Source: Nitrospirae bacterium RBG_13_39_12 (GTDB taxonomy: Bacteria; Nitrospirota; Thermodesulfovibrionia; Thermodesulfovibrionales; SM23-35). Taken from it: a stretch of DNA of 34,288 nt. The DNA lies in the NCBI GenBank assembly GCA_001805125.1, contig MHEF01000022.1, positions 1 through 34,288 on the forward strand, given 5' to 3'. The position numbers were made by a program, and so were the translations under genes. The notes beneath the pieces are model-generated. The model saw only the letters and a program-made list of their open reading frames with translations. It did not search any database and had not been told where the DNA came from. Shown one piece after another: positions 1 to 34,288 of the stretch (position 1 is the stretch's first letter; the number at the start of each line of letters is the position of its first letter).

Positions 1-280
1 TCCTTTGTTGATTTCCAGTTCAACTTAAAAGGATACACCGCCTTTTATCTATTTACACACTTTTTAATTGTACTCCTGATTGTATCGTATTTGGCTTGAT
101 TTTTTAAATCCATAAAAGTTATAGCTAGGAGAGTAAATTTTAAAACTATAGGAACAGAAGCTTATAACTTCTAATATTATTTTTATTGATCTAATACACG
201 TCTTTCTTATTAAGAGCTTTTTTAATGAATTTGTGCGTATCCTAATTTTATTCCTGTTTCCGCTGCAAAGTGTTCTGAAG

Positions 281-1033
281 TTATGCAGAAAGTATCTCAA
301 GAATTATCAATTCAATGGCATTAATAGGATCGGCCTGTTGCAGGATAGCTCTACCGACTACAAGATAGTCAGCCCCTGCCCTGATAGCTTCTTTAGGAGT
401 TGCAGTCCTTTGCTGGTCATCGGGAGGAGTCCATGAAGGCCTAATCCCAGGAGTTATTATTAGAAATCCTCTACCGCAATGGTTCCTTACTATTTCAGCT
501 TCTTTTACAGATGTTATAACACCGTCAAGCCCAGCCTTCAATGCAAGACCTGATAAATGTTTTACTTGTGTTCTAAGCCCATGCCGAATTCCAAGTTCAT
601 CCGTGATAATTTCTCGGGTAAGACTAGTTAGCACAGTAACACCAAGCATTTTGGGTTTTTCAATATTTTCTTTAAGGCAGACCTCAACAATTTTGTCCCT
701 GCATCTTTTCATCATCTCAATACCACCTGATGTATGTACATTGAACATATATACACCAAGCCTTGTTGCAGCTAAAGCTGCTTTTGTAACTGTATTTGGG
801 ATGTCATGGAATTTTAAGTCAAGAAAAACCTTTTTATTTTTTTTATTTATATCGTCGATTATCTTCGGACCAGAAGATATGAAAAGTTCCAGGCCAACTT
901 TAAAAATGCTAACATAATCTTTAAATTTTTCTACTAGTTCAATTGCATAGTTATGATCATGAACGTCGAGGGCAACAATTATTTTATCCGCGGCTGAAAT
1001 TCTATCTTTTTTCATTCCGCTATACTCTATCAT
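281..1033 (-). CDS. pyrF: orotidine 5'-phosphate decarboxylase
   Basis: 250-aa ORF with 'KIIVALDV', the Asp-x-Lys-x-x-Asp active-site block 'FLDLKFHDIPNTV' and a C-terminal 'DYLVVGRAI' phosphate-binding loop. The start ATG overlaps the dcd stop (TAATG at 1031-1035). Confidence 0.9.
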   Translation of the reverse strand: MIEYSGMKKDRISAADKIIVALDVHDHNYAIELVEKFKDYVSIFKVGLELFISSGPKIIDDINKKNKKVFLDLKFHDIPNTVTKAALAATRLGVYMFNVHTSGGIEMMKRCRDKIVEVCLKENIEKPKMLGVTVLTSLTREIITDELGIRHGLRTQVKHLSGLALKAGLDGVITSVKEAEIVRNHCGRGFLIITPGIRPSWTPPDDQQRTATPKEAIRAGADYLVVGRAILQQADPINAIELIILEILSA

Positions 1034-1581
1034 TAGATTTTAGCTGTTGTTATACCCTTCTGAACCTGATACTTCCCAGCCTTATCTGCATATGATACTC
1101 TACAAACCTCAGAACCTTCTATAAATAGTAATTGAGCTATTCCTTCGTTTGAATATATTTTTGCAGGAATCGGTGCTGTATTTGATATCTCAATTGTTAC
1201 GTATCCTTCCCACTCGGGTTCAAGAGGAGTTATGTTTATGATAATACCGCATCTTGCATAAGTTGATTTACCAAAACATATTACAAGGATTTCTCGAGGA
1301 ATCCTGAAATATTCAACCGAGCGGCCAAGTACAAATGAATTCGGAGGCACTATACAGGCATCTCCCTTAAAATTAACGAAGCTTTTCATATTAAAATCTT
1401 TAGGGTCTGCAATAGTACCACTTATGTTTGTGAATATCTTAAACTCATCAGCGATTCTCATGTCATAACCATATGAACTTGCACCATATGAAATAACACC
1501 ATCTCTTACTTGATCTTCACAAAATGGTTCTATCATACCCTTTTTTGACATCTCTTTTATCCAACGATCATTTTTAAGCAT
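1033..1581 (-). CDS. dcd: dCTP deaminase (dUTPase-fold)
   Basis: 182-aa ORF. 'GMIEPF', '[14 protein letters not shown]', '[16 protein letters not shown]' and '[11 protein letters not shown]' are typical of the Dcd family. It is translationally coupled to pyrF. Confidence 0.9.
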
Positions 1582-1826
1582 TTTATAAACTCCAATTTAT
1601 TAATATCATTATTTTTCATGAAAAGATTAACATAATAAAATATTTAGTTACAAGCATTGTGTAAACGTTCAAATTGTTAAATCTTCACGAAGTAGAATGA
1701 GATTGTTAATCTTTTACTTCTATTAATATATGTAAATAAATTAAAATTAAAGTTGATGGTGATATTCTCTCGATTAGTCTTATCTAAATAAAAAGATAAA
1801 TCTTAAAATAATACTTTATATCGGAC

Positions 1827-2063
1827 TTAATCGTCTTTTTTGTCCTCTTCTCCAAAATATTTCTTGAAGAGTTCAAGTGTATCCTTAGCCATTTCCTCAT
1901 CAAGCTTCTGAATAGCAAAGCCTGCATGAACTAGGACATAATCTCCAATATGTACATTTTCTTCAAGCAGAAGAAGACTTATATTCCGCTGTGCACCATA
2001 TACATCAATGACAGCTGTAGAATTATCGATCCTTATTATCTTTGATGGAATCGCAAGACACAT
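1827..2063 (-). CDS. hypC: HypC/HybG/HupF-family hydrogenase maturation chaperone
   Basis: An internal Met (ATG, reverse complement of 2061-2063) is followed by 'CLAIPSKIIRID...GDYVLVHAGFAI', the canonical HypC N-terminal Met-Cys and OB-fold core, giving 78 aa. The ORF-track start at 2159 would add 32 non-homologous residues ahead of the essential N-terminal Cys. Confidence 0.8.
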   Translation of the reverse strand: MCLAIPSKIIRIDNSTAVIDVYGAQRNISLLLLEENVHIGDYVLVHAGFAIQKLDEEMAKDTLELFKKYFGEEDKKDD

Positions 2064-2260
2064 AGATTTACCGATAAACAAGTTAATACATTCATGACAC
2101 ATTTTTATTATATCATTAATGTATATGTTATTCTTTAAAAGCTTTGTTATTTGTTTCATAATTAATCAAAATATAGCAAGATAGCTTTCGATTCTTTTGT
2201 CATTGACTAATATCATGTTTTTTTGGTAATTTATCTAATTCACTTTTTAGGAGTTACTTC

Positions 2261-2764
2261 ATGGTAAAGAAAAAGAATAATAAGAAAGACAAGAAACCGA
2301 AGACTAAATCAAAAACTAGAATTGAGACTAAACCAAAAACCAAGCTTAGGGCTAAACCAAAGGCTAAAAAAAGTACTAAAATAAGAAAAGCGTTACGAAT
2401 CCCAACTAGAACAAAGAAGATTCTGGAGGTCAGGAAAAAGCTTATATGTCAAAAAGAGGCTCTTCTTGCTGGTGCAGAAGAAGCACTGAATGAGCTTCCA
2501 GAGCAAACAACATTTCCAGACCTCGGCGACCAGGCAACTGCAGAAACAGACAGAAGCCTTATGCTAAGACTGAGAGGAAGAGAACGCAAACTTTTAAAAA
2601 AAATAGAAGAAGCTATAGAGAGAATAGACCAAGGTATATTTGGGATATGCGACAAATGTGGAGAAGATATAGATATAAGAAGGCTTGAGGCAAGGCCTGT
2701 CACAACAATGTGTATTGAATGTAAAACACTTCAAGAGGAAGAAGAGAAACTAACGGAAAAATAG
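2261..2764 (+). CDS. DksA/TraR-family C4 zinc-finger protein with lysine-rich N-terminal tail
   Basis: 167 aa. The C-terminal part has a coiled-coil tip 'DLGDQA' (DxxDxA) and the zinc finger 'CDKCGEDI...CIECK' (Cys130/133/151/154). Residues 1-55 are a K/P/T-rich tail with KPKTK/KPKAK repeats. AGGAG lies 7 nt upstream of the ATG. Confidence 0.8.
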   Translation: MVKKKNNKKDKKPKTKSKTRIETKPKTKLRAKPKAKKSTKIRKALRIPTRTKKILEVRKKLICQKEALLAGAEEALNELPEQTTFPDLGDQATAETDRSLMLRLRGRERKLLKKIEEAIERIDQGIFGICDKCGEDIDIRRLEARPVTTMCIECKTLQEEEEKLTEK

Positions 2765-2789
2765 AGAATATACCTGCGGTTATTGGATT

Positions 2790-3593
2790 TTATCCTTTTA
2801 TTTTCAAGTTATAACTGTCTTTTAAGCTGTCTCCCAGTGTATTAAAACATAAAGCAGTAACAGCGATCATTAGACCAGGGAAAAATACCATCCACGGATA
2901 TGTTGAAATAAAGACCCTGTTTGCACTTATCATCGAACCCCATGTTGCAACAGGAGGCTGTGCGCCTAATCCTAAAAAACTTAATGAGGCTTCTGTTAAT
3001 ATATAACCCCCTAGTTTCAATCCCATCATAACAAGTAGAAGAGGAGTACACTGGGGCATGAGATGTCTGAAAAGGATTCTCATATTACTGCATCCCAAAG
3101 CCCTTGCAGCCTCGATGAAAAGAGCTTCTTTCAGAGTTAGTATATATCCTCTGATTATCCTTGCAAATGAGGCCCATCCTACTGCAGTAATCGCTATCAT
3201 CACAGTATAAATACCAGGAGGAAGAATAATTGAAATACCTATAGCCAGAAGAAGTGCAGGAAATGAAAGTATGAGATCTACAAATGACATAATAGCTGTA
3301 TCAACTTTACCTCCCAAAAACCCAGCGCAGAGTCCGATAACAAGCCCTATCCCCATAGATAATAGTGTAGCTGTTACTGCAACAACTATTGATATCCTCC
3401 CTCCATAAAGTATTCTCGAAAATATATCTCTTCCCTTATTATCTGTCCCGAGTATATGTTTTAGGCTCGGGGGCTCTTTAATATGGTCGAGATTTATCAT
3501 GTTAGGGTCGTATTTGGATATCAATGGTGCCATAATAGAAAAAAAGCATATTAAGATTAGTATGGCTACTGATATCTTACCTGCTGTTTTCAT
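2790..3593 (-). CDS. ABC peptide transporter permease (DppC/OppC type)
   Basis: 267 aa and multi-TM. It has the N-terminal 'ILGTDNKGRDIFSRILYGGRISI' signature of DppC/OppC and the EAA-like loop 'FIEAARALGCSNMRILFRHLMP'. It overlaps the upstream permease by 17 nt. Confidence 0.85.
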   Translation of the reverse strand: MKTAGKISVAILILICFFSIMAPLISKYDPNMINLDHIKEPPSLKHILGTDNKGRDIFSRILYGGRISIVVAVTATLLSMGIGLVIGLCAGFLGGKVDTAIMSFVDLILSFPALLLAIGISIILPPGIYTVMIAITAVGWASFARIIRGYILTLKEALFIEAARALGCSNMRILFRHLMPQCTPLLLVMMGLKLGGYILTEASLSFLGLGAQPPVATWGSMISANRVFISTYPWMVFFPGLMIAVTALCFNTLGDSLKDSYNLKIKG

Positions 3594-4464
3594 ATAATCT
3601 CACTCTCGGATCAATATAATGGTAAATAACATCTACAAACAGATTTATAAGTACAAAAATTACGGTACATGCAATTACACAGCCCATTACCACAGGATAG
3701 TCCCTTTTTATAATGCCTTCCATGGTAAATCTACCTATTCCGTCCCAGCCAAAAATTGTCTCTGTAAGTACTGCACCATTCAGATAGCTTCCAAAATCAA
3801 GACCTATTACAGTTACAATAGGAATGAGTGCATTTTTAAAGATATGGATAAGTTTTATTTTAAGCTCTGCTATTCCTTTTGCTCTCGCTGTATTAACAAA
3901 AGGCATATCTAAAATTTCTATTATTGTAGTTCTTGTTACCCTTGACAGTGTTGCAATGGCGGGTAGAGAGAGAGTTAATGATGGCAGGATAAGAAACCTT
4001 ATATCTCCGGTACCAGATGGGGGAAAGATTTTCAGTTTGAGACTGAAAAAAAGCATTATCAAAAGTCCGCTCCAAAAAACAGGAACACTAAGTCCCGTCA
4101 CAGAGACAGATGATATAAGTCTGTCCATAAAAGTATCTTTTTTATAAGCAGAAATTAACCCGAGAATCAATCCAACAGGGATTGCAATAATCATTGCTGT
4201 TAATGCAAGTTTTAATGTATTAGGAAATTTTAAAAGCAGATCGTCAAATACTCTCCTGTTTGTATAATAAGAACGACCAAACTCTCCTTTAATAAGTAAT
4301 CCTACATATCCTAAATACTGTCTTAACAAATTTTTATCAGTACCTAATTCTTTTCTAATTTTCTCAATAACGTCCGGGTGGGCTCTTTCTCCTACAATAC
4401 TCAATACAGGATCGCCAGGAAGTGCCTTTATTATGATAAAAGTAAGCAGAGTTATACCTAACAA
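3577..4464 (-). CDS. ABC peptide transporter permease (DppB/OppB type)
   Basis: 'LPGDPV...GERA', 'LGYVGLLIKGEFGRSY' and 'FVNTARAKGI' are typical of DppB/OppB. The listed start is a TTG. The frame is open upstream to 4518, and an ATT at 4507-4509 sits 5 nt after AAGGAG (4515-4520), so the true N-terminus is probably about 15 codons longer. Confidence 0.8.
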   Translation of the reverse strand: MLGITLLTFIIIKALPGDPVLSIVGERAHPDVIEKIRKELGTDKNLLRQYLGYVGLLIKGEFGRSYYTNRRVFDDLLLKFPNTLKLALTAMIIAIPVGLILGLISAYKKDTFMDRLISSVSVTGLSVPVFWSGLLIMLFFSLKLKIFPPSGTGDIRFLILPSLTLSLPAIATLSRVTRTTIIEILDMPFVNTARAKGIAELKIKLIHIFKNALIPIVTVIGLDFGSYLNGAVLTETIFGWDGIGRFTMEGIIKRDYPVVMGCVIACTVIFVLINLFVDVIYHYIDPRVRLYENSR

Positions 4465-4571
4465 GAGAGGGAAAAGAAGAAATAATTTTTTTATAAGATA
4501 AGCCTTAATTGTATCTCCTTACATTACTCTTTTTTATTATTTGTATTTCAGACATCAGTTATTTTTACAAT

Positions 4572-6125
4572 TTATAGTGATATCTCTGTTCCTTTATCAA
4601 TGCTATAAATTAGGTAATTTTTAAAGTTTCTTACCGTAGGCTGTTTTATTATAAAATCGGTTCTGTGCCATAAAAAAACCCAAGGAGAATCTGATACAAT
4701 AATTCGTTCTGCCTGTTTATAAAACAATGACCTCTTTTTAGCATCCATCGTATATTGTCCTTTTTCTATCAAGTAATCAACAGTAGTATTGCTGTATCTT
4801 GTTCTATTCCCAGCTGAACCAAAATTAGAGGAGTGAAATAAAGGAAAAAGAAAATTTTCAGGATCAGGATAATCAGCCCACCAGCTTATATAAAACATAT
4901 CAGGCTCACCATTATTTAAAGACTCCTTGTAAGCACTCCATTCAAGCTGTTTTATATTTATATTTATCCCAACAGCATTGATATAAGATTGTATAACCTC
5001 TGCTATATCAATTGCTTCTTGGTCTGCAGTTATGTAAAATTTTACTTCGATACCTTCTAAGCCCTCTTTTTTAATTATTTCTATTGATTTGTTAGGATTG
5101 TATTCATTAATATTAGGTTTATTCCAGTTTCTAATAATATCAGGAACAGGGCCTGATGCTAATCTACCTCGCTTTTCATAAATAGTATTAAGAATTTTTT
5201 CTCTGTCAATTGCGTAAGTGATGGCTTTCCTGAGAGCTCTGTTACTAAAGGGTAGTCTTGAACAATTTAGACCAAGATAATAAGTATTAAGTCCTTCAAT
5301 AGATGAAATAAGATTCTTTTTTTGAAGATCGTTTTTATATCTCGAGTACTCTGACGCTGGTATTGTGATTACATCAATGTTTCCAACATCAAACTCTGTG
5401 ACTGCTGTAAGATCCTCAGGTATTATTCTGTATATGATACCTTTAATTTTTGCATGTATATCAAAATAATGGTAATTTTTTAATAGTCTAATCTCCCTAT
5501 TTGGCAACCATTCTTCAAGGATAAATGGACCGGTACCTACAGGATGGGTGGAGAAGTCAGGCCCCCATCTCTCAACTTCCTCTATCGGAACAATATATGC
5601 AGCTGGCGTGGTTAAGAGATTTATAAAGGGAGAAAAAGGTTTTTTGAGGCGTATCTTAATGGTATAATCATCAATTGTTTTTATTCCTTTAACATTATCA
5701 GCTTTTCCTTCCATAAATTCATCTGCACCAAGGATTTTTTCTAGCACCCAAGTATTAGGTGACTTATTCTTAGGGTTTAATAATCTATTAAAGGAATACT
5801 TGATATCATTAGCCTTAACTTCACGATTATTCGAGAAGAATACACCTTGTTTGAGCCTGAAAATATATGTTAGGCCGTCTCCAGATATAACCCAATTTTT
5901 AGCAATGTCCGGATGTATTTTTAGATCTTCTCCGATTTTGACTAAGCCATTAAACAGCTTTGCTGAAATTGAACCACCTGTTACATCAACTATAAGGGCT
6001 GGATCGAGTGTAGTTGGGTTTGAATTAAGTCTGTAATATATATAACCTTTTTCTCTGTTTTGTGAAGAACATGCTGTGATGATAACTAAAATGAAAATTG
6101 CAACAAATAAAACTCGGCTCTTCAC
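4572..6125 (-). CDS. ABC transporter substrate-binding lipoprotein, family 5 (DppA/OppA-like)
   Basis: 517 aa with the lipoprotein signal 'FILVIITAC|SS'. Family-5 SBP blocks include 'LDPA', 'GLVKIGEDLKIHPDIAKNW', 'GTGPF' and 'WWADYPDPENF'. It starts at GTG, 6 nt after the stop of the upstream gene. Confidence 0.85.
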   Translation of the reverse strand: MKSRVLFVAIFILVIITACSSQNREKGYIYYRLNSNPTTLDPALIVDVTGGSISAKLFNGLVKIGEDLKIHPDIAKNWVISGDGLTYIFRLKQGVFFSNNREVKANDIKYSFNRLLNPKNKSPNTWVLEKILGADEFMEGKADNVKGIKTIDDYTIKIRLKKPFSPFINLLTTPAAYIVPIEEVERWGPDFSTHPVGTGPFILEEWLPNREIRLLKNYHYFDIHAKIKGIIYRIIPEDLTAVTEFDVGNIDVITIPASEYSRYKNDLQKKNLISSIEGLNTYYLGLNCSRLPFSNRALRKAITYAIDREKILNTIYEKRGRLASGPVPDIIRNWNKPNINEYNPNKSIEIIKKEGLEGIEVKFYITADQEAIDIAEVIQSYINAVGININIKQLEWSAYKESLNNGEPDMFYISWWADYPDPENFLFPLFHSSNFGSAGNRTRYSNTTVDYLIEKGQYTMDAKKRSLFYKQAERIIVSDSPWVFLWHRTDFIIKQPTVRNFKNYLIYSIDKGTEISL

Positions 6126-6131
6126 CTTGGA

Positions 6132-7253
6132 CTAAAACCTTAAAAAAGCACCTATGCTTCCAGAATCTTTAAACTTTTTGTTATCAGATGTAACCTCTAC
6201 CAATGCTCCCTGCTCAACTGCTTTTTGTGCTGCAAGATCAACAATATAGTTTACTTTCTGAGTCTTGCCTTTACAATATGGACATGCTGAGATATGCTGG
6301 ATAGAGAGATAGCCACAATTGTTACATTTCAGTCCAGAATGTCTATAATCTTTTATAAAAATAAGTTTCATAATCCTTCCTTCCTGTATTGCATTAAGTA
6401 CATTTTCTATACCTATGACAGCATTTTCATTCTTCATCGCTTTTGTAACAAGATCTTCAATAGTTTTATCTTCTTTCTGTTTTTCAAATGCCCTGAGTAT
6501 AGGTTCTGTCTTTTTTAATATCTCCTTGCTATTTGCGAACATTTCAGCCTGAAATGTTCCAATGATCTTTTCATTTACTGTCTGTGGAAATAGAGCCTTT
6601 ACTTTTGTGACAGCATCTTCTGAACCACCGATTATAAGCCGTCCTACGTTTTCACGTGAAAGAAATATATCCAATTGCTTAACCACTTCCTTTAAATGTA
6701 AGGATACATGATAATCTGTATGCCTTTCATAACTCTTTTCCGAAAGAGAATACCAACCACCTTTTTTATGTTTTCCTGGGACATTTTCAGAATGAACCTC
6801 AGTATATTCTTCTATTTCACCAATGTGTATGATAAATAAACGTGCTGATTCTTTATCAACTAATAAAATGGCGTACCTTTGATAGTTGTCTAGGATGTCA
6901 AGAAGCGGTTTTATATATGGTGTTTTGTCCAATATAATTTCATTTTTTATGGGAACTGAAAGATGAAATTCTACCCAGAATTTCTTTTCTTGAGAAGTCA
7001 GGATTACAAGTCCTTTTTTAAATATTCTCTTGTTTGCCATAACATAAGCATCAATTTTTTCAAAGTCACCATTTGTTCTCTTTATTTCTTTTTTATCCAT
7101 CTTTTCCAATGTTTCTTTAATCATATTTTTTACATGTATAACATAATCATATTTTTTATTTGTAATCGGGTTAACATTCAAATAAAGGCTTACAAAATAA
7201 GCCTCACCAGCACGCATCTTCGCTATCTCTCTAAGTTCTTCACGATTAAGCAT
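6132..7253 (-). CDS. eRF1/Pelota-superfamily protein (bacterial eRF1-like, baeRF/Vms1-related type) with inserted zinc ribbon
   Basis: 373 aa. The central loop 'PGKHKKGGWYS' (GGW at nt 6753-6761) lies where eRF1 carries GGQ. The C-terminal third matches eRF1/Pelota domain 3 ('GIENVLNAIQEGRIMKLIFI' ... 'SGSIGAFLRF'), interrupted by 'CNNCG...CPYCKG' (nt 6273-6326). A strong AGGAGGAGGA SD is present. Confidence 0.65.
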   Translation of the reverse strand: MLNREELREIAKMRAGEAYFVSLYLNVNPITNKKYDYVIHVKNMIKETLEKMDKKEIKRTNGDFEKIDAYVMANKRIFKKGLVILTSQEKKFWVEFHLSVPIKNEIILDKTPYIKPLLDILDNYQRYAILLVDKESARLFIIHIGEIEEYTEVHSENVPGKHKKGGWYSLSEKSYERHTDYHVSLHLKEVVKQLDIFLSRENVGRLIIGGSEDAVTKVKALFPQTVNEKIIGTFQAEMFANSKEILKKTEPILRAFEKQKEDKTIEDLVTKAMKNENAVIGIENVLNAIQEGRIMKLIFIKDYRHSGLKCNNCGYLSIQHISACPYCKGKTQKVNYIVDLAAQKAVEQGALVEVTSDNKKFKDSGSIGAFLRF

Positions 7254-7289
7254 TCATTCCTCCTCCTAATTGAAGTTATAGTATAGTAC

Positions 7290-7955
7290 TTATTTATTAT
7301 GTGATGATGCCTGTACAAATAAGTTAAAAAGATTCAAGGAAATTTCATCGTCTTTCATCCTCTCTGGATGCCACTGCACCCCTATAAGAAAAGGATAATC
7401 TTTAAGATTAAATGCTTCGATAAGATTATCAGTAGAATAAGCAAATGACGAAAGGCCAGCACCGAGTTCCTTTATGGCCTGATGATGTGTACTATTTACA
7501 GAAAACCTGCCTTTTTTCAAAAACTTGTTTTCTGCAATCACAGCTATATGATAATCCTTTTTATGATTAATTTCTACTTTCAACTGAAAATCTATATCCT
7601 GGTATAACGACCCTCCAAACGCAACGTTTATGAGCTGCATCCCGTAACATATACCAAGGACCGGTTTACGAAATTTCATTAGATTTTTAAGCAGAGAAAA
7701 CTCAAAATTACTCCTATCTTTCGACACCGGTTTTACCTTAAGCATTGGGGCTTCATTATAATAAACCGGGTCGAGATCATCCCCTCCGGGTATGAGTAGT
7801 CCGTCAATTATTCCTGCGTAGAGTGATGTATCCCCCGCTGGAGGAATTAATACCGGGGACCCGCCTGCCATAACTATAGATTCAGAATACTGGCATTTTA
7901 TTTTTAAGTATTCACCTTCTATATCGGTTGTTATACCTATTATCGGACTTTTCAT
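7290..7955 (-). CDS. class I glutamine amidotransferase-like gamma-glutamyl hydrolase (peptidase C26, PuuD-like)
   Basis: 221 aa. It has the nucleophile elbow 'GICYGMQLINVAFGG' plus 'STHHQAI' and 'GVQWHPE', matching the C26/PuuD catalytic triad context. Confidence 0.85.
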   Translation of the reverse strand: MKSPIIGITTDIEGEYLKIKCQYSESIVMAGGSPVLIPPAGDTSLYAGIIDGLLIPGGDDLDPVYYNEAPMLKVKPVSKDRSNFEFSLLKNLMKFRKPVLGICYGMQLINVAFGGSLYQDIDFQLKVEINHKKDYHIAVIAENKFLKKGRFSVNSTHHQAIKELGAGLSSFAYSTDNLIEAFNLKDYPFLIGVQWHPERMKDDEISLNLFNLFVQASSHNK

Positions 7956-8049
7956 GATTAATTATTATAGTAATTTATAAAATAAATTTAAGGTTCGCTT
8001 TATTTTAATTCTGTTATGTGATACAAATTTATTGCAATACAGCTAGAAA

Positions 8050-9681
8050 CTATCTTCCATGTCTGAGTATTTTACCCGCATTAACACCTGTCAATCTTCC
8101 TTCCCATACAGCAGGCAGTCCGTTGATGATTACATAATAAATCCCTTTCGGCTTCAAGAAAGGTTCGTTATATGTTGCTCTATCAATTATCTTTCCTTGG
8201 TCAAAAACAACAATGTCTGCAAAATAACCTTTTTTTATAGCTCCTCTTTTTTTTATGCTGAATGTCCTGGCAGGTAACATTGTTATTTTTTGTATGGCCT
8301 TACCCATACTCATAATTCTTTCTTCTCTTATATGTTTCCCTAAAAACCTCGGGAAACTTCCATAACCTCTCGGATGAGGCTTACCTTTATGAGTTGGACC
8401 GCTATCACAACGTGCAGAACTGTCAGTTCCTATCATTATATATGGAAGTGAAAGAAATCTTCTGAGATTATCCTCTTTCATTACTGAAAATATAGCACTG
8501 GCCCGTAGCTTCTCTTCGATAAGTATTTGAAATAATATATCGATAGGCTTAGAAGTTTTTCGACTCGCAATATAAGCGATGCTTTTGCCTTCCATCCATC
8601 TATTTTTTTTTGAGGATACAGACGCTATATTGATACTTTCCCAGTATCCTTTTCGATAGTATTCATTCAGTATTTCTTTTTTCATGGTCTTCTGACAATC
8701 TAAATTCTTCAACTTCTTCAATTCTTCTTCAGCGCCTCCTTCATATGCCCATGACGGAAGCATTGTATCAAGATCAGTAGATGAGGCATTATAAGGGTAT
8801 CTGTCACATGTTATTTCTATACCTTTCTCCCTTGCTTTTTCTATTAGTAAAACAGCATCGTCGATCTTATACCAGTTCTTCTTACCACTTGTTTTTATAT
8901 GAGAAATATGAACCTTAATATCTGCTTCTCTACCTATTCTTATTATCTCTTTGATAGATTCTAGTAATTCATCCCCTTCGCTCCTCATATGGGAAGCAAA
9001 AATAAGTTTATTACAACATTTTGCTATTTCAGTAAGTTCTTCTGTCGTTGAATATATACCAGGCGGGTATATCAATCCTGTTGAAATCCCTACAGCGCCT
9101 TCCGAGATTGCTTTTCTTAAAAGACCTTTCATTTTCTTTATTTCCGATAAAGTTAGTGTTTTGTCTTTATAGCCTGTTATACACGCTCTTATATTTCCAT
9201 GGCCCGCAAGAGTAACAAAATTGAGAGATATACCCTTTTTAAGAATTTCATAATATTCTTTAAAAGTTGACCAGCGTTCTTCTATACCTAGCTCCGCTAA
9301 GTCGGTTTCTCTTTGTTCCAATGCCTCACCATAGAGTGGTGCAGCAGAAAGACCACAGTTGCCATTGATTTCAGTTGTTATACCCTGACATATCTTACCT
9401 TCTGCGCGAGGGTCAGCAAGTAGCGTGAATTCAGAATGTGCATGAGTATCTATAAACCCAGGCGCTACTGATAAACCTTCTGCTTCTATAACTCTGTCAA
9501 ATCCTCTCCTACCCTCTTTCTTAAAAGAGGTGTATGAATGATTAAACTGCTGACTTCTAATTTTTGATTTCTTGTTTATAAAAGCAATCTTATCTCCTGA
9601 GATACCTATGTCTGCTTCATATGGTTCCAAGCCATAACCATCAAAAATTAGACCACCTTTGATTAATAAATCAAGATTCAT
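8050..9681 (-). CDS. N-acyl-D-amino-acid deacylase (D-aminoacylase) family amidohydrolase
   Basis: 543 aa. The N-terminal beta-sandwich 'DLLIKGGLIFDG...ADIGISGDKIAFI', the metal site 'PGFIDTHAHSE' and the C-terminal 'GYFADIVVFD' are characteristic of the D-aminoacylase branch of the amidohydrolase superfamily. Confidence 0.8.
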   Translation of the reverse strand: MNLDLLIKGGLIFDGYGLEPYEADIGISGDKIAFINKKSKIRSQQFNHSYTSFKKEGRRGFDRVIEAEGLSVAPGFIDTHAHSEFTLLADPRAEGKICQGITTEINGNCGLSAAPLYGEALEQRETDLAELGIEERWSTFKEYYEILKKGISLNFVTLAGHGNIRACITGYKDKTLTLSEIKKMKGLLRKAISEGAVGISTGLIYPPGIYSTTEELTEIAKCCNKLIFASHMRSEGDELLESIKEIIRIGREADIKVHISHIKTSGKKNWYKIDDAVLLIEKAREKGIEITCDRYPYNASSTDLDTMLPSWAYEGGAEEELKKLKNLDCQKTMKKEILNEYYRKGYWESINIASVSSKKNRWMEGKSIAYIASRKTSKPIDILFQILIEEKLRASAIFSVMKEDNLRRFLSLPYIMIGTDSSARCDSGPTHKGKPHPRGYGSFPRFLGKHIREERIMSMGKAIQKITMLPARTFSIKKRGAIKKGYFADIVVFDQGKIIDRATYNEPFLKPKGIYYVIINGLPAVWEGRLTGVNAGKILRHGR

Positions 9682-9783
9682 ACTAAAATAGCTTTATCCT
9701 TTTATTTCAGAATATAAATAAAATATATTTTGCAAATAGTAGATTTATTATTTTAATGCATTATTAATTCAAACAACTCTGAT

Positions 9784-10431
9784 TCATTCTTTAGATTGTT
9801 CTGATGCTTTTTTCTTAGTAAGAACACTTTTAATGCTGTTATCAACAAAATAAAATTCTGGAGATTTTATGCTATTCACCATCAATGGCATTAAATATTT
9901 TGAAACAACCTTTGCACGGTCCAGGAAACCTCTTATGTTTTCTTCTTCAACCTTTCCCCTATAAATCTCTGTTATCTGATATTTAAGTCTTGGAAATAAC
10001 TTTATAGTAAGTCCCATAGTAGAGAAAAATTCATCAACAGGTATCCCTAAACGTTTGAGTGGTCTTAGAATATTTTCAAAGCCATTCATAAGTGCCTCAA
10101 CTTCTGTTGTAGTTGTAAGCATCTTTGCACCTGCAATCATAAAAAATACCCTTATTGTTCTTATAACAGCTATGTTTAGTCCTTCGTCCGTAATAACAAA
10201 TAAACCTACGCTGTAAAGTATTTTTCCTTGCTGGAATAATACATTGCTGATGAAGGTGAATAAAAGGAAAATGCTTATTGGTATCCAGCCACTTTTTAGA
10301 GATTTAAAAGGTATTCTGAAAAGGGGTATCAATATCGCAAAAAAAATAACTATATAAACATAAAGGTTATTTACAAGAAAAAGAAAACCTACAAAAACAA
10401 AATATAGAATGATTTTTATCTTTGGTTTCAA
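9784..10431 (-). CDS. energy-coupling-factor transporter T component-like membrane protein (EcfT/CbiQ family)
   Basis: 215 aa and multi-TM. 'MLTTTTEVEALMNGFENILRPLKRLGIPVDEFFSTMGLTIKLFPRL' matches the conserved EcfT/CbiQ core. It is shorter than typical EcfT proteins and overlaps the amidase stop by 4 nt. Confidence 0.7.
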   Translation of the reverse strand: MKPKIKIILYFVFVGFLFLVNNLYVYIVIFFAILIPLFRIPFKSLKSGWIPISIFLLFTFISNVLFQQGKILYSVGLFVITDEGLNIAVIRTIRVFFMIAGAKMLTTTTEVEALMNGFENILRPLKRLGIPVDEFFSTMGLTIKLFPRLKYQITEIYRGKVEEENIRGFLDRAKVVSKYLMPLMVNSIKSPEFYFVDNSIKSVLTKKKASEQSKE

Positions 10432-11597
10432 TAACTTACCTTTTGAACTGTTGGTATAGATATAAAGTATTTATCTATAGCATCAGCTATTGACTCTGCT
10501 ATCTGTAATCTATAAAAATCTTTTGAAAGCAATTTTTCTTCTTCCGGATTACTTATAAACGATACTTCTACAAGTACAGAGGGCATCTTAGCACCAAAAA
10601 GCACATAAAAAAATGCCCACTTTACTCCAAGATCAGAAACGTTCTTATAAACATTATTGAGATTTGATACCATGGAATTCTGGATATGGTGAGCAAGCTT
10701 AATGGATTCATCTCTTTTATTTTGCCTCTCCAGATCATTCATGATTACTCCCAGATCATCCATCTGCTGCTTCATCTCTTTCATCTTTTCTAATGATATT
10801 GCATTTTCTCTTGCAGCAACCTTATTAGCTTCTTCATCATCTGTCCAGTTAAGCAAATATGTTTCGATACCTTTAACTTTCCTTGTCGGGCTTGCATTTG
10901 CATGTATGGATATGAAAAGGTCTGCTTTCTTTTTGTTTGCTATAGCGTTTCTTTCCTCAAGTGGTATGAATACATCAGTTTTCCTTGTAGTAAAAACCTC
11001 ATATGTCTTTTTTTTCATAAGAATAATTTTAAGTTTTAGTGCTATGTCAAGCACAACATCTTTCTCATAAAGCCCTTTTAATCCTATAGCACCTGGGTCA
11101 TGGCCTCCATGCCCTGGGTCAATAACAACCCTCTTTTTAGCTATCATAGTATCTTGTTTTTTTGCTTCTTCTTTCCCAAATATATCGATAACGAGCCTTG
11201 GAGGATTATCTAAGACAGATACATTGAAATCTACAATCTCTCTGACATCAAGAACAACCCTTACTGTATCAGAATTAAACTGACCTGATCTGACATTTTT
11301 CAATATCCCACCCTCAACAGAAAAACTTGTCTTCAGATCTTTTGAGATAGTAGTATTTATAAGGTCAAAATAAAGCCTTTCAGGATTTGACAGACGATTC
11401 TTTGAAAACTTAACGGTATCCGACAAATCAATAACAACCCTTGTATAATCTGAGGAGGACCAATAACGAATATCTTTTACTACTATTTTAGTTGAAGCCG
11501 GTAATAGTGTAGGAGAAAAAATCAGCACTGCAAGAAGTGTATATTTTAATATTCTCTTAGTGTTTGTTATGAGGTTCAAAAACAATTCTTGTCTCAC
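10428..11597 (-). CDS. amiC: N-acetylmuramoyl-L-alanine amidase with N-terminal AMIN domain (AmiC-like)
   Basis: 389 aa with a signal sequence. AMIN-like repeats are present ('IRYWSSSDYTRVVIDL', 'VRVVLDV', 'RLVIDIF'), followed by the Amidase_3 core 'VVIDPGHGGHDPGA...SIHANA...VLVEVSFISN'. The start is a GTG. Confidence 0.85.
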   Translation of the reverse strand: MRQELFLNLITNTKRILKYTLLAVLIFSPTLLPASTKIVVKDIRYWSSSDYTRVVIDLSDTVKFSKNRLSNPERLYFDLINTTISKDLKTSFSVEGGILKNVRSGQFNSDTVRVVLDVREIVDFNVSVLDNPPRLVIDIFGKEEAKKQDTMIAKKRVVIDPGHGGHDPGAIGLKGLYEKDVVLDIALKLKIILMKKKTYEVFTTRKTDVFIPLEERNAIANKKKADLFISIHANASPTRKVKGIETYLLNWTDDEEANKVAARENAISLEKMKEMKQQMDDLGVIMNDLERQNKRDESIKLAHHIQNSMVSNLNNVYKNVSDLGVKWAFFYVLFGAKMPSVLVEVSFISNPEEEKLLSKDFYRLQIAESIADAIDKYFISIPTVQKVSY

Positions 11598-11622
11598 AAA
11601 CCTCTTTTTTTCAATTATATAG

Positions 11623-11844
11623 TTATACCGCCTGTACAGCGTTTATTTCAGGTATCTCCCTTTTTAAATTTGCTTCTACCCAATTTTTTAAAGTGAAAGT
11701 TGACATCGGGCATGTTCCGCATGCACCTTTGAGCTTTACATAAACGACATTATCCTTTATATCAATTAGTTCTATATCACCGCCATCTCTCTTGAGACCT
11801 ACTCTTATGTTATCGAGAACCTTTTCAACTTCTTCCTTGACCAT
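11623..11844 (-). CDS. NifU-like (Nfu C-terminal domain) Fe-S cluster carrier
   Basis: 73 aa containing 'DGGDIELIDI...VYVKLKGACGTCPMS', the CxxC NifU C-terminal domain motif. GGAGG lies 4 nt upstream of the ATG. Confidence 0.85.
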   Translation of the reverse strand: MVKEEVEKVLDNIRVGLKRDGGDIELIDIKDNVVYVKLKGACGTCPMSTFTLKNWVEANLKREIPEINAVQAV

Positions 11845-12031
11845 ATAACCTCCACTTTTTATTTTAATAATATAAGATTATATTTAATTATTCAAGTTTA
11901 TAATGAGGTCATTATGAGGACTATATATCCCGATCTAAATCTGGACGGGACTTGCAATGACTTTTAAAACTATGAAAAAAACAAATAGAATTACAATTTA
12001 AATAGACAACTGGCGGAGAAACTTGTGATTT

Positions 12032-12040
12032 TGATATAAT
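12032..12040 (+). promoter_or_regulatory. candidate extended -10 promoter element (TGaTATAAT) upstream of arsC
   Basis: 'TGATATAAT' lies 36 nt upstream of the arsC ATG. No convincing -35 was found. This is a sequence-pattern call only. Confidence 0.35.
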
Positions 12041-12075
12041 CGAAAGTCTTGAAATCCTGAAGAAGAGGTATCTCA

Positions 12076-12492
12076 ATGATAAATATTATATTCCTGTGTA
12101 CTGCCAATTCGTGTAGGAGCCAGATGGCAGAAGGTTTCGCAAAAGAATTCAGCAAAGGCATGATTAAAGTTTACAGTGCAGGCCTGATGGCTGCTGGTGT
12201 TCATAAAAGGGCAATCGCAGTTATGAAGGAAGTTGACATAGATATATCATACCAAAAATCAAAACCGATTGACGAAGATCTTCTTGCACAGATGAATGTA
12301 ATAATAACCCTCTGTGTACATGCTGAGGAATATTGTCCACAAACGCTGCCCGGAATAAAGCGATTACACTGGCCGATCAATGACCCAGTTGGTACAGTAG
12401 GAACTGAAGAAGAAATAATGAACCAATTCAGGCTTACAAGAGATGAAATAAAGAAAAAGGTTCAGAATTTAATAAGAGAGATTAATGCTTAA
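12076..12492 (+). CDS. arsC: arsenate reductase, thioredoxin-coupled LMW-PTP type
   Basis: 138 aa with the P-loop 'LCTANSCRSQMAEG' and a downstream Cys pair in 'TLCVHAEEYCP', as in the Cys10/82/89 ArsC family. A generic low-molecular-weight phosphatase cannot be fully excluded. Confidence 0.8.
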   Translation: MINIIFLCTANSCRSQMAEGFAKEFSKGMIKVYSAGLMAAGVHKRAIAVMKEVDIDISYQKSKPIDEDLLAQMNVIITLCVHAEEYCPQTLPGIKRLHWPINDPVGTVGTEEEIMNQFRLTRDEIKKKVQNLIREINA

Positions 12493-14231
12493 TCCGCATC
12501 AGTAACCTTTACCAACGTTCCTTTTTTTGAAGTTCCGTATCTAAAGATGGTAATCCCCTTACAGCCTTTTTCATATGCAAGTAGAAATGCCTTTGCAACA
12601 TCCTCCCTTTTTGATCTAAAAGGCATGTTGATCGTTTTTGATACTGCATTATCTGTTGACTCTTGAAAACATGCCTGCATCTTAATATGATCTTCAGGCG
12701 GAATTTCATGTGCAGTTTTGAACAATTTCTTCACATCTCTTGGAACGTTTTTAATACATCTTAAATATCCTTTTTCTATAACCTTATTTTTCAGTTCCTC
12801 ACTATAGAATCCCCTTTTTTTAGTAAACTCGAAAAAATACCTATTAACCTCATAAAGTTCTGTGTCCAATATAAACCTCTTATATACAAGAGCAAATAGT
12901 GGCTCTATCCCGCTTGAAGTGTCAGCAATAATAGAAAGAGTTCCTGTCGGTGCTATTGTGGTAGTTGTCGCATTCCTGACACGAGGCATATTCGGGGCAT
13001 CATAAACAGAACCTCTAAAATTAGGGAACACTCCCCTAAGTTCAGCAAGTTCAACAGATGCCTGTCTTGCAGCATCTCTAATAAATCTCATCAAATACCG
13101 CGCAAGATTAAATGCTTTCCTGTGGTTATAAGGAATGCCAAGCAATATTAACATATCAGCCCATCCCATAATTCCAAGCCCTATTTTCCTGTTGCCCTTG
13201 TGCATTTCCTCTATAGCAGGAATTGGATATTTATTCACATCTATCGAGTTATCAAGAAACCTCACTGAGGTTCTTATGTCTTCTGCAAGACCATCAAAAT
13301 CAATATTTTTTTCCATTCTATTAAATGATATTTTATTACCTGTGATTATTGTATTTTTTACATACTTTGATAAATTTACTGAGCCTAAAATGCATGCTTC
13401 ATAAGGAAGCAACGGCTGTTCACCGCATGGATTAGTGGACTCTATTGTTCCGACATGAGGTGTTGGATTTGACCTGTTAATCCTATCAATAAATATAATT
13501 CCCGGATCCCCCGTTTCCCATGCACTTTTTACTATCTCATCGAATACTATTTTTGCTTTTATCTTGTTGACTATAGTACTGCTTCGCGGATTTATCATGT
13601 CGTACTCCATATCATGATTAAGTGCATCAATGAACGCATCTGTTATAGCCACCGATATATTGAAATTTTCAAGTTCACCTTCAGATCTTTTTATCTTTAT
13701 AAATTCAAGAATATCAGGATGGTCTACACGCAGTATACCCATATTCGCCCCTCGCCGCGCTCCACCTTGCTTTATAACGTCAGTTGCAGTGTTGTAAATT
13801 TTCATAAATGAAACAGGGCCGCTTGCTATCCCTCCTGTTGAGCGTACAATGTCTGCCTTTGGTCTTAATTTCGAGAATGAAAAGCCTGTGCCACCGCCGC
13901 TCTGCAAAATCAATGCAGCATTTTTTAATGTATCAAATATCGAGTTCATTGAGTCATTCACAGGGAGAACAAAACATGCAGCAAGCTGGCCTTTTTTCTT
14001 ACCTGCATTCATCAAGGCAGGAGAATTAGGAAGAAACCTCAGACTTTCCATTATTTCATAAAATTTTTCTTCCCATTCATCAGGCCTGCCTCCATAATAA
14101 TTCTCTGCAGTGGCAATGGTCTTTGAAACTCTTTTGAACATCTCTTCTGGAGTTTCAATAACATTCCCATTTTCATCTTTAAGGAGATATCGTGCCTTCA
14201 GAACTGTTAATGCATTATCTGTAAGAACCAT
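12489..14231 (-). CDS. nrdJ: adenosylcobalamin-dependent ribonucleotide reductase (class II)
   Basis: 580 aa. It shows 'ALTVLKARYL', 'LPNSPALMNAG', 'ACFVL', the catalytic 'STNPCGEQPLLPYEACILGSVNL' and the C-terminal 'GCKGITIFRYGT', all typical of monomeric/dimeric NrdJ. Confidence 0.9.
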   Translation of the reverse strand: MVLTDNALTVLKARYLLKDENGNVIETPEEMFKRVSKTIATAENYYGGRPDEWEEKFYEIMESLRFLPNSPALMNAGKKKGQLAACFVLPVNDSMNSIFDTLKNAALILQSGGGTGFSFSKLRPKADIVRSTGGIASGPVSFMKIYNTATDVIKQGGARRGANMGILRVDHPDILEFIKIKRSEGELENFNISVAITDAFIDALNHDMEYDMINPRSSTIVNKIKAKIVFDEIVKSAWETGDPGIIFIDRINRSNPTPHVGTIESTNPCGEQPLLPYEACILGSVNLSKYVKNTIITGNKISFNRMEKNIDFDGLAEDIRTSVRFLDNSIDVNKYPIPAIEEMHKGNRKIGLGIMGWADMLILLGIPYNHRKAFNLARYLMRFIRDAARQASVELAELRGVFPNFRGSVYDAPNMPRVRNATTTTIAPTGTLSIIADTSSGIEPLFALVYKRFILDTELYEVNRYFFEFTKKRGFYSEELKNKVIEKGYLRCIKNVPRDVKKLFKTAHEIPPEDHIKMQACFQESTDNAVSKTINMPFRSKREDVAKAFLLAYEKGCKGITIFRYGTSKKGTLVKVTDAD

Positions 14232-14360
14232 AAAAAAAGTATATCAGAAACTTGACAATAAAAGAGTGTTGCGCAATAATTTTGATATAAATCCCATCCT
14301 TCCCAAAGAGGTGTCATTTATGCCTTTGGTTCATAGAGGGGTAGTAACGGTTATTGTGGA

Positions 14361-14383
14361 ATATCCGAAACAGGTTCGGATAT
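14361..14383. repeat. perfect 9-bp stem hairpin (ATATCCGAA-ACAGG-TTCGGATAT)
   Basis: Read directly from the sequence in the nrdJ / orphan-ORF divergent intergenic region. There is no flanking T- or A-run, so it is not an obvious intrinsic terminator. Confidence 0.6.
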
Positions 14384-14423
14384 CATCCCAAATCGGGACA
14401 AAAAGCAAAATAGTTCGCTTGTG

Positions 14424-14445
14424 AAGTAGTTAGGCGTAACTACTT
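14424..14445. repeat. perfect 9-bp palindrome AAGTAGTTA-GGCG-TAACTACTT containing GTTAGGC; left copy of a 17-bp inverted repeat
   Basis: The reverse complement of 14429-14445 is AAGTAGTTACGCCTAAC. This matches 15026-15042 (AAGTAGCTACGCCTAAC) at 16 of 17 positions. Confidence 0.7.
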
Positions 14446-14458
14446 AGAGGAATTTACA

Positions 14459-15031
14459 ATGAACCTTATTCTTAGATTATGGTTTGTACATAGGTTAAAA
14501 GGTATTTTACTATGCATCGTTCTTCTCACACTTTTCACCTCTCTTCAGGTATTTGCTGAAAGTGCTGACACTGCATTTCAGAAAGAAATTGCCACATATG
14601 AGCTATGGACTGTTGTAATCAATTTTTCGGATGTCTCTAACCCTCGATGTCAGGTGAAGGGCATAGCTATGTCTGCGGACATGAATTATAGCGGACCAGT
14701 AACAATCTGGAAAGAACAACGTAAGGATAAAATCATCCCTGTGGCTGAAGTGGGTCTTGCTAAGAGTCCAGACCCAGGTGATGTTATCCTACTCAAAGAA
14801 GGTTCTGGTATTCATACACTTATGATTAAGAGTATGAGCACTAAAGGAACGCGCAGAGACTCTTTCCCTTACATGGCATTATTCAACGTAGGGAATGGTA
14901 TGATCGAAAAAGTGGCGGAAACAGATTTTGCTATTGTAACATTAATTGATTTACATGATAATAATCACGATCTACTAATTTCATTAAAAGGCTTAAAACA
15001 GGCGTGGGGTCGTTGTGATCCGAAGAAGTAG
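14459..15031 (+). CDS. hypothetical secreted protein
   Basis: 190 aa with AGAGGAA 6 nt upstream of the ATG. An N-terminal hydrophobic signal-like segment 'LLCIVLLTLFTSLQVFA|ES' is present. I recognise no family motif. The stop codon lies inside the right inverted repeat. Confidence 0.5.
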   Translation: MNLILRLWFVHRLKGILLCIVLLTLFTSLQVFAESADTAFQKEIATYELWTVVINFSDVSNPRCQVKGIAMSADMNYSGPVTIWKEQRKDKIIPVAEVGLAKSPDPGDVILLKEGSGIHTLMIKSMSTKGTRRDSFPYMALFNVGNGMIEKVAETDFAIVTLIDLHDNNHDLLISLKGLKQAWGRCDPKK

Positions 15032-15042
15032 CTACGCCTAAC
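15026..15042. repeat. right copy of 17-bp inverted repeat (AAGTAGCTACGCCTAAC, contains GCCTAAC)
   Basis: 16/17 match to the reverse complement of 14429-14445. It overlaps the TAG stop (15029-15031) of the orphan ORF. Confidence 0.7.
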
Positions 15043-15102
15043 ATGTTGCAAAAGACTTGCGTTCAAACCTTTCAGGCTTCTTTTGCAACGGAAACGTTAA
15101 AT
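15036..15102 (+). other. attC-like imperfect palindrome (tentative)
   Basis: GCCTAAC (15036-15042; fits RYYYAAC), then GTTGCAAAAGA (15045-15055) pairing perfectly with TCTTTTGCAAC (15079-15089), then GTTAAAT (15096-15102; fits GTTRRRY). Total length is 67 bp. The spacer asymmetry (2 vs 6 nt) is not canonical. Confidence 0.3.
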
Positions 15103-15199
15103 GAAATTTCGGGCATGAGAAGGAGATAAAGACCATGAAAATAGAACGGACTCTTTTCGACAAAGTTTTTTTTCGGGCGAGAAGGAAATAAGCAGCTTT

Positions 15200-15976
15200 A
15201 TGTGTACAGAGCCGATTAGAGAATTCCCTCATTTTATTGGGATTGAGGAAGAAAATGTCTTTAAAAGCATTGCTAATTTAGGCGAAGATTTTTTTCTTAT
15301 CCATAACTTGGATATACTATTCAAAACTTCATTGGAACTAGAACCTCTTGATGACGTTAATCTTAAGATTCCCGCTTTTCTTTATCTTATTATACATGGT
15401 GAATTTTATCAGGGAATGACGGCATTTTTGCGAATGCACCAGTCCAAATCTTTTGTTAGTCTACGGATAGCTCTTGACTGTGCATTTACGGCTTACTACT
15501 TAATGAAACATCCGGACAAGACAGACATTTACCTGAGTAAATTGAATGACGATAAAAATCCAGAATGGAACAAAATATTCTTCAATATCAAAAGAACTAT
15601 TAAAGATGATATTGATAATTTCCCCTTAGCCAAAGGGCTACCTGAAACTCACGAGTTTTGCAGTATTTATTCCCATTCAGACGCAATAGGCCTTCTGCAT
15701 AGATACAGAATTAGCGAATCAAAATTGGAAGCGACATATTTTGACTATGAACCTAAGCTTGATGATTACAATAAATGGCTTGCACAATTAATAGGAACAT
15801 TTTTTAGGATTTACTTAATATTCTGGCAAGAAATATTTAAGCAAAAAGCTGGGGCGAAAAAAGAACAGATTGAAACTTTATTAAGGGAATATTCCTTACG
15901 GTTAAACGCTTTTTTAAAGCGGTATCCTCTCGGTGAGGTCGAAACAAAAGAGGGGAAAAAGGACAGTTCTATTTAA
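15200..15976 (+). CDS. hypothetical protein (predicted all-helical, cytoplasmic)
   Basis: 258-aa ORF with coding-like composition. I recognise no motif and no TM or signal segment. The start codon is uncertain (weak GAAGGAAA 11 nt upstream). Confidence 0.5.
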   Translation: MCTEPIREFPHFIGIEEENVFKSIANLGEDFFLIHNLDILFKTSLELEPLDDVNLKIPAFLYLIIHGEFYQGMTAFLRMHQSKSFVSLRIALDCAFTAYYLMKHPDKTDIYLSKLNDDKNPEWNKIFFNIKRTIKDDIDNFPLAKGLPETHEFCSIYSHSDAIGLLHRYRISESKLEATYFDYEPKLDDYNKWLAQLIGTFFRIYLIFWQEIFKQKAGAKKEQIETLLREYSLRLNAFLKRYPLGEVETKEGKKDSSI

Positions 15977-16048
15977 AAGCATGCCCAAATCTTCATCTTA
16001 CATGTACTGCCATTGTCATGAAGGCAATTATTAGTTTATCATGTAGTT

Positions 16049-16330
16049 ATGAATATTCGTTATTATATCAACCCGGAAACAGGTCTTCCTCATATCTATA
16101 ATCACAATGTATTTGAGCACGAGGTGGAAGATGTATTATTAAAGCCGGGGGAAGACCGTCTTGGCAAAGAAGGTTCACGAATAGCTCTGGGACAGACAAG
16201 TGCGGGACGTTATTTAAGAGTAATTTATGTTCCAGACCCTGAACCGGAGAGTGTTTTTGTCATAACTGCATTTGAATTGTCCGGCAAACCATTAACAGCA
16301 TATAAACGCAGGAGACGAAAGAAGAAATGA
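16049..16330 (+). CDS. putative type II toxin (BrnT/DUF497-like fold)
   Basis: 93 aa. 'IYNHNVFEHEVEDVL...GEDR...SRIALGQTSAGRYLRVIYVP...VFVITAFEL' follows the BrnT-like pattern and ends in a basic tail. It has a 4-nt ATGA overlap with the downstream small gene. Confidence 0.55.
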   Translation: MNIRYYINPETGLPHIYNHNVFEHEVEDVLLKPGEDRLGKEGSRIALGQTSAGRYLRVIYVPDPEPESVFVITAFELSGKPLTAYKRRRRKKK

Positions 16331-16548
16331 AAAAAAGTAGATTTCCAAAAGGATGGGATGAAAAAAGGGTGAAGAAGGTTCTCGCCCATTATGAGAAACA
16401 GACCGAAGAAGAAGCCTTGGCCGGGGATGAAGCAGCATATGAAGATAAGTCTCAAGCCATTATAGAAATCCCAGTTCAATTAGTATCTACCGTTAGGGAG
16501 CTTATAGCAAAACATCAAATACGTCATTTGAAGAAAACTGCCAGATAA
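16327..16548 (+). CDS. putative cognate antitoxin (BrnA-like partner)
   Basis: 73 aa and acidic ('WDEKRVKKVLAHYEKQTEEEALAGDEAAYED...IPVQLVSTVRELIAKH'). It is translationally coupled to the upstream toxin-like ORF, the classic two-gene TA layout. Confidence 0.5.
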   Translation: MKKSRFPKGWDEKRVKKVLAHYEKQTEEEALAGDEAAYEDKSQAIIEIPVQLVSTVRELIAKHQIRHLKKTAR

Positions 16549-16811
16549 CTTTCAACATCCTGTTTGTTTTGTATTTTAAAGTTACCTGTAACGAAACTAT
16601 CTTCTTATTATTGGAAGAAAAGCATCATCTAACAAAGAAAGACTTGCAATCTACTTCTTACTTCTTGAGAGAGAGGATAAAAGAGTCTAACTTGTTTATT
16701 GATATTTGTAATAGGAAGCAAAGGATTGGGGTCAAAGCTGAATTATACATTTTATAAAACATAACTTTGCTTACAGAGTCAGTCTTTAAATGATGTTGAA
16801 AATCTCCTTTT

Positions 16812-16973
16812 GTCACCCTGAATTCATTTCAGGGTCTCATAATATATTGAATTATTAGATGCTGTTCACCTTGGGCGAATCCGCTTAGGCAGAAAACAAT
16901 CCTGCCCTGAAGAGATTCTGAACCAAGTTCAGAATGACAAGATTAGGGTTTAGCATGACATATTAGGCAGAAA
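16812..16973. repeat. cluster of REP/MITE-like palindromic units
   Basis: GTCACCCTGAA-TTCAT-TTCAGGGTC lies at 16812-16836, and an inverted relative GATTCTGAAC-CAA-GTTCAGAATGAC at 16914-16938. Degenerate half-units are GATGCTG (16858) and AGCATGAC (16952). There is also a 12-nt direct repeat TTAGGCAGAAAA at 16885-16896 and 16963-16974. Confidence 0.55.
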
Positions 16974-16982
16974 AAATATTAT

Positions 16983-18509
16983 CTAACTAAGAGAGTCTCT
17001 CTGCTTACTGCTTACTGCCAGCTTGTTCAGCGCATTTATATATGCCTTTGCAGAGGCAACAATAATATCAGTATCCGCTCCATGCCCTCTGACGCTCCTG
17101 CCACCCTCCTCCAGAGAGACCATAACTTCGCCGAGTGCATCTGTCCCGCCTGTGATAGCCTTGACTTCAAATTTCAATAAACTGCTTTTTGCTTTTGTTA
17201 TAGCAGCTATAGCCTTATATGTTGCATCCACAGGTCCATCACCGTATTCCATCCTGTCAATTACTTCTTCACCAACCTTGAGCTTTACTGTTGCATTAGG
17301 TTTCTGTTTAAGTCCACTTGTTATAGACAAATCAACAAGACTATAAATCTCAGGAACCTTTGTGACTTCCTCAGTAATCAGCGCTGAAATATCTTCATCA
17401 AATATGTCTTTCTTCTGATCAGCAAGCCTTTTGAACTGTTCAAAGGCATTATTCAGTTCATCAGATGTAAGATCATAACCGAGCTCCTTCAGCCGTGTTT
17501 TAAAGGCGTGTCTTCCTGAATGTTTTCCAAGAACAAGTTTTGTAGAATGAAGGCCTACGCTTTCAGGCCTGATAATCTCATAAGTGGTCTTCTCTTTAAG
17601 AAGTCCGTCTTGATGTATGCCTGATTCATGTGCAAATGCGTTAGCTCCAACAATCGCTTTATTTGGCTGCACGGAAATCCCTGTTATCTTTGTAACAAGC
17701 TTGCTGCTTTTCATTATCTCTTCTGTATTTATATTCGTATCAGCATTAAATATATCACGCCTTGTCCTCAAAGCCATGACAACCTCTTCCATAGAACAGT
17801 TACCAGCACGCTCTCCTATACCATTAATGGTGCATTCAATCTGTCCTGCACCGTTGAGCACTGCTGCTAAAGAATTAGATGAAGCAAGACCGAGATCATT
17901 ATGACAGTGTACAGAAATCACGGCTTTATCAATATTTTTAACCTTATCACGAATTGTTTTTATCATTGCTCCAAATTCTGCAGCGATACTATATCCAACA
18001 GTATCCGGTATATTTACTGTTGAAGCGCCGGCATCAATAACAGCCTCAACAACCTCACAAAGGTAATTGATATCAGTCCTTGTTGCATCCATTGGTGAGA
18101 ATTCAACATCTTTAACGAAACTTCGTGCTAATTTTACCATCTCAATAGATCTTTTCAAAGCTTCTTCCCTGCTTACACGGAATTGATATTTCAGATGGAT
18201 GTCAGAAGTAGAATGAAAAGTATGAATTCTTTTCTTGGGAGCGTTTTTTACAGCTTCCCATGCTCTTTTTATATCTTCTTCCTTTGCCCTTGCAAGACTG
18301 CATATAATTGGGCCCTCAACTTCATTTCCTATGGTCTTTATTGCCTCAAAATCACCGATTGAACTGATTGCAAATCCAGCCTCAATAATATCAACTCCAA
18401 GACGTGCAAGTTGTTTAGCAAGCATCAGTTTTTCACCGATATTCATGGATGCCCCTGGTGATTGTTCACCATCCCGAAGTGTAGTATCAAAAATCTTTAT
18501 TTTCCTCAT
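16983..18509 (-). CDS. leuA: 2-isopropylmalate synthase
   Basis: 508 aa. 'IFDTTLRDGEQSPGASM', 'HCHNDLGLA' and the C-terminal LeuA dimerisation/regulatory domain are present. The start overlaps the pssA stop by 4 nt. Confidence 0.9.
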   Translation of the reverse strand: MRKIKIFDTTLRDGEQSPGASMNIGEKLMLAKQLARLGVDIIEAGFAISSIGDFEAIKTIGNEVEGPIICSLARAKEEDIKRAWEAVKNAPKKRIHTFHSTSDIHLKYQFRVSREEALKRSIEMVKLARSFVKDVEFSPMDATRTDINYLCEVVEAVIDAGASTVNIPDTVGYSIAAEFGAMIKTIRDKVKNIDKAVISVHCHNDLGLASSNSLAAVLNGAGQIECTINGIGERAGNCSMEEVVMALRTRRDIFNADTNINTEEIMKSSKLVTKITGISVQPNKAIVGANAFAHESGIHQDGLLKEKTTYEIIRPESVGLHSTKLVLGKHSGRHAFKTRLKELGYDLTSDELNNAFEQFKRLADQKKDIFDEDISALITEEVTKVPEIYSLVDLSITSGLKQKPNATVKLKVGEEVIDRMEYGDGPVDATYKAIAAITKAKSSLLKFEVKAITGGTDALGEVMVSLEEGGRSVRGHGADTDIIVASAKAYINALNKLAVSSKQRDSLS

Positions 18510-19237
18510 TGCATCGTACCTGCCTTATTCGTTTTCCTATTTCTTCGGTAATATATACCTATATTTTCAATTATACCGCCAATCAGGTAAATCATTGCAA
18601 AAACAAAAAGTGCAATTTCCGGGTGTATAATTACAACTGCAATGACCAAAACTATTGCAACCAGGAACCAGAACGGCTTTCTTTTACTGAAATCCAGTTC
18701 CTTTGCACCGTGAAATCTCAGCGGACTGACCATAATTACTGCAAGAAAAAAAGTCAAAACAACAATTAAATGGTTTTTATAAGGGACTGTATCCCACATT
18801 TCATTGTAAAAAATTACTAAAGTTGCAACAATAGCTGCAGCTGCAGGGATAGGCATTCCTGTATATGACTTTGACTCTTTAGAACCCATCTGAACGTTAT
18901 ATCTGGCTAACCTCAATGCACCGCATGCTACAAACAGAAATGCAGCCGCCCATCCAACACGGCCAAAAGGCATTAATGACCATTTGTAAATCAAGACAGC
19001 CGGTGCAACACCAAAGGCAACAAGGTCGGAAAGCGAGTCTAGTTCTATCCCAAACCTTGTTGTGCTGTGTGTAAGACGTGCAACCCAGCCATCAAGACCG
19101 TCAAATATAATGGCTATCATTACAGCCCATGCAGCATGAATGTAATTACCCTTAATCGTTGCGAGGATCGAATAAAATCCTAAAAACATACTGCATAACG
19201 TTAATGTGTTAGGAAGTATGTATATACCTTTTCTCAT
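18506..19237 (-). CDS. pssA: CDP-diacylglycerol--serine O-phosphatidyltransferase
   Basis: 243 aa and multi-TM. It carries the CDP-alcohol phosphatidyltransferase motif 'DGLDGWVARL...GIELDSLSDLVAFGVAPA'. Confidence 0.9.
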   Translation of the reverse strand: MRKGIYILPNTLTLCSMFLGFYSILATIKGNYIHAAWAVMIAIIFDGLDGWVARLTHSTTRFGIELDSLSDLVAFGVAPAVLIYKWSLMPFGRVGWAAAFLFVACGALRLARYNVQMGSKESKSYTGMPIPAAAAIVATLVIFYNEMWDTVPYKNHLIVVLTFFLAVIMVSPLRFHGAKELDFSKRKPFWFLVAIVLVIAVVIIHPEIALFVFAMIYLIGGIIENIGIYYRRNRKTNKAGTMQ

Positions 19238-19449
19238 TATGTAATTATAATAAAAATTTAAGATATTTGCTTAAAACAGGATCTTTTATACCCATCTAAT
19301 ATTCAATCCCTTTGTTTCAATGAATCAAATACAATGAGTTATTCATTTAAACATATCTAGATACATTGTGCTAAAATAATCAACGTCTCATAAAACAAAA
19401 CACTAATATAGTAATGTTCAGCTGATAATTTAAATCCTACAAAGTTATT

Positions 19450-20247
19450 ATGAATGTATTGATTAATGGCATAAACACTTTTTATATTGATACCGGTAAC
19501 CCTGATGCTCTTCCTATAGTTTTTGTACACGGGATGACCCTTGACCACAAGATGTGGCAGCCACAGATCGAGTTTTTCAAGAATAAGTACCGTGTCATCG
19601 CATATGACTTACGCGGACATGGCAAGAGTGAGCAGGGAGATTACCAGTATACGCATAGACAGTTTGCTGATGACCTTATTGAATTGCTTAATTATTTAAA
19701 TATTGACCATGCTGTTCTTTGCGGACTCTCTATGGGTGGCGCTGTATCGCTCCGCACTATAGAAATTTATCCTGAACGTGTTTATGCCATGATACTATGC
19801 AACACTAGGAGTGATCCGGATTCTAACGAAACAATATATTTGCGTGAGAATTCAATCCAATCCATAAAAACCAAAGGGTTAAAACCTTTTTCTGATGAAT
19901 TTTTGAGGTCTATATTTTCTAGGGACAGTTTTGTAAAGCGCCCTGAAATTGTACGGTTTATTCAAAATATTATTTTATCTAATAAACCACTGAGTGTCTG
20001 CGGTACTTTGCTGGCGCAAGCGGCACGGACTGACACAACCCCTACCCTTTCAAAAATCAAAGTGCAGGTACTAATTATATCAGGAGAAAATGATACCCTT
20101 ACGCCTCCTGATATTGCAAAGGCCATGCATGATAAAATTTCAGACTCACAACTGCGCATCATACCTGATGCTTCTCATATAAGCAACCTTGAAAATACAG
20201 AGGAATTTAATAAGCTTCTTTTACAGTTTTTAGAAAAACTTAAGTAG
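19450..20247 (+). CDS. alpha/beta-fold hydrolase
   Basis: 265 aa with 'VFVHGMTLD', the nucleophile elbow 'GLSMGG' and a C-terminal 'DASHISNLE' His motif. Substrate is unknown. Confidence 0.8.
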   Translation: MNVLINGINTFYIDTGNPDALPIVFVHGMTLDHKMWQPQIEFFKNKYRVIAYDLRGHGKSEQGDYQYTHRQFADDLIELLNYLNIDHAVLCGLSMGGAVSLRTIEIYPERVYAMILCNTRSDPDSNETIYLRENSIQSIKTKGLKPFSDEFLRSIFSRDSFVKRPEIVRFIQNIILSNKPLSVCGTLLAQAARTDTTPTLSKIKVQVLIISGENDTLTPPDIAKAMHDKISDSQLRIIPDASHISNLENTEEFNKLLLQFLEKLK

Positions 20248-20272
20248 AGAATAAATCTTCAAAGGTATAAAT

Positions 20273-20926
20273 ATGTCATCTAAAATAAAAATTAAATCAG
20301 GTTACTTTAGTCCAAAGAGGATACACTTTCCTAATGATTATTCAGTTCATCCATGGCTCCCAATGCTTCTGGATGCATATTACTTAATAGACAAGGGCAT
20401 TGACAAGGCTGTAAAGTCAGAATTAAAAAAAGGCAAAAAGCTTGCATGCAGTAAAGGCTGCTCAAACTGTTGCATAACCCATAAGACTATACCTGTTTAT
20501 CCTATGGAACTTGTTGGTCTCTCATGGTATGTTACAGAAAAAATAAGAGGTACAATGCGCGAAGTAGTCAAGAATCAGCTTAAGAAATACAAAGAAAACA
20601 GTCCCTGCCCGTTTCTGCTTGAAGGATCATGCTCAGTGCATCCAATGCGACCGATATCCTGCAGGCAGTTCATCGTATTCAGCACGCCGTGTTATGAGGG
20701 CGAAGACCCATATTATACAAGACGTGAAGATGTACTTTCTCCTATAAAGAAATATGTAGATAAAGCCTTTTTCATAATGCTTCCTTTTTACGGAGTAGAA
20801 AATGAAGCCGAAAGGCTGAAGATAATTGAAAGCGGATATATACACAATATCGTTAAGCTAATTCAGTACTGCAACTGGAAAAGTCTTGCTGATAAAATGG
20901 ATAATTTCGATGCAAGAAATACTTAA
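20273..20926 (+). CDS. YkgJ/CxxCxxCC-type cysteine-cluster protein
   Basis: 217 aa. 'ACSKGCSNCC' together with 'CPFLLEGSCSVHPMRPISCRQF' matches the putative Zn/Fe-chelating UPF0153 pattern. Confidence 0.6.
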   Translation: MSSKIKIKSGYFSPKRIHFPNDYSVHPWLPMLLDAYYLIDKGIDKAVKSELKKGKKLACSKGCSNCCITHKTIPVYPMELVGLSWYVTEKIRGTMREVVKNQLKKYKENSPCPFLLEGSCSVHPMRPISCRQFIVFSTPCYEGEDPYYTRREDVLSPIKKYVDKAFFIMLPFYGVENEAERLKIIESGYIHNIVKLIQYCNWKSLADKMDNFDARNT

Positions 20927-21030
20927 CCCTGAAAATTTCAAAACAGCAAAAAAAGACAGTCATATGAGCTTTATCGGATGATAATCAATTTCATTTTTTA
21001 TTCTAAATATAATCAATAAATAAAATACAC

Positions 21031-21689
21031 TTAAATCACGTTCTTCTTAAATTCTTCTACTCCGATACGTTGTATAAATCGTGGCAGTCTTTCCCTAGCT
21101 TTAGCATTTTTTGAATAATAGTCAACGCATTTCTTTATAAGTTCGAAAGCTTCGTTATCGGTGCGTTTTTCTGCAATTACATCTCCAACGCGCGGTCTCC
21201 CACCAGAATTGCCTCCTATCACAACAGTCCAGCCTTCAGGTGCAGCTAATGCTCCGATATCTCTTAAATAACTTTCTCCACAACATAGTTTGCAGCCAGA
21301 AATACCGAATTTTGTTTTAGCCGGAATAAGACCTTCTTTACCCACATACATTTTTTCAATCTTTGCAGCAAGTCCCAATGAATCTCCCTGTCCAAACTTA
21401 CAGGTTTCTGTCCCCGGACATGCCTGAACATAATGTACACATAAACCCACTGCAGGACCGATATCCATCCCGAGGTCTTTCCACGCATTTTCAATATCTT
21501 CAGGTTTTATTCCGACAAGAGCAATACGCTGGCCTGATGTTATCTTTATTATCCGAACCTTGTACTTGCGTGCAACTTCTGCCAGTTTCTCAAGAATCTC
21601 AGGGGTTAAAACACCCATTGGAATCCTTGGCACAATTGCATATGTTTCTTTGTCCCTTTGCAGAATAGCCCCTTTTATTTCTTCACTCA

Positions 21690-21690
<1 letters not shown>
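21031..21690 (-). CDS. small nitrite/sulfite reductase 4Fe-4S/siroheme-domain protein (low-molecular-weight assimilatory-type sulfite reductase-like)
   Basis: 219 aa. Cys clusters 'CPGTETC' (Cx5C) and 'GCKLCCGE' are spaced as in the siroheme-[4Fe-4S] site. An N-terminal ferredoxin-like half-domain 'IKITSGQRIALVGI' is present. The start overlaps the psd stop (TAATG). Confidence 0.7.
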
Positions 21691-23410
<1,720 letters not shown>

Positions 23411-23777
23411 TTATATTACAACTTCATGATTTTTTCTATTTTAGAGTTGAATTCCAGCAGTTTTTGAAAAAGTACCAATCTGGATAACATGCTTTCAATT
23501 TTGCCTTCTGGAATCCACACCAAATCCATTTCTTCCAGGATAATTCAACATGCTCTAATAGTAAGTTTTTCAATAACCTTCCTGCCTGTTGTGCCTCATG
23601 AATGCCTTTACCTTTAAAATTTTTCCAGATTCCACAAATTCTGTTCGTAATGTAACAAAACTATCTTTCTCATATGTATATACACACTATTAGGGCTTAT
23701 TATATTTTATAGATTAACCCTGATTTTTATTGCCACGGTGATATCTTTATCTTGACAAGAAGGTTTTCTAAAATACT

Positions 23778-24413
23778 TTATATTCCTCTTCTACCCGAAC
23801 CGAAAATATAATTATGAATCTGAAGGTTCAAACGTACTTTAAGCCCGTCTTCGATCATCCATCCAGCAAGGTCTTCGGGTTTAAGAATTCCATAGGCAGG
23901 AGAAACAAGGATGTTGCATCTGTCGAATAAGTTGTATTTATTCATTATATCCTTAGACCATTCATAATCGATCTTGTTCGTGATTACAAACTTCACCTCA
24001 TCAATATTTTTTATAACATTTAGATTTGACATATCCATCTTTCCGCTCATACCACTACCCGGGGTCTTTATATCCAATATAATAACCGCTCTCCTATCAA
24101 TCTCTTTTATACTAAGCGATCCATTAGTTTCTATAAGTACTTTATAGTTATCATTAAGCATTCTTTCAATTAGATGATACACTTCTTTCTGAAGAATAGG
24201 CTCTCCGCCTGTAATTTCTACAAGGTTTATACCGGCTGACTTTACCTGTTTTATAATATCTTCTTCAGAAATTTCATTTCCTTCATAATACGCATATCTT
24301 GTATCGCAATAGGAGCATCTTAGATTGCAGCCTGTTAATCTTATGAATGTGCACGGGATTCCTGCATAAGTTGACTCACCCTGTATACTTCTAAAAATCT
24401 CACATACCTTCAT
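23778..24413 (-). CDS. queE: 7-carboxy-7-deazaguanine synthase (radical SAM)
   Basis: 211 aa. 'EIFRSIQGESTYAGIPCTFIRLTGCNLRCSYCDT' is the QueE-type Cx14Cx2C/CxxxCxxC radical-SAM N-terminus. Confidence 0.9.
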   Translation of the reverse strand: MKVCEIFRSIQGESTYAGIPCTFIRLTGCNLRCSYCDTRYAYYEGNEISEEDIIKQVKSAGINLVEITGGEPILQKEVYHLIERMLNDNYKVLIETNGSLSIKEIDRRAVIILDIKTPGSGMSGKMDMSNLNVIKNIDEVKFVITNKIDYEWSKDIMNKYNLFDRCNILVSPAYGILKPEDLAGWMIEDGLKVRLNLQIHNYIFGSGRRGI

Positions 24414-24514
24414 TTATAATCACCTGTATCTATCACTAAAGCTATTATTGTGCTGAATAAGCACCGATAATGTAAAAAGCTCATTGTCTATTATATAATA
24501 TACAAGGATTGAAA

Positions 24515-27500
24515 ATGGCTTCAGATATACAAACAGCAACTTCATCAAAATATGAAATCTTACGGGAAGTAGTTAAAGACTACCCCGGAATCCTTAGTTC
24601 AACCGAACCACTATTAAATGAACTTAATAATCATCCTAAAAAATGGGGTACTGTTGTAAAAGAAATGCGAACTTATGCCATGAAAAATTTCTATTTACAT
24701 GATCACTACGAAAAAGGCATTGAAGCAGTCAGTACTATTATTGATGTTTTACTGGAAGCTATTACCTTATCTGACATTCCTGTACAACAAGCAGCTATAG
24801 ACTGTCTTTTGTTTTATCTGGAAAAAATACTGCTTGATTGTGAAAATATCAAAAAATATAAATCTGTACTAAATGAATGCTTCACCAATTTAAATAACCT
24901 GCCTGAAAAACAGTTTTTCCTACTGATAACCAACCCTCATCAGTTAAAAAAGCTAGGACAGATCATACTTACAAAGATGCCTGCCGGTTTTGACTTTGAA
25001 GAACTAAATAATCTTTTGTACAGGTCTCTTCTTATAACTTATAAATACTGGCTTAATGTTGAAGACCCTGTAAAATGGTTTAAAAAAACTATAGATACTT
25101 CTTTAGGTGAAAAGTTCAACAACGAAATAGAAGAATCATTTTATTCTGTATCACATGATAATTTTAATAGTTTAATTCTTCACCTTAAGAGTATCAAGAA
25201 ACTTAAAGATCAATCTCTATTCCTCGAAGAACTTTTAAGACTACCAGGGTTTCTACAGTTGGTTAAATTCTATGAAGATATTACCTCTACATTACCTCAA
25301 ACAGGTGATATATATAAAGACTTCAACTTGAAGGTGTCATATCTTCTGAAAATACTTGAAACCAATGGACTTTCCAGTATACATGAAAGTACATTCAGGG
25401 AAATTAATCGTACCATATCAAATGCTATCAAAAATGTACCACCATATAAAATAAAGGATATACTTTCTGAAACATTTGCTATTTTGAAAAATAGTAACAA
25501 TATATATCCTGAAGCAGCTCTTTACTGCATACAGGGGATAGGCAATGAGATATTCAACCTGAATGATAGTAATCTTGTAGAATGGTACATACAGAAAATC
25601 ATCCCATTAGGATTCCAGTACCCGAATATAAAGGGAGCAACCGATGAGTGGCAGGTTAAATCTAACCATGCCCATTTAGAAAATATACGTGTATGGCTGG
25701 AATTGATCGAAAATAATCCAAAATGGTCTAAGTCACTTATTTCTGCTTTAATCATTAATATCACCTTAGGCGGAATACATATAAGTGATACCGATCTTTT
25801 CCAGAAAGACATTACCAAACTTCTTAACAGTGACATCAAACCAGTCTATTACTTAATTAAACAATTGGCCAAATTGTTTCCTGCCTATTTTAGTGAAATA
25901 GGTGCTGAAGGCGCATTACGTGAGGTATCAACTGAACTGGATGAGATTAATGGAAGGTCTGATTTACTTGTACATTTTTTACGAAAACAAAGCCATGTTG
26001 AGAGCAGTGCTCGTGTTGTTAGTCTCATAGAGGAGATTATAAAGTTCTGGCTTACAAGAGACAAAGCCTCTTTAAAAGAATTTTTACCTGAAGATATTTA
26101 TCCTCATGTCGATTCATCAGGTATATACATAGACGAACTCAATATTATTTTTAGCTCTATTTTCAACAGCAAAGGAATCAGTAATATTACTGACCTTTTA
26201 AATTTAAAAGAAGAAGATTTCAAAGCTATTACTGATGAAATTCCCAATGTATCTGAAAAAGAGAAAAGACGGGCATTGCTGACTATTAAATTTTATAAGC
26301 TGCTTGACAAGAAATACAAACTGAACCCTAGGGATATTAAAGACCAACTAAAAATTTCTCAGGGTTTAGGGCTTCCAAATACAGAGTTGCTGATTAATAT
26401 TTTAGAAAAAGGAAATGTCTATGAGCGGCTTGAAGGTATCTTAGGCTATCTGCAATTATTAAAGGATATCATCCTTTCTCCTGAAAGGTATGAAGCTGTT
26501 GAGAATATATTCCGCAAGAGGCATATTGCCGCAGGTATACCTTCAATGTACGGAAGTTATCATGAAAGAAAATTTGATGCGCTTTCTTTAACGTTTCGTC
26601 TGGAGAATTATGCCAACATTCTTTTTGAAGAATTAATAAATTCAATTAATCTCAAATTTATCACAAGAGCTTCATTATTTCAGATCAAAAATTTCATAAA
26701 ACTATTCTTTACTGCCATGCAATTAGATGGGATATCCTCCAGCAGGCTTGAGAATACACTGGAACTTTTATCCGTAGCTTTAGAGGTAAGAAGATTTACG
26801 TTTACACAGTATATCGACATATTCAGGAGCTTTTCAGAAGCTGTTCAGGATATAGTTAATACTTATTACAGCGGCATACATAAAAACAATCTCAGGCACA
26901 TTATACTTCAGCTCGGTTCAGATAAAATATTGCCTAAATACTTTGTACAGCATGACAGGCACAGCGACTTTGAGCTTATTAATATGGTAACAGAAGCGTT
27001 TCTAAGAGACTTTGTTTCCAGCTCTTTTGGTCTACAGCAGCTGGACAATTTTATAATTAAAATACTTAAAACGCTATTTAAACAGGCAGAAGATTTGGAT
27101 ATACAGAATCTGGACTTGCTGATGAGCTACGACCCTAAGAAAGCTTTATCCAGCATTTATACCCCTAATAAAGCCACCTACGACAGAATTCATCTGGGTA
27201 ATAAAGGATATAACCTTATAAGAATGTCATCTTTGGATATCTCTGTTCCCCCGGGTTTTATTATCACTTCAGAGGTGTTTCGTTGCAGACAGGCAATAAA
27301 TAAATTCCGTTTTGTCAGAGATAATCTTAATAAAAAGATTAACAAACAGATTTTGGAACTCGAAAGAGTTACAGGCAAATATTTCGGGCATATTGATAAT
27401 CCATTGCTTGTATCAATAAGGAGTGGTGGGGCAATCTCCTTGCCCGGCATGATGATTTCTTTTCTTAATGTTGGAATTAACGAAGACATTGTAGCAGGAT

Positions 27501-28666
27501 TAATAAAACAGACGGGCAAGCCCTGGTTTGTTTGGGACTGTTATAGGCGCTTCTTGCAAGGTTGGGGAATGTCTTTTGGCATTGAAAGGGACAGATTTGA
27601 TTATGTCATCAATTCTTTTAAAAATAAATACAAGGTTCCAAGAAAAATTCAGTTTACTCCTGAACAGATGAGAGAGGTGGCGCTTGCTTATCGTGAAATC
27701 ATTAAAAGTAAAGGGATAGAAGTGGTTGATGATCCGAGAATCCAACTTGAGACAGCAATATCTCAGGTTTTTCAATCCTGGTTTTCTAAAAAGGCCCATG
27801 ATTACCGTGAGATACTTGGTCTTTCTGAAAACTGGGGGACAGCAGTCATTGTACAGGCAATGGTTTATGGTAACCTGGATATTAACTCAGGCACAGGTGT
27901 TCTTTTTACACGCAATCCAAAGGAGTCCGGAGACAGGGTGATGCTATGGGGTGATTTTGCTTTGAGAGCACAGGGCGAGGATATAGTATCGGGACTGATA
28001 AAGACATTGCCTTTATCTAAAGAGCAACAGGATATTGAAGAGAGAACACAAGACATTTCATTGGAAGAAAGTTTTCCAGAGATATATAATATGTTGTTGA
28101 AAATAGTCAAGGACTTAATTTATAAAGAAAGATGGGGTGCTCAGGAAATCGAATTCACCTTCGAAGGTAAAGATAAGGATAAACTTTATATCCTCCAGGC
28201 ACGTGACATGTCTATCAGAAGGACAGAAAGTTTTATGGCATTTGTTCCATCTAAAGAGCTTTATTTAAAATATCTTTCCAATGGGATAGGAGTAGGCGGT
28301 GGTGCACTGAGTGGAAGAGTTGTTTTTGATTTAAACGGAATTAAAGAGTTCAGAGAAAAAGACCCGGACATACCACTTATTTTGATTCGATCAGATACCG
28401 TTCCTGATGATATCAGGCATATTTCAGAATCTGATGGACTTCTTACCGCACGTGGTGGTTCAACTTCTCATGCAGCAATTATTGCAAACCGGCTCGGAAA
28501 AACCTGTGTGGTAGGGTGTAATAATTTAATTGTATTGGAACATGAAAAAAAATGTAAATTCAAAAGACGTACTTTAAAAGAGGGTGATTACTTGAGCATT
28601 GATGGCAGGAACGGCTCGGTTTATATGGGCAGACATCAGGTGAAGGAAATCAGAATATCAGCATGA
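24515..28666 (+). CDS. large multidomain dikinase-like protein: unassigned ~885-aa N-terminal region + PPDK-type nucleotide-binding (ATP-grasp) domain + phospho-histidine swivel domain; no PEP/pyruvate TIM-barrel domain
   Basis: The ORF is open from TTG 24509, but ATG 24515 sits 6 nt after AAGGA. All aa numbers for this gene count from the TTG at 24509. PPDK-like blocks at aa ~893-1240 (nt ~27185-28228) are 'LGNKGYNL', 'SIRSGGAISLPGMMISFLNVG', 'WDCYRRFLQGWG', 'GTGVLFTRNP...AQGEDIVSG' and 'QEIEFTFE...LYILQARD'. The swivel domain at aa ~1255-1380 has 'LLTARGGSTSHAAIIANRLGKTCVVGC' (His1321 at nt 28469-28471). The protein ends right after 'SIDGRNGSVYMG'. Confidence 0.8.
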   Translation: MASDIQTATSSKYEILREVVKDYPGILSSTEPLLNELNNHPKKWGTVVKEMRTYAMKNFYLHDHYEKGIEAVSTIIDVLLEAITLSDIPVQQAAIDCLLFYLEKILLDCENIKKYKSVLNECFTNLNNLPEKQFFLLITNPHQLKKLGQIILTKMPAGFDFEELNNLLYRSLLITYKYWLNVEDPVKWFKKTIDTSLGEKFNNEIEESFYSVSHDNFNSLILHLKSIKKLKDQSLFLEELLRLPGFLQLVKFYEDITSTLPQTGDIYKDFNLKVSYLLKILETNGLSSIHESTFREINRTISNAIKNVPPYKIKDILSETFAILKNSNNIYPEAALYCIQGIGNEIFNLNDSNLVEWYIQKIIPLGFQYPNIKGATDEWQVKSNHAHLENIRVWLELIENNPKWSKSLISALIINITLGGIHISDTDLFQKDITKLLNSDIKPVYYLIKQLAKLFPAYFSEIGAEGALREVSTELDEINGRSDLLVHFLRKQSHVESSARVVSLIEEIIKFWLTRDKASLKEFLPEDIYPHVDSSGIYIDELNIIFSSIFNSKGISNITDLLNLKEEDFKAITDEIPNVSEKEKRRALLTIKFYKLLDKKYKLNPRDIKDQLKISQGLGLPNTELLINILEKGNVYERLEGILGYLQLLKDIILSPERYEAVENIFRKRHIAAGIPSMYGSYHERKFDALSLTFRLENYANILFEELINSINLKFITRASLFQIKNFIKLFFTAMQLDGISSSRLENTLELLSVALEVRRFTFTQYIDIFRSFSEAVQDIVNTYYSGIHKNNLRHIILQLGSDKILPKYFVQHDRHSDFELINMVTEAFLRDFVSSSFGLQQLDNFIIKILKTLFKQAEDLDIQNLDLLMSYDPKKALSSIYTPNKATYDRIHLGNKGYNLIRMSSLDISVPPGFIITSEVFRCRQAINKFRFVRDNLNKKINKQILELERVTGKYFGHIDNPLLVSIRSGGAISLPGMMISFLNVGINEDIVAGLIKQTGKPWFVWDCYRRFLQGWGMSFGIERDRFDYVINSFKNKYKVPRKIQFTPEQMREVALAYREIIKSKGIEVVDDPRIQLETAISQVFQSWFSKKAHDYREILGLSENWGTAVIVQAMVYGNLDINSGTGVLFTRNPKESGDRVMLWGDFALRAQGEDIVSGLIKTLPLSKEQQDIEERTQDISLEESFPEIYNMLLKIVKDLIYKERWGAQEIEFTFEGKDKDKLYILQARDMSIRRTESFMAFVPSKELYLKYLSNGIGVGGGALSGRVVFDLNGIKEFREKDPDIPLILIRSDTVPDDIRHISESDGLLTARGGSTSHAAIIANRLGKTCVVGCNNLIVLEHEKKCKFKRRTLKEGDYLSIDGRNGSVYMGRHQVKEIRISA

Positions 28667-28713
28667 CACCCGGATATTAACATTGAATAATTATAAAGGG
28701 GGTTACAAATAAT

Positions 28714-29991
28714 ATGGCTTTAAAAGGGAAAGTAAAAATGATATCTGAAAATAAACCTGTCCTTGGCATAAACGGTTTGGGTAGAATCGGGAAGCTAACA
28801 CTCTGGCATCATATATCCAGAAAATATTTTTCAGATATAATCATAAACATCGGAAGAAAAGTTGGGACTAAAATAGAGGACATCGCCCTTTATATTGAGA
28901 AAGATTCTACTTATGGAACATTACAACGCTATATTTACGGTCACAAGGAAAAAAGAATAATCAATAACCTTAATGAAGACAAGGGTACCATGCTAATAGA
29001 CGGCATTCCGGTAACTGTCTTAAGGGAAACACGTAACCCGAAAAATATCCCTTGGAGTAATTATGGGGCAAAGGTAGTTGTTGAAAGTACCGGCGTTTTC
29101 AAAGACCCTACAACTCCCCCTGATGATAAAAACGGCTCTGCAAGGGGGCACCTGGATGCAGGTGTGCAAAAAGTAATTGTTTCAGCACCCTTTAAAATTA
29201 AAACAAAAGGTCTATCAACTCCTGATGATGCAACAACTATCGTAATAGGTATCAACGACGACAAATACGATCATGCTAAACATCATATTATTTCAGCCGC
29301 ATCATGTACTACTACCTGTCTTGCATATATGATAAAGCCCCTACTGGATTACTTCGGTCAGAAGAAAATCCTGAGTGCCTCAATGGCAACGATCCATGCT
29401 GTAACTGGTACACAGGAGGTACTTGACAGACTTCCAAGCGCTGGTGCAACTGATTTAAGGAAAAACAGAAGTGTTATGAATAATATTATTCTGACTACTA
29501 CCGGTGCAGCTAAAACCCTTGGGCTTGTAATCCCTGAAATGAATAAAATAGGATTTATAGCTGAATCAGTGCGCATACCGATCGCTACAGGATCATTAAT
29601 TATTCTGGTACTTGCTTTTTGCGACGAAGTAGGAGGTCCTACAATTAATAGAAATCTCATTAATAACATTTATCGTGATGCTGAGAAGAAGGATAAAATG
29701 GGTTATATCAAGTATACAGATGAACAGAATGTATCTTCGGATATAATTGGAATGTTCGGTCCAGCTACAATTATTGAAGGTAATGAGACACACACAAGAA
29801 CAGCTTTTGTAGATCTTGACCCCTCAAAACTTTTAAAAGCACCAGGTTTAACCTCAGGTCAACTCCCTTCCAGTCTTGAAATACCAATTACGCAAGCCTC
29901 TATTTACGGATGGTATGATAATGAGTTGGGGAGCTATACCAAGATGCTCGGCGATCTTACTGTCAAGGTAGCTTCTATGGTTTATCAGTAG
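28714..29991 (+). CDS. glyceraldehyde-3-phosphate dehydrogenase-like dehydrogenase (long form with insertions)
   Basis: 425 aa. It has the NAD loop 'LGINGLGRIGK', the catalytic 'SAASCTTTCLA' (Cys198 at nt 29305-29307), 'TIHAVTGTQ', 'TTGAAKTLG', 'SVRIP' and 'GWYDNELGSY'. It is about 90 aa longer than canonical Gap because of several insertions. An alternative start is ATG 28738. It lies 47 nt downstream of the dikinase-like gene. Confidence 0.8.
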   Translation: MALKGKVKMISENKPVLGINGLGRIGKLTLWHHISRKYFSDIIINIGRKVGTKIEDIALYIEKDSTYGTLQRYIYGHKEKRIINNLNEDKGTMLIDGIPVTVLRETRNPKNIPWSNYGAKVVVESTGVFKDPTTPPDDKNGSARGHLDAGVQKVIVSAPFKIKTKGLSTPDDATTIVIGINDDKYDHAKHHIISAASCTTTCLAYMIKPLLDYFGQKKILSASMATIHAVTGTQEVLDRLPSAGATDLRKNRSVMNNIILTTTGAAKTLGLVIPEMNKIGFIAESVRIPIATGSLIILVLAFCDEVGGPTINRNLINNIYRDAEKKDKMGYIKYTDEQNVSSDIIGMFGPATIIEGNETHTRTAFVDLDPSKLLKAPGLTSGQLPSSLEIPITQASIYGWYDNELGSYTKMLGDLTVKVASMVYQ

Positions 29992-30028
29992 AGTAACGCT
30001 ATACTTTATAAATAATTGTTAATATTTT

Positions 30029-30142
30029 ATGAATATTGCAATCTTAGACGCTCCCGGATGTGTAGGTCGCACAATTGTAAAAAAACTTCTCAATTATTCA
30101 CACTACAAGATTACTGCTTCATATCGCAAAGATGAAATATGA
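30029..30142 (+). pseudogene. 37-codon stub resembling the N-terminus of an NAD(P)-binding Rossmann (NmrA/SDR-like) protein
   Basis: 'MNIAILDAPGCVGRTIVKKLLNYSHYKITASYRKDEI*' resembles 'MKIAILGATGxVGxxIvxxLL...H.V.a..R' with a degraded glycine motif. It terminates after the first beta-alpha-beta unit. Confidence 0.35.
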
Positions 30143-30146
30143 TTTG

Positions 30147-30686
30147 TTATAGACCGGAGGTGCTCTTTTCGTTATTTTCTTTTAGAACTGTATTTATAAA
30201 ATCTGACTTGCCTTTTGTGTAGTTCTCTCTATCAGAAAGATATCTCATTGCCAGGTTCTTTTTTAATTCCTGATATTTTATTCTAATGTTTTTATTGCCT
30301 CTCAAGATTTCTCTGAATGTTATCCATTGTTTCCAATATTCGGTGTTACCATCTACTATGTGAAGATGGAATTGCCTTGGGTTTCCTTTAACAAAAAAAT
30401 GTCTTCCCGGAAGATCATATTCACCTTTGTACAAATACTCCAATTTTGAAAGGGGCTCAATTATTTCAGGCACATCTTTTATGTCATTTATCAGGACAGC
30501 GATGTCAATGATTGGTTTTGCATCTAATCCTGGCACAGAAGTGCTTCCTATATGCTCAATCTGATTGAAATATCCATTAAAAACATTTAACAAGAGTTCT
30601 TTTTCATTTGTGAACTTTTGACTCCATTCTTCCTTATGGGAGATAAGTTCTATCTCTTCGCTGTCTAAATCTTTATCACGTGACAT
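30147..30686 (-). CDS. GrpB-family (nucleotidyltransferase-fold) protein
   Basis: 179 aa. 'IEHIGSTSVPGLDAKPIIDI', 'HLHIV' and 'FRDxLR'-like 'FREILRGN' fit the GrpB pattern. Confidence 0.85.
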   Translation of the reverse strand: MSRDKDLDSEEIELISHKEEWSQKFTNEKELLLNVFNGYFNQIEHIGSTSVPGLDAKPIIDIAVLINDIKDVPEIIEPLSKLEYLYKGEYDLPGRHFFVKGNPRQFHLHIVDGNTEYWKQWITFREILRGNKNIRIKYQELKKNLAMRYLSDRENYTKGKSDFINTVLKENNEKSTSGL

Positions 30687-30766
30687 ATTTACTGTTCAAT
30701 ATAGTATCATGTCTTATAAATAAGTTCGTACAGTCTTTCATTATTATGAAAGCAGGAATATAGTCA

Positions 30767-31663
30767 TTAAAACTTAAAGTATGAATTTATTACCTTTCCG
30801 TCGCTTCCGAATATTACTTCTGCAACAAAATGCTCTCCTGGTAAAAAAGAATAAGCAAGATCACGCCAGACTACAGTAATATTTTTTGCATCCATCTTCA
30901 CCTCAGCATAAGGGTACCGAGCAAAATAAATATAATTTTTTATAACCTTGGTATCTTCTGAAAGTTTAATAAATGGATCTTTATCATTTATTAAATATGT
31001 TTCCTGCATACATATCCTTTGAGTAAAGAGATCCGCAAAACCTGTTTTCATCTCATTGCCGGACTTCGCAATAAACCACCATCTCAGAAAGTCATTAGGC
31101 AGGGGAGATACCATATATGTATTGGCGTCCATCCTTTCCTTTAAAAATTCCTTTGTCCTGTCATGGAGATAATTCCTGCTGCCTGTGTAAGCAACCAGGA
31201 GAAATACTGTCACGAGAGCTATGGTTATAGCCCTTTTTTTATTAAACTTACAAAGAATTACCGACAAAAGAAGTCCTAAAGTTATATAAGGGTCAAAGAT
31301 AAATATAAGGTCAAGGGAATATTGATACCAGTCAAGCGGTGAAAGGATTCGTGTACCATATTGGTTCGTGAGATCCATAAAAAGGTGGACAGAATAACCT
31401 ATGAACGCCAAAAAAGAATAGTAAAAAAACCTCTTTTTATGACTAAATATAATTCCTATTATTATTGGTACAACGAATAAGGCAAGTATGCCATGCGATA
31501 TCCCCCTGTGATATCTTAAAAAGACATCCGCTCCCCAGAGTCGTGTTATAAAGTCAAAATCAGGTGCAATTGATGAAAGGAGCAAAACCCAGAAAGACGT
31601 CCTCTGCTTGAAACCAAGGTTATAAATTGTCGTACCTGCAAGTCCGTGAGTTATAGGATCCAT
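30767..31663 (-). CDS. membrane-bound metal-dependent hydrolase (YdjM/DUF457-like)
   Basis: 298 aa. It has the N-terminal 'MDPITHGLAG', several TM helices with His-rich motifs ('HRGISHG', 'HLFMDL') and an extra soluble C-terminal region. Confidence 0.7.
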   Translation of the reverse strand: MDPITHGLAGTTIYNLGFKQRTSFWVLLLSSIAPDFDFITRLWGADVFLRYHRGISHGILALFVVPIIIGIIFSHKKRFFYYSFLAFIGYSVHLFMDLTNQYGTRILSPLDWYQYSLDLIFIFDPYITLGLLLSVILCKFNKKRAITIALVTVFLLVAYTGSRNYLHDRTKEFLKERMDANTYMVSPLPNDFLRWWFIAKSGNEMKTGFADLFTQRICMQETYLINDKDPFIKLSEDTKVIKNYIYFARYPYAEVKMDAKNITVVWRDLAYSFLPGEHFVAEVIFGSDGKVINSYFKF

Positions 31664-31747
31664 AATTTATATAAAAATATTACCTTCTAATTCCTAATAA
31701 TAGCAAAAAGAATAGTATAAGCCAATTTAAAGAATTTAAAGTGAAAC

Positions 31748-32041
31748 TCCTCGCCCCAAGGAGCGGGGCATCTTAGGCGCAGCTCAAAGCTGCTGCGCAG
31801 GCCCTTGCTCTATATCTCTATGATGCTTGATATATTTATCAATGATTTGACGAGTCAGACGTTCTCCAACTGTCCTAGCGAAGTATCCGTCTTCCCAAAG
31901 TTCACCAGACCAAAGCCGCTTCTTCAATCGCGGATACACGCGGAACAGTTCCCTCGCACTTATGCTTTTTATTATCCTTACCACATCACCAATAAAATGC
32001 TTCGGTGCAAACTAAACCAATATGTCCACTTTTTCTATCCT
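31748..32041 (-). mobile_element. IS200/IS605-family tnpA fossil (C-terminal two-thirds, inactivated) with GC-rich subterminal hairpins
   Basis: The minus-strand translation is 'IEKVDILV*FAPKHFIGDVVRIIKSISARELFRVYPRLKKRLWSGELWEDGYFARTVGERLTRQIIDKYIKHH'. It aligns to the Y1 (HUH) transposase pattern '..HvHLLv..pPk.s.s..v...Kg.ssr.l...fp.lkk..W...fW..gYf..TvG......i..YI..Q'. The HUH histidines are lost, there is an in-frame TAG at 32012-32014 and the N-terminal ~60 aa are missing. GC-rich hairpins lie at 31753-31769 (GCCCC/GGGGC) and 31777-31798 (GCGCAGC/GCTGCGC). Confidence 0.7.
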
Positions 32042-32049
32042 ACCTCTAA

Positions 32050-32406
32050 GCGATAGGTGCATTTCTAATTTGTGGTATAGGGATATTATCTATAGTGATA
32101 CTTATTGTAAACGAAAGGAGAATAGAAATCGGTATCAGGAGGGCAGTCGGTTCCAAAAAGCGTGACATTATTCTTCAATTTCTATTGGAGTCATCATTAT
32201 CTCGTTCAGCGGCGGTACCGTAGGAGTTGTGATAAGTTTTTTTTGCATCAATTATTATCTTTTTAATAACAAACCTTCCATTAGCCATATCTCCAGCAGG
32301 ATTTATAATCTCATTCTTCGCATCCGTTGGTGTTGGCATAACGGCTGGTATATATCCATCAAAAAGAGCAACTACCATCCAGCCTGTGGACGTAATAAGG
32401 TCATAG
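32050..32406 (+). pseudogene. 5'-truncated, twice-frameshifted C-terminal fragment of an FtsX/MacB-type ABC transporter permease
   Basis: Joining three frame segments gives 'GIGILSIVILIVNERRIEIGIRRAVGSKKRDIILQFLLE / VIIISFSGGTVGVVISFF / ASIIIFLITNLPLAISPAGFIISFFASVGVGITAGIYPSKRATTIQPVDVIRS*'. This is the conserved FtsX TM2-loop-TM3-TM4 end. The frame changes near 32190 and at the T8 run 32237-32244. Segment 1 hits a TAG at 32221. Confidence 0.7.
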
Positions 32407-33252
32407 CCTATATCCTTGTTTCTGTTTTTTTTCTCCGCCTTTAATTATAAGGTACCCAGAATAAATGATTAAAATACCACCAATTAATGACATACTTCGA
32501 GGAACCTCATTAAAAATAATGAGTGCAAATAACATGGCACCAACCGGTTCGATATAACCAAGTATGGCTGCCTTGCTCGCCTTAATTTCTTTCAATCCTC
32601 TGATATATAATAATGGTGCTGCTGTAGAATGTAAAATTCCTAACAAAATAAAATACCATGCAGTTTCCAGTGGTATCTCCTTTATAAATGGCAAAAGAAT
32701 TAGCACTACTACAAGATTCTGAAAAAACGTTATTACCAGAGTATTGAATCTCTGTGCCAGTGATCTTCCTATTATAATAATCAAAGCATACGAAAGACCG
32801 GACAGAACCCCTGCAATTATTCCTTTAACATCCTGCTCGGACAAAGATAAACCTTTCAGCATCAATAGAAGACCTGCAGTAGATATGATTATTGCAGTTA
32901 TAACAATCCTGTCAATAGATTCCTTTAGCAAAACAGGAGAAAGCATGGCAACAAAAATAGGTGCTGTATAATGTGTAAGTACTGCGTTAGCTATACTGGT
33001 ATTTGCAAAAGAATAATAAAATAAAAGACTATTCATAATAAAGATAGGACCGAGTAAAAAAAGATACAGTATTTTCCGTGTTTTTGGAATCCTTTTATGT
33101 TCACCTGTCGACAATAAGATCAAACTCTGAGTAATCAAAGCTACCAGTGCAGGGAAAAATATAAGATTAATTAAATCAGTGTTGGCCATCCTGACGATAA
33201 TACCAAGAGAACTCCAGATAAAAATTGCTATTAATATATAAAGGGACGCCAT
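32401..33252 (-). CDS. EamA/DMT-family transporter
   Basis: 283 aa with ten predicted TM helices in two EamA-like halves ('IWSSLGIIVR', 'LGYIEPVGAMLFALIIFNE'). Confidence 0.85.
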   Translation of the reverse strand: MASLYILIAIFIWSSLGIIVRMANTDLINLIFFPALVALITQSLILLSTGEHKRIPKTRKILYLFLLGPIFIMNSLLFYYSFANTSIANAVLTHYTAPIFVAMLSPVLLKESIDRIVITAIIISTAGLLLMLKGLSLSEQDVKGIIAGVLSGLSYALIIIIGRSLAQRFNTLVITFFQNLVVVLILLPFIKEIPLETAWYFILLGILHSTAAPLLYIRGLKEIKASKAAILGYIEPVGAMLFALIIFNEVPRSMSLIGGILIIYSGYLIIKGGEKKQKQGYRL

Positions 33253-33319
33253 ATTTATCAGTATATGGCAAGCAACCTACAGCAGGCAGCAGTCAATGTA
33301 AAAAGTAGCATATTATCCA

Positions 33320-34288
33320 TCACTCTAAAGAAATGTTTTTTACATTCTCAAGAACCTTTTTCCTGAGCCCGGACGGGCTCTCTGTTTTTATAAGTTGCTT
33401 CCCTTTATCTATAATAGGTATTAGTATATCTTCAAAGATTTTACCGCATAAACATTTATGTTTAGCCTTGTTGTTTGGAACTACTGCCCTTTTACCACAT
33501 TTCGGACATATGATGACTCTTTTGCTTCCAGACCATTTACCTCTTTTGGCAAAAGGCTTACCTTCAACTTCCATGATATCCATTGCATAGTCCACAACAG
33601 GAGCATTACTAATAGATGTCCCTATACCATAACCATCCACAACAGGATTTAAAACAGGAACGTCCTCTTCCTTAATCCTGCCACTTACATAAAATTTGAC
33701 ATGATTGTAACCCCTTATATCAAGTTCCCACCTTGTCTCCTCAAGTATACGATAAAAATTTCCGCGCCTTGATGAAGGGGTGTCAAATCTTACTGCAAAA
33801 AGTTTTTTCCCTAGTATTTCTGCTACATTGATACATTCAAATTTTTCATCAAGGAATGTATCTATCAAAGCAACTCTTTTTATCTTCGGGCTTATGATCT
33901 TATCGTATGCCTTTAAGGCATCCACAGTTGATCCAAGACATAATATCAAAGCATGAGGCATCGTACCCATAGGATCCTCTCCTATTAACTCCCCGGATTT
34001 TACTACGGCAACACCATCACATCCTCCGATATATGCATTTCTTTCAATCATTGGTGCAAGCACAGGGTGCATCCTTCGCGCACCGAAACTGATTACAAGC
34101 TTTTCTCCGGCAAGTTTTTTAAACCTTGAAGCCTTTGTTGCAATTCCTGATGCCTGACATATCAAACCAAGGATTGCAGTCTCATAAACGCAGAAGTCCT
34201 GGTATCTTCCTTCTATCTCCATTACAGGTTCATAGGGATAAAACACCGTTCCCTCTTTCATTGCCCTGACCTTAACCGGCAGATGTTT
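33320..34288 (-). CDS. nicotinate phosphoribosyltransferase, archaeal-type, with C-terminal zinc ribbon (5'-partial at window edge)
   Basis: 'FGARRMHP', 'GCDGVAVV', 'GTMPHALI', 'IDTF' and 'VRFDTPSSRRGN' are type II PRTase blocks, with a C-terminal 'CPKCGK...HKCLCG'. The frame remains open to nt 34288 ('KHLPVKVRA' precedes the listed Met), so the N-terminus is off-window. Confidence 0.8.
   Translation of the reverse strand, partial: KHLPVKVRAMKEGTVFYPYEPVMEIEGRYQDFCVYETAILGLICQASGIATKASRFKKLAGEKLVISFGARRMHPVLAPMIERNAYIGGCDGVAVVKSGELIGEDPMGTMPHALILCLGSTVDALKAYDKIISPKIKRVALIDTFLDEKFECINVAEILGKKLFAVRFDTPSSRRGNFYRILEETRWELDIRGYNHVKFYVSGRIKEEDVPVLNPVVDGYGIGTSISNAPVVDYAMDIMEVEGKPFAKRGKWSGSKRVIICPKCGKRAVVPNNKAKHKCLCGKIFEDILIPIIDKGKQLIKTESPSGLRKKVLENVKNISLE

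What the first reader, a model, noticed from the sequence alone, without database searches (positions are those of the whole stretch)
6132..7253. Bacterial eRF1/Pelota-like protein with a GGW loop and a zinc ribbon, embedded in a peptide-uptake/peptidase operon
What the sequence shows:
- The C-terminal third matches eRF1/Pelota domain 3 ('GIENVLNAIQEGRIMKLIFI', terminal 'SIGAFLRF').
- A CxxC...CxxC ribbon (nt 6273-6326) is inserted where eRF1 has its mini-domain.
- The central domain has 'HKKGGWYSLSEKSYERH', with GGW at nt 6753-6761 in the position of the GGQ loop. No Gln directly follows.

Established knowledge: bacteria normally terminate with RF1/RF2. eRF1-like (baeRF / Vms1-VLRF1-related) proteins in bacteria are known only from comparative genomics, as far as I recall, and lack experimental function.

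The context here is unusual. The gene sits 36 nt downstream of a C26 gamma-glutamyl hydrolase and 6 nt upstream of the Dpp-type binding protein, which suggests co-translation with peptide salvage genes. Possible roles are ribosome rescue or peptidyl-tRNA hydrolysis, or a regulatory link between translation stress and peptide import.
Basis: partly seen in the sequence, partly recalled or inferred. Interest (0 to 1): 0.65.

Follow-up and report, generated by a model that had tools for sequence, protein, structure and literature searches.

The report
Balon-like bacterial eRF1 homologue, GGW loop
The gene encodes a bacterial relative of the archaeal/eukaryotic release factor eRF1, from the same catalogued family as the ribosome hibernation factor Balon, so it is most likely a stress-time ribosome-parking protein and its place next to peptide-transport genes is specific to one lineage.

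Summary
ORF 6132-7253 (-) encodes a 373-aa, three-domain aeRF1-fold protein. It has GGW exactly where aRF1/eRF1 has GGQ, and an intact CxxC...CxxC zinc ribbon at the eRF1 mini-domain site.

The interpretation needs updating. The protein belongs to Pfam baeRF_family10 (PF18854). I found that Msmeg1130, a cryo-EM-validated Balon ribosome hibernation factor (Nature 2024), scores in the same Pfam family. Msmeg1130 is also the best PDB match by both sequence and predicted fold. Bacterial eRF1-like proteins are therefore no longer known only from comparative genomics.

GGW is a family signature, not a local quirk:
- It is present in 75/76 Thermodesulfovibrionia orthologues and about 70% of 250 distant relatives; GGQ appears in 1/250.
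- The aRF1-type "VPGKHKxGG" context is kept.
- The NIKS and YxCxxxF stop-codon motifs are absent.

The peptidase/Dpp neighbourhood recurs within Thermodesulfovibrionia (C26 upstream 57/66, SBP5 downstream 37/63). It is absent in distant relatives, whose neighbours include Hsp20, ClpB, MerR and ClpP/SppA-type proteases.

Best reading (about 0.5): an mRNA-independent A-site hibernation/stress factor whose GGW loop occupies the peptidyl-transferase centre without hydrolysis. Main rival (about 0.25): a stress-time peptidyl-tRNA hydrolase. This is a new member of a known kind, of moderate interest.

The parts
6132..7253 (-). Complete ORF, 373 aa (stop TAG 6132-6134): baeRF-1 family 10 / Balon-type aeRF1 homologue
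   Evidence: Pfam PF18854 scores 114.3 bits. The AF2 model has pLDDT 90.6. The best PDB hits are Balon Msmeg1130, then aRF1/eRF1.
7259..7267 (-). Shine-Dalgarno AGGAGGAGG, 5 nt upstream of the ATG
   Evidence: Read directly from the sequence. It lies within the 36-nt spacer after the C26 gene. No terminator-like site was found in the spacer.
6882..7253 (-). N-terminal domain (about residues 1-124), equivalent to the aeRF1 codon-recognition domain but without NIKS or YxCxxxF. It keeps the conserved SLYL (22-25) and P-Y-I-K-P-L (112-117).
   Evidence: Alignment to aRF1. Column conservation: the NIKS-equivalent hairpin tip, residues 44-61, is unconserved; P116 and L117 are each 95% conserved. Msmeg1130 has 'IHPL' aligned to 'IKPL' here.
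6504..6881 (-). Middle (RNase-H-like, peptidyl-transferase-centre-reaching) domain, about residues 125-250
   Evidence: The Pfam baeRF_family10 match covers residues 112-251. eRF1_2 is sub-threshold.
6753..6779 (-). Loop P159-G-K-H-K-K-G-G-W167, where GGW replaces GGQ. This is the flexible tip (pLDDT below 50 for residues 163-167).
   Evidence: Searches give the alignment to GGQ. GGW is present in 75/76 orthologues. G165 85%, G166 93%, W167 76% in 250 distant relatives, with GGQ in 1/250. One search gives the pLDDT.
6720..6752 (-). Post-loop segment Y168-S-L-S-E-K-S-Y-E-R-H178. It has a 3-residue insertion relative to the majority 'GGWSQARFQRH', with Glu172 and Glu176 where most relatives have Gln. 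R177 and H178 are conserved.
6135..6503 (-). C-terminal Pelota/eRF1 domain-3-like domain (about residues 251-373), ending in IGAFLRF
   Evidence: Pfam eRF1_3 matches residues 260-373 at E 2.6e-4, sub-threshold.
6273..6326 (-). CxxC-x10-CxxC zinc ribbon (C310, C313, C324, C327) inserted in the C-terminal domain. It is at the site of the eRF1 mini-domain and of the Cys-less insert of Msmeg1130; that this insert is Balon's EF-Tu-contacting beta-hairpin is inferred from the papers, not checked against the 8v9l coordinates.
   Evidence: Cys 96-100% conserved; 76/76 orthologues; alignment to aRF1, eRF1 and Msmeg1130. PMC6514570 and PMC10901736 describe the ZnR / beta-hairpin site.
7290..7955 (-). 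Context: upstream Peptidase_C26 / class-I glutamine amidotransferase-like hydrolase gene
   Evidence: It lies upstream on the same strand in 57/66 Thermodesulfovibrionia loci, but is directly adjacent in only 13.
8050..9681 (-). Context: amidohydrolase family gene (Amidohydro_3)
   Evidence: It lies upstream in 49/66 related loci.
2790..6125 (-). Context: SBP_bac_5 binding lipoprotein (4572-6125) and two Dpp/Opp-type permeases (3577-4464, 2790-3593). No ABC ATPase gene was found in the window.
   Evidence: SBP5 lies downstream in 37/63 related loci. It is not among the top neighbour families in distant relatives.
2261..2764 (+). Context: convergent DksA gene, a recurrent downstream neighbour
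   Evidence: TIGR02420 scores 119.2 vs a cut-off of 115.5. It lies downstream in 29 related loci and is directly adjacent in 8.

Best explanation
The gene encodes a Balon-type ribosome-binding factor of the bacterial aeRF1 clade (baeRF-1 family 10).

Proposed mechanism (inferred unless marked):
- Under stress or starvation the protein enters the ribosomal A site independently of mRNA. It has lost the NIKS and YxCxxxF codon-reading motifs (shown).
- Its N domain contacts the decoding centre.
- Its middle domain inserts the aRF1-derived 'PGKHKKGG' loop into the peptidyl-transferase centre.
- There Trp167, which sits exactly at the catalytic Gln of GGQ (shown), stacks on or plugs the active site instead of activating water. 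The ribosome is parked rather than the peptide released.
- The zinc ribbon in the C domain occupies the site that in Msmeg1130 holds a same-length Cys-less insert (shown), which I take to be Balon's EF-Tu-contacting beta-hairpin (inferred), and probably mediates the EF-Tu / GTPase-centre contact.

The gene is probably co-transcribed with peptidase and peptide-transporter genes in this lineage. I read that as lineage-specific gene order, not as part of the mechanism.
For: Shown here:
- Full-length three-domain aeRF1 fold with a confident model (pLDDT 90.6, pTM 0.74).
- Best structural matches are Balon Msmeg1130 8v9l/8v9j (E 2e-26, TM 0.62). These rank ahead of aRF1 (1e-20), eRF1, P. urativorans Balon (1e-18), Rv2629 (3.5e-18), Pelota (1e-10) and Vms1 (3.6e-3).
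- Best PDB sequence hit is Msmeg1130, both with the single sequence (3e-10) and with the family profile (1.3e-32).
- Best NCBIfam hit is 'MSMEG_1130 family ribosome hibernation factor', full length, E 4e-29.
- Msmeg1130 itself scores 124.6 bits on Pfam baeRF_family10, the same family as the window protein at 114.3 bits.
- GGQ is replaced by GGW in 75/76 orthologues and about 70-76% of 250 distant relatives, with GGQ in only 1/250. This indicates selection for Trp and against Gln at that position.
- The nearby Gln of the majority 'GGWSQ' form is Glu here. It varies Q/E/G among syntenic orthologues, which argues against it being catalytic.
- The NIKS-equivalent region is unconserved.
- Distant family members sit next to Hsp20 (5 loci), ClpB (3-4 loci, including a MerR-baeRF10-ClpB arrangement), Usp, PCMT and ClpP/SppA-type proteases. 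These are the stress-operon contexts reported for Balon (PMC10901736).

From the literature:
- Msmeg1130 and Rv2629 bind the A site and inhibit translation in vitro (PMC10901736).
Against: - The scores are far below NCBIfam's equivalog cut-offs for all three Balon families (101.8 vs 480, 68.5 vs 330, 48.8 vs 320). Identity to Msmeg1130 is only about 17%.
- Two of Balon's described hallmarks differ. Instead of a poorly conserved lasso loop and bL27 trap, this family keeps a tightly conserved, length-constrained aRF1-like 'VPGKHKxGG' loop. Burroughs & Aravind treat that property as typical of catalytically active families, and they singled out family 10 as possibly active (PMC6514570).
- Instead of a Cys-less beta-hairpin it keeps an intact zinc ribbon.
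- From my own knowledge, not checked here because the papers are not held: in bacterial RFs the backbone NH at the Gln position matters more for catalysis than the side chain. GGW therefore does not by itself exclude hydrolysis.
- In this window the neighbours are not stress genes.
- There are no expression or ribosome-binding data; no RNA-seq runs were found.
Confidence: 0.5

Rival explanations
1. It is an active, codon-independent peptidyl-tRNA hydrolase or ribosome-rescue factor. The aRF1-like GG loop enters the peptidyl-transferase centre and the backbone at the W167 position (or another loop residue) promotes hydrolysis of peptidyl-tRNA on stalled ribosomes.
For: - The loop context 'VPGKHKxGG' is retained almost letter for letter from aRF1.
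- G165, G166 and R177 are 85-94% conserved and loop length is constrained to two main classes. Burroughs & Aravind associate that pattern with active families, and they named family 10 as potentially catalytic (PMC6514570).
- The majority form GGWSQ fits their GxuQ motif.
- NCBI names close homologues 'Vms1/Ankzf1 family peptidyl-tRNA hydrolase'.
- Proteases (HtrA, ClpP-like, SppA, Tricorn) are frequent neighbours in distant relatives. That would suit disposal of released incomplete peptides.
Against: - The catalytic Gln position is Trp; GGQ is found in 1/250 relatives.
- The window protein has no Gln anywhere in the loop. The 'SQ' Gln is E, Q or G among orthologues in the same synteny.
- 'SQ' after GGQ is already present in A. 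pernix aRF1 (GGQSQ), so it may be an inherited helix-cap residue rather than a catalytic one.
- The only characterised member of the Pfam family (Msmeg1130) is a non-hydrolytic hibernation factor (PMC10901736).
- The Vms1/VLRF1 matches are marginal.
Confidence: 0.25
2. Its function is tied to the surrounding operon. It would be a translation-linked regulator or partner of peptide (possibly cell-wall peptide) uptake and degradation.
For: - The spacing is tight and on one strand (36 nt and 6 nt), the gene has its own strong SD, and no terminator was detected.
- The order AmiC-(CbiQ)-amidohydrolase-C26-...-baeRF10-(SBP5-DppBC) recurs across Thermodesulfovibrionia at 52-79% identity. C26 lies upstream in 57/66 loci and SBP5 downstream in 37/63.
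Against: - All of that recurrence is within one class, so it can be inherited gene order.
- The immediate neighbours change. An AI-2E transporter gene is inserted in 44/66 loci. The Dpp genes are missing, or apparently truncated, in many.
- About 10 orthologous loci have none of these neighbours.
- In 80 distant loci, none of SBP_bac_5, BPD_transp_1 or Peptidase_C26 is among the 25 commonest neighbour families.
- Nothing in the protein suggests peptide or small-molecule binding.
Confidence: 0.08
3. It is an alternative stop-codon-dependent release factor, a functional aRF1 retained in bacteria.
For: The family profile matches archaeal aRF1 almost as well as Balon (110 vs 116.6 bits). It has three domains and an intact zinc ribbon, like archaeal aRF1.
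Against: - The NIKS, YxCxxxF and GGQ motifs are all absent.
- TIGR03676 scores 76.5 vs a cut-off of 234.7.
- According to PMC6514570, baeRF-1 proteins never replace RF1/RF2.
Confidence: 0.03

Closest known systems
Balon, specifically the mycobacterial homologue Msmeg1130 (PDB 8v9j/8v9l; PMC10901736)
   Same: - Same Pfam family PF18854.
- Best sequence and fold match over the full length.
- Three aeRF1-like domains, with no NIKS and no GGQ.
- An insert of the same length at the same C-domain site.
- The wider family shares stress-gene neighbourhoods (Hsp20, ClpB).
   Different: - About 17% identity, far below NCBIfam's equivalog cut-offs.
- Msmeg1130 has 'RAGQM' in a diverged loop, whereas this family keeps aRF1's 'PGKHKxGG' followed by Trp.
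- Msmeg1130's C-domain insert has no cysteines, whereas here it is an intact CxxC...CxxC zinc ribbon.
- 'IKPL' aligns to Msmeg1130's 'IHPL', which may be the HP motif.
Archaeal aRF1 (PDB 4af1, 3agk) / eukaryotic eRF1
   Same: - Same fold and domain order.
- The loop 'VPGKHK-GG-x-S...R(F/Y)xR' is nearly identical.
- The insert lies at the mini-domain / zinc-ribbon site.
- The C-terminal 'GGIGAxLRY/F' ending is shared.
   Different: - GGQ is replaced by GGW.
- The NIKS and YxCxxxF stop-codon motifs are absent.
- TIGR03676 scores 76.5 vs 234.7.
- The host is bacterial and, from general knowledge, has RF1/RF2.
baeRF-1 family 10 as defined by Burroughs & Aravind 2019 (PMC6514570; Pfam PF18854)
   Same: It scores well above the gathering threshold. 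It has the full three-domain architecture with a zinc ribbon, and belongs to the family those authors flagged as the most aRF1-like.
   Different: The authors stress a conserved Gln and possible hydrolase activity. The window protein and its closest orthologues have no Gln in the loop (E172, E176). The conserved element is GGW, which the searchable text of that paper does not mention.
Vms1/ANKZF1 - VLRF1 clade (the name NCBI gives close homologues)
   Same: Same superfamily. The majority 'GWSQ' form of the wider family resembles the GxuQ motif.
   Different: - Pfam acVLRF1 only just passes (27.8 vs 27.1 bits).
- NCBIfam acVLRF1 scores 16.9 vs 125.
- Foldseek to Vms1 gives E 3.6e-3.
- There is no Gln here.
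- It keeps the N domain and the Pelota-like C domain that VLRF1 families modify or lose.
Pelota/Dom34
   Same: Superfamily fold. It is a non-catalytic A-site factor that acts with an EF-Tu-like GTPase.
   Different: The match is much weaker (Foldseek about 1e-10). There is no Sm-like N domain or loop A. The GG loop is retained here.

Membership tests
aeRF1 superfamily (fold level) | Three-domain architecture: N domain, RNase-H-like middle domain with a tip loop, and Pelota-like C domain | tested here: met
   AF2 model has pLDDT 90.6. Foldseek gives full-length hits to Balon, aRF1, eRF1 and Pelota.
Pfam baeRF_family10 (PF18854) | Score above the gathering threshold (27.1 bits) | tested here: met
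   114.3 bits, E 7.4e-33, residues 112-251. Distant relatives and Msmeg1130 also hit it.
Balon ribosome hibernation factors | NCBIfam equivalog cut-offs (MSMEG_1130 480; AOC03_06830 330; Rv2629 320) | tested here: not met
   Scores are 101.8, 68.5 and 48.8 bits. It is a homologue, not an equivalog.
Balon ribosome hibernation factors | Same curated domain family as an experimentally validated Balon | tested here: met
   Msmeg1130 residues 11-375, taken from the alignment, score 124.6 bits on PF18854.
Balon ribosome hibernation factors | Lacks the NIKS and GGQ motifs of aeRF1 | tested here: met
   GGW is at the GGQ site. The NIKS-equivalent hairpin tip is unconserved and there is no NIKS in the sequence.
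Balon ribosome hibernation factors | HP motif in the N domain contacting A1492/A1913 | tested here: inconclusive
   The paper gives no residue numbers in the text I could read. Msmeg1130 'IHPL' aligns to window 'IKPL' (residues 114-117), and P116 is 95% conserved in the family. Equating this with the HP motif is my inference.
Balon ribosome hibernation factors | Lasso loop around A2602 and a bL27 trap in the middle domain | tested here: inconclusive
   The loop here is aRF1-like in sequence and length, unlike Msmeg1130's diverged loop. I could not identify a bL27-trap equivalent without coordinates.
Balon ribosome hibernation factors | Cys-less beta-hairpin insertion in the C domain that contacts EF-Tu | tested here: not met
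   The window protein has an intact CxxC...CxxC zinc ribbon at the site where Msmeg1130 has a same-length insert without cysteines. I take that insert to be the paper's beta-hairpin; this was not checked against the coordinates. Burroughs & Aravind consider the hairpin a degenerate zinc ribbon (PMC6514570).
Balon ribosome hibernation factors | Binds the ribosomal A site, inhibits translation and aids recovery from stationary phase | not testable with these tools
   Needs biochemistry, cryo-EM or genetics.
Balon ribosome hibernation factors | Stress-response gene neighbourhood (Hsp20, RaiA, chaperones and so on) | tested here: inconclusive
   Not so in the window, where the neighbours are peptidase and transporter genes. 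It holds for distant family members: Hsp20 in 5 loci, ClpB in 3-4, MerR in 3, Usp in 2. No RaiA/HPF neighbour was seen.
Class-I release factor aRF1/eRF1 | GGQ catalytic motif | tested here: not met
   GGW here; GGQ occurs in 1 of 250 relatives.
Class-I release factor aRF1/eRF1 | NIKS and YxCxxxF stop-codon recognition motifs; TIGR03676 cut-off 234.7 | tested here: not met
   Both motifs are absent or unconserved. TIGR03676 scores 76.5 bits.
Vms1/ANKZF1-VLRF1 peptidyl-tRNA hydrolases | GxuQ / GGxSQ loop with a conserved Gln; family model cut-off | tested here: not met
   There is no Gln in the window protein's loop. NCBIfam acVLRF1 scores 16.9 vs 125. Foldseek to Vms1 gives E 3.6e-3. Pfam acVLRF1 is marginal at 27.8 vs 27.1.
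Pelota/Dom34 | Best match to Pelota profiles or structures; loop A; no GG loop | tested here: not met
   Pelota hits are 8-16 orders of magnitude weaker than Balon/aRF1. The GG loop is retained.

The most novel reading that the evidence does not exclude
The GGW-plus-zinc-ribbon proteins would be a mechanistically distinct class of A-site factor, intermediate between aRF1 and Balon. This group covers hundreds of 50%-identity clusters across Nitrospirota, Chloroflexota, Actinomycetota, Acidobacteriota and others. An aRF1-type loop would still be delivered fully into the peptidyl-transferase centre. There a Trp would replace the catalytic Gln, either plugging the A-site cleft as a protein mimic of an aromatic aminoacyl group, or supporting Gln-independent peptidyl-tRNA hydrolysis. 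In Thermodesulfovibrionia, expression would be coupled to a peptide or cell-wall-peptide recycling operon.
Probability: 0.15. Interest if true: 0.7.

Novelty: new member of a known kind. Interest (0 to 1): 0.4.

Why it matters
Ribosome hibernation by aeRF1-like proteins was only demonstrated in 2024, for three proteins from two phyla. This gene shows that a large, uncultured-lineage branch of the same Pfam family keeps far more of the ancestral release-factor machinery, namely the PTC loop and the zinc ribbon. Yet it has swapped the catalytic Gln for a conserved Trp.

That gives a clean, testable question: is GGW a hydrolysis-dead plug or a Gln-independent catalyst? The answer bears on how a release factor was converted into a hibernation factor. 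It also bears on whether database names such as 'Vms1/Ankzf1 family peptidyl-tRNA hydrolase' and 'peptide chain release factor subunit 1' are misleading for thousands of bacterial proteins. The peptide-transport context, by contrast, appears to be of local interest only.

Tried and rejected
- RNA evidence for co-transcription: no RNA runs hold the sequence. Only soil and sediment DNA metagenomes do.
- The Balon paper's supplementary species lists are not held as text, so I could not check whether Nitrospirota homologues were already counted.
- Papers on GGQ Gln substitutions (PMC2175178, PMC60236) are not held. The statement that the Gln side chain is partly dispensable in bacterial RFs rests on my memory only.
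- The search for related loci with a 50-sequence diverse alignment failed for lack of a conserved stretch. I replaced it with closer alignments.
- A first regex classification of the loop was misled by the 'PG' dipeptide. I replaced it with an alignment-based count.
- Literature searches for 'GGW motif', 'Balon-like' and 'bacterial aeRF1' found no description of this subgroup.
- Rfam and tRNA scans of the window found nothing.
- The promoter and terminator scans were no better than shuffled controls.
- Membership of Vms1/VLRF1, Pelota and canonical aRF1 was considered and rejected (see the membership test).
- I considered a cell-wall-peptide recycling theme for the operon (AmiC, amidohydrolase, C26, SBP5). 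NCBIfam gives only generic, below-cut-off names, so I do not claim it.
Full report
**1. What is there**

The ORF listing gives a 373-aa ORF at 6132..7253 on the minus strand with an ATG start. It is preceded by AGGAGGAGG at 7259-7267 (read).
- It lies 36 nt downstream of a Peptidase_C26/GATase gene (7290-7955).
- It lies 6 nt upstream of an SBP_bac_5 lipoprotein gene (4572-6125), which is followed by two Dpp/Opp-type permease genes.
G165-G166-W167 is nt 6753-6761, and C310...C327 is nt 6273-6326.

**2. Family assignment by sequence**

| Library | Match | Score | Cut-off / note |
|---|---|---|---|
| Pfam | baeRF_family10 (PF18854) | E 7.4e-33, 114.3 bits | well above threshold |
| Pfam | eRF1_2, eRF1_3 | weak | sub-threshold |
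| Pfam | acVLRF1 | 27.8 bits | 27.1 (marginal) |
| NCBIfam | MSMEG_1130 family ribosome hibernation factor (residues 2-372) | E 4e-29, 101.8 bits | 480 |
| NCBIfam | aRF1 (TIGR03676) | 76.5 bits | 234.7 |
| PDB sequences | Msmeg1130 Balon (8v9j) | E 3e-10 | best hit; eRF1s follow |
| PDB sequences, 50-sequence family profile | Msmeg1130 | 1.3e-32 | best hit |
| PDB sequences, 50-sequence family profile | Halobacterium aRF1 4af1 | 1.3e-30 | nearly tied |
| PDB sequences, 50-sequence family profile | Rv2629 | 6.5e-18 | also found |
| PDB sequences, 50-sequence family profile | P. urativorans Balon | 2.3e-12 | also found |

**3. Fold**

AlphaFold2 with that alignment gives pLDDT 90.6 and pTM 0.74. 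Only residues 163-167 (KGGW) fall below 50, as expected for a flexible tip loop. Foldseek against the PDB ranks as follows:

| Target | E-value |
|---|---|
| Msmeg1130 Balon (TM 0.62) | 2e-26 |
| aRF1 | 1e-20 |
| eRF1 | about 1e-19 |
| P. urativorans Balon | 1e-18 |
| Rv2629 | 3.5e-18 |
| Pelota | about 1e-10 |
| Vms1 | 3.6e-3 |

The eRF1/Pelota-like fold is confirmed. The nearest solved relatives are Balon proteins.

**4. The key link to known biology**

Helena-Bueno et al. (PMC10901736) showed the following:
- They lack NIKS and GGQ, inhibit translation in vitro and aid recovery from stationary phase.
- The authors count essentially all three-domain bacterial aeRF1 homologues as Balon homologues: 1,898 sequences from 23 phyla.

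I rebuilt Msmeg1130 residues 11-375 from the HMMER alignment and scanned it against Pfam. It scores 124.6 bits on baeRF_family10, the same family as the window protein.

**5. The GGW loop**

*Placement.* phmmer and profile alignments put W167 exactly on the Gln of GGQ. The flanking context is retained from aRF1:

| Protein | Loop sequence |
|---|---|
| Window protein | VPGKHKKGGWYSLSEKSYERH |
| Family consensus | VPGKHKQGGWSQARFQRH |
| A. pernix aRF1 | VPGKHKMGGQSQRRYERI |
| H. salinarum aRF1 | VPGKQRKGGQSAQRFARL |

*Conservation.*
- GGW is present in 75/76 Thermodesulfovibrionia orthologues.
- Among 250 more distant relatives (25-50% identity), 174 have GGW and 1 has GGQ. G165 is 85%, G166 93%, W167 76% and R177 94% conserved.

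*Loop classes.*
- The majority is the short form GGW[SA]Q (132/156 of short-loop GGW proteins).
- A minority, including the window's clade, has a 3-residue insertion. There Glu replaces both Gln residues, so 'SQARFQRH' becomes 'SEKSYERH'.
- A third class lacks GGW but keeps 'SQ'.

*The nearby Gln.* Within Thermodesulfovibrionia the position is Q in the 52-61% identity group ('GGWFALSQNHYERH'). It is E or occasionally G in the window's closer relatives. That Gln varies among orthologues, and 'SQ' already follows GGQ in A. pernix aRF1. It is therefore a poor candidate for a catalytic residue.

*Literature.* Burroughs & Aravind (PMC6514570) had flagged family 10 as possibly catalytic because of a conserved Gln. 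The searchable text of that paper does not mention GGW, and no other paper I could search does either.

**6. Other motifs**

- The hairpin tip that carries NIKS in aRF1 aligns to an unconserved, length-variable region (residues 44-61).
- The YxCxxxF segment aligns to 'EIILDKTPY', which does not carry that motif.
- P116-L117 are 95% conserved. Msmeg1130 has 'IHPL' where the window has 'IKPL'. This may be Balon's HP motif, but that is my inference.
- The four Cys of the ribbon are 96-100% conserved.
- The ribbon aligns to the aRF1 Cys-containing insert, to the eRF1 mini-domain, and to a same-length Cys-less insert in Msmeg1130.
- According to the two papers, that site holds the (degenerate) zinc ribbon, which is Balon's EF-Tu-contacting beta-hairpin.

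**7. Genomic context**

*Source.* Close homologues (52-79% identity) are all from Nitrospirota/Thermodesulfovibrionia MAGs. The source appears to be an uncultured soil or sediment member of that class.

*Within the class.* Across 80 genome loci the usual order is NifU, AmiC, (CbiQ), amidohydrolase, C26, (AI-2E transporter), baeRF10, (SBP5, DppB, DppC), then a convergent DksA.

| Neighbour | Frequency |
|---|---|
| C26 upstream | 57/66 loci (adjacent in 13; a ~1 kb gene intervenes in 44) |
| Amidohydrolase upstream | 49/66 |
| SBP5 downstream | 37/63 |
| DksA directly adjacent | 8 loci |

About ten orthologous loci have none of these neighbours.

*Outside the class.* Four long contigs show unrelated contexts. 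In 80 metagenome loci of the GGWSQ group I took the 121 ORFs immediately flanking the gene and scanned them against Pfam.
- The commonest families are SDH-type ClpP-like protease, Peptidase_S49, Hsp20 (5 loci), ClpB (3-4 loci, including MerR-baeRF10-ClpB in L117), Creatininase, MerR, Usp and PCMT.
- No peptide-transporter or C26 family is among the top 25.

The peptide-salvage linkage is real but lineage-specific. The wider family has the proteostasis and stress flavour reported for Balon.

**8. Mechanism**

*Shown:* fold, family, motif placement, conservation and context.

*Inferred:*
- The protein binds the A site without reading mRNA.
- It delivers an aRF1-like loop into the peptidyl-transferase centre.
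- There a Trp replaces the water-activating Gln.
- The zinc ribbon makes the EF-Tu / GTPase-centre contact.

I favour a non-hydrolytic hibernation or stress-parking role (0.5), for three reasons:
- The only characterised member of the Pfam family does this.
- Gln is strongly counter-selected at the catalytic position.
- The alternative Gln is dispensable among orthologues.

The main rival (0.25) is a codon-independent peptidyl-tRNA hydrolase. It is supported by the unusually strong, aRF1-like conservation and fixed length of the loop, and by protease-rich neighbourhoods. An operon-specific regulatory role (0.08) and a true stop-codon release factor (0.03) are unlikely.

**9. Novelty and verdict**

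The gene is a new member of a catalogued family (PF18854, the Balon-type baeRF-1 clade). What may be new is a subgroup signature that has not been described in the literature I could search:
- GGW on an aRF1-type loop.
- An intact zinc ribbon.
- A Q-to-E long-loop variant in Thermodesulfovibrionia.

This signature differs from the three Balons with structures at two of their hallmark features. Interest is moderate (0.4). The result corrects database names and poses a sharp biochemical question, but it does not reveal a new kind of system.

Noticed in passing
window 2790-6125 (-), and the whole window: The Dpp/Opp-type cluster has a binding protein and two permeases but no ABC ATPase gene. No ABC_tran ORF of 100 aa or more was found anywhere in the 34-kb window.
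   Followed up: partly
L003 9522-12249 and L004 9522-12249: In one related lineage (66% identical orthologue) the SBP5 and permease genes downstream are called as short fragments: 308 aa vs 517, and 249 and 155 aa vs 295 and 267. This suggests decay of the transporter while the baeRF10 gene stays intact.
   Followed up: no
L001 7100-8011; L002 1157-2068; L005 4038-5087: An AI-2E-family transporter gene sits between C26 and the baeRF10 gene and overlaps its start by 8-11 nt in these three loci. A gap of about 1 kb at this position is seen in 44/66 relatives but is not annotated there; the window genome lacks it.
   Followed up: partly
window 2261-2764 (+): A bona fide DksA gene (TIGR02420 119.2 vs cut-off 115.5) lies convergent to the cluster. 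It is a recurrent downstream neighbour of the baeRF10 gene, found in 29 loci and directly adjacent in 8. The pairing of a stringent-response cofactor with a putative hibernation factor is suggestive, but the two genes cannot be co-transcribed.
   Followed up: partly
window 24509-28666 (+): A 1385-aa ORF whose C-terminal ~500 residues match pyruvate phosphate dikinase / PEP-utilising domains (PPDK_N from residue 935, mobile domain 1291-1369). The first ~890 residues have no Pfam or NCBIfam match.
   Followed up: no
window 14459-15031 (+), 15200-15976 (+), and 15977-16982: Two ORFs of 190 and 258 aa have no Pfam match. They are followed by about 1 kb without any ORF of 100 aa or more.
   Followed up: no
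L056 1413-2516 and L065 1243-2358: Two contigs of the same MAG (DeMMO4_11) each carry a copy, and the copies are 71% identical. This means either two paralogues in one genome or a mixed bin. Balon genes are reported to be multi-copy in 38% of species (PMC10901736).
   Followed up: partly
P0274 (492 aa), P0129 (481 aa), P0133 (459 aa): Some family members carry N-terminal extensions of about 90-120 residues. P0274 has a precomputed PF13490 hit, which from my own knowledge is a zf-HC2 anti-sigma-factor zinc finger.
   Followed up: no
window residues E172 and E176 (nt 6726-6740); family alignment: The two Gln residues of the majority motif 'GGWSQARFQRH' tend to change together to Glu in the long-loop subgroup (giving, for example, 'EERRIERH' or 'SEKSYERH'). 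This hints that the two positions face a common partner.
   Followed up: partly
PDB 8v9j chain z (Msmeg1130), alignments: Msmeg1130 has A-G-Q ('ERAGQMR') at the columns aligned to GGQ/GGW, although the Balon paper describes it as lacking GGQ. It is a degenerate remnant rather than a complete loss.
   Followed up: no
L089 3584-5433 and 7321-12250; L091 747-2684 and 4994-5920; L132/L139 6407-8785: Distant family members often lie beside proteases or peptidases: two HtrA-like genes, an SDH/ClpP-like gene, Tricorn, Peptidase_M55, Peptidase_S9 and SppA/S49. I did not test this against a background frequency.
   Followed up: partly

Follow-up and report, generated by a model that had tools for sequence, protein, structure and literature searches.

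Here we show that a single gene, DIK, joins a PPDK-type dikinase engine to an unrelated N-terminal module of 885 residues (the N-module) in the 34,288-nt stretch of DNA analysed here (the window), and that it is a member of a large uncharacterised family rather than an orphan. DIK very probably descends from PPDK and is active as a histidine-swivel dikinase, in which the conserved core of the N-module would replace the PEP/pyruvate barrel as the acceptor site.

The sole long ORF listed at the dikinase locus spans 24509..28666 on the forward strand. Its start is likely the ATG at 24515, giving 1,383 aa, because a Shine-Dalgarno-like AAGGA lies 6 nt upstream and homologues begin at the same place, the equivalent Met being their first residue; full-length homologues have 1,350-1,430 aa. 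The giant dikinase-like ORF described in the initial annotation, with ATP-grasp and swivel and without the barrel, is confirmed (Table 1). Residue numbers in that annotation count from the TTG at 24509, so that its His1321 is His1319 in the ATG numbering used here.

Table 1. Features of the DIK locus (coordinates of the window; residues counted from ATG 24515)
Feature	Coordinates	Strand	Basis or remark
Shine-Dalgarno-like AAGGA	24504..24508	+	6 nt 5' of ATG 24515, read from sequence
DIK, giant dikinase-like gene	24515..28666	+	1,383 aa plus stop codon
Variable alpha-solenoid-like N-terminal arm, aa 1-329	24515..25501	+	AF2, Foldseek, conservation
Conserved N-module core, presumed acceptor or catalytic domain, aa 330-885	25502..27169	+	AF2, 53 conserved columns
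Most conserved block, aa 420-496	25772..26002	+	Alignments of homologues
Invariant beta-hairpin motif, aa 662-687	26498..26575	+	AF2 strands and invariance
PPDK-type ATP-grasp nucleotide-binding domain, aa 886-1240	27170..28234	+	Pfam PPDK_N, TIGR01828
Phospho-histidine swivel domain (PEP-utilizers, mobile), aa 1253-1378	28271..28648	+	Pfam PF00391, E 1.8e-18
Catalytic His codon CAT, His1319, in GGSTSH	28469..28471	+	
GAPL, long GAPDH paralogue, 425 aa	28714..29991	+	Pfam Gp_dh_N, Gp_dh_C; 47 nt 3' of DIK

Only two Pfam domains are detected in DIK, PPDK_N (E 1.9e-30) and PEP-utilizers (E 1.8e-18). In phmmer searches aa 892-1382 align with residues 16-517 of C. symbiosum PPDK (E 6e-81), and 2fm4, the PPDK central domain in isolation, is matched by the swivel domain as well. 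The score with TIGR01828, of which model positions 17-335 are covered, is 396.6 bits (the equivalog cutoff is 843.45), whereas PEP synthase models reach 84-98 bits; by these scores the engine is PPDK-like, not PpsA-like. Every motif quoted in the initial annotation was found at its position (TTG numbering): LGNKGYNL at 896-903, SIRSGGAISLPGMMISFLNVG at 969-989, WDCYRRFLQGWG at 1009-1020, GTGVLFTRNP at 1128-1137, AQGEDIVSG at 1154-1162, QEIEFTFE at 1212-1219, LQARD at 1229-1233 and GGSTSH...GC at 1316-1337, the last including the phospho-carrier His1321, whose codon, CAT, lies at 28469-28471 as proposed. DIK retains the equivalents of PPDK K22, R92, the SMPGMM loop, R135, D321, E323, Q335, R337, T453 and H455, and both these positions and the T-S-H motif are at least 97% conserved over 127 homologues. 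Judged from sequence, the PPDK engine (residues ~886-1383) is catalytically intact.

DIK lacks the C-terminal PEP/pyruvate TIM barrel, as had been noted: it ends where the PPDK swivel ends. A PEP-utilizers_C domain is encoded nowhere in the window, nor does such a gene occur in the 3.08 Mb of sequence from 238 related loci. A permuted or divergent barrel within the N-module, raised in the initial annotation as a possible refutation, is rejected: hhalign against real PPDK barrels gives a probability of 1.1%, and the AF2 models consist of helices plus one beta-hairpin.

Residues 1-885 are rich in I/L/K/E/N and, that hairpin aside, predicted to be all-alpha by AF2; they matched nothing in Pfam, NCBIfam or PADLOC, nor in the PDB searched by sequence and by profile, and both the composition and the lack of a recognisable motif were thus correctly described. 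The further description as helical-repeat-like holds for aa 1-~330 only, aa ~330-885 being modelled as a compact domain. The arm is modelled entirely as helices (pLDDT ~85-95), has generic HEAT/ARM proteins as its only fold matches and shows the lowest column conservation, 0.30-0.41. One Thermoleophilia subclade has the arm replaced. The core, modelled from a 90-sequence MSA (pLDDT 90.8, pTM 0.89), has no neighbour in the PDB by Foldseek (best match E 0.03, probability 0.23, TM ~0.11) and no match at all in BFVD; as predicted by AF2, it is a novel fold. Sequence, profile and fold comparisons, of the kind suggested earlier for aa 1-885, thus assign the N-module to no characterised family.

Conservation within the N-module is strong. 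Over 127 sequences that are only 32-70% identical, 53 columns are near-invariant (>=97% identical), mostly D/E/R/K/H/S/Y, and block conservation (0.58-0.69) equals or exceeds that of the engine. The most conserved block reads GG(V/I)xIxDTDLFQ(K/R)D ... FP(V/A)YF(S/N)EIGAEGxLR ... D..HFLRKQSHVE, with D425, D427, E465, R469, D476, E477, R481, D483, R490, K491, H494 and E496 invariant. The hairpin motif, (I/L)(Y/F)xKRHIAxGIPSxYGxYxExKF, has its AF2 strands at aa 662-670 and 675-683 and its invariants at K668, R669, H670, S677, Y679, G680, Y682 and E684. No invariant Cys matching the acid/base Cys of PEP-utilising barrels is present in the N-module across the 127 sequences. The set of near-invariant, mostly charged residues reads as an active-site signature reflecting catalytic-type constraint, and it fits an acceptor-specifying catalytic module.

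A search for the family and its taxonomic spread, as suggested in the initial annotation, shows the DIK architecture to be carried by at least 580 species genomes, mostly of anaerobic bacteria, in Nitrospirota, Thermodesulfobacteriota, Thermoleophilia, Acidobacteriota and other phyla; among 28 distant members it is retained in 24-26. Neither this family size nor the tight GAPDH linkage described below had been recognised in the initial annotation. Sensory hemerythrin domains are present in some family members. In databases the orthologues are named only "PPDK", "PEP synthase" or "PEP-pyruvate-binding", and a literature search found no paper on proteins of this architecture; an orthologue with an assigned substrate was not encountered.

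The gene following DIK in the window, GAPL, has a TIGR01534 score of 329, below the cutoff of 367. It retains the catalytic Cys/His and the residues of both phosphate sites and would therefore handle GAP/1,3-BPG-type substrates; it also carries six conserved insertions and an Asp32 to Arg replacement, and in most DIK clades GAPL is probably NADP-type. No terminator was found in the 47-nt DIK-GAPL spacer of the window, and GAPL is the probable operon partner of DIK. At 96 of 109 informative loci DIK is no more than 2.5 kb from a GAPDH gene, and at 98 of them GAPDH, PGK or TPI is found within 6 kb, while about 10% of DIK loci are without a triose-phosphate gene nearby. DIK often lies inside gap-pgk-tpi operons. 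The order is DIK-GAPL in Nitrospirota and Thermoleophilia, DIK-GAPL-gap-pgk-tpi-secG in Syntrophobacteria, gap-DIK-GAPL-pgk-tpi in Thermodesulfobacteriales and T. dismutans S95, and glgA-gap-DIK in Desulfobulbia, where DIK pairs with a canonical Asp32 (NAD-type) gap, not GAPL; in Smithella GAPL is convergent with DIK, and a second Thermoleophilia clade has GAPL<- ... DIK-gap-pgk-tpi. Across at least five phyla, then, DIK and a GAPDH gene stay adjacent although their order, their orientation and the GAPDH isoform vary.

These data support the earlier proposal of an X,water or X,phosphate dikinase whose N-module specifies the acceptor: the engine is intact by sequence and the N-module is conserved as an active site would be, and from these we infer its acceptor role. 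The ATP-grasp domain would pyrophosphorylate or phosphorylate His1319 from ATP, probably with conversion of Pi to PPi, which we propose because similarity is far closer to PPDK than to PEP synthase. The C-terminal swivel would then ferry the phosphoryl group to a site in the conserved core (aa ~330-885), and the surface of the solenoid arm may serve for docking or regulation. Gene context tentatively places the acceptor at the triose-phosphate node, where 3-PG/1,3-BPG would be the most likely pair; the reaction would be 3-PG + ATP + Pi <-> 1,3-BPG + AMP + PPi, with the neighbouring GAPDH consuming or supplying the labile acyl phosphate. An acyl phosphate (about -49 kJ/mol) is within reach of a phospho-His that can make PEP (about -62 kJ/mol). 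Against this assignment, PGK is encoded in the same operons, which leaves no missing step for DIK to supply. Moreover, since the partner is a probable NADP-type GAPL in most clades and an NAD-type gap in Desulfobulbia, no consistent direction of flux can be deduced. If the assignment is true, DIK would be a counterpart of phosphoglycerate kinase linked to AMP/PPi, and the GAPDH linkage suggests that central sugar metabolism may include a reaction not yet described.

Gluconeogenic co-transcription would fit a PEP-forming enzyme equally well, and DIK could still be a pyruvate,phosphate dikinase or PEP synthase, with the N-module as a non-homologous pyruvate/PEP site, co-regulated with a gluconeogenic NADP-type GAPDH; gapB and pckA are such a gluconeogenesis-specific pair in Bacillus. 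The engine is nearest to bona fide PPDK, PPDK or PEP synthase is the name under which the family is annotated, the GAPL Asp32 to Arg change suggests an anabolic NADPH enzyme, and linkage to glycolysis/gluconeogenesis operons in general is in keeping with this view. We nevertheless consider it unlikely, given that swapping a working TIM barrel for an unrelated 885-aa module to perform the same reaction is unparsimonious, that the N-module has neither barrel similarity by hhalign nor an invariant equivalent of the barrel acid/base Cys, that canonical PPDKs occur in Thermodesulfovibrionia, other Nitrospirota and Smithella MAGs (a group-level observation), and that DIK adjoins GAPDH, even between gap and pgk, rather than enolase, pgm or pyruvate enzymes. 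Highly improbable is a non-catalytic N-module scaffold on a truncated PPDK, with its barrel in trans, or on a decaying relic: engine-only "PPDK" families do exist (NF004531, 534 positions, 305.6 bits on DIK), but the window and the 238 related loci hold no PEP-utilizers_C gene, the N-module, with its 53 near-invariant and mostly charged positions, is conserved as much as the engine, and retention of full length in at least 580 species excludes decay.

Known dikinases, such as RPH and GWD, swap acceptor modules, and there is a modest chance that DIK serves another acceptor, be it a storage glucan, glycerate, a sugar phosphate or a metabolite unrelated to GAPDH chemistry. In Desulfobulbia and at some Desulfobacterales loci glgA (glycogen/starch synthase) is found a short way upstream, a glucan phosphorylase lies about 4 kb upstream in one locus (L001), and a phosphoglycerate-mutase-family gene and transketolase precede DIK in Electrothrix; yet Pfam finds no carbohydrate-binding module, the mutase-family neighbour is confined to one locus, and glgA adjacency is limited to few clades whereas GAPDH adjacency is general. 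Transfer of the phosphoryl group from His to a protein, GAPDH/GAPL or an EIIA-type partner docked on the N-module, would make DIK an ATP-driven PTS-like or GAPDH-regulating relay. The swivel family is also used by Enzyme I, solenoid-like arms are typical protein-binding architecture, the hemerythrin domains are sensory, the six GAPL insertions are possible docking sites, and ptsN-rapZ-EIIA(Man)-GNAT immediately precedes DIK in Syntrophobacteria and Thermodesulfobacteriales, the GNAT stop abutting the DIK start. This PTS-Ntr linkage is, however, clade-specific (about 20 of 160 loci) and lacks an HPr-like ORF at the linked loci; the densest conservation falls in buried-looking charged core motifs, more like small-molecule catalysis, not in the arm; and partnership with two different GAPDH isoforms speaks against a co-evolved interface. 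A protein target is accordingly quite unlikely.

The preferred reading, a dikinase whose N-module core has taken the place of the barrel, can be set beside known systems. PPDK (C. symbiosum 1KBL/1DIK, TIGR01828) shares with DIK the homologous ATP-grasp and swivel (residues 16-517), the residues that catalyse the nucleotide partial reaction, and T-S-H; PPDK, however, continues into a C-terminal PEP/pyruvate TIM barrel, whereas DIK has its unrelated module before the engine and, as its C-terminus, a swivel attached through one linker only. Engine-only "PPDK" proteins (NF004531/PRK05878) likewise combine ATP-grasp and swivel without a barrel but lack the N-module, and DIK falls below their cutoff of 456. 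RPH (5FBS/5HV1, NF041857) belongs to the same superfamily and follows the same logic of acceptor-module exchange, its acceptor being bound by a non-barrel domain; residues 767-846 of 867 in chain 5fbs align to the DIK swivel (phmmer), and model positions 145-223 match the ATP-grasp, with an NF041857 score of 34 bits against a cutoff of 999. No fold likeness of RPH to the N-module was detected (Foldseek, PDB), and its rifampicin-binding domain sits between ATP-grasp and swivel. Of the unusual domain order claimed initially, the N-terminal position of the acceptor module stands, but ATP-grasp followed by a C-terminal His is also the RPH layout. The plant GWD/PWD enzymes have an acceptor-recognising module N-terminal to the engine and a phospho-His intermediate, as proposed for DIK; GWD differs in its CBM45 or CBM20, neither detected in DIK by Pfam, and in placing the His domain before a C-terminal nucleotide-binding domain. 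PTS Enzyme I/EI-Ntr, which match DIK weakly, have a homologous swivel His that passes phosphate on and a helical subdomain for partner recognition to which DIK may be likened, but Enzyme I takes its phosphate from PEP, in a TIM barrel, and DIK would take it from ATP, in the ATP-grasp; neither PEP-utilizers_N nor PEP-utilizers_C is found in DIK by Pfam. PGK, without homology to DIK, offers a hypothetical functional analogy, the formation or use of 1,3-BPG beside GAPDH: PGK employs ATP/ADP and transfers directly, in line, while the route proposed for DIK, with ATP(+Pi)/AMP(+PPi), runs through a phospho-His.

The longest open reading frame of the window (24509..28666, + strand) encodes a giant dikinase-like protein, here termed DIK, which represents a widespread, uncharacterised family mis-annotated as PPDK or PEP synthase. 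Translation most likely begins at the ATG at 24515, giving 1,383 aa, since an AAGGA sequence lies 6 nt upstream of this codon and the same start is found in homologues; counted from it, the catalytic histidine is His1319 (His1321 in the TTG-based numbering of the initial annotation). The surroundings are those of a low-GC (~36%) bacterial chromosome segment with housekeeping genes (pyrF, dcd, an opp-type transporter, RNR, leuA, pssA, psd, ilvC, and queE). The product of the QueE-type gene scores 251 bits with TIGR04349, under the cutoff of 300, and its divergent arrangement with DIK, also seen in Nitrospirota relatives (loci L001, L004-L007, and L019), is clade-specific and probably unrelated to DIK. 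Elsewhere in the window, a gene for a baeRF protein is flanked by genes for the binding protein of a peptide-type ABC transporter and for a Peptidase_C26/GATase protein; it is an uncommon eRF1-like protein for a bacterium.

The C-terminal part of DIK (aa ~886-1383), which we call the engine, combines a PPDK-type ATP-grasp domain with a phospho-His swivel domain, and all of the motifs quoted by the initial annotation, including the phospho-carrier histidine codon, were found where it had placed them. Pfam detects only PPDK_N (E 1.9e-30) and the PEP-utilizers mobile domain (PF00391, E 1.8e-18) in DIK, and aa 892-1382 align to residues 16-517 of Clostridium symbiosum PPDK (phmmer, E 6e-81). In an alignment to 1kbl, the equivalents of PPDK Lys22, Arg92, the SMPGMM loop, and Arg135 are conserved, as are those of D321/E323/Q335/R337 (QEIEFTFE...LQAR) and Thr453/His455 (GGSTSH), and the catalytic residues of the engine are at least 97% conserved across the family. 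Judged by sequence, DIK thus clearly belongs to the His-swivel dikinase superfamily, with both engine domains and their catalytic residues present. The absence of the C-terminal PEP/pyruvate TIM barrel of PPDK, also claimed initially, is borne out: DIK ends where the PPDK swivel domain ends (equivalent to PPDK residue ~518), and no PEP-utilizers_C barrel (PF02896) was found in DIK, in the rest of the window, or in 238 related loci (3.08 Mb).

Searching 1.84 billion representatives by phmmer with the region ahead of the engine (aa 1-885, the N-module) recovered 518 clusters at 50% identity, 203 of them with E<1e-30. Complete family members are nearly all 1,350-1,430 aa long, and of 28 distant ones, 24-26 keep the order N-module, PPDK_N, PEP-utilizers. 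Two high-GC proteins (P0155 and P0157) carry an extra hemerythrin domain at the N-terminus; in one Thermoleophilia subclade (L099, L101, L104, L120, L122, L129, L148, and L158) the first ~315 residues are replaced, only aa 316-1373 align, and DIK has a divergent GAPL upstream and gap-pgk-tpi 3' of it. The family was confirmed in at least 574-580 species, counted over species-representative genomes. Among the matches listed, the closest relatives of the window protein are found in Nitrospirota/Thermodesulfovibrionia (up to 77% identity), while carriers in Thermodesulfobacteriota include Syntrophobacteria, Desulfobacterales, Smithella/Syntrophaceae, Thermodesulfobacteria, and Desulfobulbia, the last with the cable bacteria Electrothrix and Electronema. 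Thermoleophilia, Gemmatimonadota, Acidobacteriota, Eisenbacteria, and Riflebacteria are also represented, together with some Bacillota, Bacteroidales, and Magnetococcales. Strains in culture that have the gene include Thermosulfurimonas dismutans S95, Desulfoferrobacter suflitae DRH4, and Desulforhabdus sp. TSK. A tie to sulfate activation through the supply of AMP and PPi is weakened by the presence of the gene in Thermoleophilia, Gemmatimonadota, Acidobacteriota, and Smithella. In a scan for canonical PPDK with an approximate consensus query, which does retrieve real PPDKs, the 80 loci listed were scattered across phyla and shared no assembly with DIK. Where they have a name, members are called “pyruvate,orthophosphate dikinase”, “phosphoenolpyruvate synthase”, or “PEP/pyruvate-binding domain-containing protein”, and a full-text search of the literature found nothing on the family.

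The N-module, which the initial annotation had called unassignable, indeed matches no characterised family by sequence, profile, or fold. Pfam (E<=1), NCBIfam, PADLOC, PHROGs, a phmmer search of the PDB, and a family profile run against the PDB returned nothing meaningful for aa 1-885, the sole matches, VID27_PH (E 0.28) and phrog_1233 (E 0.006), being taken as chance. A first AlphaFold model from a 23-sequence alignment (pLDDT 77) was all-alpha, had its lowest confidence exactly at the most conserved loops, and gave only generic HEAT/ARM solenoids in a fold search (TM ~0.15). With a more diverse alignment of 90 sequences, the core (aa 330-885) was modelled at a pLDDT of 90.8 and a pTM of 0.89 as helices plus one beta-hairpin, the latter made by an invariant KRHIAxGIPSxYGxYxE motif. 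Searches with this model found no neighbour in BFVD and none in the PDB, where the best match had E 0.03, a probability of 0.23, and TM ~0.11, and the predicted core is accordingly a new fold relative to solved structures. Set against aligned TIM barrels of real PPDKs in hhalign, the N-module reached a probability of 1.1%, and a whole-family profile matched the barrels only at the swivel-domain tail; the hhalign value, together with the modelled helices and single hairpin, led us to reject a PEP-carboxylase-like or dispersed-strand barrel. Three observations that would have spoken against an acceptor-specifying N-terminal region in the initial annotation were thus sought by searches, fold modelling, and hhalign, and none was made: the region joins no characterised family, orthologues have generic names only and no assigned substrate, and a permuted PEP/pyruvate barrel was looked for and not found.

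Conservation was assessed over 127 full-length homologues, 32-70% identical to the window protein. Columns at least 97% identical number 53 in the N-module and 75 in the engine, and those of the N-module are mainly charged or polar (D425, D427, E465, R469, D476, E477, R481, D483, R490, K491, H494, E496, K668, R669, H670, S677, Y679, Y682, E684, R695, E827, R831, and D844), with no Cys among them. By blocks, conservation is highest in aa 400-500 and 650-700 (0.58-0.69), matching or exceeding the engine (0.5-0.62), and is lowest in aa 1-350 (0.30-0.41), a profile that divides the N-module into an arm that varies (aa 1-~329) and a core under constraint (aa ~330-885). The earlier description of the whole region as helical-repeat-like holds for the solenoid-like arm and fails for the core, which is modelled as a compact domain. 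The pattern of conservation suggests that the N-module serves in catalysis or ligand binding.

The sole broadly conserved neighbour of DIK is a GAPDH gene. Unsupervised clustering of 82 loci placed one on the same strand in 60 of 81, at a median of 40 nt downstream; in two independent scans, GAPDH lay within 2.5 kb of DIK in 96 of 109 informative loci (88%), and GAPDH, PGK, or TPI within 6 kb in 98 of the 109. In the window, this neighbour is GAPL, a long GAPDH paralogue with its own Shine-Dalgarno sequence, and no terminator was found in the spacer between the two genes. Gene order varies between lineages (see the table), and when the search was started from GAPL, DIK was directly upstream in 44 loci and absent there in 19. 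The latter are mostly from Desulfobulbia, where GAPL is the first gene of a GAPL-pgk-tpi operon and DIK lies elsewhere in the same genomes with a canonical gap (e.g. JBMONN01 contigs 4 and 37). GAPL as an obligate partner of DIK was rejected for this reason, and the constant feature is DIK beside a GAPDH, not specifically GAPL.

Features of the window and gene orders at DIK loci by lineage
Feature or gene order	Window position	Strand	Description or lineage
baeRF gene	6132-7253	-	372-aa bacterial archaeo-eukaryotic release-factor family 10 protein, eRF1-like (PF18854, E 7e-33)
ORF	14459-15031	+	190 aa, no Pfam match
ORF	15200-15976	+	258 aa, no Pfam match
~1-kb stretch	15977-16982		no ORF of at least 100 aa, no Rfam or tRNA match
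QueE-type gene	23778-24413	-	radical-SAM (7-carboxy-7-deazaguanine synthase), divergent upstream of DIK
DIK	24515-28666	+	giant dikinase-like protein
Phospho-carrier His codon	28469-28471	+	CAT, within GGSTSH
GAPL	28714-29991	+	425-aa GAPDH paralogue, 47 nt 3' of DIK
DIK-GAPL			Nitrospirota, most Thermoleophilia, Gemmatimonadota, Acidobacteriota, Eisenbacteria, Bacillota
rpoN-hpf-ptsN-rapZ-EIIA(Man)-GNAT-DIK-GAPL-gap-pgk-tpi-secG			Syntrophobacteria
gap-DIK-GAPL-pgk-tpi			Thermodesulfobacteriales, T. dismutans, Bacteroidales
DIK-GAPL-pgk-tpi-secG or DIK-pgk			some loci
aroK-aroC-glgA-gap-DIK			Desulfobulbia
GAPL convergent, directly 3' of DIK			Smithella
GAPL divergent upstream, then DIK-gap-pgk-tpi			second Thermoleophilia clade

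GAPL itself keeps Cys149, His176, Thr179, Arg195, and Arg231 of type I GAPDH, along with the catalytic and phosphate-site (Ps/Pi) motifs SCTT, HA(V/Q)T, DLRKNRS, and VR(I/V)P, and scores 329.1 with the type I model TIGR01534, slightly under the equivalog cutoff of 367.2. Arg stands in place of the NAD-specifying Asp32 (motif NxGR), and six insertions are conserved, one of 35-50 aa near the C-terminus; the protein is a distinct long isoform, 411-480 aa in relatives. These features suggest that GAPL is probably a catalytically competent GAPDH that prefers NADP(H).

Some loci show further, clade-restricted neighbours. In Syntrophobacteria and Thermodesulfobacteriales (L009, L011-L014, L021-L027, L031, and L045), an rpoN-hpf-ptsN-rapZ-EIIA(Man) cluster and then a GNAT gene of RimI type directly precede DIK (e.g. 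L012 4800-6783), the GNAT stop codon abutting the DIK start (L012 6782/6783), and no HPr-like small ORF was found between EIIA(Man) and DIK; the genes could simply lie side by side in one operon, or DIK could be tied to the nitrogen PTS in its regulation. In four Syntrophobacteraceae loci (L021, L023, L024, and L027), a ~210-aa tandem-CBS-domain protein is encoded 3' of GAPL (e.g. L024 13536-14168). Paired CBS domains often bind adenine nucleotides, and in phenylphosphate synthase, another split dikinase, the third subunit is a CBS protein. One locus of Candidatus Electrothrix sp. YB6 (L064, 223-6757) has no GAPDH adjoining DIK; directly upstream on the same strand is a gene for a 224-aa His_Phos_1 protein (histidine-phosphatase/phosphoglycerate-mutase family), preceded by genes for a transketolase and for a protein with HEAT repeats. 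The gene of the PGM family was dismissed as a recurrent neighbour, being seen at this single locus and at no other examined.

The established enzymology of PPDK, PpsA, RPH, and GWD places the acceptor site in the third domain. By analogy, DIK very probably pairs an active engine, in which the swivel His is C-terminal and singly tethered, with the N-module as the third domain, where the acceptor would receive the phosphoryl group from His~P; the conservation of the N-module supports such a transfer. By score, the engine is far nearer to PPDK (396.6 bits) than to PEP synthase (84-98 bits), which suggests that DIK would use ATP + Pi <-> AMP + PPi chemistry. As to the acceptor, the simplest link between a phospho-His and GAPDH is the making or using of the acyl-phosphate substrate of GAPDH, and synteny with GAPDH/PGK/TPI that spans at least five phyla and withstands rearrangement leads us to propose, tentatively, the reaction 3-PG + ATP + Pi <-> 1,3-BPG + AMP + PPi. 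The free energy of hydrolysis is about -62 kJ/mol for PEP and about -49 kJ/mol for an acyl phosphate, so that a phospho-His capable of forming PEP would energetically also be able to form an acyl phosphate. The invariant Arg, Lys, His, and acidic residues would suit a bis-anionic ligand with Mg2+. With PGK in the same operons, DIK would be a parallel route, much as PPDK or PpsA is found alongside pyruvate kinase.

Other acceptors deserve consideration. A storage glucan, glycerate, or a sugar phosphate is an unlikely choice: genes for glgA, glucan phosphorylase, transketolase, or a PGM-family protein sometimes adjoin DIK, but none of them recurs generally. It is plausible, though also unlikely, that DIK still acts as a PPDK or as a PEP synthase through a non-homologous pyruvate/PEP site and shares its regulation with a gluconeogenic GAPDH; this solution is unparsimonious, the acid/base Cys is lacking, and the specific adjacency to GAPDH is left unexplained.

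Phosphotransfer directed at a protein, with GAPDH or EIIA proteins as the target, is suggested by the solenoid arm, by a swivel domain of the Enzyme I type, and, in certain clades, by the linkage to ptsN-rapZ-EIIA(Man)-GNAT, in which the GNAT and DIK genes are translationally coupled. We nevertheless consider it improbable, given that there is no HPr ORF, that conservation sits in the core of the N-module, and that the partners are two distinct GAPDH isoforms. Least credible, to the point of being very improbable, are an N-module serving as a scaffold and a DIK that is one half of a split PPDK, which are contradicted by the constraint on the N-module and by the lack of a barrel gene in the window or the 238 related loci; a split PPDK with its barrel gene nearby was rejected on the latter ground.

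To our knowledge, central carbon metabolism is regarded as essentially complete, and a conserved, abundant 1,383-aa enzyme encoded within gap-pgk-tpi operons in at least 580 species from several phyla would mean that a substantial piece is missing. If 3-PG/1,3-BPG is indeed the acceptor, the reaction would introduce a new energy coupling at the GAPDH step, with ATP/AMP/PPi replacing ATP/ADP in parallel to the dichotomy between pyruvate kinase and PPDK, and would bear on AMP/PPi balance and on gluconeogenesis near thermodynamic limits in sulfate reducers, syntrophs, and cable bacteria. Confirmation would add a new trunk step to glycolysis/gluconeogenesis. The full proposal, that an AMP/PPi-linked 3-PG <-> 1,3-BPG dikinase with a catalytic domain of new fold performs an undescribed trunk reaction alongside GAPDH in hundreds of such energy-limited anaerobes, is possible, if on the doubtful side. 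Whatever the acceptor, a predicted new catalytic fold on a well-understood phospho-His engine is an accessible target for enzymology and structural work, and metabolic reconstructions of the carrier organisms in which the gene counts as PPDK or PpsA are probably in error.

Set against known systems, DIK shares with PPDK (EC 2.7.9.1) the catalytic Lys/Arg/Asp/Glu/Gln set of the ATP-grasp domain and the T-S-H swivel domain, but lacks the barrel and reaches 396.6 bits with TIGR01828 against an equivalog cutoff of 843.45. PEP synthase (pyruvate, water dikinase) likewise has the barrel that DIK lacks, and scores are lower still (83.8 vs 739.75 for TIGR01418; 98.4 vs 598 for NF005057). With rifampicin phosphotransferase (RPH; NF041857, 34.4 bits vs a cutoff of 999), DIK has in common a C-terminal swivel domain after the ATP-grasp; however, RPH inserts its rifampicin-binding domain between the two, whereas no domain separates them in DIK, and a fold search with the N-module matched no RPH chain. 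GWD has N-terminal CBM45 or CBM20 starch-binding modules and a His domain ahead of the nucleotide-binding domain. DIK resembles this established layout in the N-terminal position of the acceptor module, but no CBM was detected and its ATP-grasp precedes the His domain. PTS Enzyme I requires a PEP-utilizers_N HPr-binding subdomain and a PEP-binding barrel, and is matched weakly, by the swivel only (TIGR01417, 21.4 vs a cutoff of 341.7). DIK therefore fails the defining tests for PPDK, PpsA, RPH, GWD, and Enzyme I, and what is new in it is the combination of domains, the fold of the presumed acceptor module, and the linkage to GAPDH.

What the first reader, a model, noticed from the sequence alone, without database searches (positions are those of the whole stretch)
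24515..29991. Two-gene module: novel dikinase-like protein and GAPDH-like dehydrogenase, candidate undescribed phosphotransfer/redox system
The two genes are co-directional and only 47 nt apart (28667-28713), with no hairpin or terminator between them. The unit is flanked by a divergent queE on one side and a decayed gene stub on the other. It therefore looks like a self-contained bicistron.

Two hypotheses, both inference only:
1. The dikinase activates a carboxylate such as 3-phosphoglycerate to an acyl-phosphate at the cost of ATP -> AMP, and the GAPDH-like enzyme reduces it. That would be an irreversible, PGK-independent gluconeogenic or carbon-fixation bypass.
2. The dikinase phosphorylates a polymer or protein, and the dehydrogenase has a moonlighting or regulatory role.

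I am not aware of a described system pairing a TIM-barrel-less PPDK homologue with a Gap homologue.
Basis: inference. Interest (0 to 1): 0.85.

Follow-up and report, generated by a model that had tools for sequence, protein, structure and literature searches.

The report
Conserved dikinase plus GAPDH-like gene pair
A 1,383-residue enzyme built from the ATP- and histidine-carrying half of pyruvate phosphate dikinase plus a large domain of unknown fold sits next to an unusual glyceraldehyde-3-phosphate dehydrogenase, and this undescribed pair is kept together in bacteria of about fourteen or more phylum-level groups, which points to an unknown step or control point in central sugar metabolism.

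Summary
Two co-directional genes lie 47 nt apart with no terminator or stable hairpin between them: 24515-28666 ("DIK", 1383 aa) and 28714-29991 ("GAPL", 425 aa).

DIK has three parts:
- an 880-aa all-helical N-terminal domain with no Pfam family, no PDB sequence match and no structural relative;
- a PPDK-type ATP-grasp domain;
- a C-terminal phosphohistidine swivel domain, with no TIM barrel.

All tested ATP/Pi-site residues and the catalytic His are invariant in 196 homologues.

GAPL is a distinct GAPDH subfamily. It keeps Cys149, His176 and both phosphate sites. It replaces Asp32 with an invariant Gly-Arg, which suggests NADP(H), and it carries seven insertions.

The decisive new result is linkage:
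- GAPL lies just downstream of DIK in 100 of 126 evaluable DIK-seeded loci.
- DIK lies next to or near GAPL in 61 of 68 GAPL-seeded loci.
- The pairs come from about 14 or more phylum-level groups, at DIK identities down to about 33%, and in three gene orientations.
- Other lineages place a canonical gap beside DIK, or embed the pair in gap-pgk-tpiA operons.

No paper describes the pair.

My best reading (about 0.35) is a PPDK-like 3-phosphoglycerate/1,3-bisphosphoglycerate dikinase coupled to an NADP-GAPDH. The main rival (about 0.27) is a VadK-like regulatory kinase of GAPDH. The chemistry is untested.

The parts
24515..28666 (+). DIK: 1383-aa dikinase-like protein (novel N-terminal domain + PPDK ATP-grasp + phosphohistidine domain)
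   Evidence: ORF. Ribosome-binding site AAGGA lies 6 nt upstream. Full-length homologues of 1335-1540 aa occur in many phyla.
24515..27154 (+). N-terminal domain (aa 1-880), all-helical, uncharacterised
   Evidence: No Pfam hit even at E<=10. No PDB sequence hit with a profile. AF2 model pLDDT 80.9, 46 helices, no strands. Foldseek finds only generic HEAT/ARM solenoids at TM<=0.2. The family has 517 clusters at 50% identity.
25787..26005 (+). Conserved core loops of the N-terminal domain: DTDLFQKD (aa 425-432), EIGAEG (461-466), FLRKQSHVES (488-497)
   Evidence: Invariant or nearly invariant across relatives at 25-45% identity. They fall in or beside the low-pLDDT loops of the model. Coordinates.
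26516..26560 (+). Conserved motif KRHIAAGIPSMYGSY (aa 668-682)
   Evidence: K668, R669, H670, I675, P676, S677, Y679, G680 and Y682 are invariant in alignment A2. The motif served as the scan pattern [GD]IPSMYGxY, which found 574 genome loci.
27173..28213 (+). PPDK-type ATP-grasp (AMP/ATP- and Pi/PPi-binding) domain, aa 887-1233
   Evidence: PF01326, E=1.9e-30. TIGR01828 396.6 bits, NF004531 305.5 bits. Best PDB match is C. symbiosum PPDK residues 17-518 at 275.8 bits. K22, R92, G101, R134, R135, E323, Q335 and R337 equivalents are invariant in 196 sequences.
28274..28651 (+). PEP-utilizers mobile (phosphohistidine swivel) domain, aa 1254-1379; catalytic His1319 codon at 28469-28471
   Evidence: PF00391, E=1.8e-18. 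In the GGSTSHAA motif the His455 equivalent is invariant in 196/196 and the Thr453 equivalent in 193/196. The protein ends about 4 residues after this domain, so there is no TIM barrel.
28667..28713 (+). 47-nt intergenic spacer with ribosome-binding site AAAGGGGG
   Evidence: no terminator and no significant structure.
28714..29991 (+). GAPL: 425-aa GAPDH-like dehydrogenase of a distinct subfamily
   Evidence: PF00044 and PF02800. TIGR01534 scores 329.1 bits, below its 367.2 cut-off. About a third identical to canonical GAPDHs: 31-35% to canonical gap genes of related loci, best PDB match 146 bits. The family alignment has 98 members.
28846..28860 (+). NIGRK (aa 45-49), replacing the N-D(32) dinucleotide-specificity position of NAD-dependent GAPDH
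   Evidence: The GAPL family consensus is 'vvNiGR' with G and R >=90% conserved. Canonical neighbours keep 'NDL'.
29302..29406 (+). Catalytic segment: SCTTT (Cys149 equivalent, aa 198) to TIHAVT (His176 and Thr179 equivalents)
   Evidence: >=90% conserved in 98 GAPL sequences. Coordinates.
29788..29895 (+). Largest GAPL-specific insertion (about 28 aa within aa 359-394), before the WYDNE strand
   Evidence: Present in the GAPL family and absent from B. stearothermophilus GAPDH and from the 30 canonical gap neighbours.
23778..24413 (-). queE (divergent neighbour; not part of the module)
   Evidence: TIGR04349 252 bits. It neighbours DIK only within Nitrospirota and has moved or is absent in L009, L011 and L012.
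30030..30143 (+). 37-codon ORF, possible remnant of an NAD(P)-binding protein gene (not part of the module)
   Evidence: Sequence. PF13460 E=0.07, below threshold.

Best explanation
DIK and GAPL are a two-enzyme unit at the triose-phosphate step of gluconeogenesis/glycolysis.

**Shown by sequence**
- DIK has a complete PPDK-type first half-reaction site (ATP + Pi + His <-> AMP + PPi + His~P).
- DIK carries a C-terminal, singly tethered phosphohistidine domain.
- GAPL has the complete catalytic and phosphate-binding apparatus of a phosphorylating GAPDH.

**Inferred**
- The phosphohistidine domain swings to a second site formed by the conserved, Arg/Lys/His/Asp-rich loops of the novel N-terminal domain.
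- There it transfers the phosphoryl group to the carboxylate of 3-phosphoglycerate: 3-PG + ATP + Pi <-> 1,3-bisphosphoglycerate + AMP + PPi.
- GAPL then reduces the labile acyl-phosphate to glyceraldehyde-3-phosphate, probably with NADPH, because Asp32 is replaced by Gly-Arg.
- The pair would be a dikinase-driven route parallel to PGK plus NAD-GAPDH. That is analogous to PEP synthase/PPDK running beside pyruvate kinase, and to the kinase plus acyl-phosphate reductase operons proBA, argBC, ask-asd and gap-pgk.
- Run in reverse, the same reaction would make ATP from AMP + PPi.
For: **1. Reciprocal, cross-phylum gene linkage**
- GAPL lies <=800 nt downstream of DIK in 100/126 evaluable DIK-seeded loci.
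- DIK is adjacent or near in 61/68 GAPL-seeded loci.
- There are 147 non-identical pairs: 127 co-directional (median apparent gap 33 nt, 29 with <=10 nt) and 20 on opposite strands.
- So proximity survives rearrangement.

**2. The link is to the GAPDH step itself, not to one paralogue**
- In Desulfobulbales, Thermodesulfobacteriales, Desulfocicer and Thermodesulfatator a canonical gap lies <=700 nt upstream of DIK (17/126).

**3. Operon context is the triose-phosphate block**
- DIK-GAPL-pgk-tpiA occurs in L033, L052, L055 and L145.
- DIK-GAPL-gap-pgk-tpiA occurs in L042, L046, L069, L074 and L097.

**4. DIK is catalytically intact**
- K22, R92, G101, R134, R135, E323, Q335, R337 and H455 equivalents are invariant in 196 sequences.
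- DIK scores closer to PPDK (396.6 bits), which uses Pi/PPi, than to PEP synthase (98.4 bits), which uses water.

**5. GAPL keeps the machinery that makes or uses an acyl-phosphate**
- Cys149, His176, Thr179, the basic S-loop residues, Thr208-Gly209 and Arg231 are conserved.
- GAPL lacks Asp32. From established GAPDH enzymology, Asp32 excludes NADP.

**6. The N-terminal domain looks like an active or binding site**
- It has motifs invariant across 25-45% identity that are rich in R/K/H/D/E, such as DTD, EIGAEG, RKQSH and KRHI..GIPSMYG.Y.E.KF.

**7. DIK and GAPL divergences are tightly correlated**
- r = 0.90; Mantel test 0/500 permutations reach it.
- The module is therefore inherited or transferred as a unit.
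Against: - There is no biochemical evidence of any kind.
- The N-terminal domain has no recognisable fold relative. Its first ~365 residues look like a HEAT/ARM solenoid, which is typical of protein-binding scaffolds rather than small-molecule sites.
- As far as I know, no dikinase of this superfamily phosphorylates a carboxylate.
- PGK is encoded in the same operon in several lineages. The route would be redundant unless the two are differentially regulated, and together they could cycle ADP + Pi <-> AMP + PPi.
- The only characterised TIM-barrel-less PPDK relative (VadK, PMC13400623) is a regulator, not a metabolic dikinase.
- Some distant DIKs carry an N-terminal hemerythrin sensor domain, which is more usual in signalling proteins.
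- About 10% of DIK loci, mostly Desulfobulbaceae, have no gap gene within 6-8 kb.
- NADP preference is inferred from one position only.
Confidence: 0.35

Rival explanations
1. DIK is a regulatory phosphohistidine kinase or scaffold for GAPDH, in the manner of VadK. It autophosphorylates from ATP according to adenylate/PPi/Pi status. Through its helical-solenoid N-terminal domain it binds GAPL or the canonical GAPDH. It then changes GAPDH activity or assembly, either by binding or by phosphorylating it. No small-molecule substrate is phosphorylated.
For: - M. tuberculosis VadK (Rv1127c) is a PPDK derivative without a TIM barrel. It autophosphorylates on His422, is encoded in the same region as prpC/prpD (rv1130-rv1131; gene positions from my own knowledge of the M. 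tuberculosis genome), pulls down methylcitrate synthase and dehydratase, and tunes flux (PMC13400623).
- DIK's C-terminal half scores 305.5 bits on the Rv1127c-type model NF004531.
- The N-terminal domain matches only HEAT/ARM protein-binding solenoids.
- Hemerythrin sensor fusions occur in P0275 and P0276.
- DIK neighbours either GAPDH type.
- GAPL-specific surface insertions could be docking sites.
- From memory, HPr and Crh bind and inhibit B. subtilis GapA, so phosphocarrier control of GAPDH has a precedent.
Against: - The densest conservation in the N-terminal domain lies in short loops rich in charged residues, which looks more like a catalytic or ligand site than a flat interface.
- DIK is closer to true PPDK (396.6 bits) than to the VadK-type model.
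- DIK keeps every Pi/PPi-site residue.
- A 1,383-aa regulator kept in stoichiometric, often abutting or overlapping gene arrangement with its target is unusual.
- VadK's own mechanism is still a working model.
Confidence: 0.27
2. DIK phosphorylates another small molecule of the triose node, for example glyceraldehyde, dihydroxyacetone or glycerate. GAPL acts on the product, or on a close analogue such as erythrose-4-phosphate.
For: - Dikinases of this superfamily typically phosphorylate hydroxyl or enol oxygens: PPDK, glucan water dikinase, rifampin phosphotransferase (PMC4844700, listed) and hydroxyphenylethanone kinases (PMC12167813, listed).
- Phospho-His relays phosphorylate dihydroxyacetone in the PTS-dependent DhaKLM system (from memory).
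- Linkage to the GAPDH step would also fit a reaction one step upstream of G3P.
- GAPL scores 107 bits on the Epd model.
Against: - GAPL retains both the Ps and Pi sites of a G3P/1,3-BPG enzyme.
- GAPL scores three times higher on type I GAPDH than on Epd.
- The operon partners are pgk and tpiA, not genes of a glyceraldehyde- or DHA-forming pathway.
- No conserved third gene suggests a source of free triose.
Confidence: 0.13
3. DIK is still a pyruvate/PEP dikinase whose TIM barrel has been replaced by a new PEP-binding domain. It sits next to GAPL only because both are the anabolic isoenzymes of gluconeogenesis and are co-regulated.
For: - The ATP/Pi/His half is very PPDK-like.
- Public annotations call it 'pyruvate, orthophosphate dikinase'.
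- In B. subtilis the gluconeogenic gapB and pckA genes are co-regulated (from memory).
- Many hosts live on acetate, fatty acids or CO2.
- In 11 Desulfobacterales loci, genes that I read from their translations as CO dehydrogenase/acetyl-CoA synthase subunits lie upstream. No family search was run on them.
Against: - Every residue of the PEP/pyruvate site is missing together with the TIM barrel.
- A pathway-level link would predict neighbours such as eno or gpm as often as gap. Yet gap is the only strongly conserved neighbour across phyla and orientations.
- Whether the same genomes also carry a canonical PPDK or PpsA could not be tested here.
Confidence: 0.08
4. DIK phosphorylates a polymer (glycogen-like glucan) or another macromolecule, as plant glucan water dikinase does. 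The GAPDH linkage would then be indirect.
For: - A glycogen/starch synthase gene lies two genes upstream of DIK in 13 Desulfobulbales loci.
- An alpha-glucan phosphorylase lies nearby in L252.
- The large non-catalytic-looking N-terminal domain could bind a polymer.
Against: - These neighbours are lineage-restricted, whereas the gap linkage is universal.
- No carbohydrate-binding module is detected.
- The domain order differs from that of glucan water dikinase.
Confidence: 0.07

Closest known systems
Pyruvate, phosphate dikinase (PPDK, EC 2.7.9.1; e.g. Clostridium symbiosum 1KBL/1DIK)
   Same: - The ATP-grasp nucleotide/Pi domain and the phosphohistidine swivel domain are clearly homologous: 275.8 bits to residues 17-518.
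- All tested catalytic residues are conserved.
- DIK therefore very probably performs ATP + Pi + His <-> AMP + PPi + His~P.
   Different: - DIK lacks the C-terminal PEP/pyruvate TIM barrel.
- Instead it has an 880-aa helical domain at the N-terminus.
- The His domain is the C-terminal end and is tethered on one side only.
- TIGR01828 scores 396.6 bits against a cut-off of 843.
VadK / Rv1127c of Mycobacterium tuberculosis (PMC13400623)
   Same: - It is a PPDK derivative without a TIM barrel that keeps the ATP-grasp and catalytic His.
- It is encoded near the metabolic enzymes it acts with.
- DIK scores 305.5 bits on the corresponding NCBIfam model NF004531.
   Different: - VadK is about 490 aa with no extra domain. 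DIK has an additional 880-aa conserved domain.
- VadK's partners are methylcitrate-cycle enzymes, not GAPDH.
- DIK is below the NF004531 cut-off (456) and closer to true PPDK.
- VadK is restricted to actinomycetes, whereas DIK occurs in about 14 or more phylum-level groups.
Rifampin phosphotransferase and other 'PpsA-like' swivel kinases (PigC/HapC, hydroxyphenylethanone kinase, phenylphosphate synthase, glucan water dikinase)
   Same: They share the same logic: an ATP-grasp loads a mobile His domain, which carries phosphate to a separate, family-specific substrate domain. As in DIK, the His domain of RPH is C-terminal (PMC4844700).
   Different: - Sequence similarity is weak: 17-42 bits on the RPH/PigC/PRK06241 models.
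- The substrate domains are unrelated.
- These enzymes use water rather than Pi as second acceptor.
- None of them is linked to GAPDH.
Type I phosphorylating GAPDH (GapA; gluconeogenic NADP-dependent GapB of Bacillus subtilis as functional analogue)
   Same: - GAPL has the Rossmann GxGxxG motif, Cys149/His176, the Ps and Pi sites and the WYDNE motif.
- Like GapB-type enzymes it lacks the NAD-specifying Asp32 (GapB detail from memory).
   Different: - GAPL is only about a third identical to canonical GAPDHs: 31-35% to canonical gap genes of related loci, best PDB match 146 bits.
- It has seven family-specific insertions (about 90 extra residues), one of them in the S-loop.
- It falls below the TIGR01534 cut-off.
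- It is almost always encoded beside DIK.
Kinase + acyl-phosphate reductase gene pairs (pgk-gap, proB-proA, argB-argC, ask-asd)
   Same: This is a functional analogy only. An ATP-dependent enzyme makes a labile acyl-phosphate, and a Cys-dependent dehydrogenase encoded next to it reduces that product.
   Different: In those pairs the kinase is an ordinary ATP -> ADP kinase of unrelated fold. Here it would be an ATP -> AMP dikinase acting through phosphohistidine. This is inferred, not tested.

Membership tests
Pyruvate, phosphate dikinase (TIGR01828 / PF01326+PF00391+PF02896) | N-terminal ATP-grasp nucleotide- and Pi-binding domain with K22, R92, G101-M103, R135, E323, Q335, R337 | tested here: met
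   PF01326 E=1.9e-30. These residues are invariant in 196 DIK sequences; D321 is Glu in 195 of them.
Pyruvate, phosphate dikinase (TIGR01828 / PF01326+PF00391+PF02896) | Central phosphohistidine domain with the T453-S-H455 motif | tested here: met
   PF00391 E=1.8e-18. His invariant in 196/196, Thr in 193/196.
Pyruvate, phosphate dikinase (TIGR01828 / PF01326+PF00391+PF02896) | C-terminal PEP/pyruvate-binding TIM barrel | tested here: not met
   No PF02896 hit. The protein ends about 4 residues after the His domain. The remaining 880 aa are predicted all-helical.
Pyruvate, phosphate dikinase (TIGR01828 / PF01326+PF00391+PF02896) | Score above the curated equivalog cut-off | tested here: not met
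   396.6 bits against a cut-off of 843.45.
Pyruvate, phosphate dikinase (TIGR01828 / PF01326+PF00391+PF02896) | Catalyses pyruvate + ATP + Pi <-> PEP + AMP + PPi | not testable with these tools
   Needs an enzyme assay.
VadK / Rv1127c-type truncated PPDK (NF004531) | ATP-grasp + His domain, no TIM barrel | tested here: met
VadK / Rv1127c-type truncated PPDK (NF004531) | About 490-534 aa two-domain protein scoring above the model cut-off | tested here: not met
   DIK is 1383 aa with an extra 880-aa domain. It scores 305.5 bits against a cut-off of 456.
VadK / Rv1127c-type truncated PPDK (NF004531) | Regulatory interaction with neighbouring metabolic enzymes rather than metabolite turnover | not testable with these tools
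   Needs pull-downs and kinetics. No multimer prediction was available.
Type I phosphorylating GAPDH (TIGR01534) | Rossmann fold with GxGxxG; catalytic Cys149 and His176 | tested here: met
   GINGLGRIGK, SCTTT and TIHA are >=90% conserved in 98 GAPL sequences.
Type I phosphorylating GAPDH (TIGR01534) | Ps and Pi anion sites (T179, R195/R197 region, T208-G209, R231) | tested here: met
   Conserved or conservatively replaced: 'DLRknRS', 'TtTgAAk', 'SVRiP'.
Type I phosphorylating GAPDH (TIGR01534) | Score above the curated cut-off; length about 330-340 aa | tested here: not met
   329.1 bits against a cut-off of 367.2. GAPL is 425 aa with seven insertions.
Type I phosphorylating GAPDH (TIGR01534) | Asp32 (NAD+ specificity) in NAD-dependent members | tested here: not met
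   Replaced by Ile followed by an invariant Gly-Arg across the GAPL family. Canonical neighbours keep N-D.
Type I phosphorylating GAPDH (TIGR01534) | Oxidative phosphorylation of G3P to 1,3-BPG | not testable with these tools
   Needs an enzyme assay.
Rifampin phosphotransferase / PRK06241 PpsA-like kinases | Full-length similarity including the family's substrate-binding domain | tested here: not met
   Only 17-42 bits over about 85-150 residues of the ATP-grasp, against cut-offs of 866-1700.
Glucan, water dikinase | N-terminal carbohydrate-binding modules; the His domain precedes the C-terminal nucleotide-binding domain | tested here: not met
   No CBM detected. The domain order here is N-domain, then ATP-grasp, then His.

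The most novel reading that the evidence does not exclude
DIK is a previously unknown central-metabolism enzyme, a 3-phosphoglycerate, phosphate dikinase: 3-PG + ATP + Pi <-> 1,3-BPG + AMP + PPi. Its acceptor site lies in a new protein fold. Together with a dedicated NADP-GAPDH it forms a PGK-independent, PPi-linked route between 3-PG and G3P. The route would operate in hundreds of mostly anaerobic species from about 14 or more phylum-level groups.
Probability: 0.3. Interest if true: 0.92.

Novelty: new variant of a known kind. Interest (0 to 1): 0.8.

Why it matters
- **A possible new reaction in a settled pathway.** The reactions between 3-phosphoglycerate and glyceraldehyde-3-phosphate are regarded as among the most settled in biochemistry. 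Here a large, catalytically intact PPDK-derived enzyme carries an 880-residue domain of unknown fold. It is locked to a special GAPDH in at least about 570 species-level genomes from about 14 or more phylum-level groups. That suggests either a new AMP/PPi-linked reaction at this step or a new mode of GAPDH control.
- **Physiological consequences.** Either reading would change how carbon and energy budgets are modelled for syntrophs, sulfate reducers, Cloacimonadota, sediment Bacteroidota, Thermoleophilia and others. In metagenome-based reconstructions this gene is currently counted as 'PPDK'.
- **A new domain.** The result would define a new protein domain.
- **Directly testable.** Two soluble proteins need to be made, and cultured hosts exist: Desulforhabdus sp. 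TSK, Desulfocicer vacuolatum DSM 3385 and Calditrichales bacterium MX18-03.

Tried and rejected
1. **Fold assignment of the N-terminal domain.**
   - Two AF2 models were made: aa 1-892 (pLDDT 80.9) and aa 330-892 (pLDDT 74.8).
   - Foldseek against the PDB gave only generic HEAT/ARM solenoids at TM <= 0.2, or nothing at E <= 0.001.
   - Pfam at E <= 10 gave only a chance-level VID27_PH hit.
   - A profile search of PDB sequences gave two chance-level hits.
2. **Link to dissimilatory sulfur metabolism.** I considered that the module recycles the AMP + PPi made by sulfate activation, because the first 98 loci were all Nitrospirota or Thermodesulfobacteriota. I rejected this as a general explanation once Actinomycetota, Acidobacteriota, Gemmatimonadota, Bacillota, Bacteroidota, Cloacimonadota, Spirochaetota and others turned up.
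3. **DIK as a replacement for PGK.** Rejected, because pgk lies in the same operon in at least 9 loci.
4. **A third conserved partner gene.** Clustering all flanking ORFs of 162 loci gave only lineage-restricted neighbours:
   - checked by family search: queE and glycogen synthase;
   - named only from my reading of their translations: genes that look like CODH/ACS, ptsN, rapZ and lptB;
   - around the gap-less Desulfobulbaceae DIK genes the flanking ORFs are unrelated.
5. **Canonical PPDK genes in the flanks.** I looked for them to test redundancy. None were present, which is uninformative.
6. **Source contig of the window.** Not on record.
7. **Literature.** Six full-text searches found no description. 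One earlier query was rejected for syntax.
8. **RNA elements in the window.** Rfam and tRNA scans found nothing.

Full report
**1. Observation**

- The window holds two co-directional ORFs: 24509/24515-28666 and 28714-29991.
- The ATG at 24515 follows an AAGGA ribosome-binding site, and the GAPL ATG follows AAAGGGGG.
- The 47-nt spacer has no terminator-like site and folds no better than shuffled sequence (z = +0.8).
- A promoter-like hexamer pair falls in the spacer, but such matches are at chance frequency.
- queE is divergent upstream.
- Downstream lie a 37-codon ORF with only a sub-threshold NAD(P)-binding resemblance (E = 0.07), then an intact GrpB gene and a YdjM gene on the other strand.
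- The rest of the window is ordinary housekeeping: leuA, pssA, psd, ilvC, nadC, an EamA transporter and an IS200-type transposase fragment.
- No Rfam family and no tRNA were found.

**2. The large protein (DIK)**

*Known domains*
- Pfam sees only PPDK_N (aa 935-1165 as best stretch) and the PEP-utilizers mobile domain (aa 1291-1369).
- NCBIfam places aa 887-1383 closest to true PPDK (TIGR01828, 396.6 bits). Next comes the mycobacterial truncated 'PPDK' model NF004531 (305.5 bits). PEP synthase is far weaker (98.4 bits), and the RPH/PigC-type kinases weaker still (17-42 bits).
- The best solved relative is C. symbiosum PPDK residues 17-518 (275.8 bits).
- I rebuilt that fragment from the printed alignment and aligned it with 196 DIK sequences. 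K22, R92, G101, R134, R135, E323, Q335, R337 and H455 are invariant. D321 is Glu in 195, and T453 is kept in 193.
- The machinery for ATP + Pi + His <-> AMP + PPi + His~P is therefore intact. This is shown at sequence level; the activity itself is inferred.
- The protein ends about 4 residues after the His domain, so there is no TIM barrel.

*The first 880 residues*
- They have no Pfam family even at E <= 10 and no PDB sequence relative with a profile.
- AlphaFold2 predicts 46 helices and no strands (pLDDT 80.9).
- Foldseek returns only generic HEAT/ARM solenoids at TM <= 0.2. For the conserved core alone (aa 330-892) nothing reaches E <= 0.001.
- Conservation is uneven. Residues 1-365 have few invariant positions.
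- Residues 366-500, 649-700 and 827-844 hold motifs invariant across relatives only 25-45% identical: DTDLFQKD, F.EIGAEG.LR, HFLRKQSHVES and KRHI..GIPSMYG.Y.E.KF.
- Stretches within or next to these motifs are the low-confidence loops of the model.

**3. The dehydrogenase (GAPL)**

- It has both GAPDH domains but scores below the type I GAPDH cut-off (329.1 against 367.2).
- It is about a third identical to canonical GAPDHs: 31-35% to the canonical gap genes of related loci, with a best PDB match of 146 bits.
- GAPL keeps GINGxGRIGK, Cys149, His176, Thr179, the basic S-loop residues, Thr208-Gly209, Arg231 and WYDNE.
- So it should still form or consume an acyl-phosphate on a phosphorylated substrate.
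- The family differs in three ways:
  - Asp32 is replaced by Ile followed by an invariant Gly-Arg;
  - the S-loop is lengthened;
  - there are seven insertions, the largest about 28 residues near the C-terminus.
- Loss of Asp32 is a known route to NADP(H) use in GAPDH (established enzymology, cited from memory). NADP preference is therefore inferred, not shown.

**4. Linkage (the decisive evidence)**

*Size of the family*
- Close homologues of DIK are abundant in Nitrospirota.
- An exhaustive search with the N-terminal domain found 517 clusters at 50% identity (202 at E <= 1e-30).
- Nearly all full-length members are 1335-1540 aa and carry the same C-terminal half.

*DIK-seeded loci*
- Three scans gave 173 loci, 162 of them non-redundant.
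- GAPL (46-91% identical) lies <= 800 nt downstream on the same strand in 100 of the 126 loci with enough flank. That is 99 by script plus L058, where the genes overlap.
- In 17 of 126 loci a canonical gap (about 320-335 aa, 30-35% identical to GAPL) lies <= 700 nt upstream of DIK. These are Desulfobulbales, Thermodesulfobacteriales, Desulfocicer vacuolatum and Thermodesulfatator atlanticus.
- Ten of the 100 loci evaluable on both sides have no gap gene within 6-8 kb. They are mostly Desulfobulbaceae, plus two Riflebacteria.

*GAPL-seeded loci (the reciprocal test)*
- The scan was ranked against a Clostridia GAPL.
- Of 68 evaluable loci, 42 have DIK immediately upstream on the same strand.
- 19 have DIK on the opposite strand close by, usually adjacent. 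It is convergent in Smithella, Syntrophorhabdus and an Acidobacteriota MAG, and divergent in a <-gap <-DIK GAPL-> arrangement in Thermoleophilia.
- Only 7 have no DIK within 7 kb.

*Phyletic range, taken from record titles*
- Nitrospirota
- Thermodesulfobacteriota
- Actinomycetota (Acidimicrobiia, Thermoleophilia, Coriobacteriaceae)
- Acidobacteriota/Aminicenantes
- Gemmatimonadota
- Myxococcota
- Eisenbacteria
- Bacillota (Clostridia, Anaerovoracaceae, Syntrophomonadaceae)
- Bacteroidota
- Cloacimonadota
- Spirochaetota
- Calditrichota
- Riflebacteria
- one record titled Geobacter sp., and CSSED10-310

*The 147 non-identical pairs*
- 127 are co-directional, with a median apparent gap of 33 nt, and 29 have <= 10 nt. 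These gaps come from longest-ORF starts and so may be underestimated.
- 20 lie on opposite strands.
- The DIK and GAPL pairwise distances correlate with r = 0.90, and 0 of 500 Mantel permutations reach that value.
- Part of this correlation reflects shared species phylogeny.
- Near-identical modules also occur in different phyla. A Calditrichales GAPL is 82% identical to a Clostridia one, which indicates transfer as a unit.

**5. Wider context**

- The only neighbour conserved across phyla is gap.
- Where more is conserved, it is the triose-phosphate block:
  - DIK-GAPL-pgk-tpiA in L033, L052, L055 and L145;
  - DIK-GAPL-gap-pgk-tpiA in L042, L046, L069, L074 and L097;
  - gap-pgk 2.4 kb upstream in L009.
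- PGK therefore coexists with the module.
- Lineage-restricted neighbours:
  - genes that I read from their translations as CO dehydrogenase/acetyl-CoA synthase subunits, in 11 Desulfobacterales loci (no family search was run on them);
  - glycogen synthase, in 13 Desulfobulbales loci;
  - an alpha-glucan phosphorylase, in L252.
- All of these fit carbohydrate anabolism and storage, but none is general.

**6. How it most likely works**

*Shown*
- DIK has an intact PPDK-type loading site and a mobile His domain.
- GAPL has an intact phosphorylating-GAPDH site.
- The two genes show an exceptionally conserved, orientation-independent association with each other.
- DIK also associates with canonical gap genes in some lineages.

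*Inferred*
- The His domain delivers phosphate at the conserved, charged loops of the new N-terminal domain.
- Gene pairs of an ATP-dependent kinase and a Cys-dependent acyl-phosphate reductase are a recurrent operon logic (pgk-gap, proBA, argBC, ask-asd). GAPL still has its Pi site. The most economical acceptor is therefore 3-phosphoglycerate: 3-PG + ATP + Pi <-> 1,3-BPG + AMP + PPi, followed by NADP(H)-dependent GAPL.
- Using standard free energies from memory, this reaction is near equilibrium, a few kJ/mol.
- It could drive gluconeogenesis harder than PGK when PPi is removed. Run backwards, it could recover ATP from AMP + PPi.
- Many hosts are energy-limited anaerobes living on acetate, fatty acids, aromatic acids or CO2.
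- I put this reading at about 0.35.

**7. Rivals**

- **VadK precedent (about 0.27).**
  - M. tuberculosis VadK (Rv1127c) is a TIM-barrel-less PPDK derivative. It autophosphorylates on His422 and binds methylcitrate synthase and dehydratase.
  - It is proposed to regulate them rather than turn over a metabolite (PMC13400623).
  - The solenoid-like N-terminus of DIK and the hemerythrin-fused variants P0275 and P0276 fit a sensor or regulator that binds GAPDH.
- **Lesser rivals.**
  - Another triose-node acceptor: 0.13.
  - A pyruvate/PEP dikinase with a new substrate domain, co-regulated with an anabolic GAPDH: 0.08.
  - A glucan or polymer kinase: 0.07.
- **No functional link at all.** This is very unlikely given sections 4 and 5.

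**8. Comparison with what is known**

- DIK works like a swivel-domain dikinase. It is not a member of PPDK: the TIM barrel is absent and the score is below cut-off.
- It is not VadK-type either: it has an extra 880-aa domain, scores below cut-off and has different partners. It is not RPH/PigC-type.
- GAPL is a GAPDH-superfamily enzyme outside the curated type I family.
- Six full-text searches found no description of the large protein, of the GAPL subfamily as such, or of any AMP/PPi-dependent counterpart of PGK.
- Public annotation calls them 'pyruvate, orthophosphate dikinase' or 'PEP/pyruvate-binding domain-containing protein', and 'glyceraldehyde 3-phosphate dehydrogenase NAD-binding domain-containing protein'.

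**9. Verdict**

- The specific chemistry remains inference. Two corrections apply: the route would run parallel to PGK rather than replace it, and a regulatory precedent exists.
- I file it as a new variant of a known kind: a swivel dikinase with a new acceptor domain, coupled to a new GAPDH subfamily.
- Interest is high because of its breadth, its position in central metabolism and its direct testability.

**10. Limits**

- Loci were selected as the 80 best per scan, so the counts are not a random sample and are phylogenetically non-independent.
- GAPL and canonical gap were told apart by relative tblastn score and length.
- ORF starts are approximate.
- Whole-genome presence or absence of pgk, gap, ppdK and a second GAPL could not be tested.
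- No multimer prediction was available.
- Model coordinates could not be inspected, so clustering of the conserved loops in 3D is unverified.

Noticed in passing
window 31784-31984 (-): A 66-aa ORF matches only the C-terminal half (profile positions 69-120 of 121) of the IS200-like Y1 transposase (PF01797, E=1.4e-12). It is a transposase fragment between the YdjM and EamA genes.
   Followed up: partly
window 30030-30143 (+): A 37-codon ORF (MNIAILDAPGCVGRTIVKKLL...) resembles the N-terminus of an NAD(P)H-binding protein only at E=0.07. In related loci L001 and L003, YdjM follows GAPL directly, so GrpB and this stub look like a local insertion or rearrangement.
   Followed up: partly
P0275, P0276 (distant DIK homologues, 1455 and 1540 aa): These two carry an N-terminal hemerythrin HHE cation-binding domain (E=3.9e-8 and 3.3e-12) in front of the DIK N-terminal domain. 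This suggests O2/redox/iron sensing in one clade. Their genomic context could not be fetched.
   Followed up: partly
P0385, P0388, P0331 (1462-1480 aa): These divergent relatives match only aa ~340-855 of the N-terminal domain (28-33% identity) and have a different ~450-aa N-terminus. They may be a paralogous subfamily. Their gene neighbourhoods were not examined.
   Followed up: no
L174 (Calditrichales bacterium MX18-03) compared with L141 (Clostridia MAG): Their GAPL proteins are 82% identical across phyla, and both have DIK upstream. This suggests recent horizontal transfer of the whole module.
   Followed up: partly
L044, L054, L056, L057, L059, L061, L062, L067, L082, L093, L094, upstream of DIK: Three ORFs that I read from their translations as acetyl-CoA synthase/CO dehydrogenase and corrinoid Fe-S protein genes (clusters of 737, 447 and ~300 aa; not checked by a family search) lie directly upstream of DIK-GAPL in these 11 Desulfobacterales loci.
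   Followed up: partly
L068, L085, L087 and 10 further Desulfobulbales loci: The gene order is aroC, glycogen/starch synthase, canonical gap, DIK, with a HAD-family hydrolase after DIK in L085 and L087. These lineages show no GAPL within 6 kb.
   Followed up: partly
window 21031-21690 (-): A small 219-aa protein has both nitrite/sulfite reductase domains (PF03460 + PF01077) next to psd. It is conserved in the same position in several related Nitrospirota loci (o21031 hits in L010, L012, L016, L017).
   Followed up: no
L191, L194, L210, L214, L219, L221, L233: In these seven loci GAPL has no DIK within 7 kb and sits in unrelated contexts (xanthine-dehydrogenase-like gene, C25 peptidase, DprA, GGDEF protein, WhiA/CofD). 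Whether DIK is elsewhere in those genomes is unknown.
   Followed up: partly
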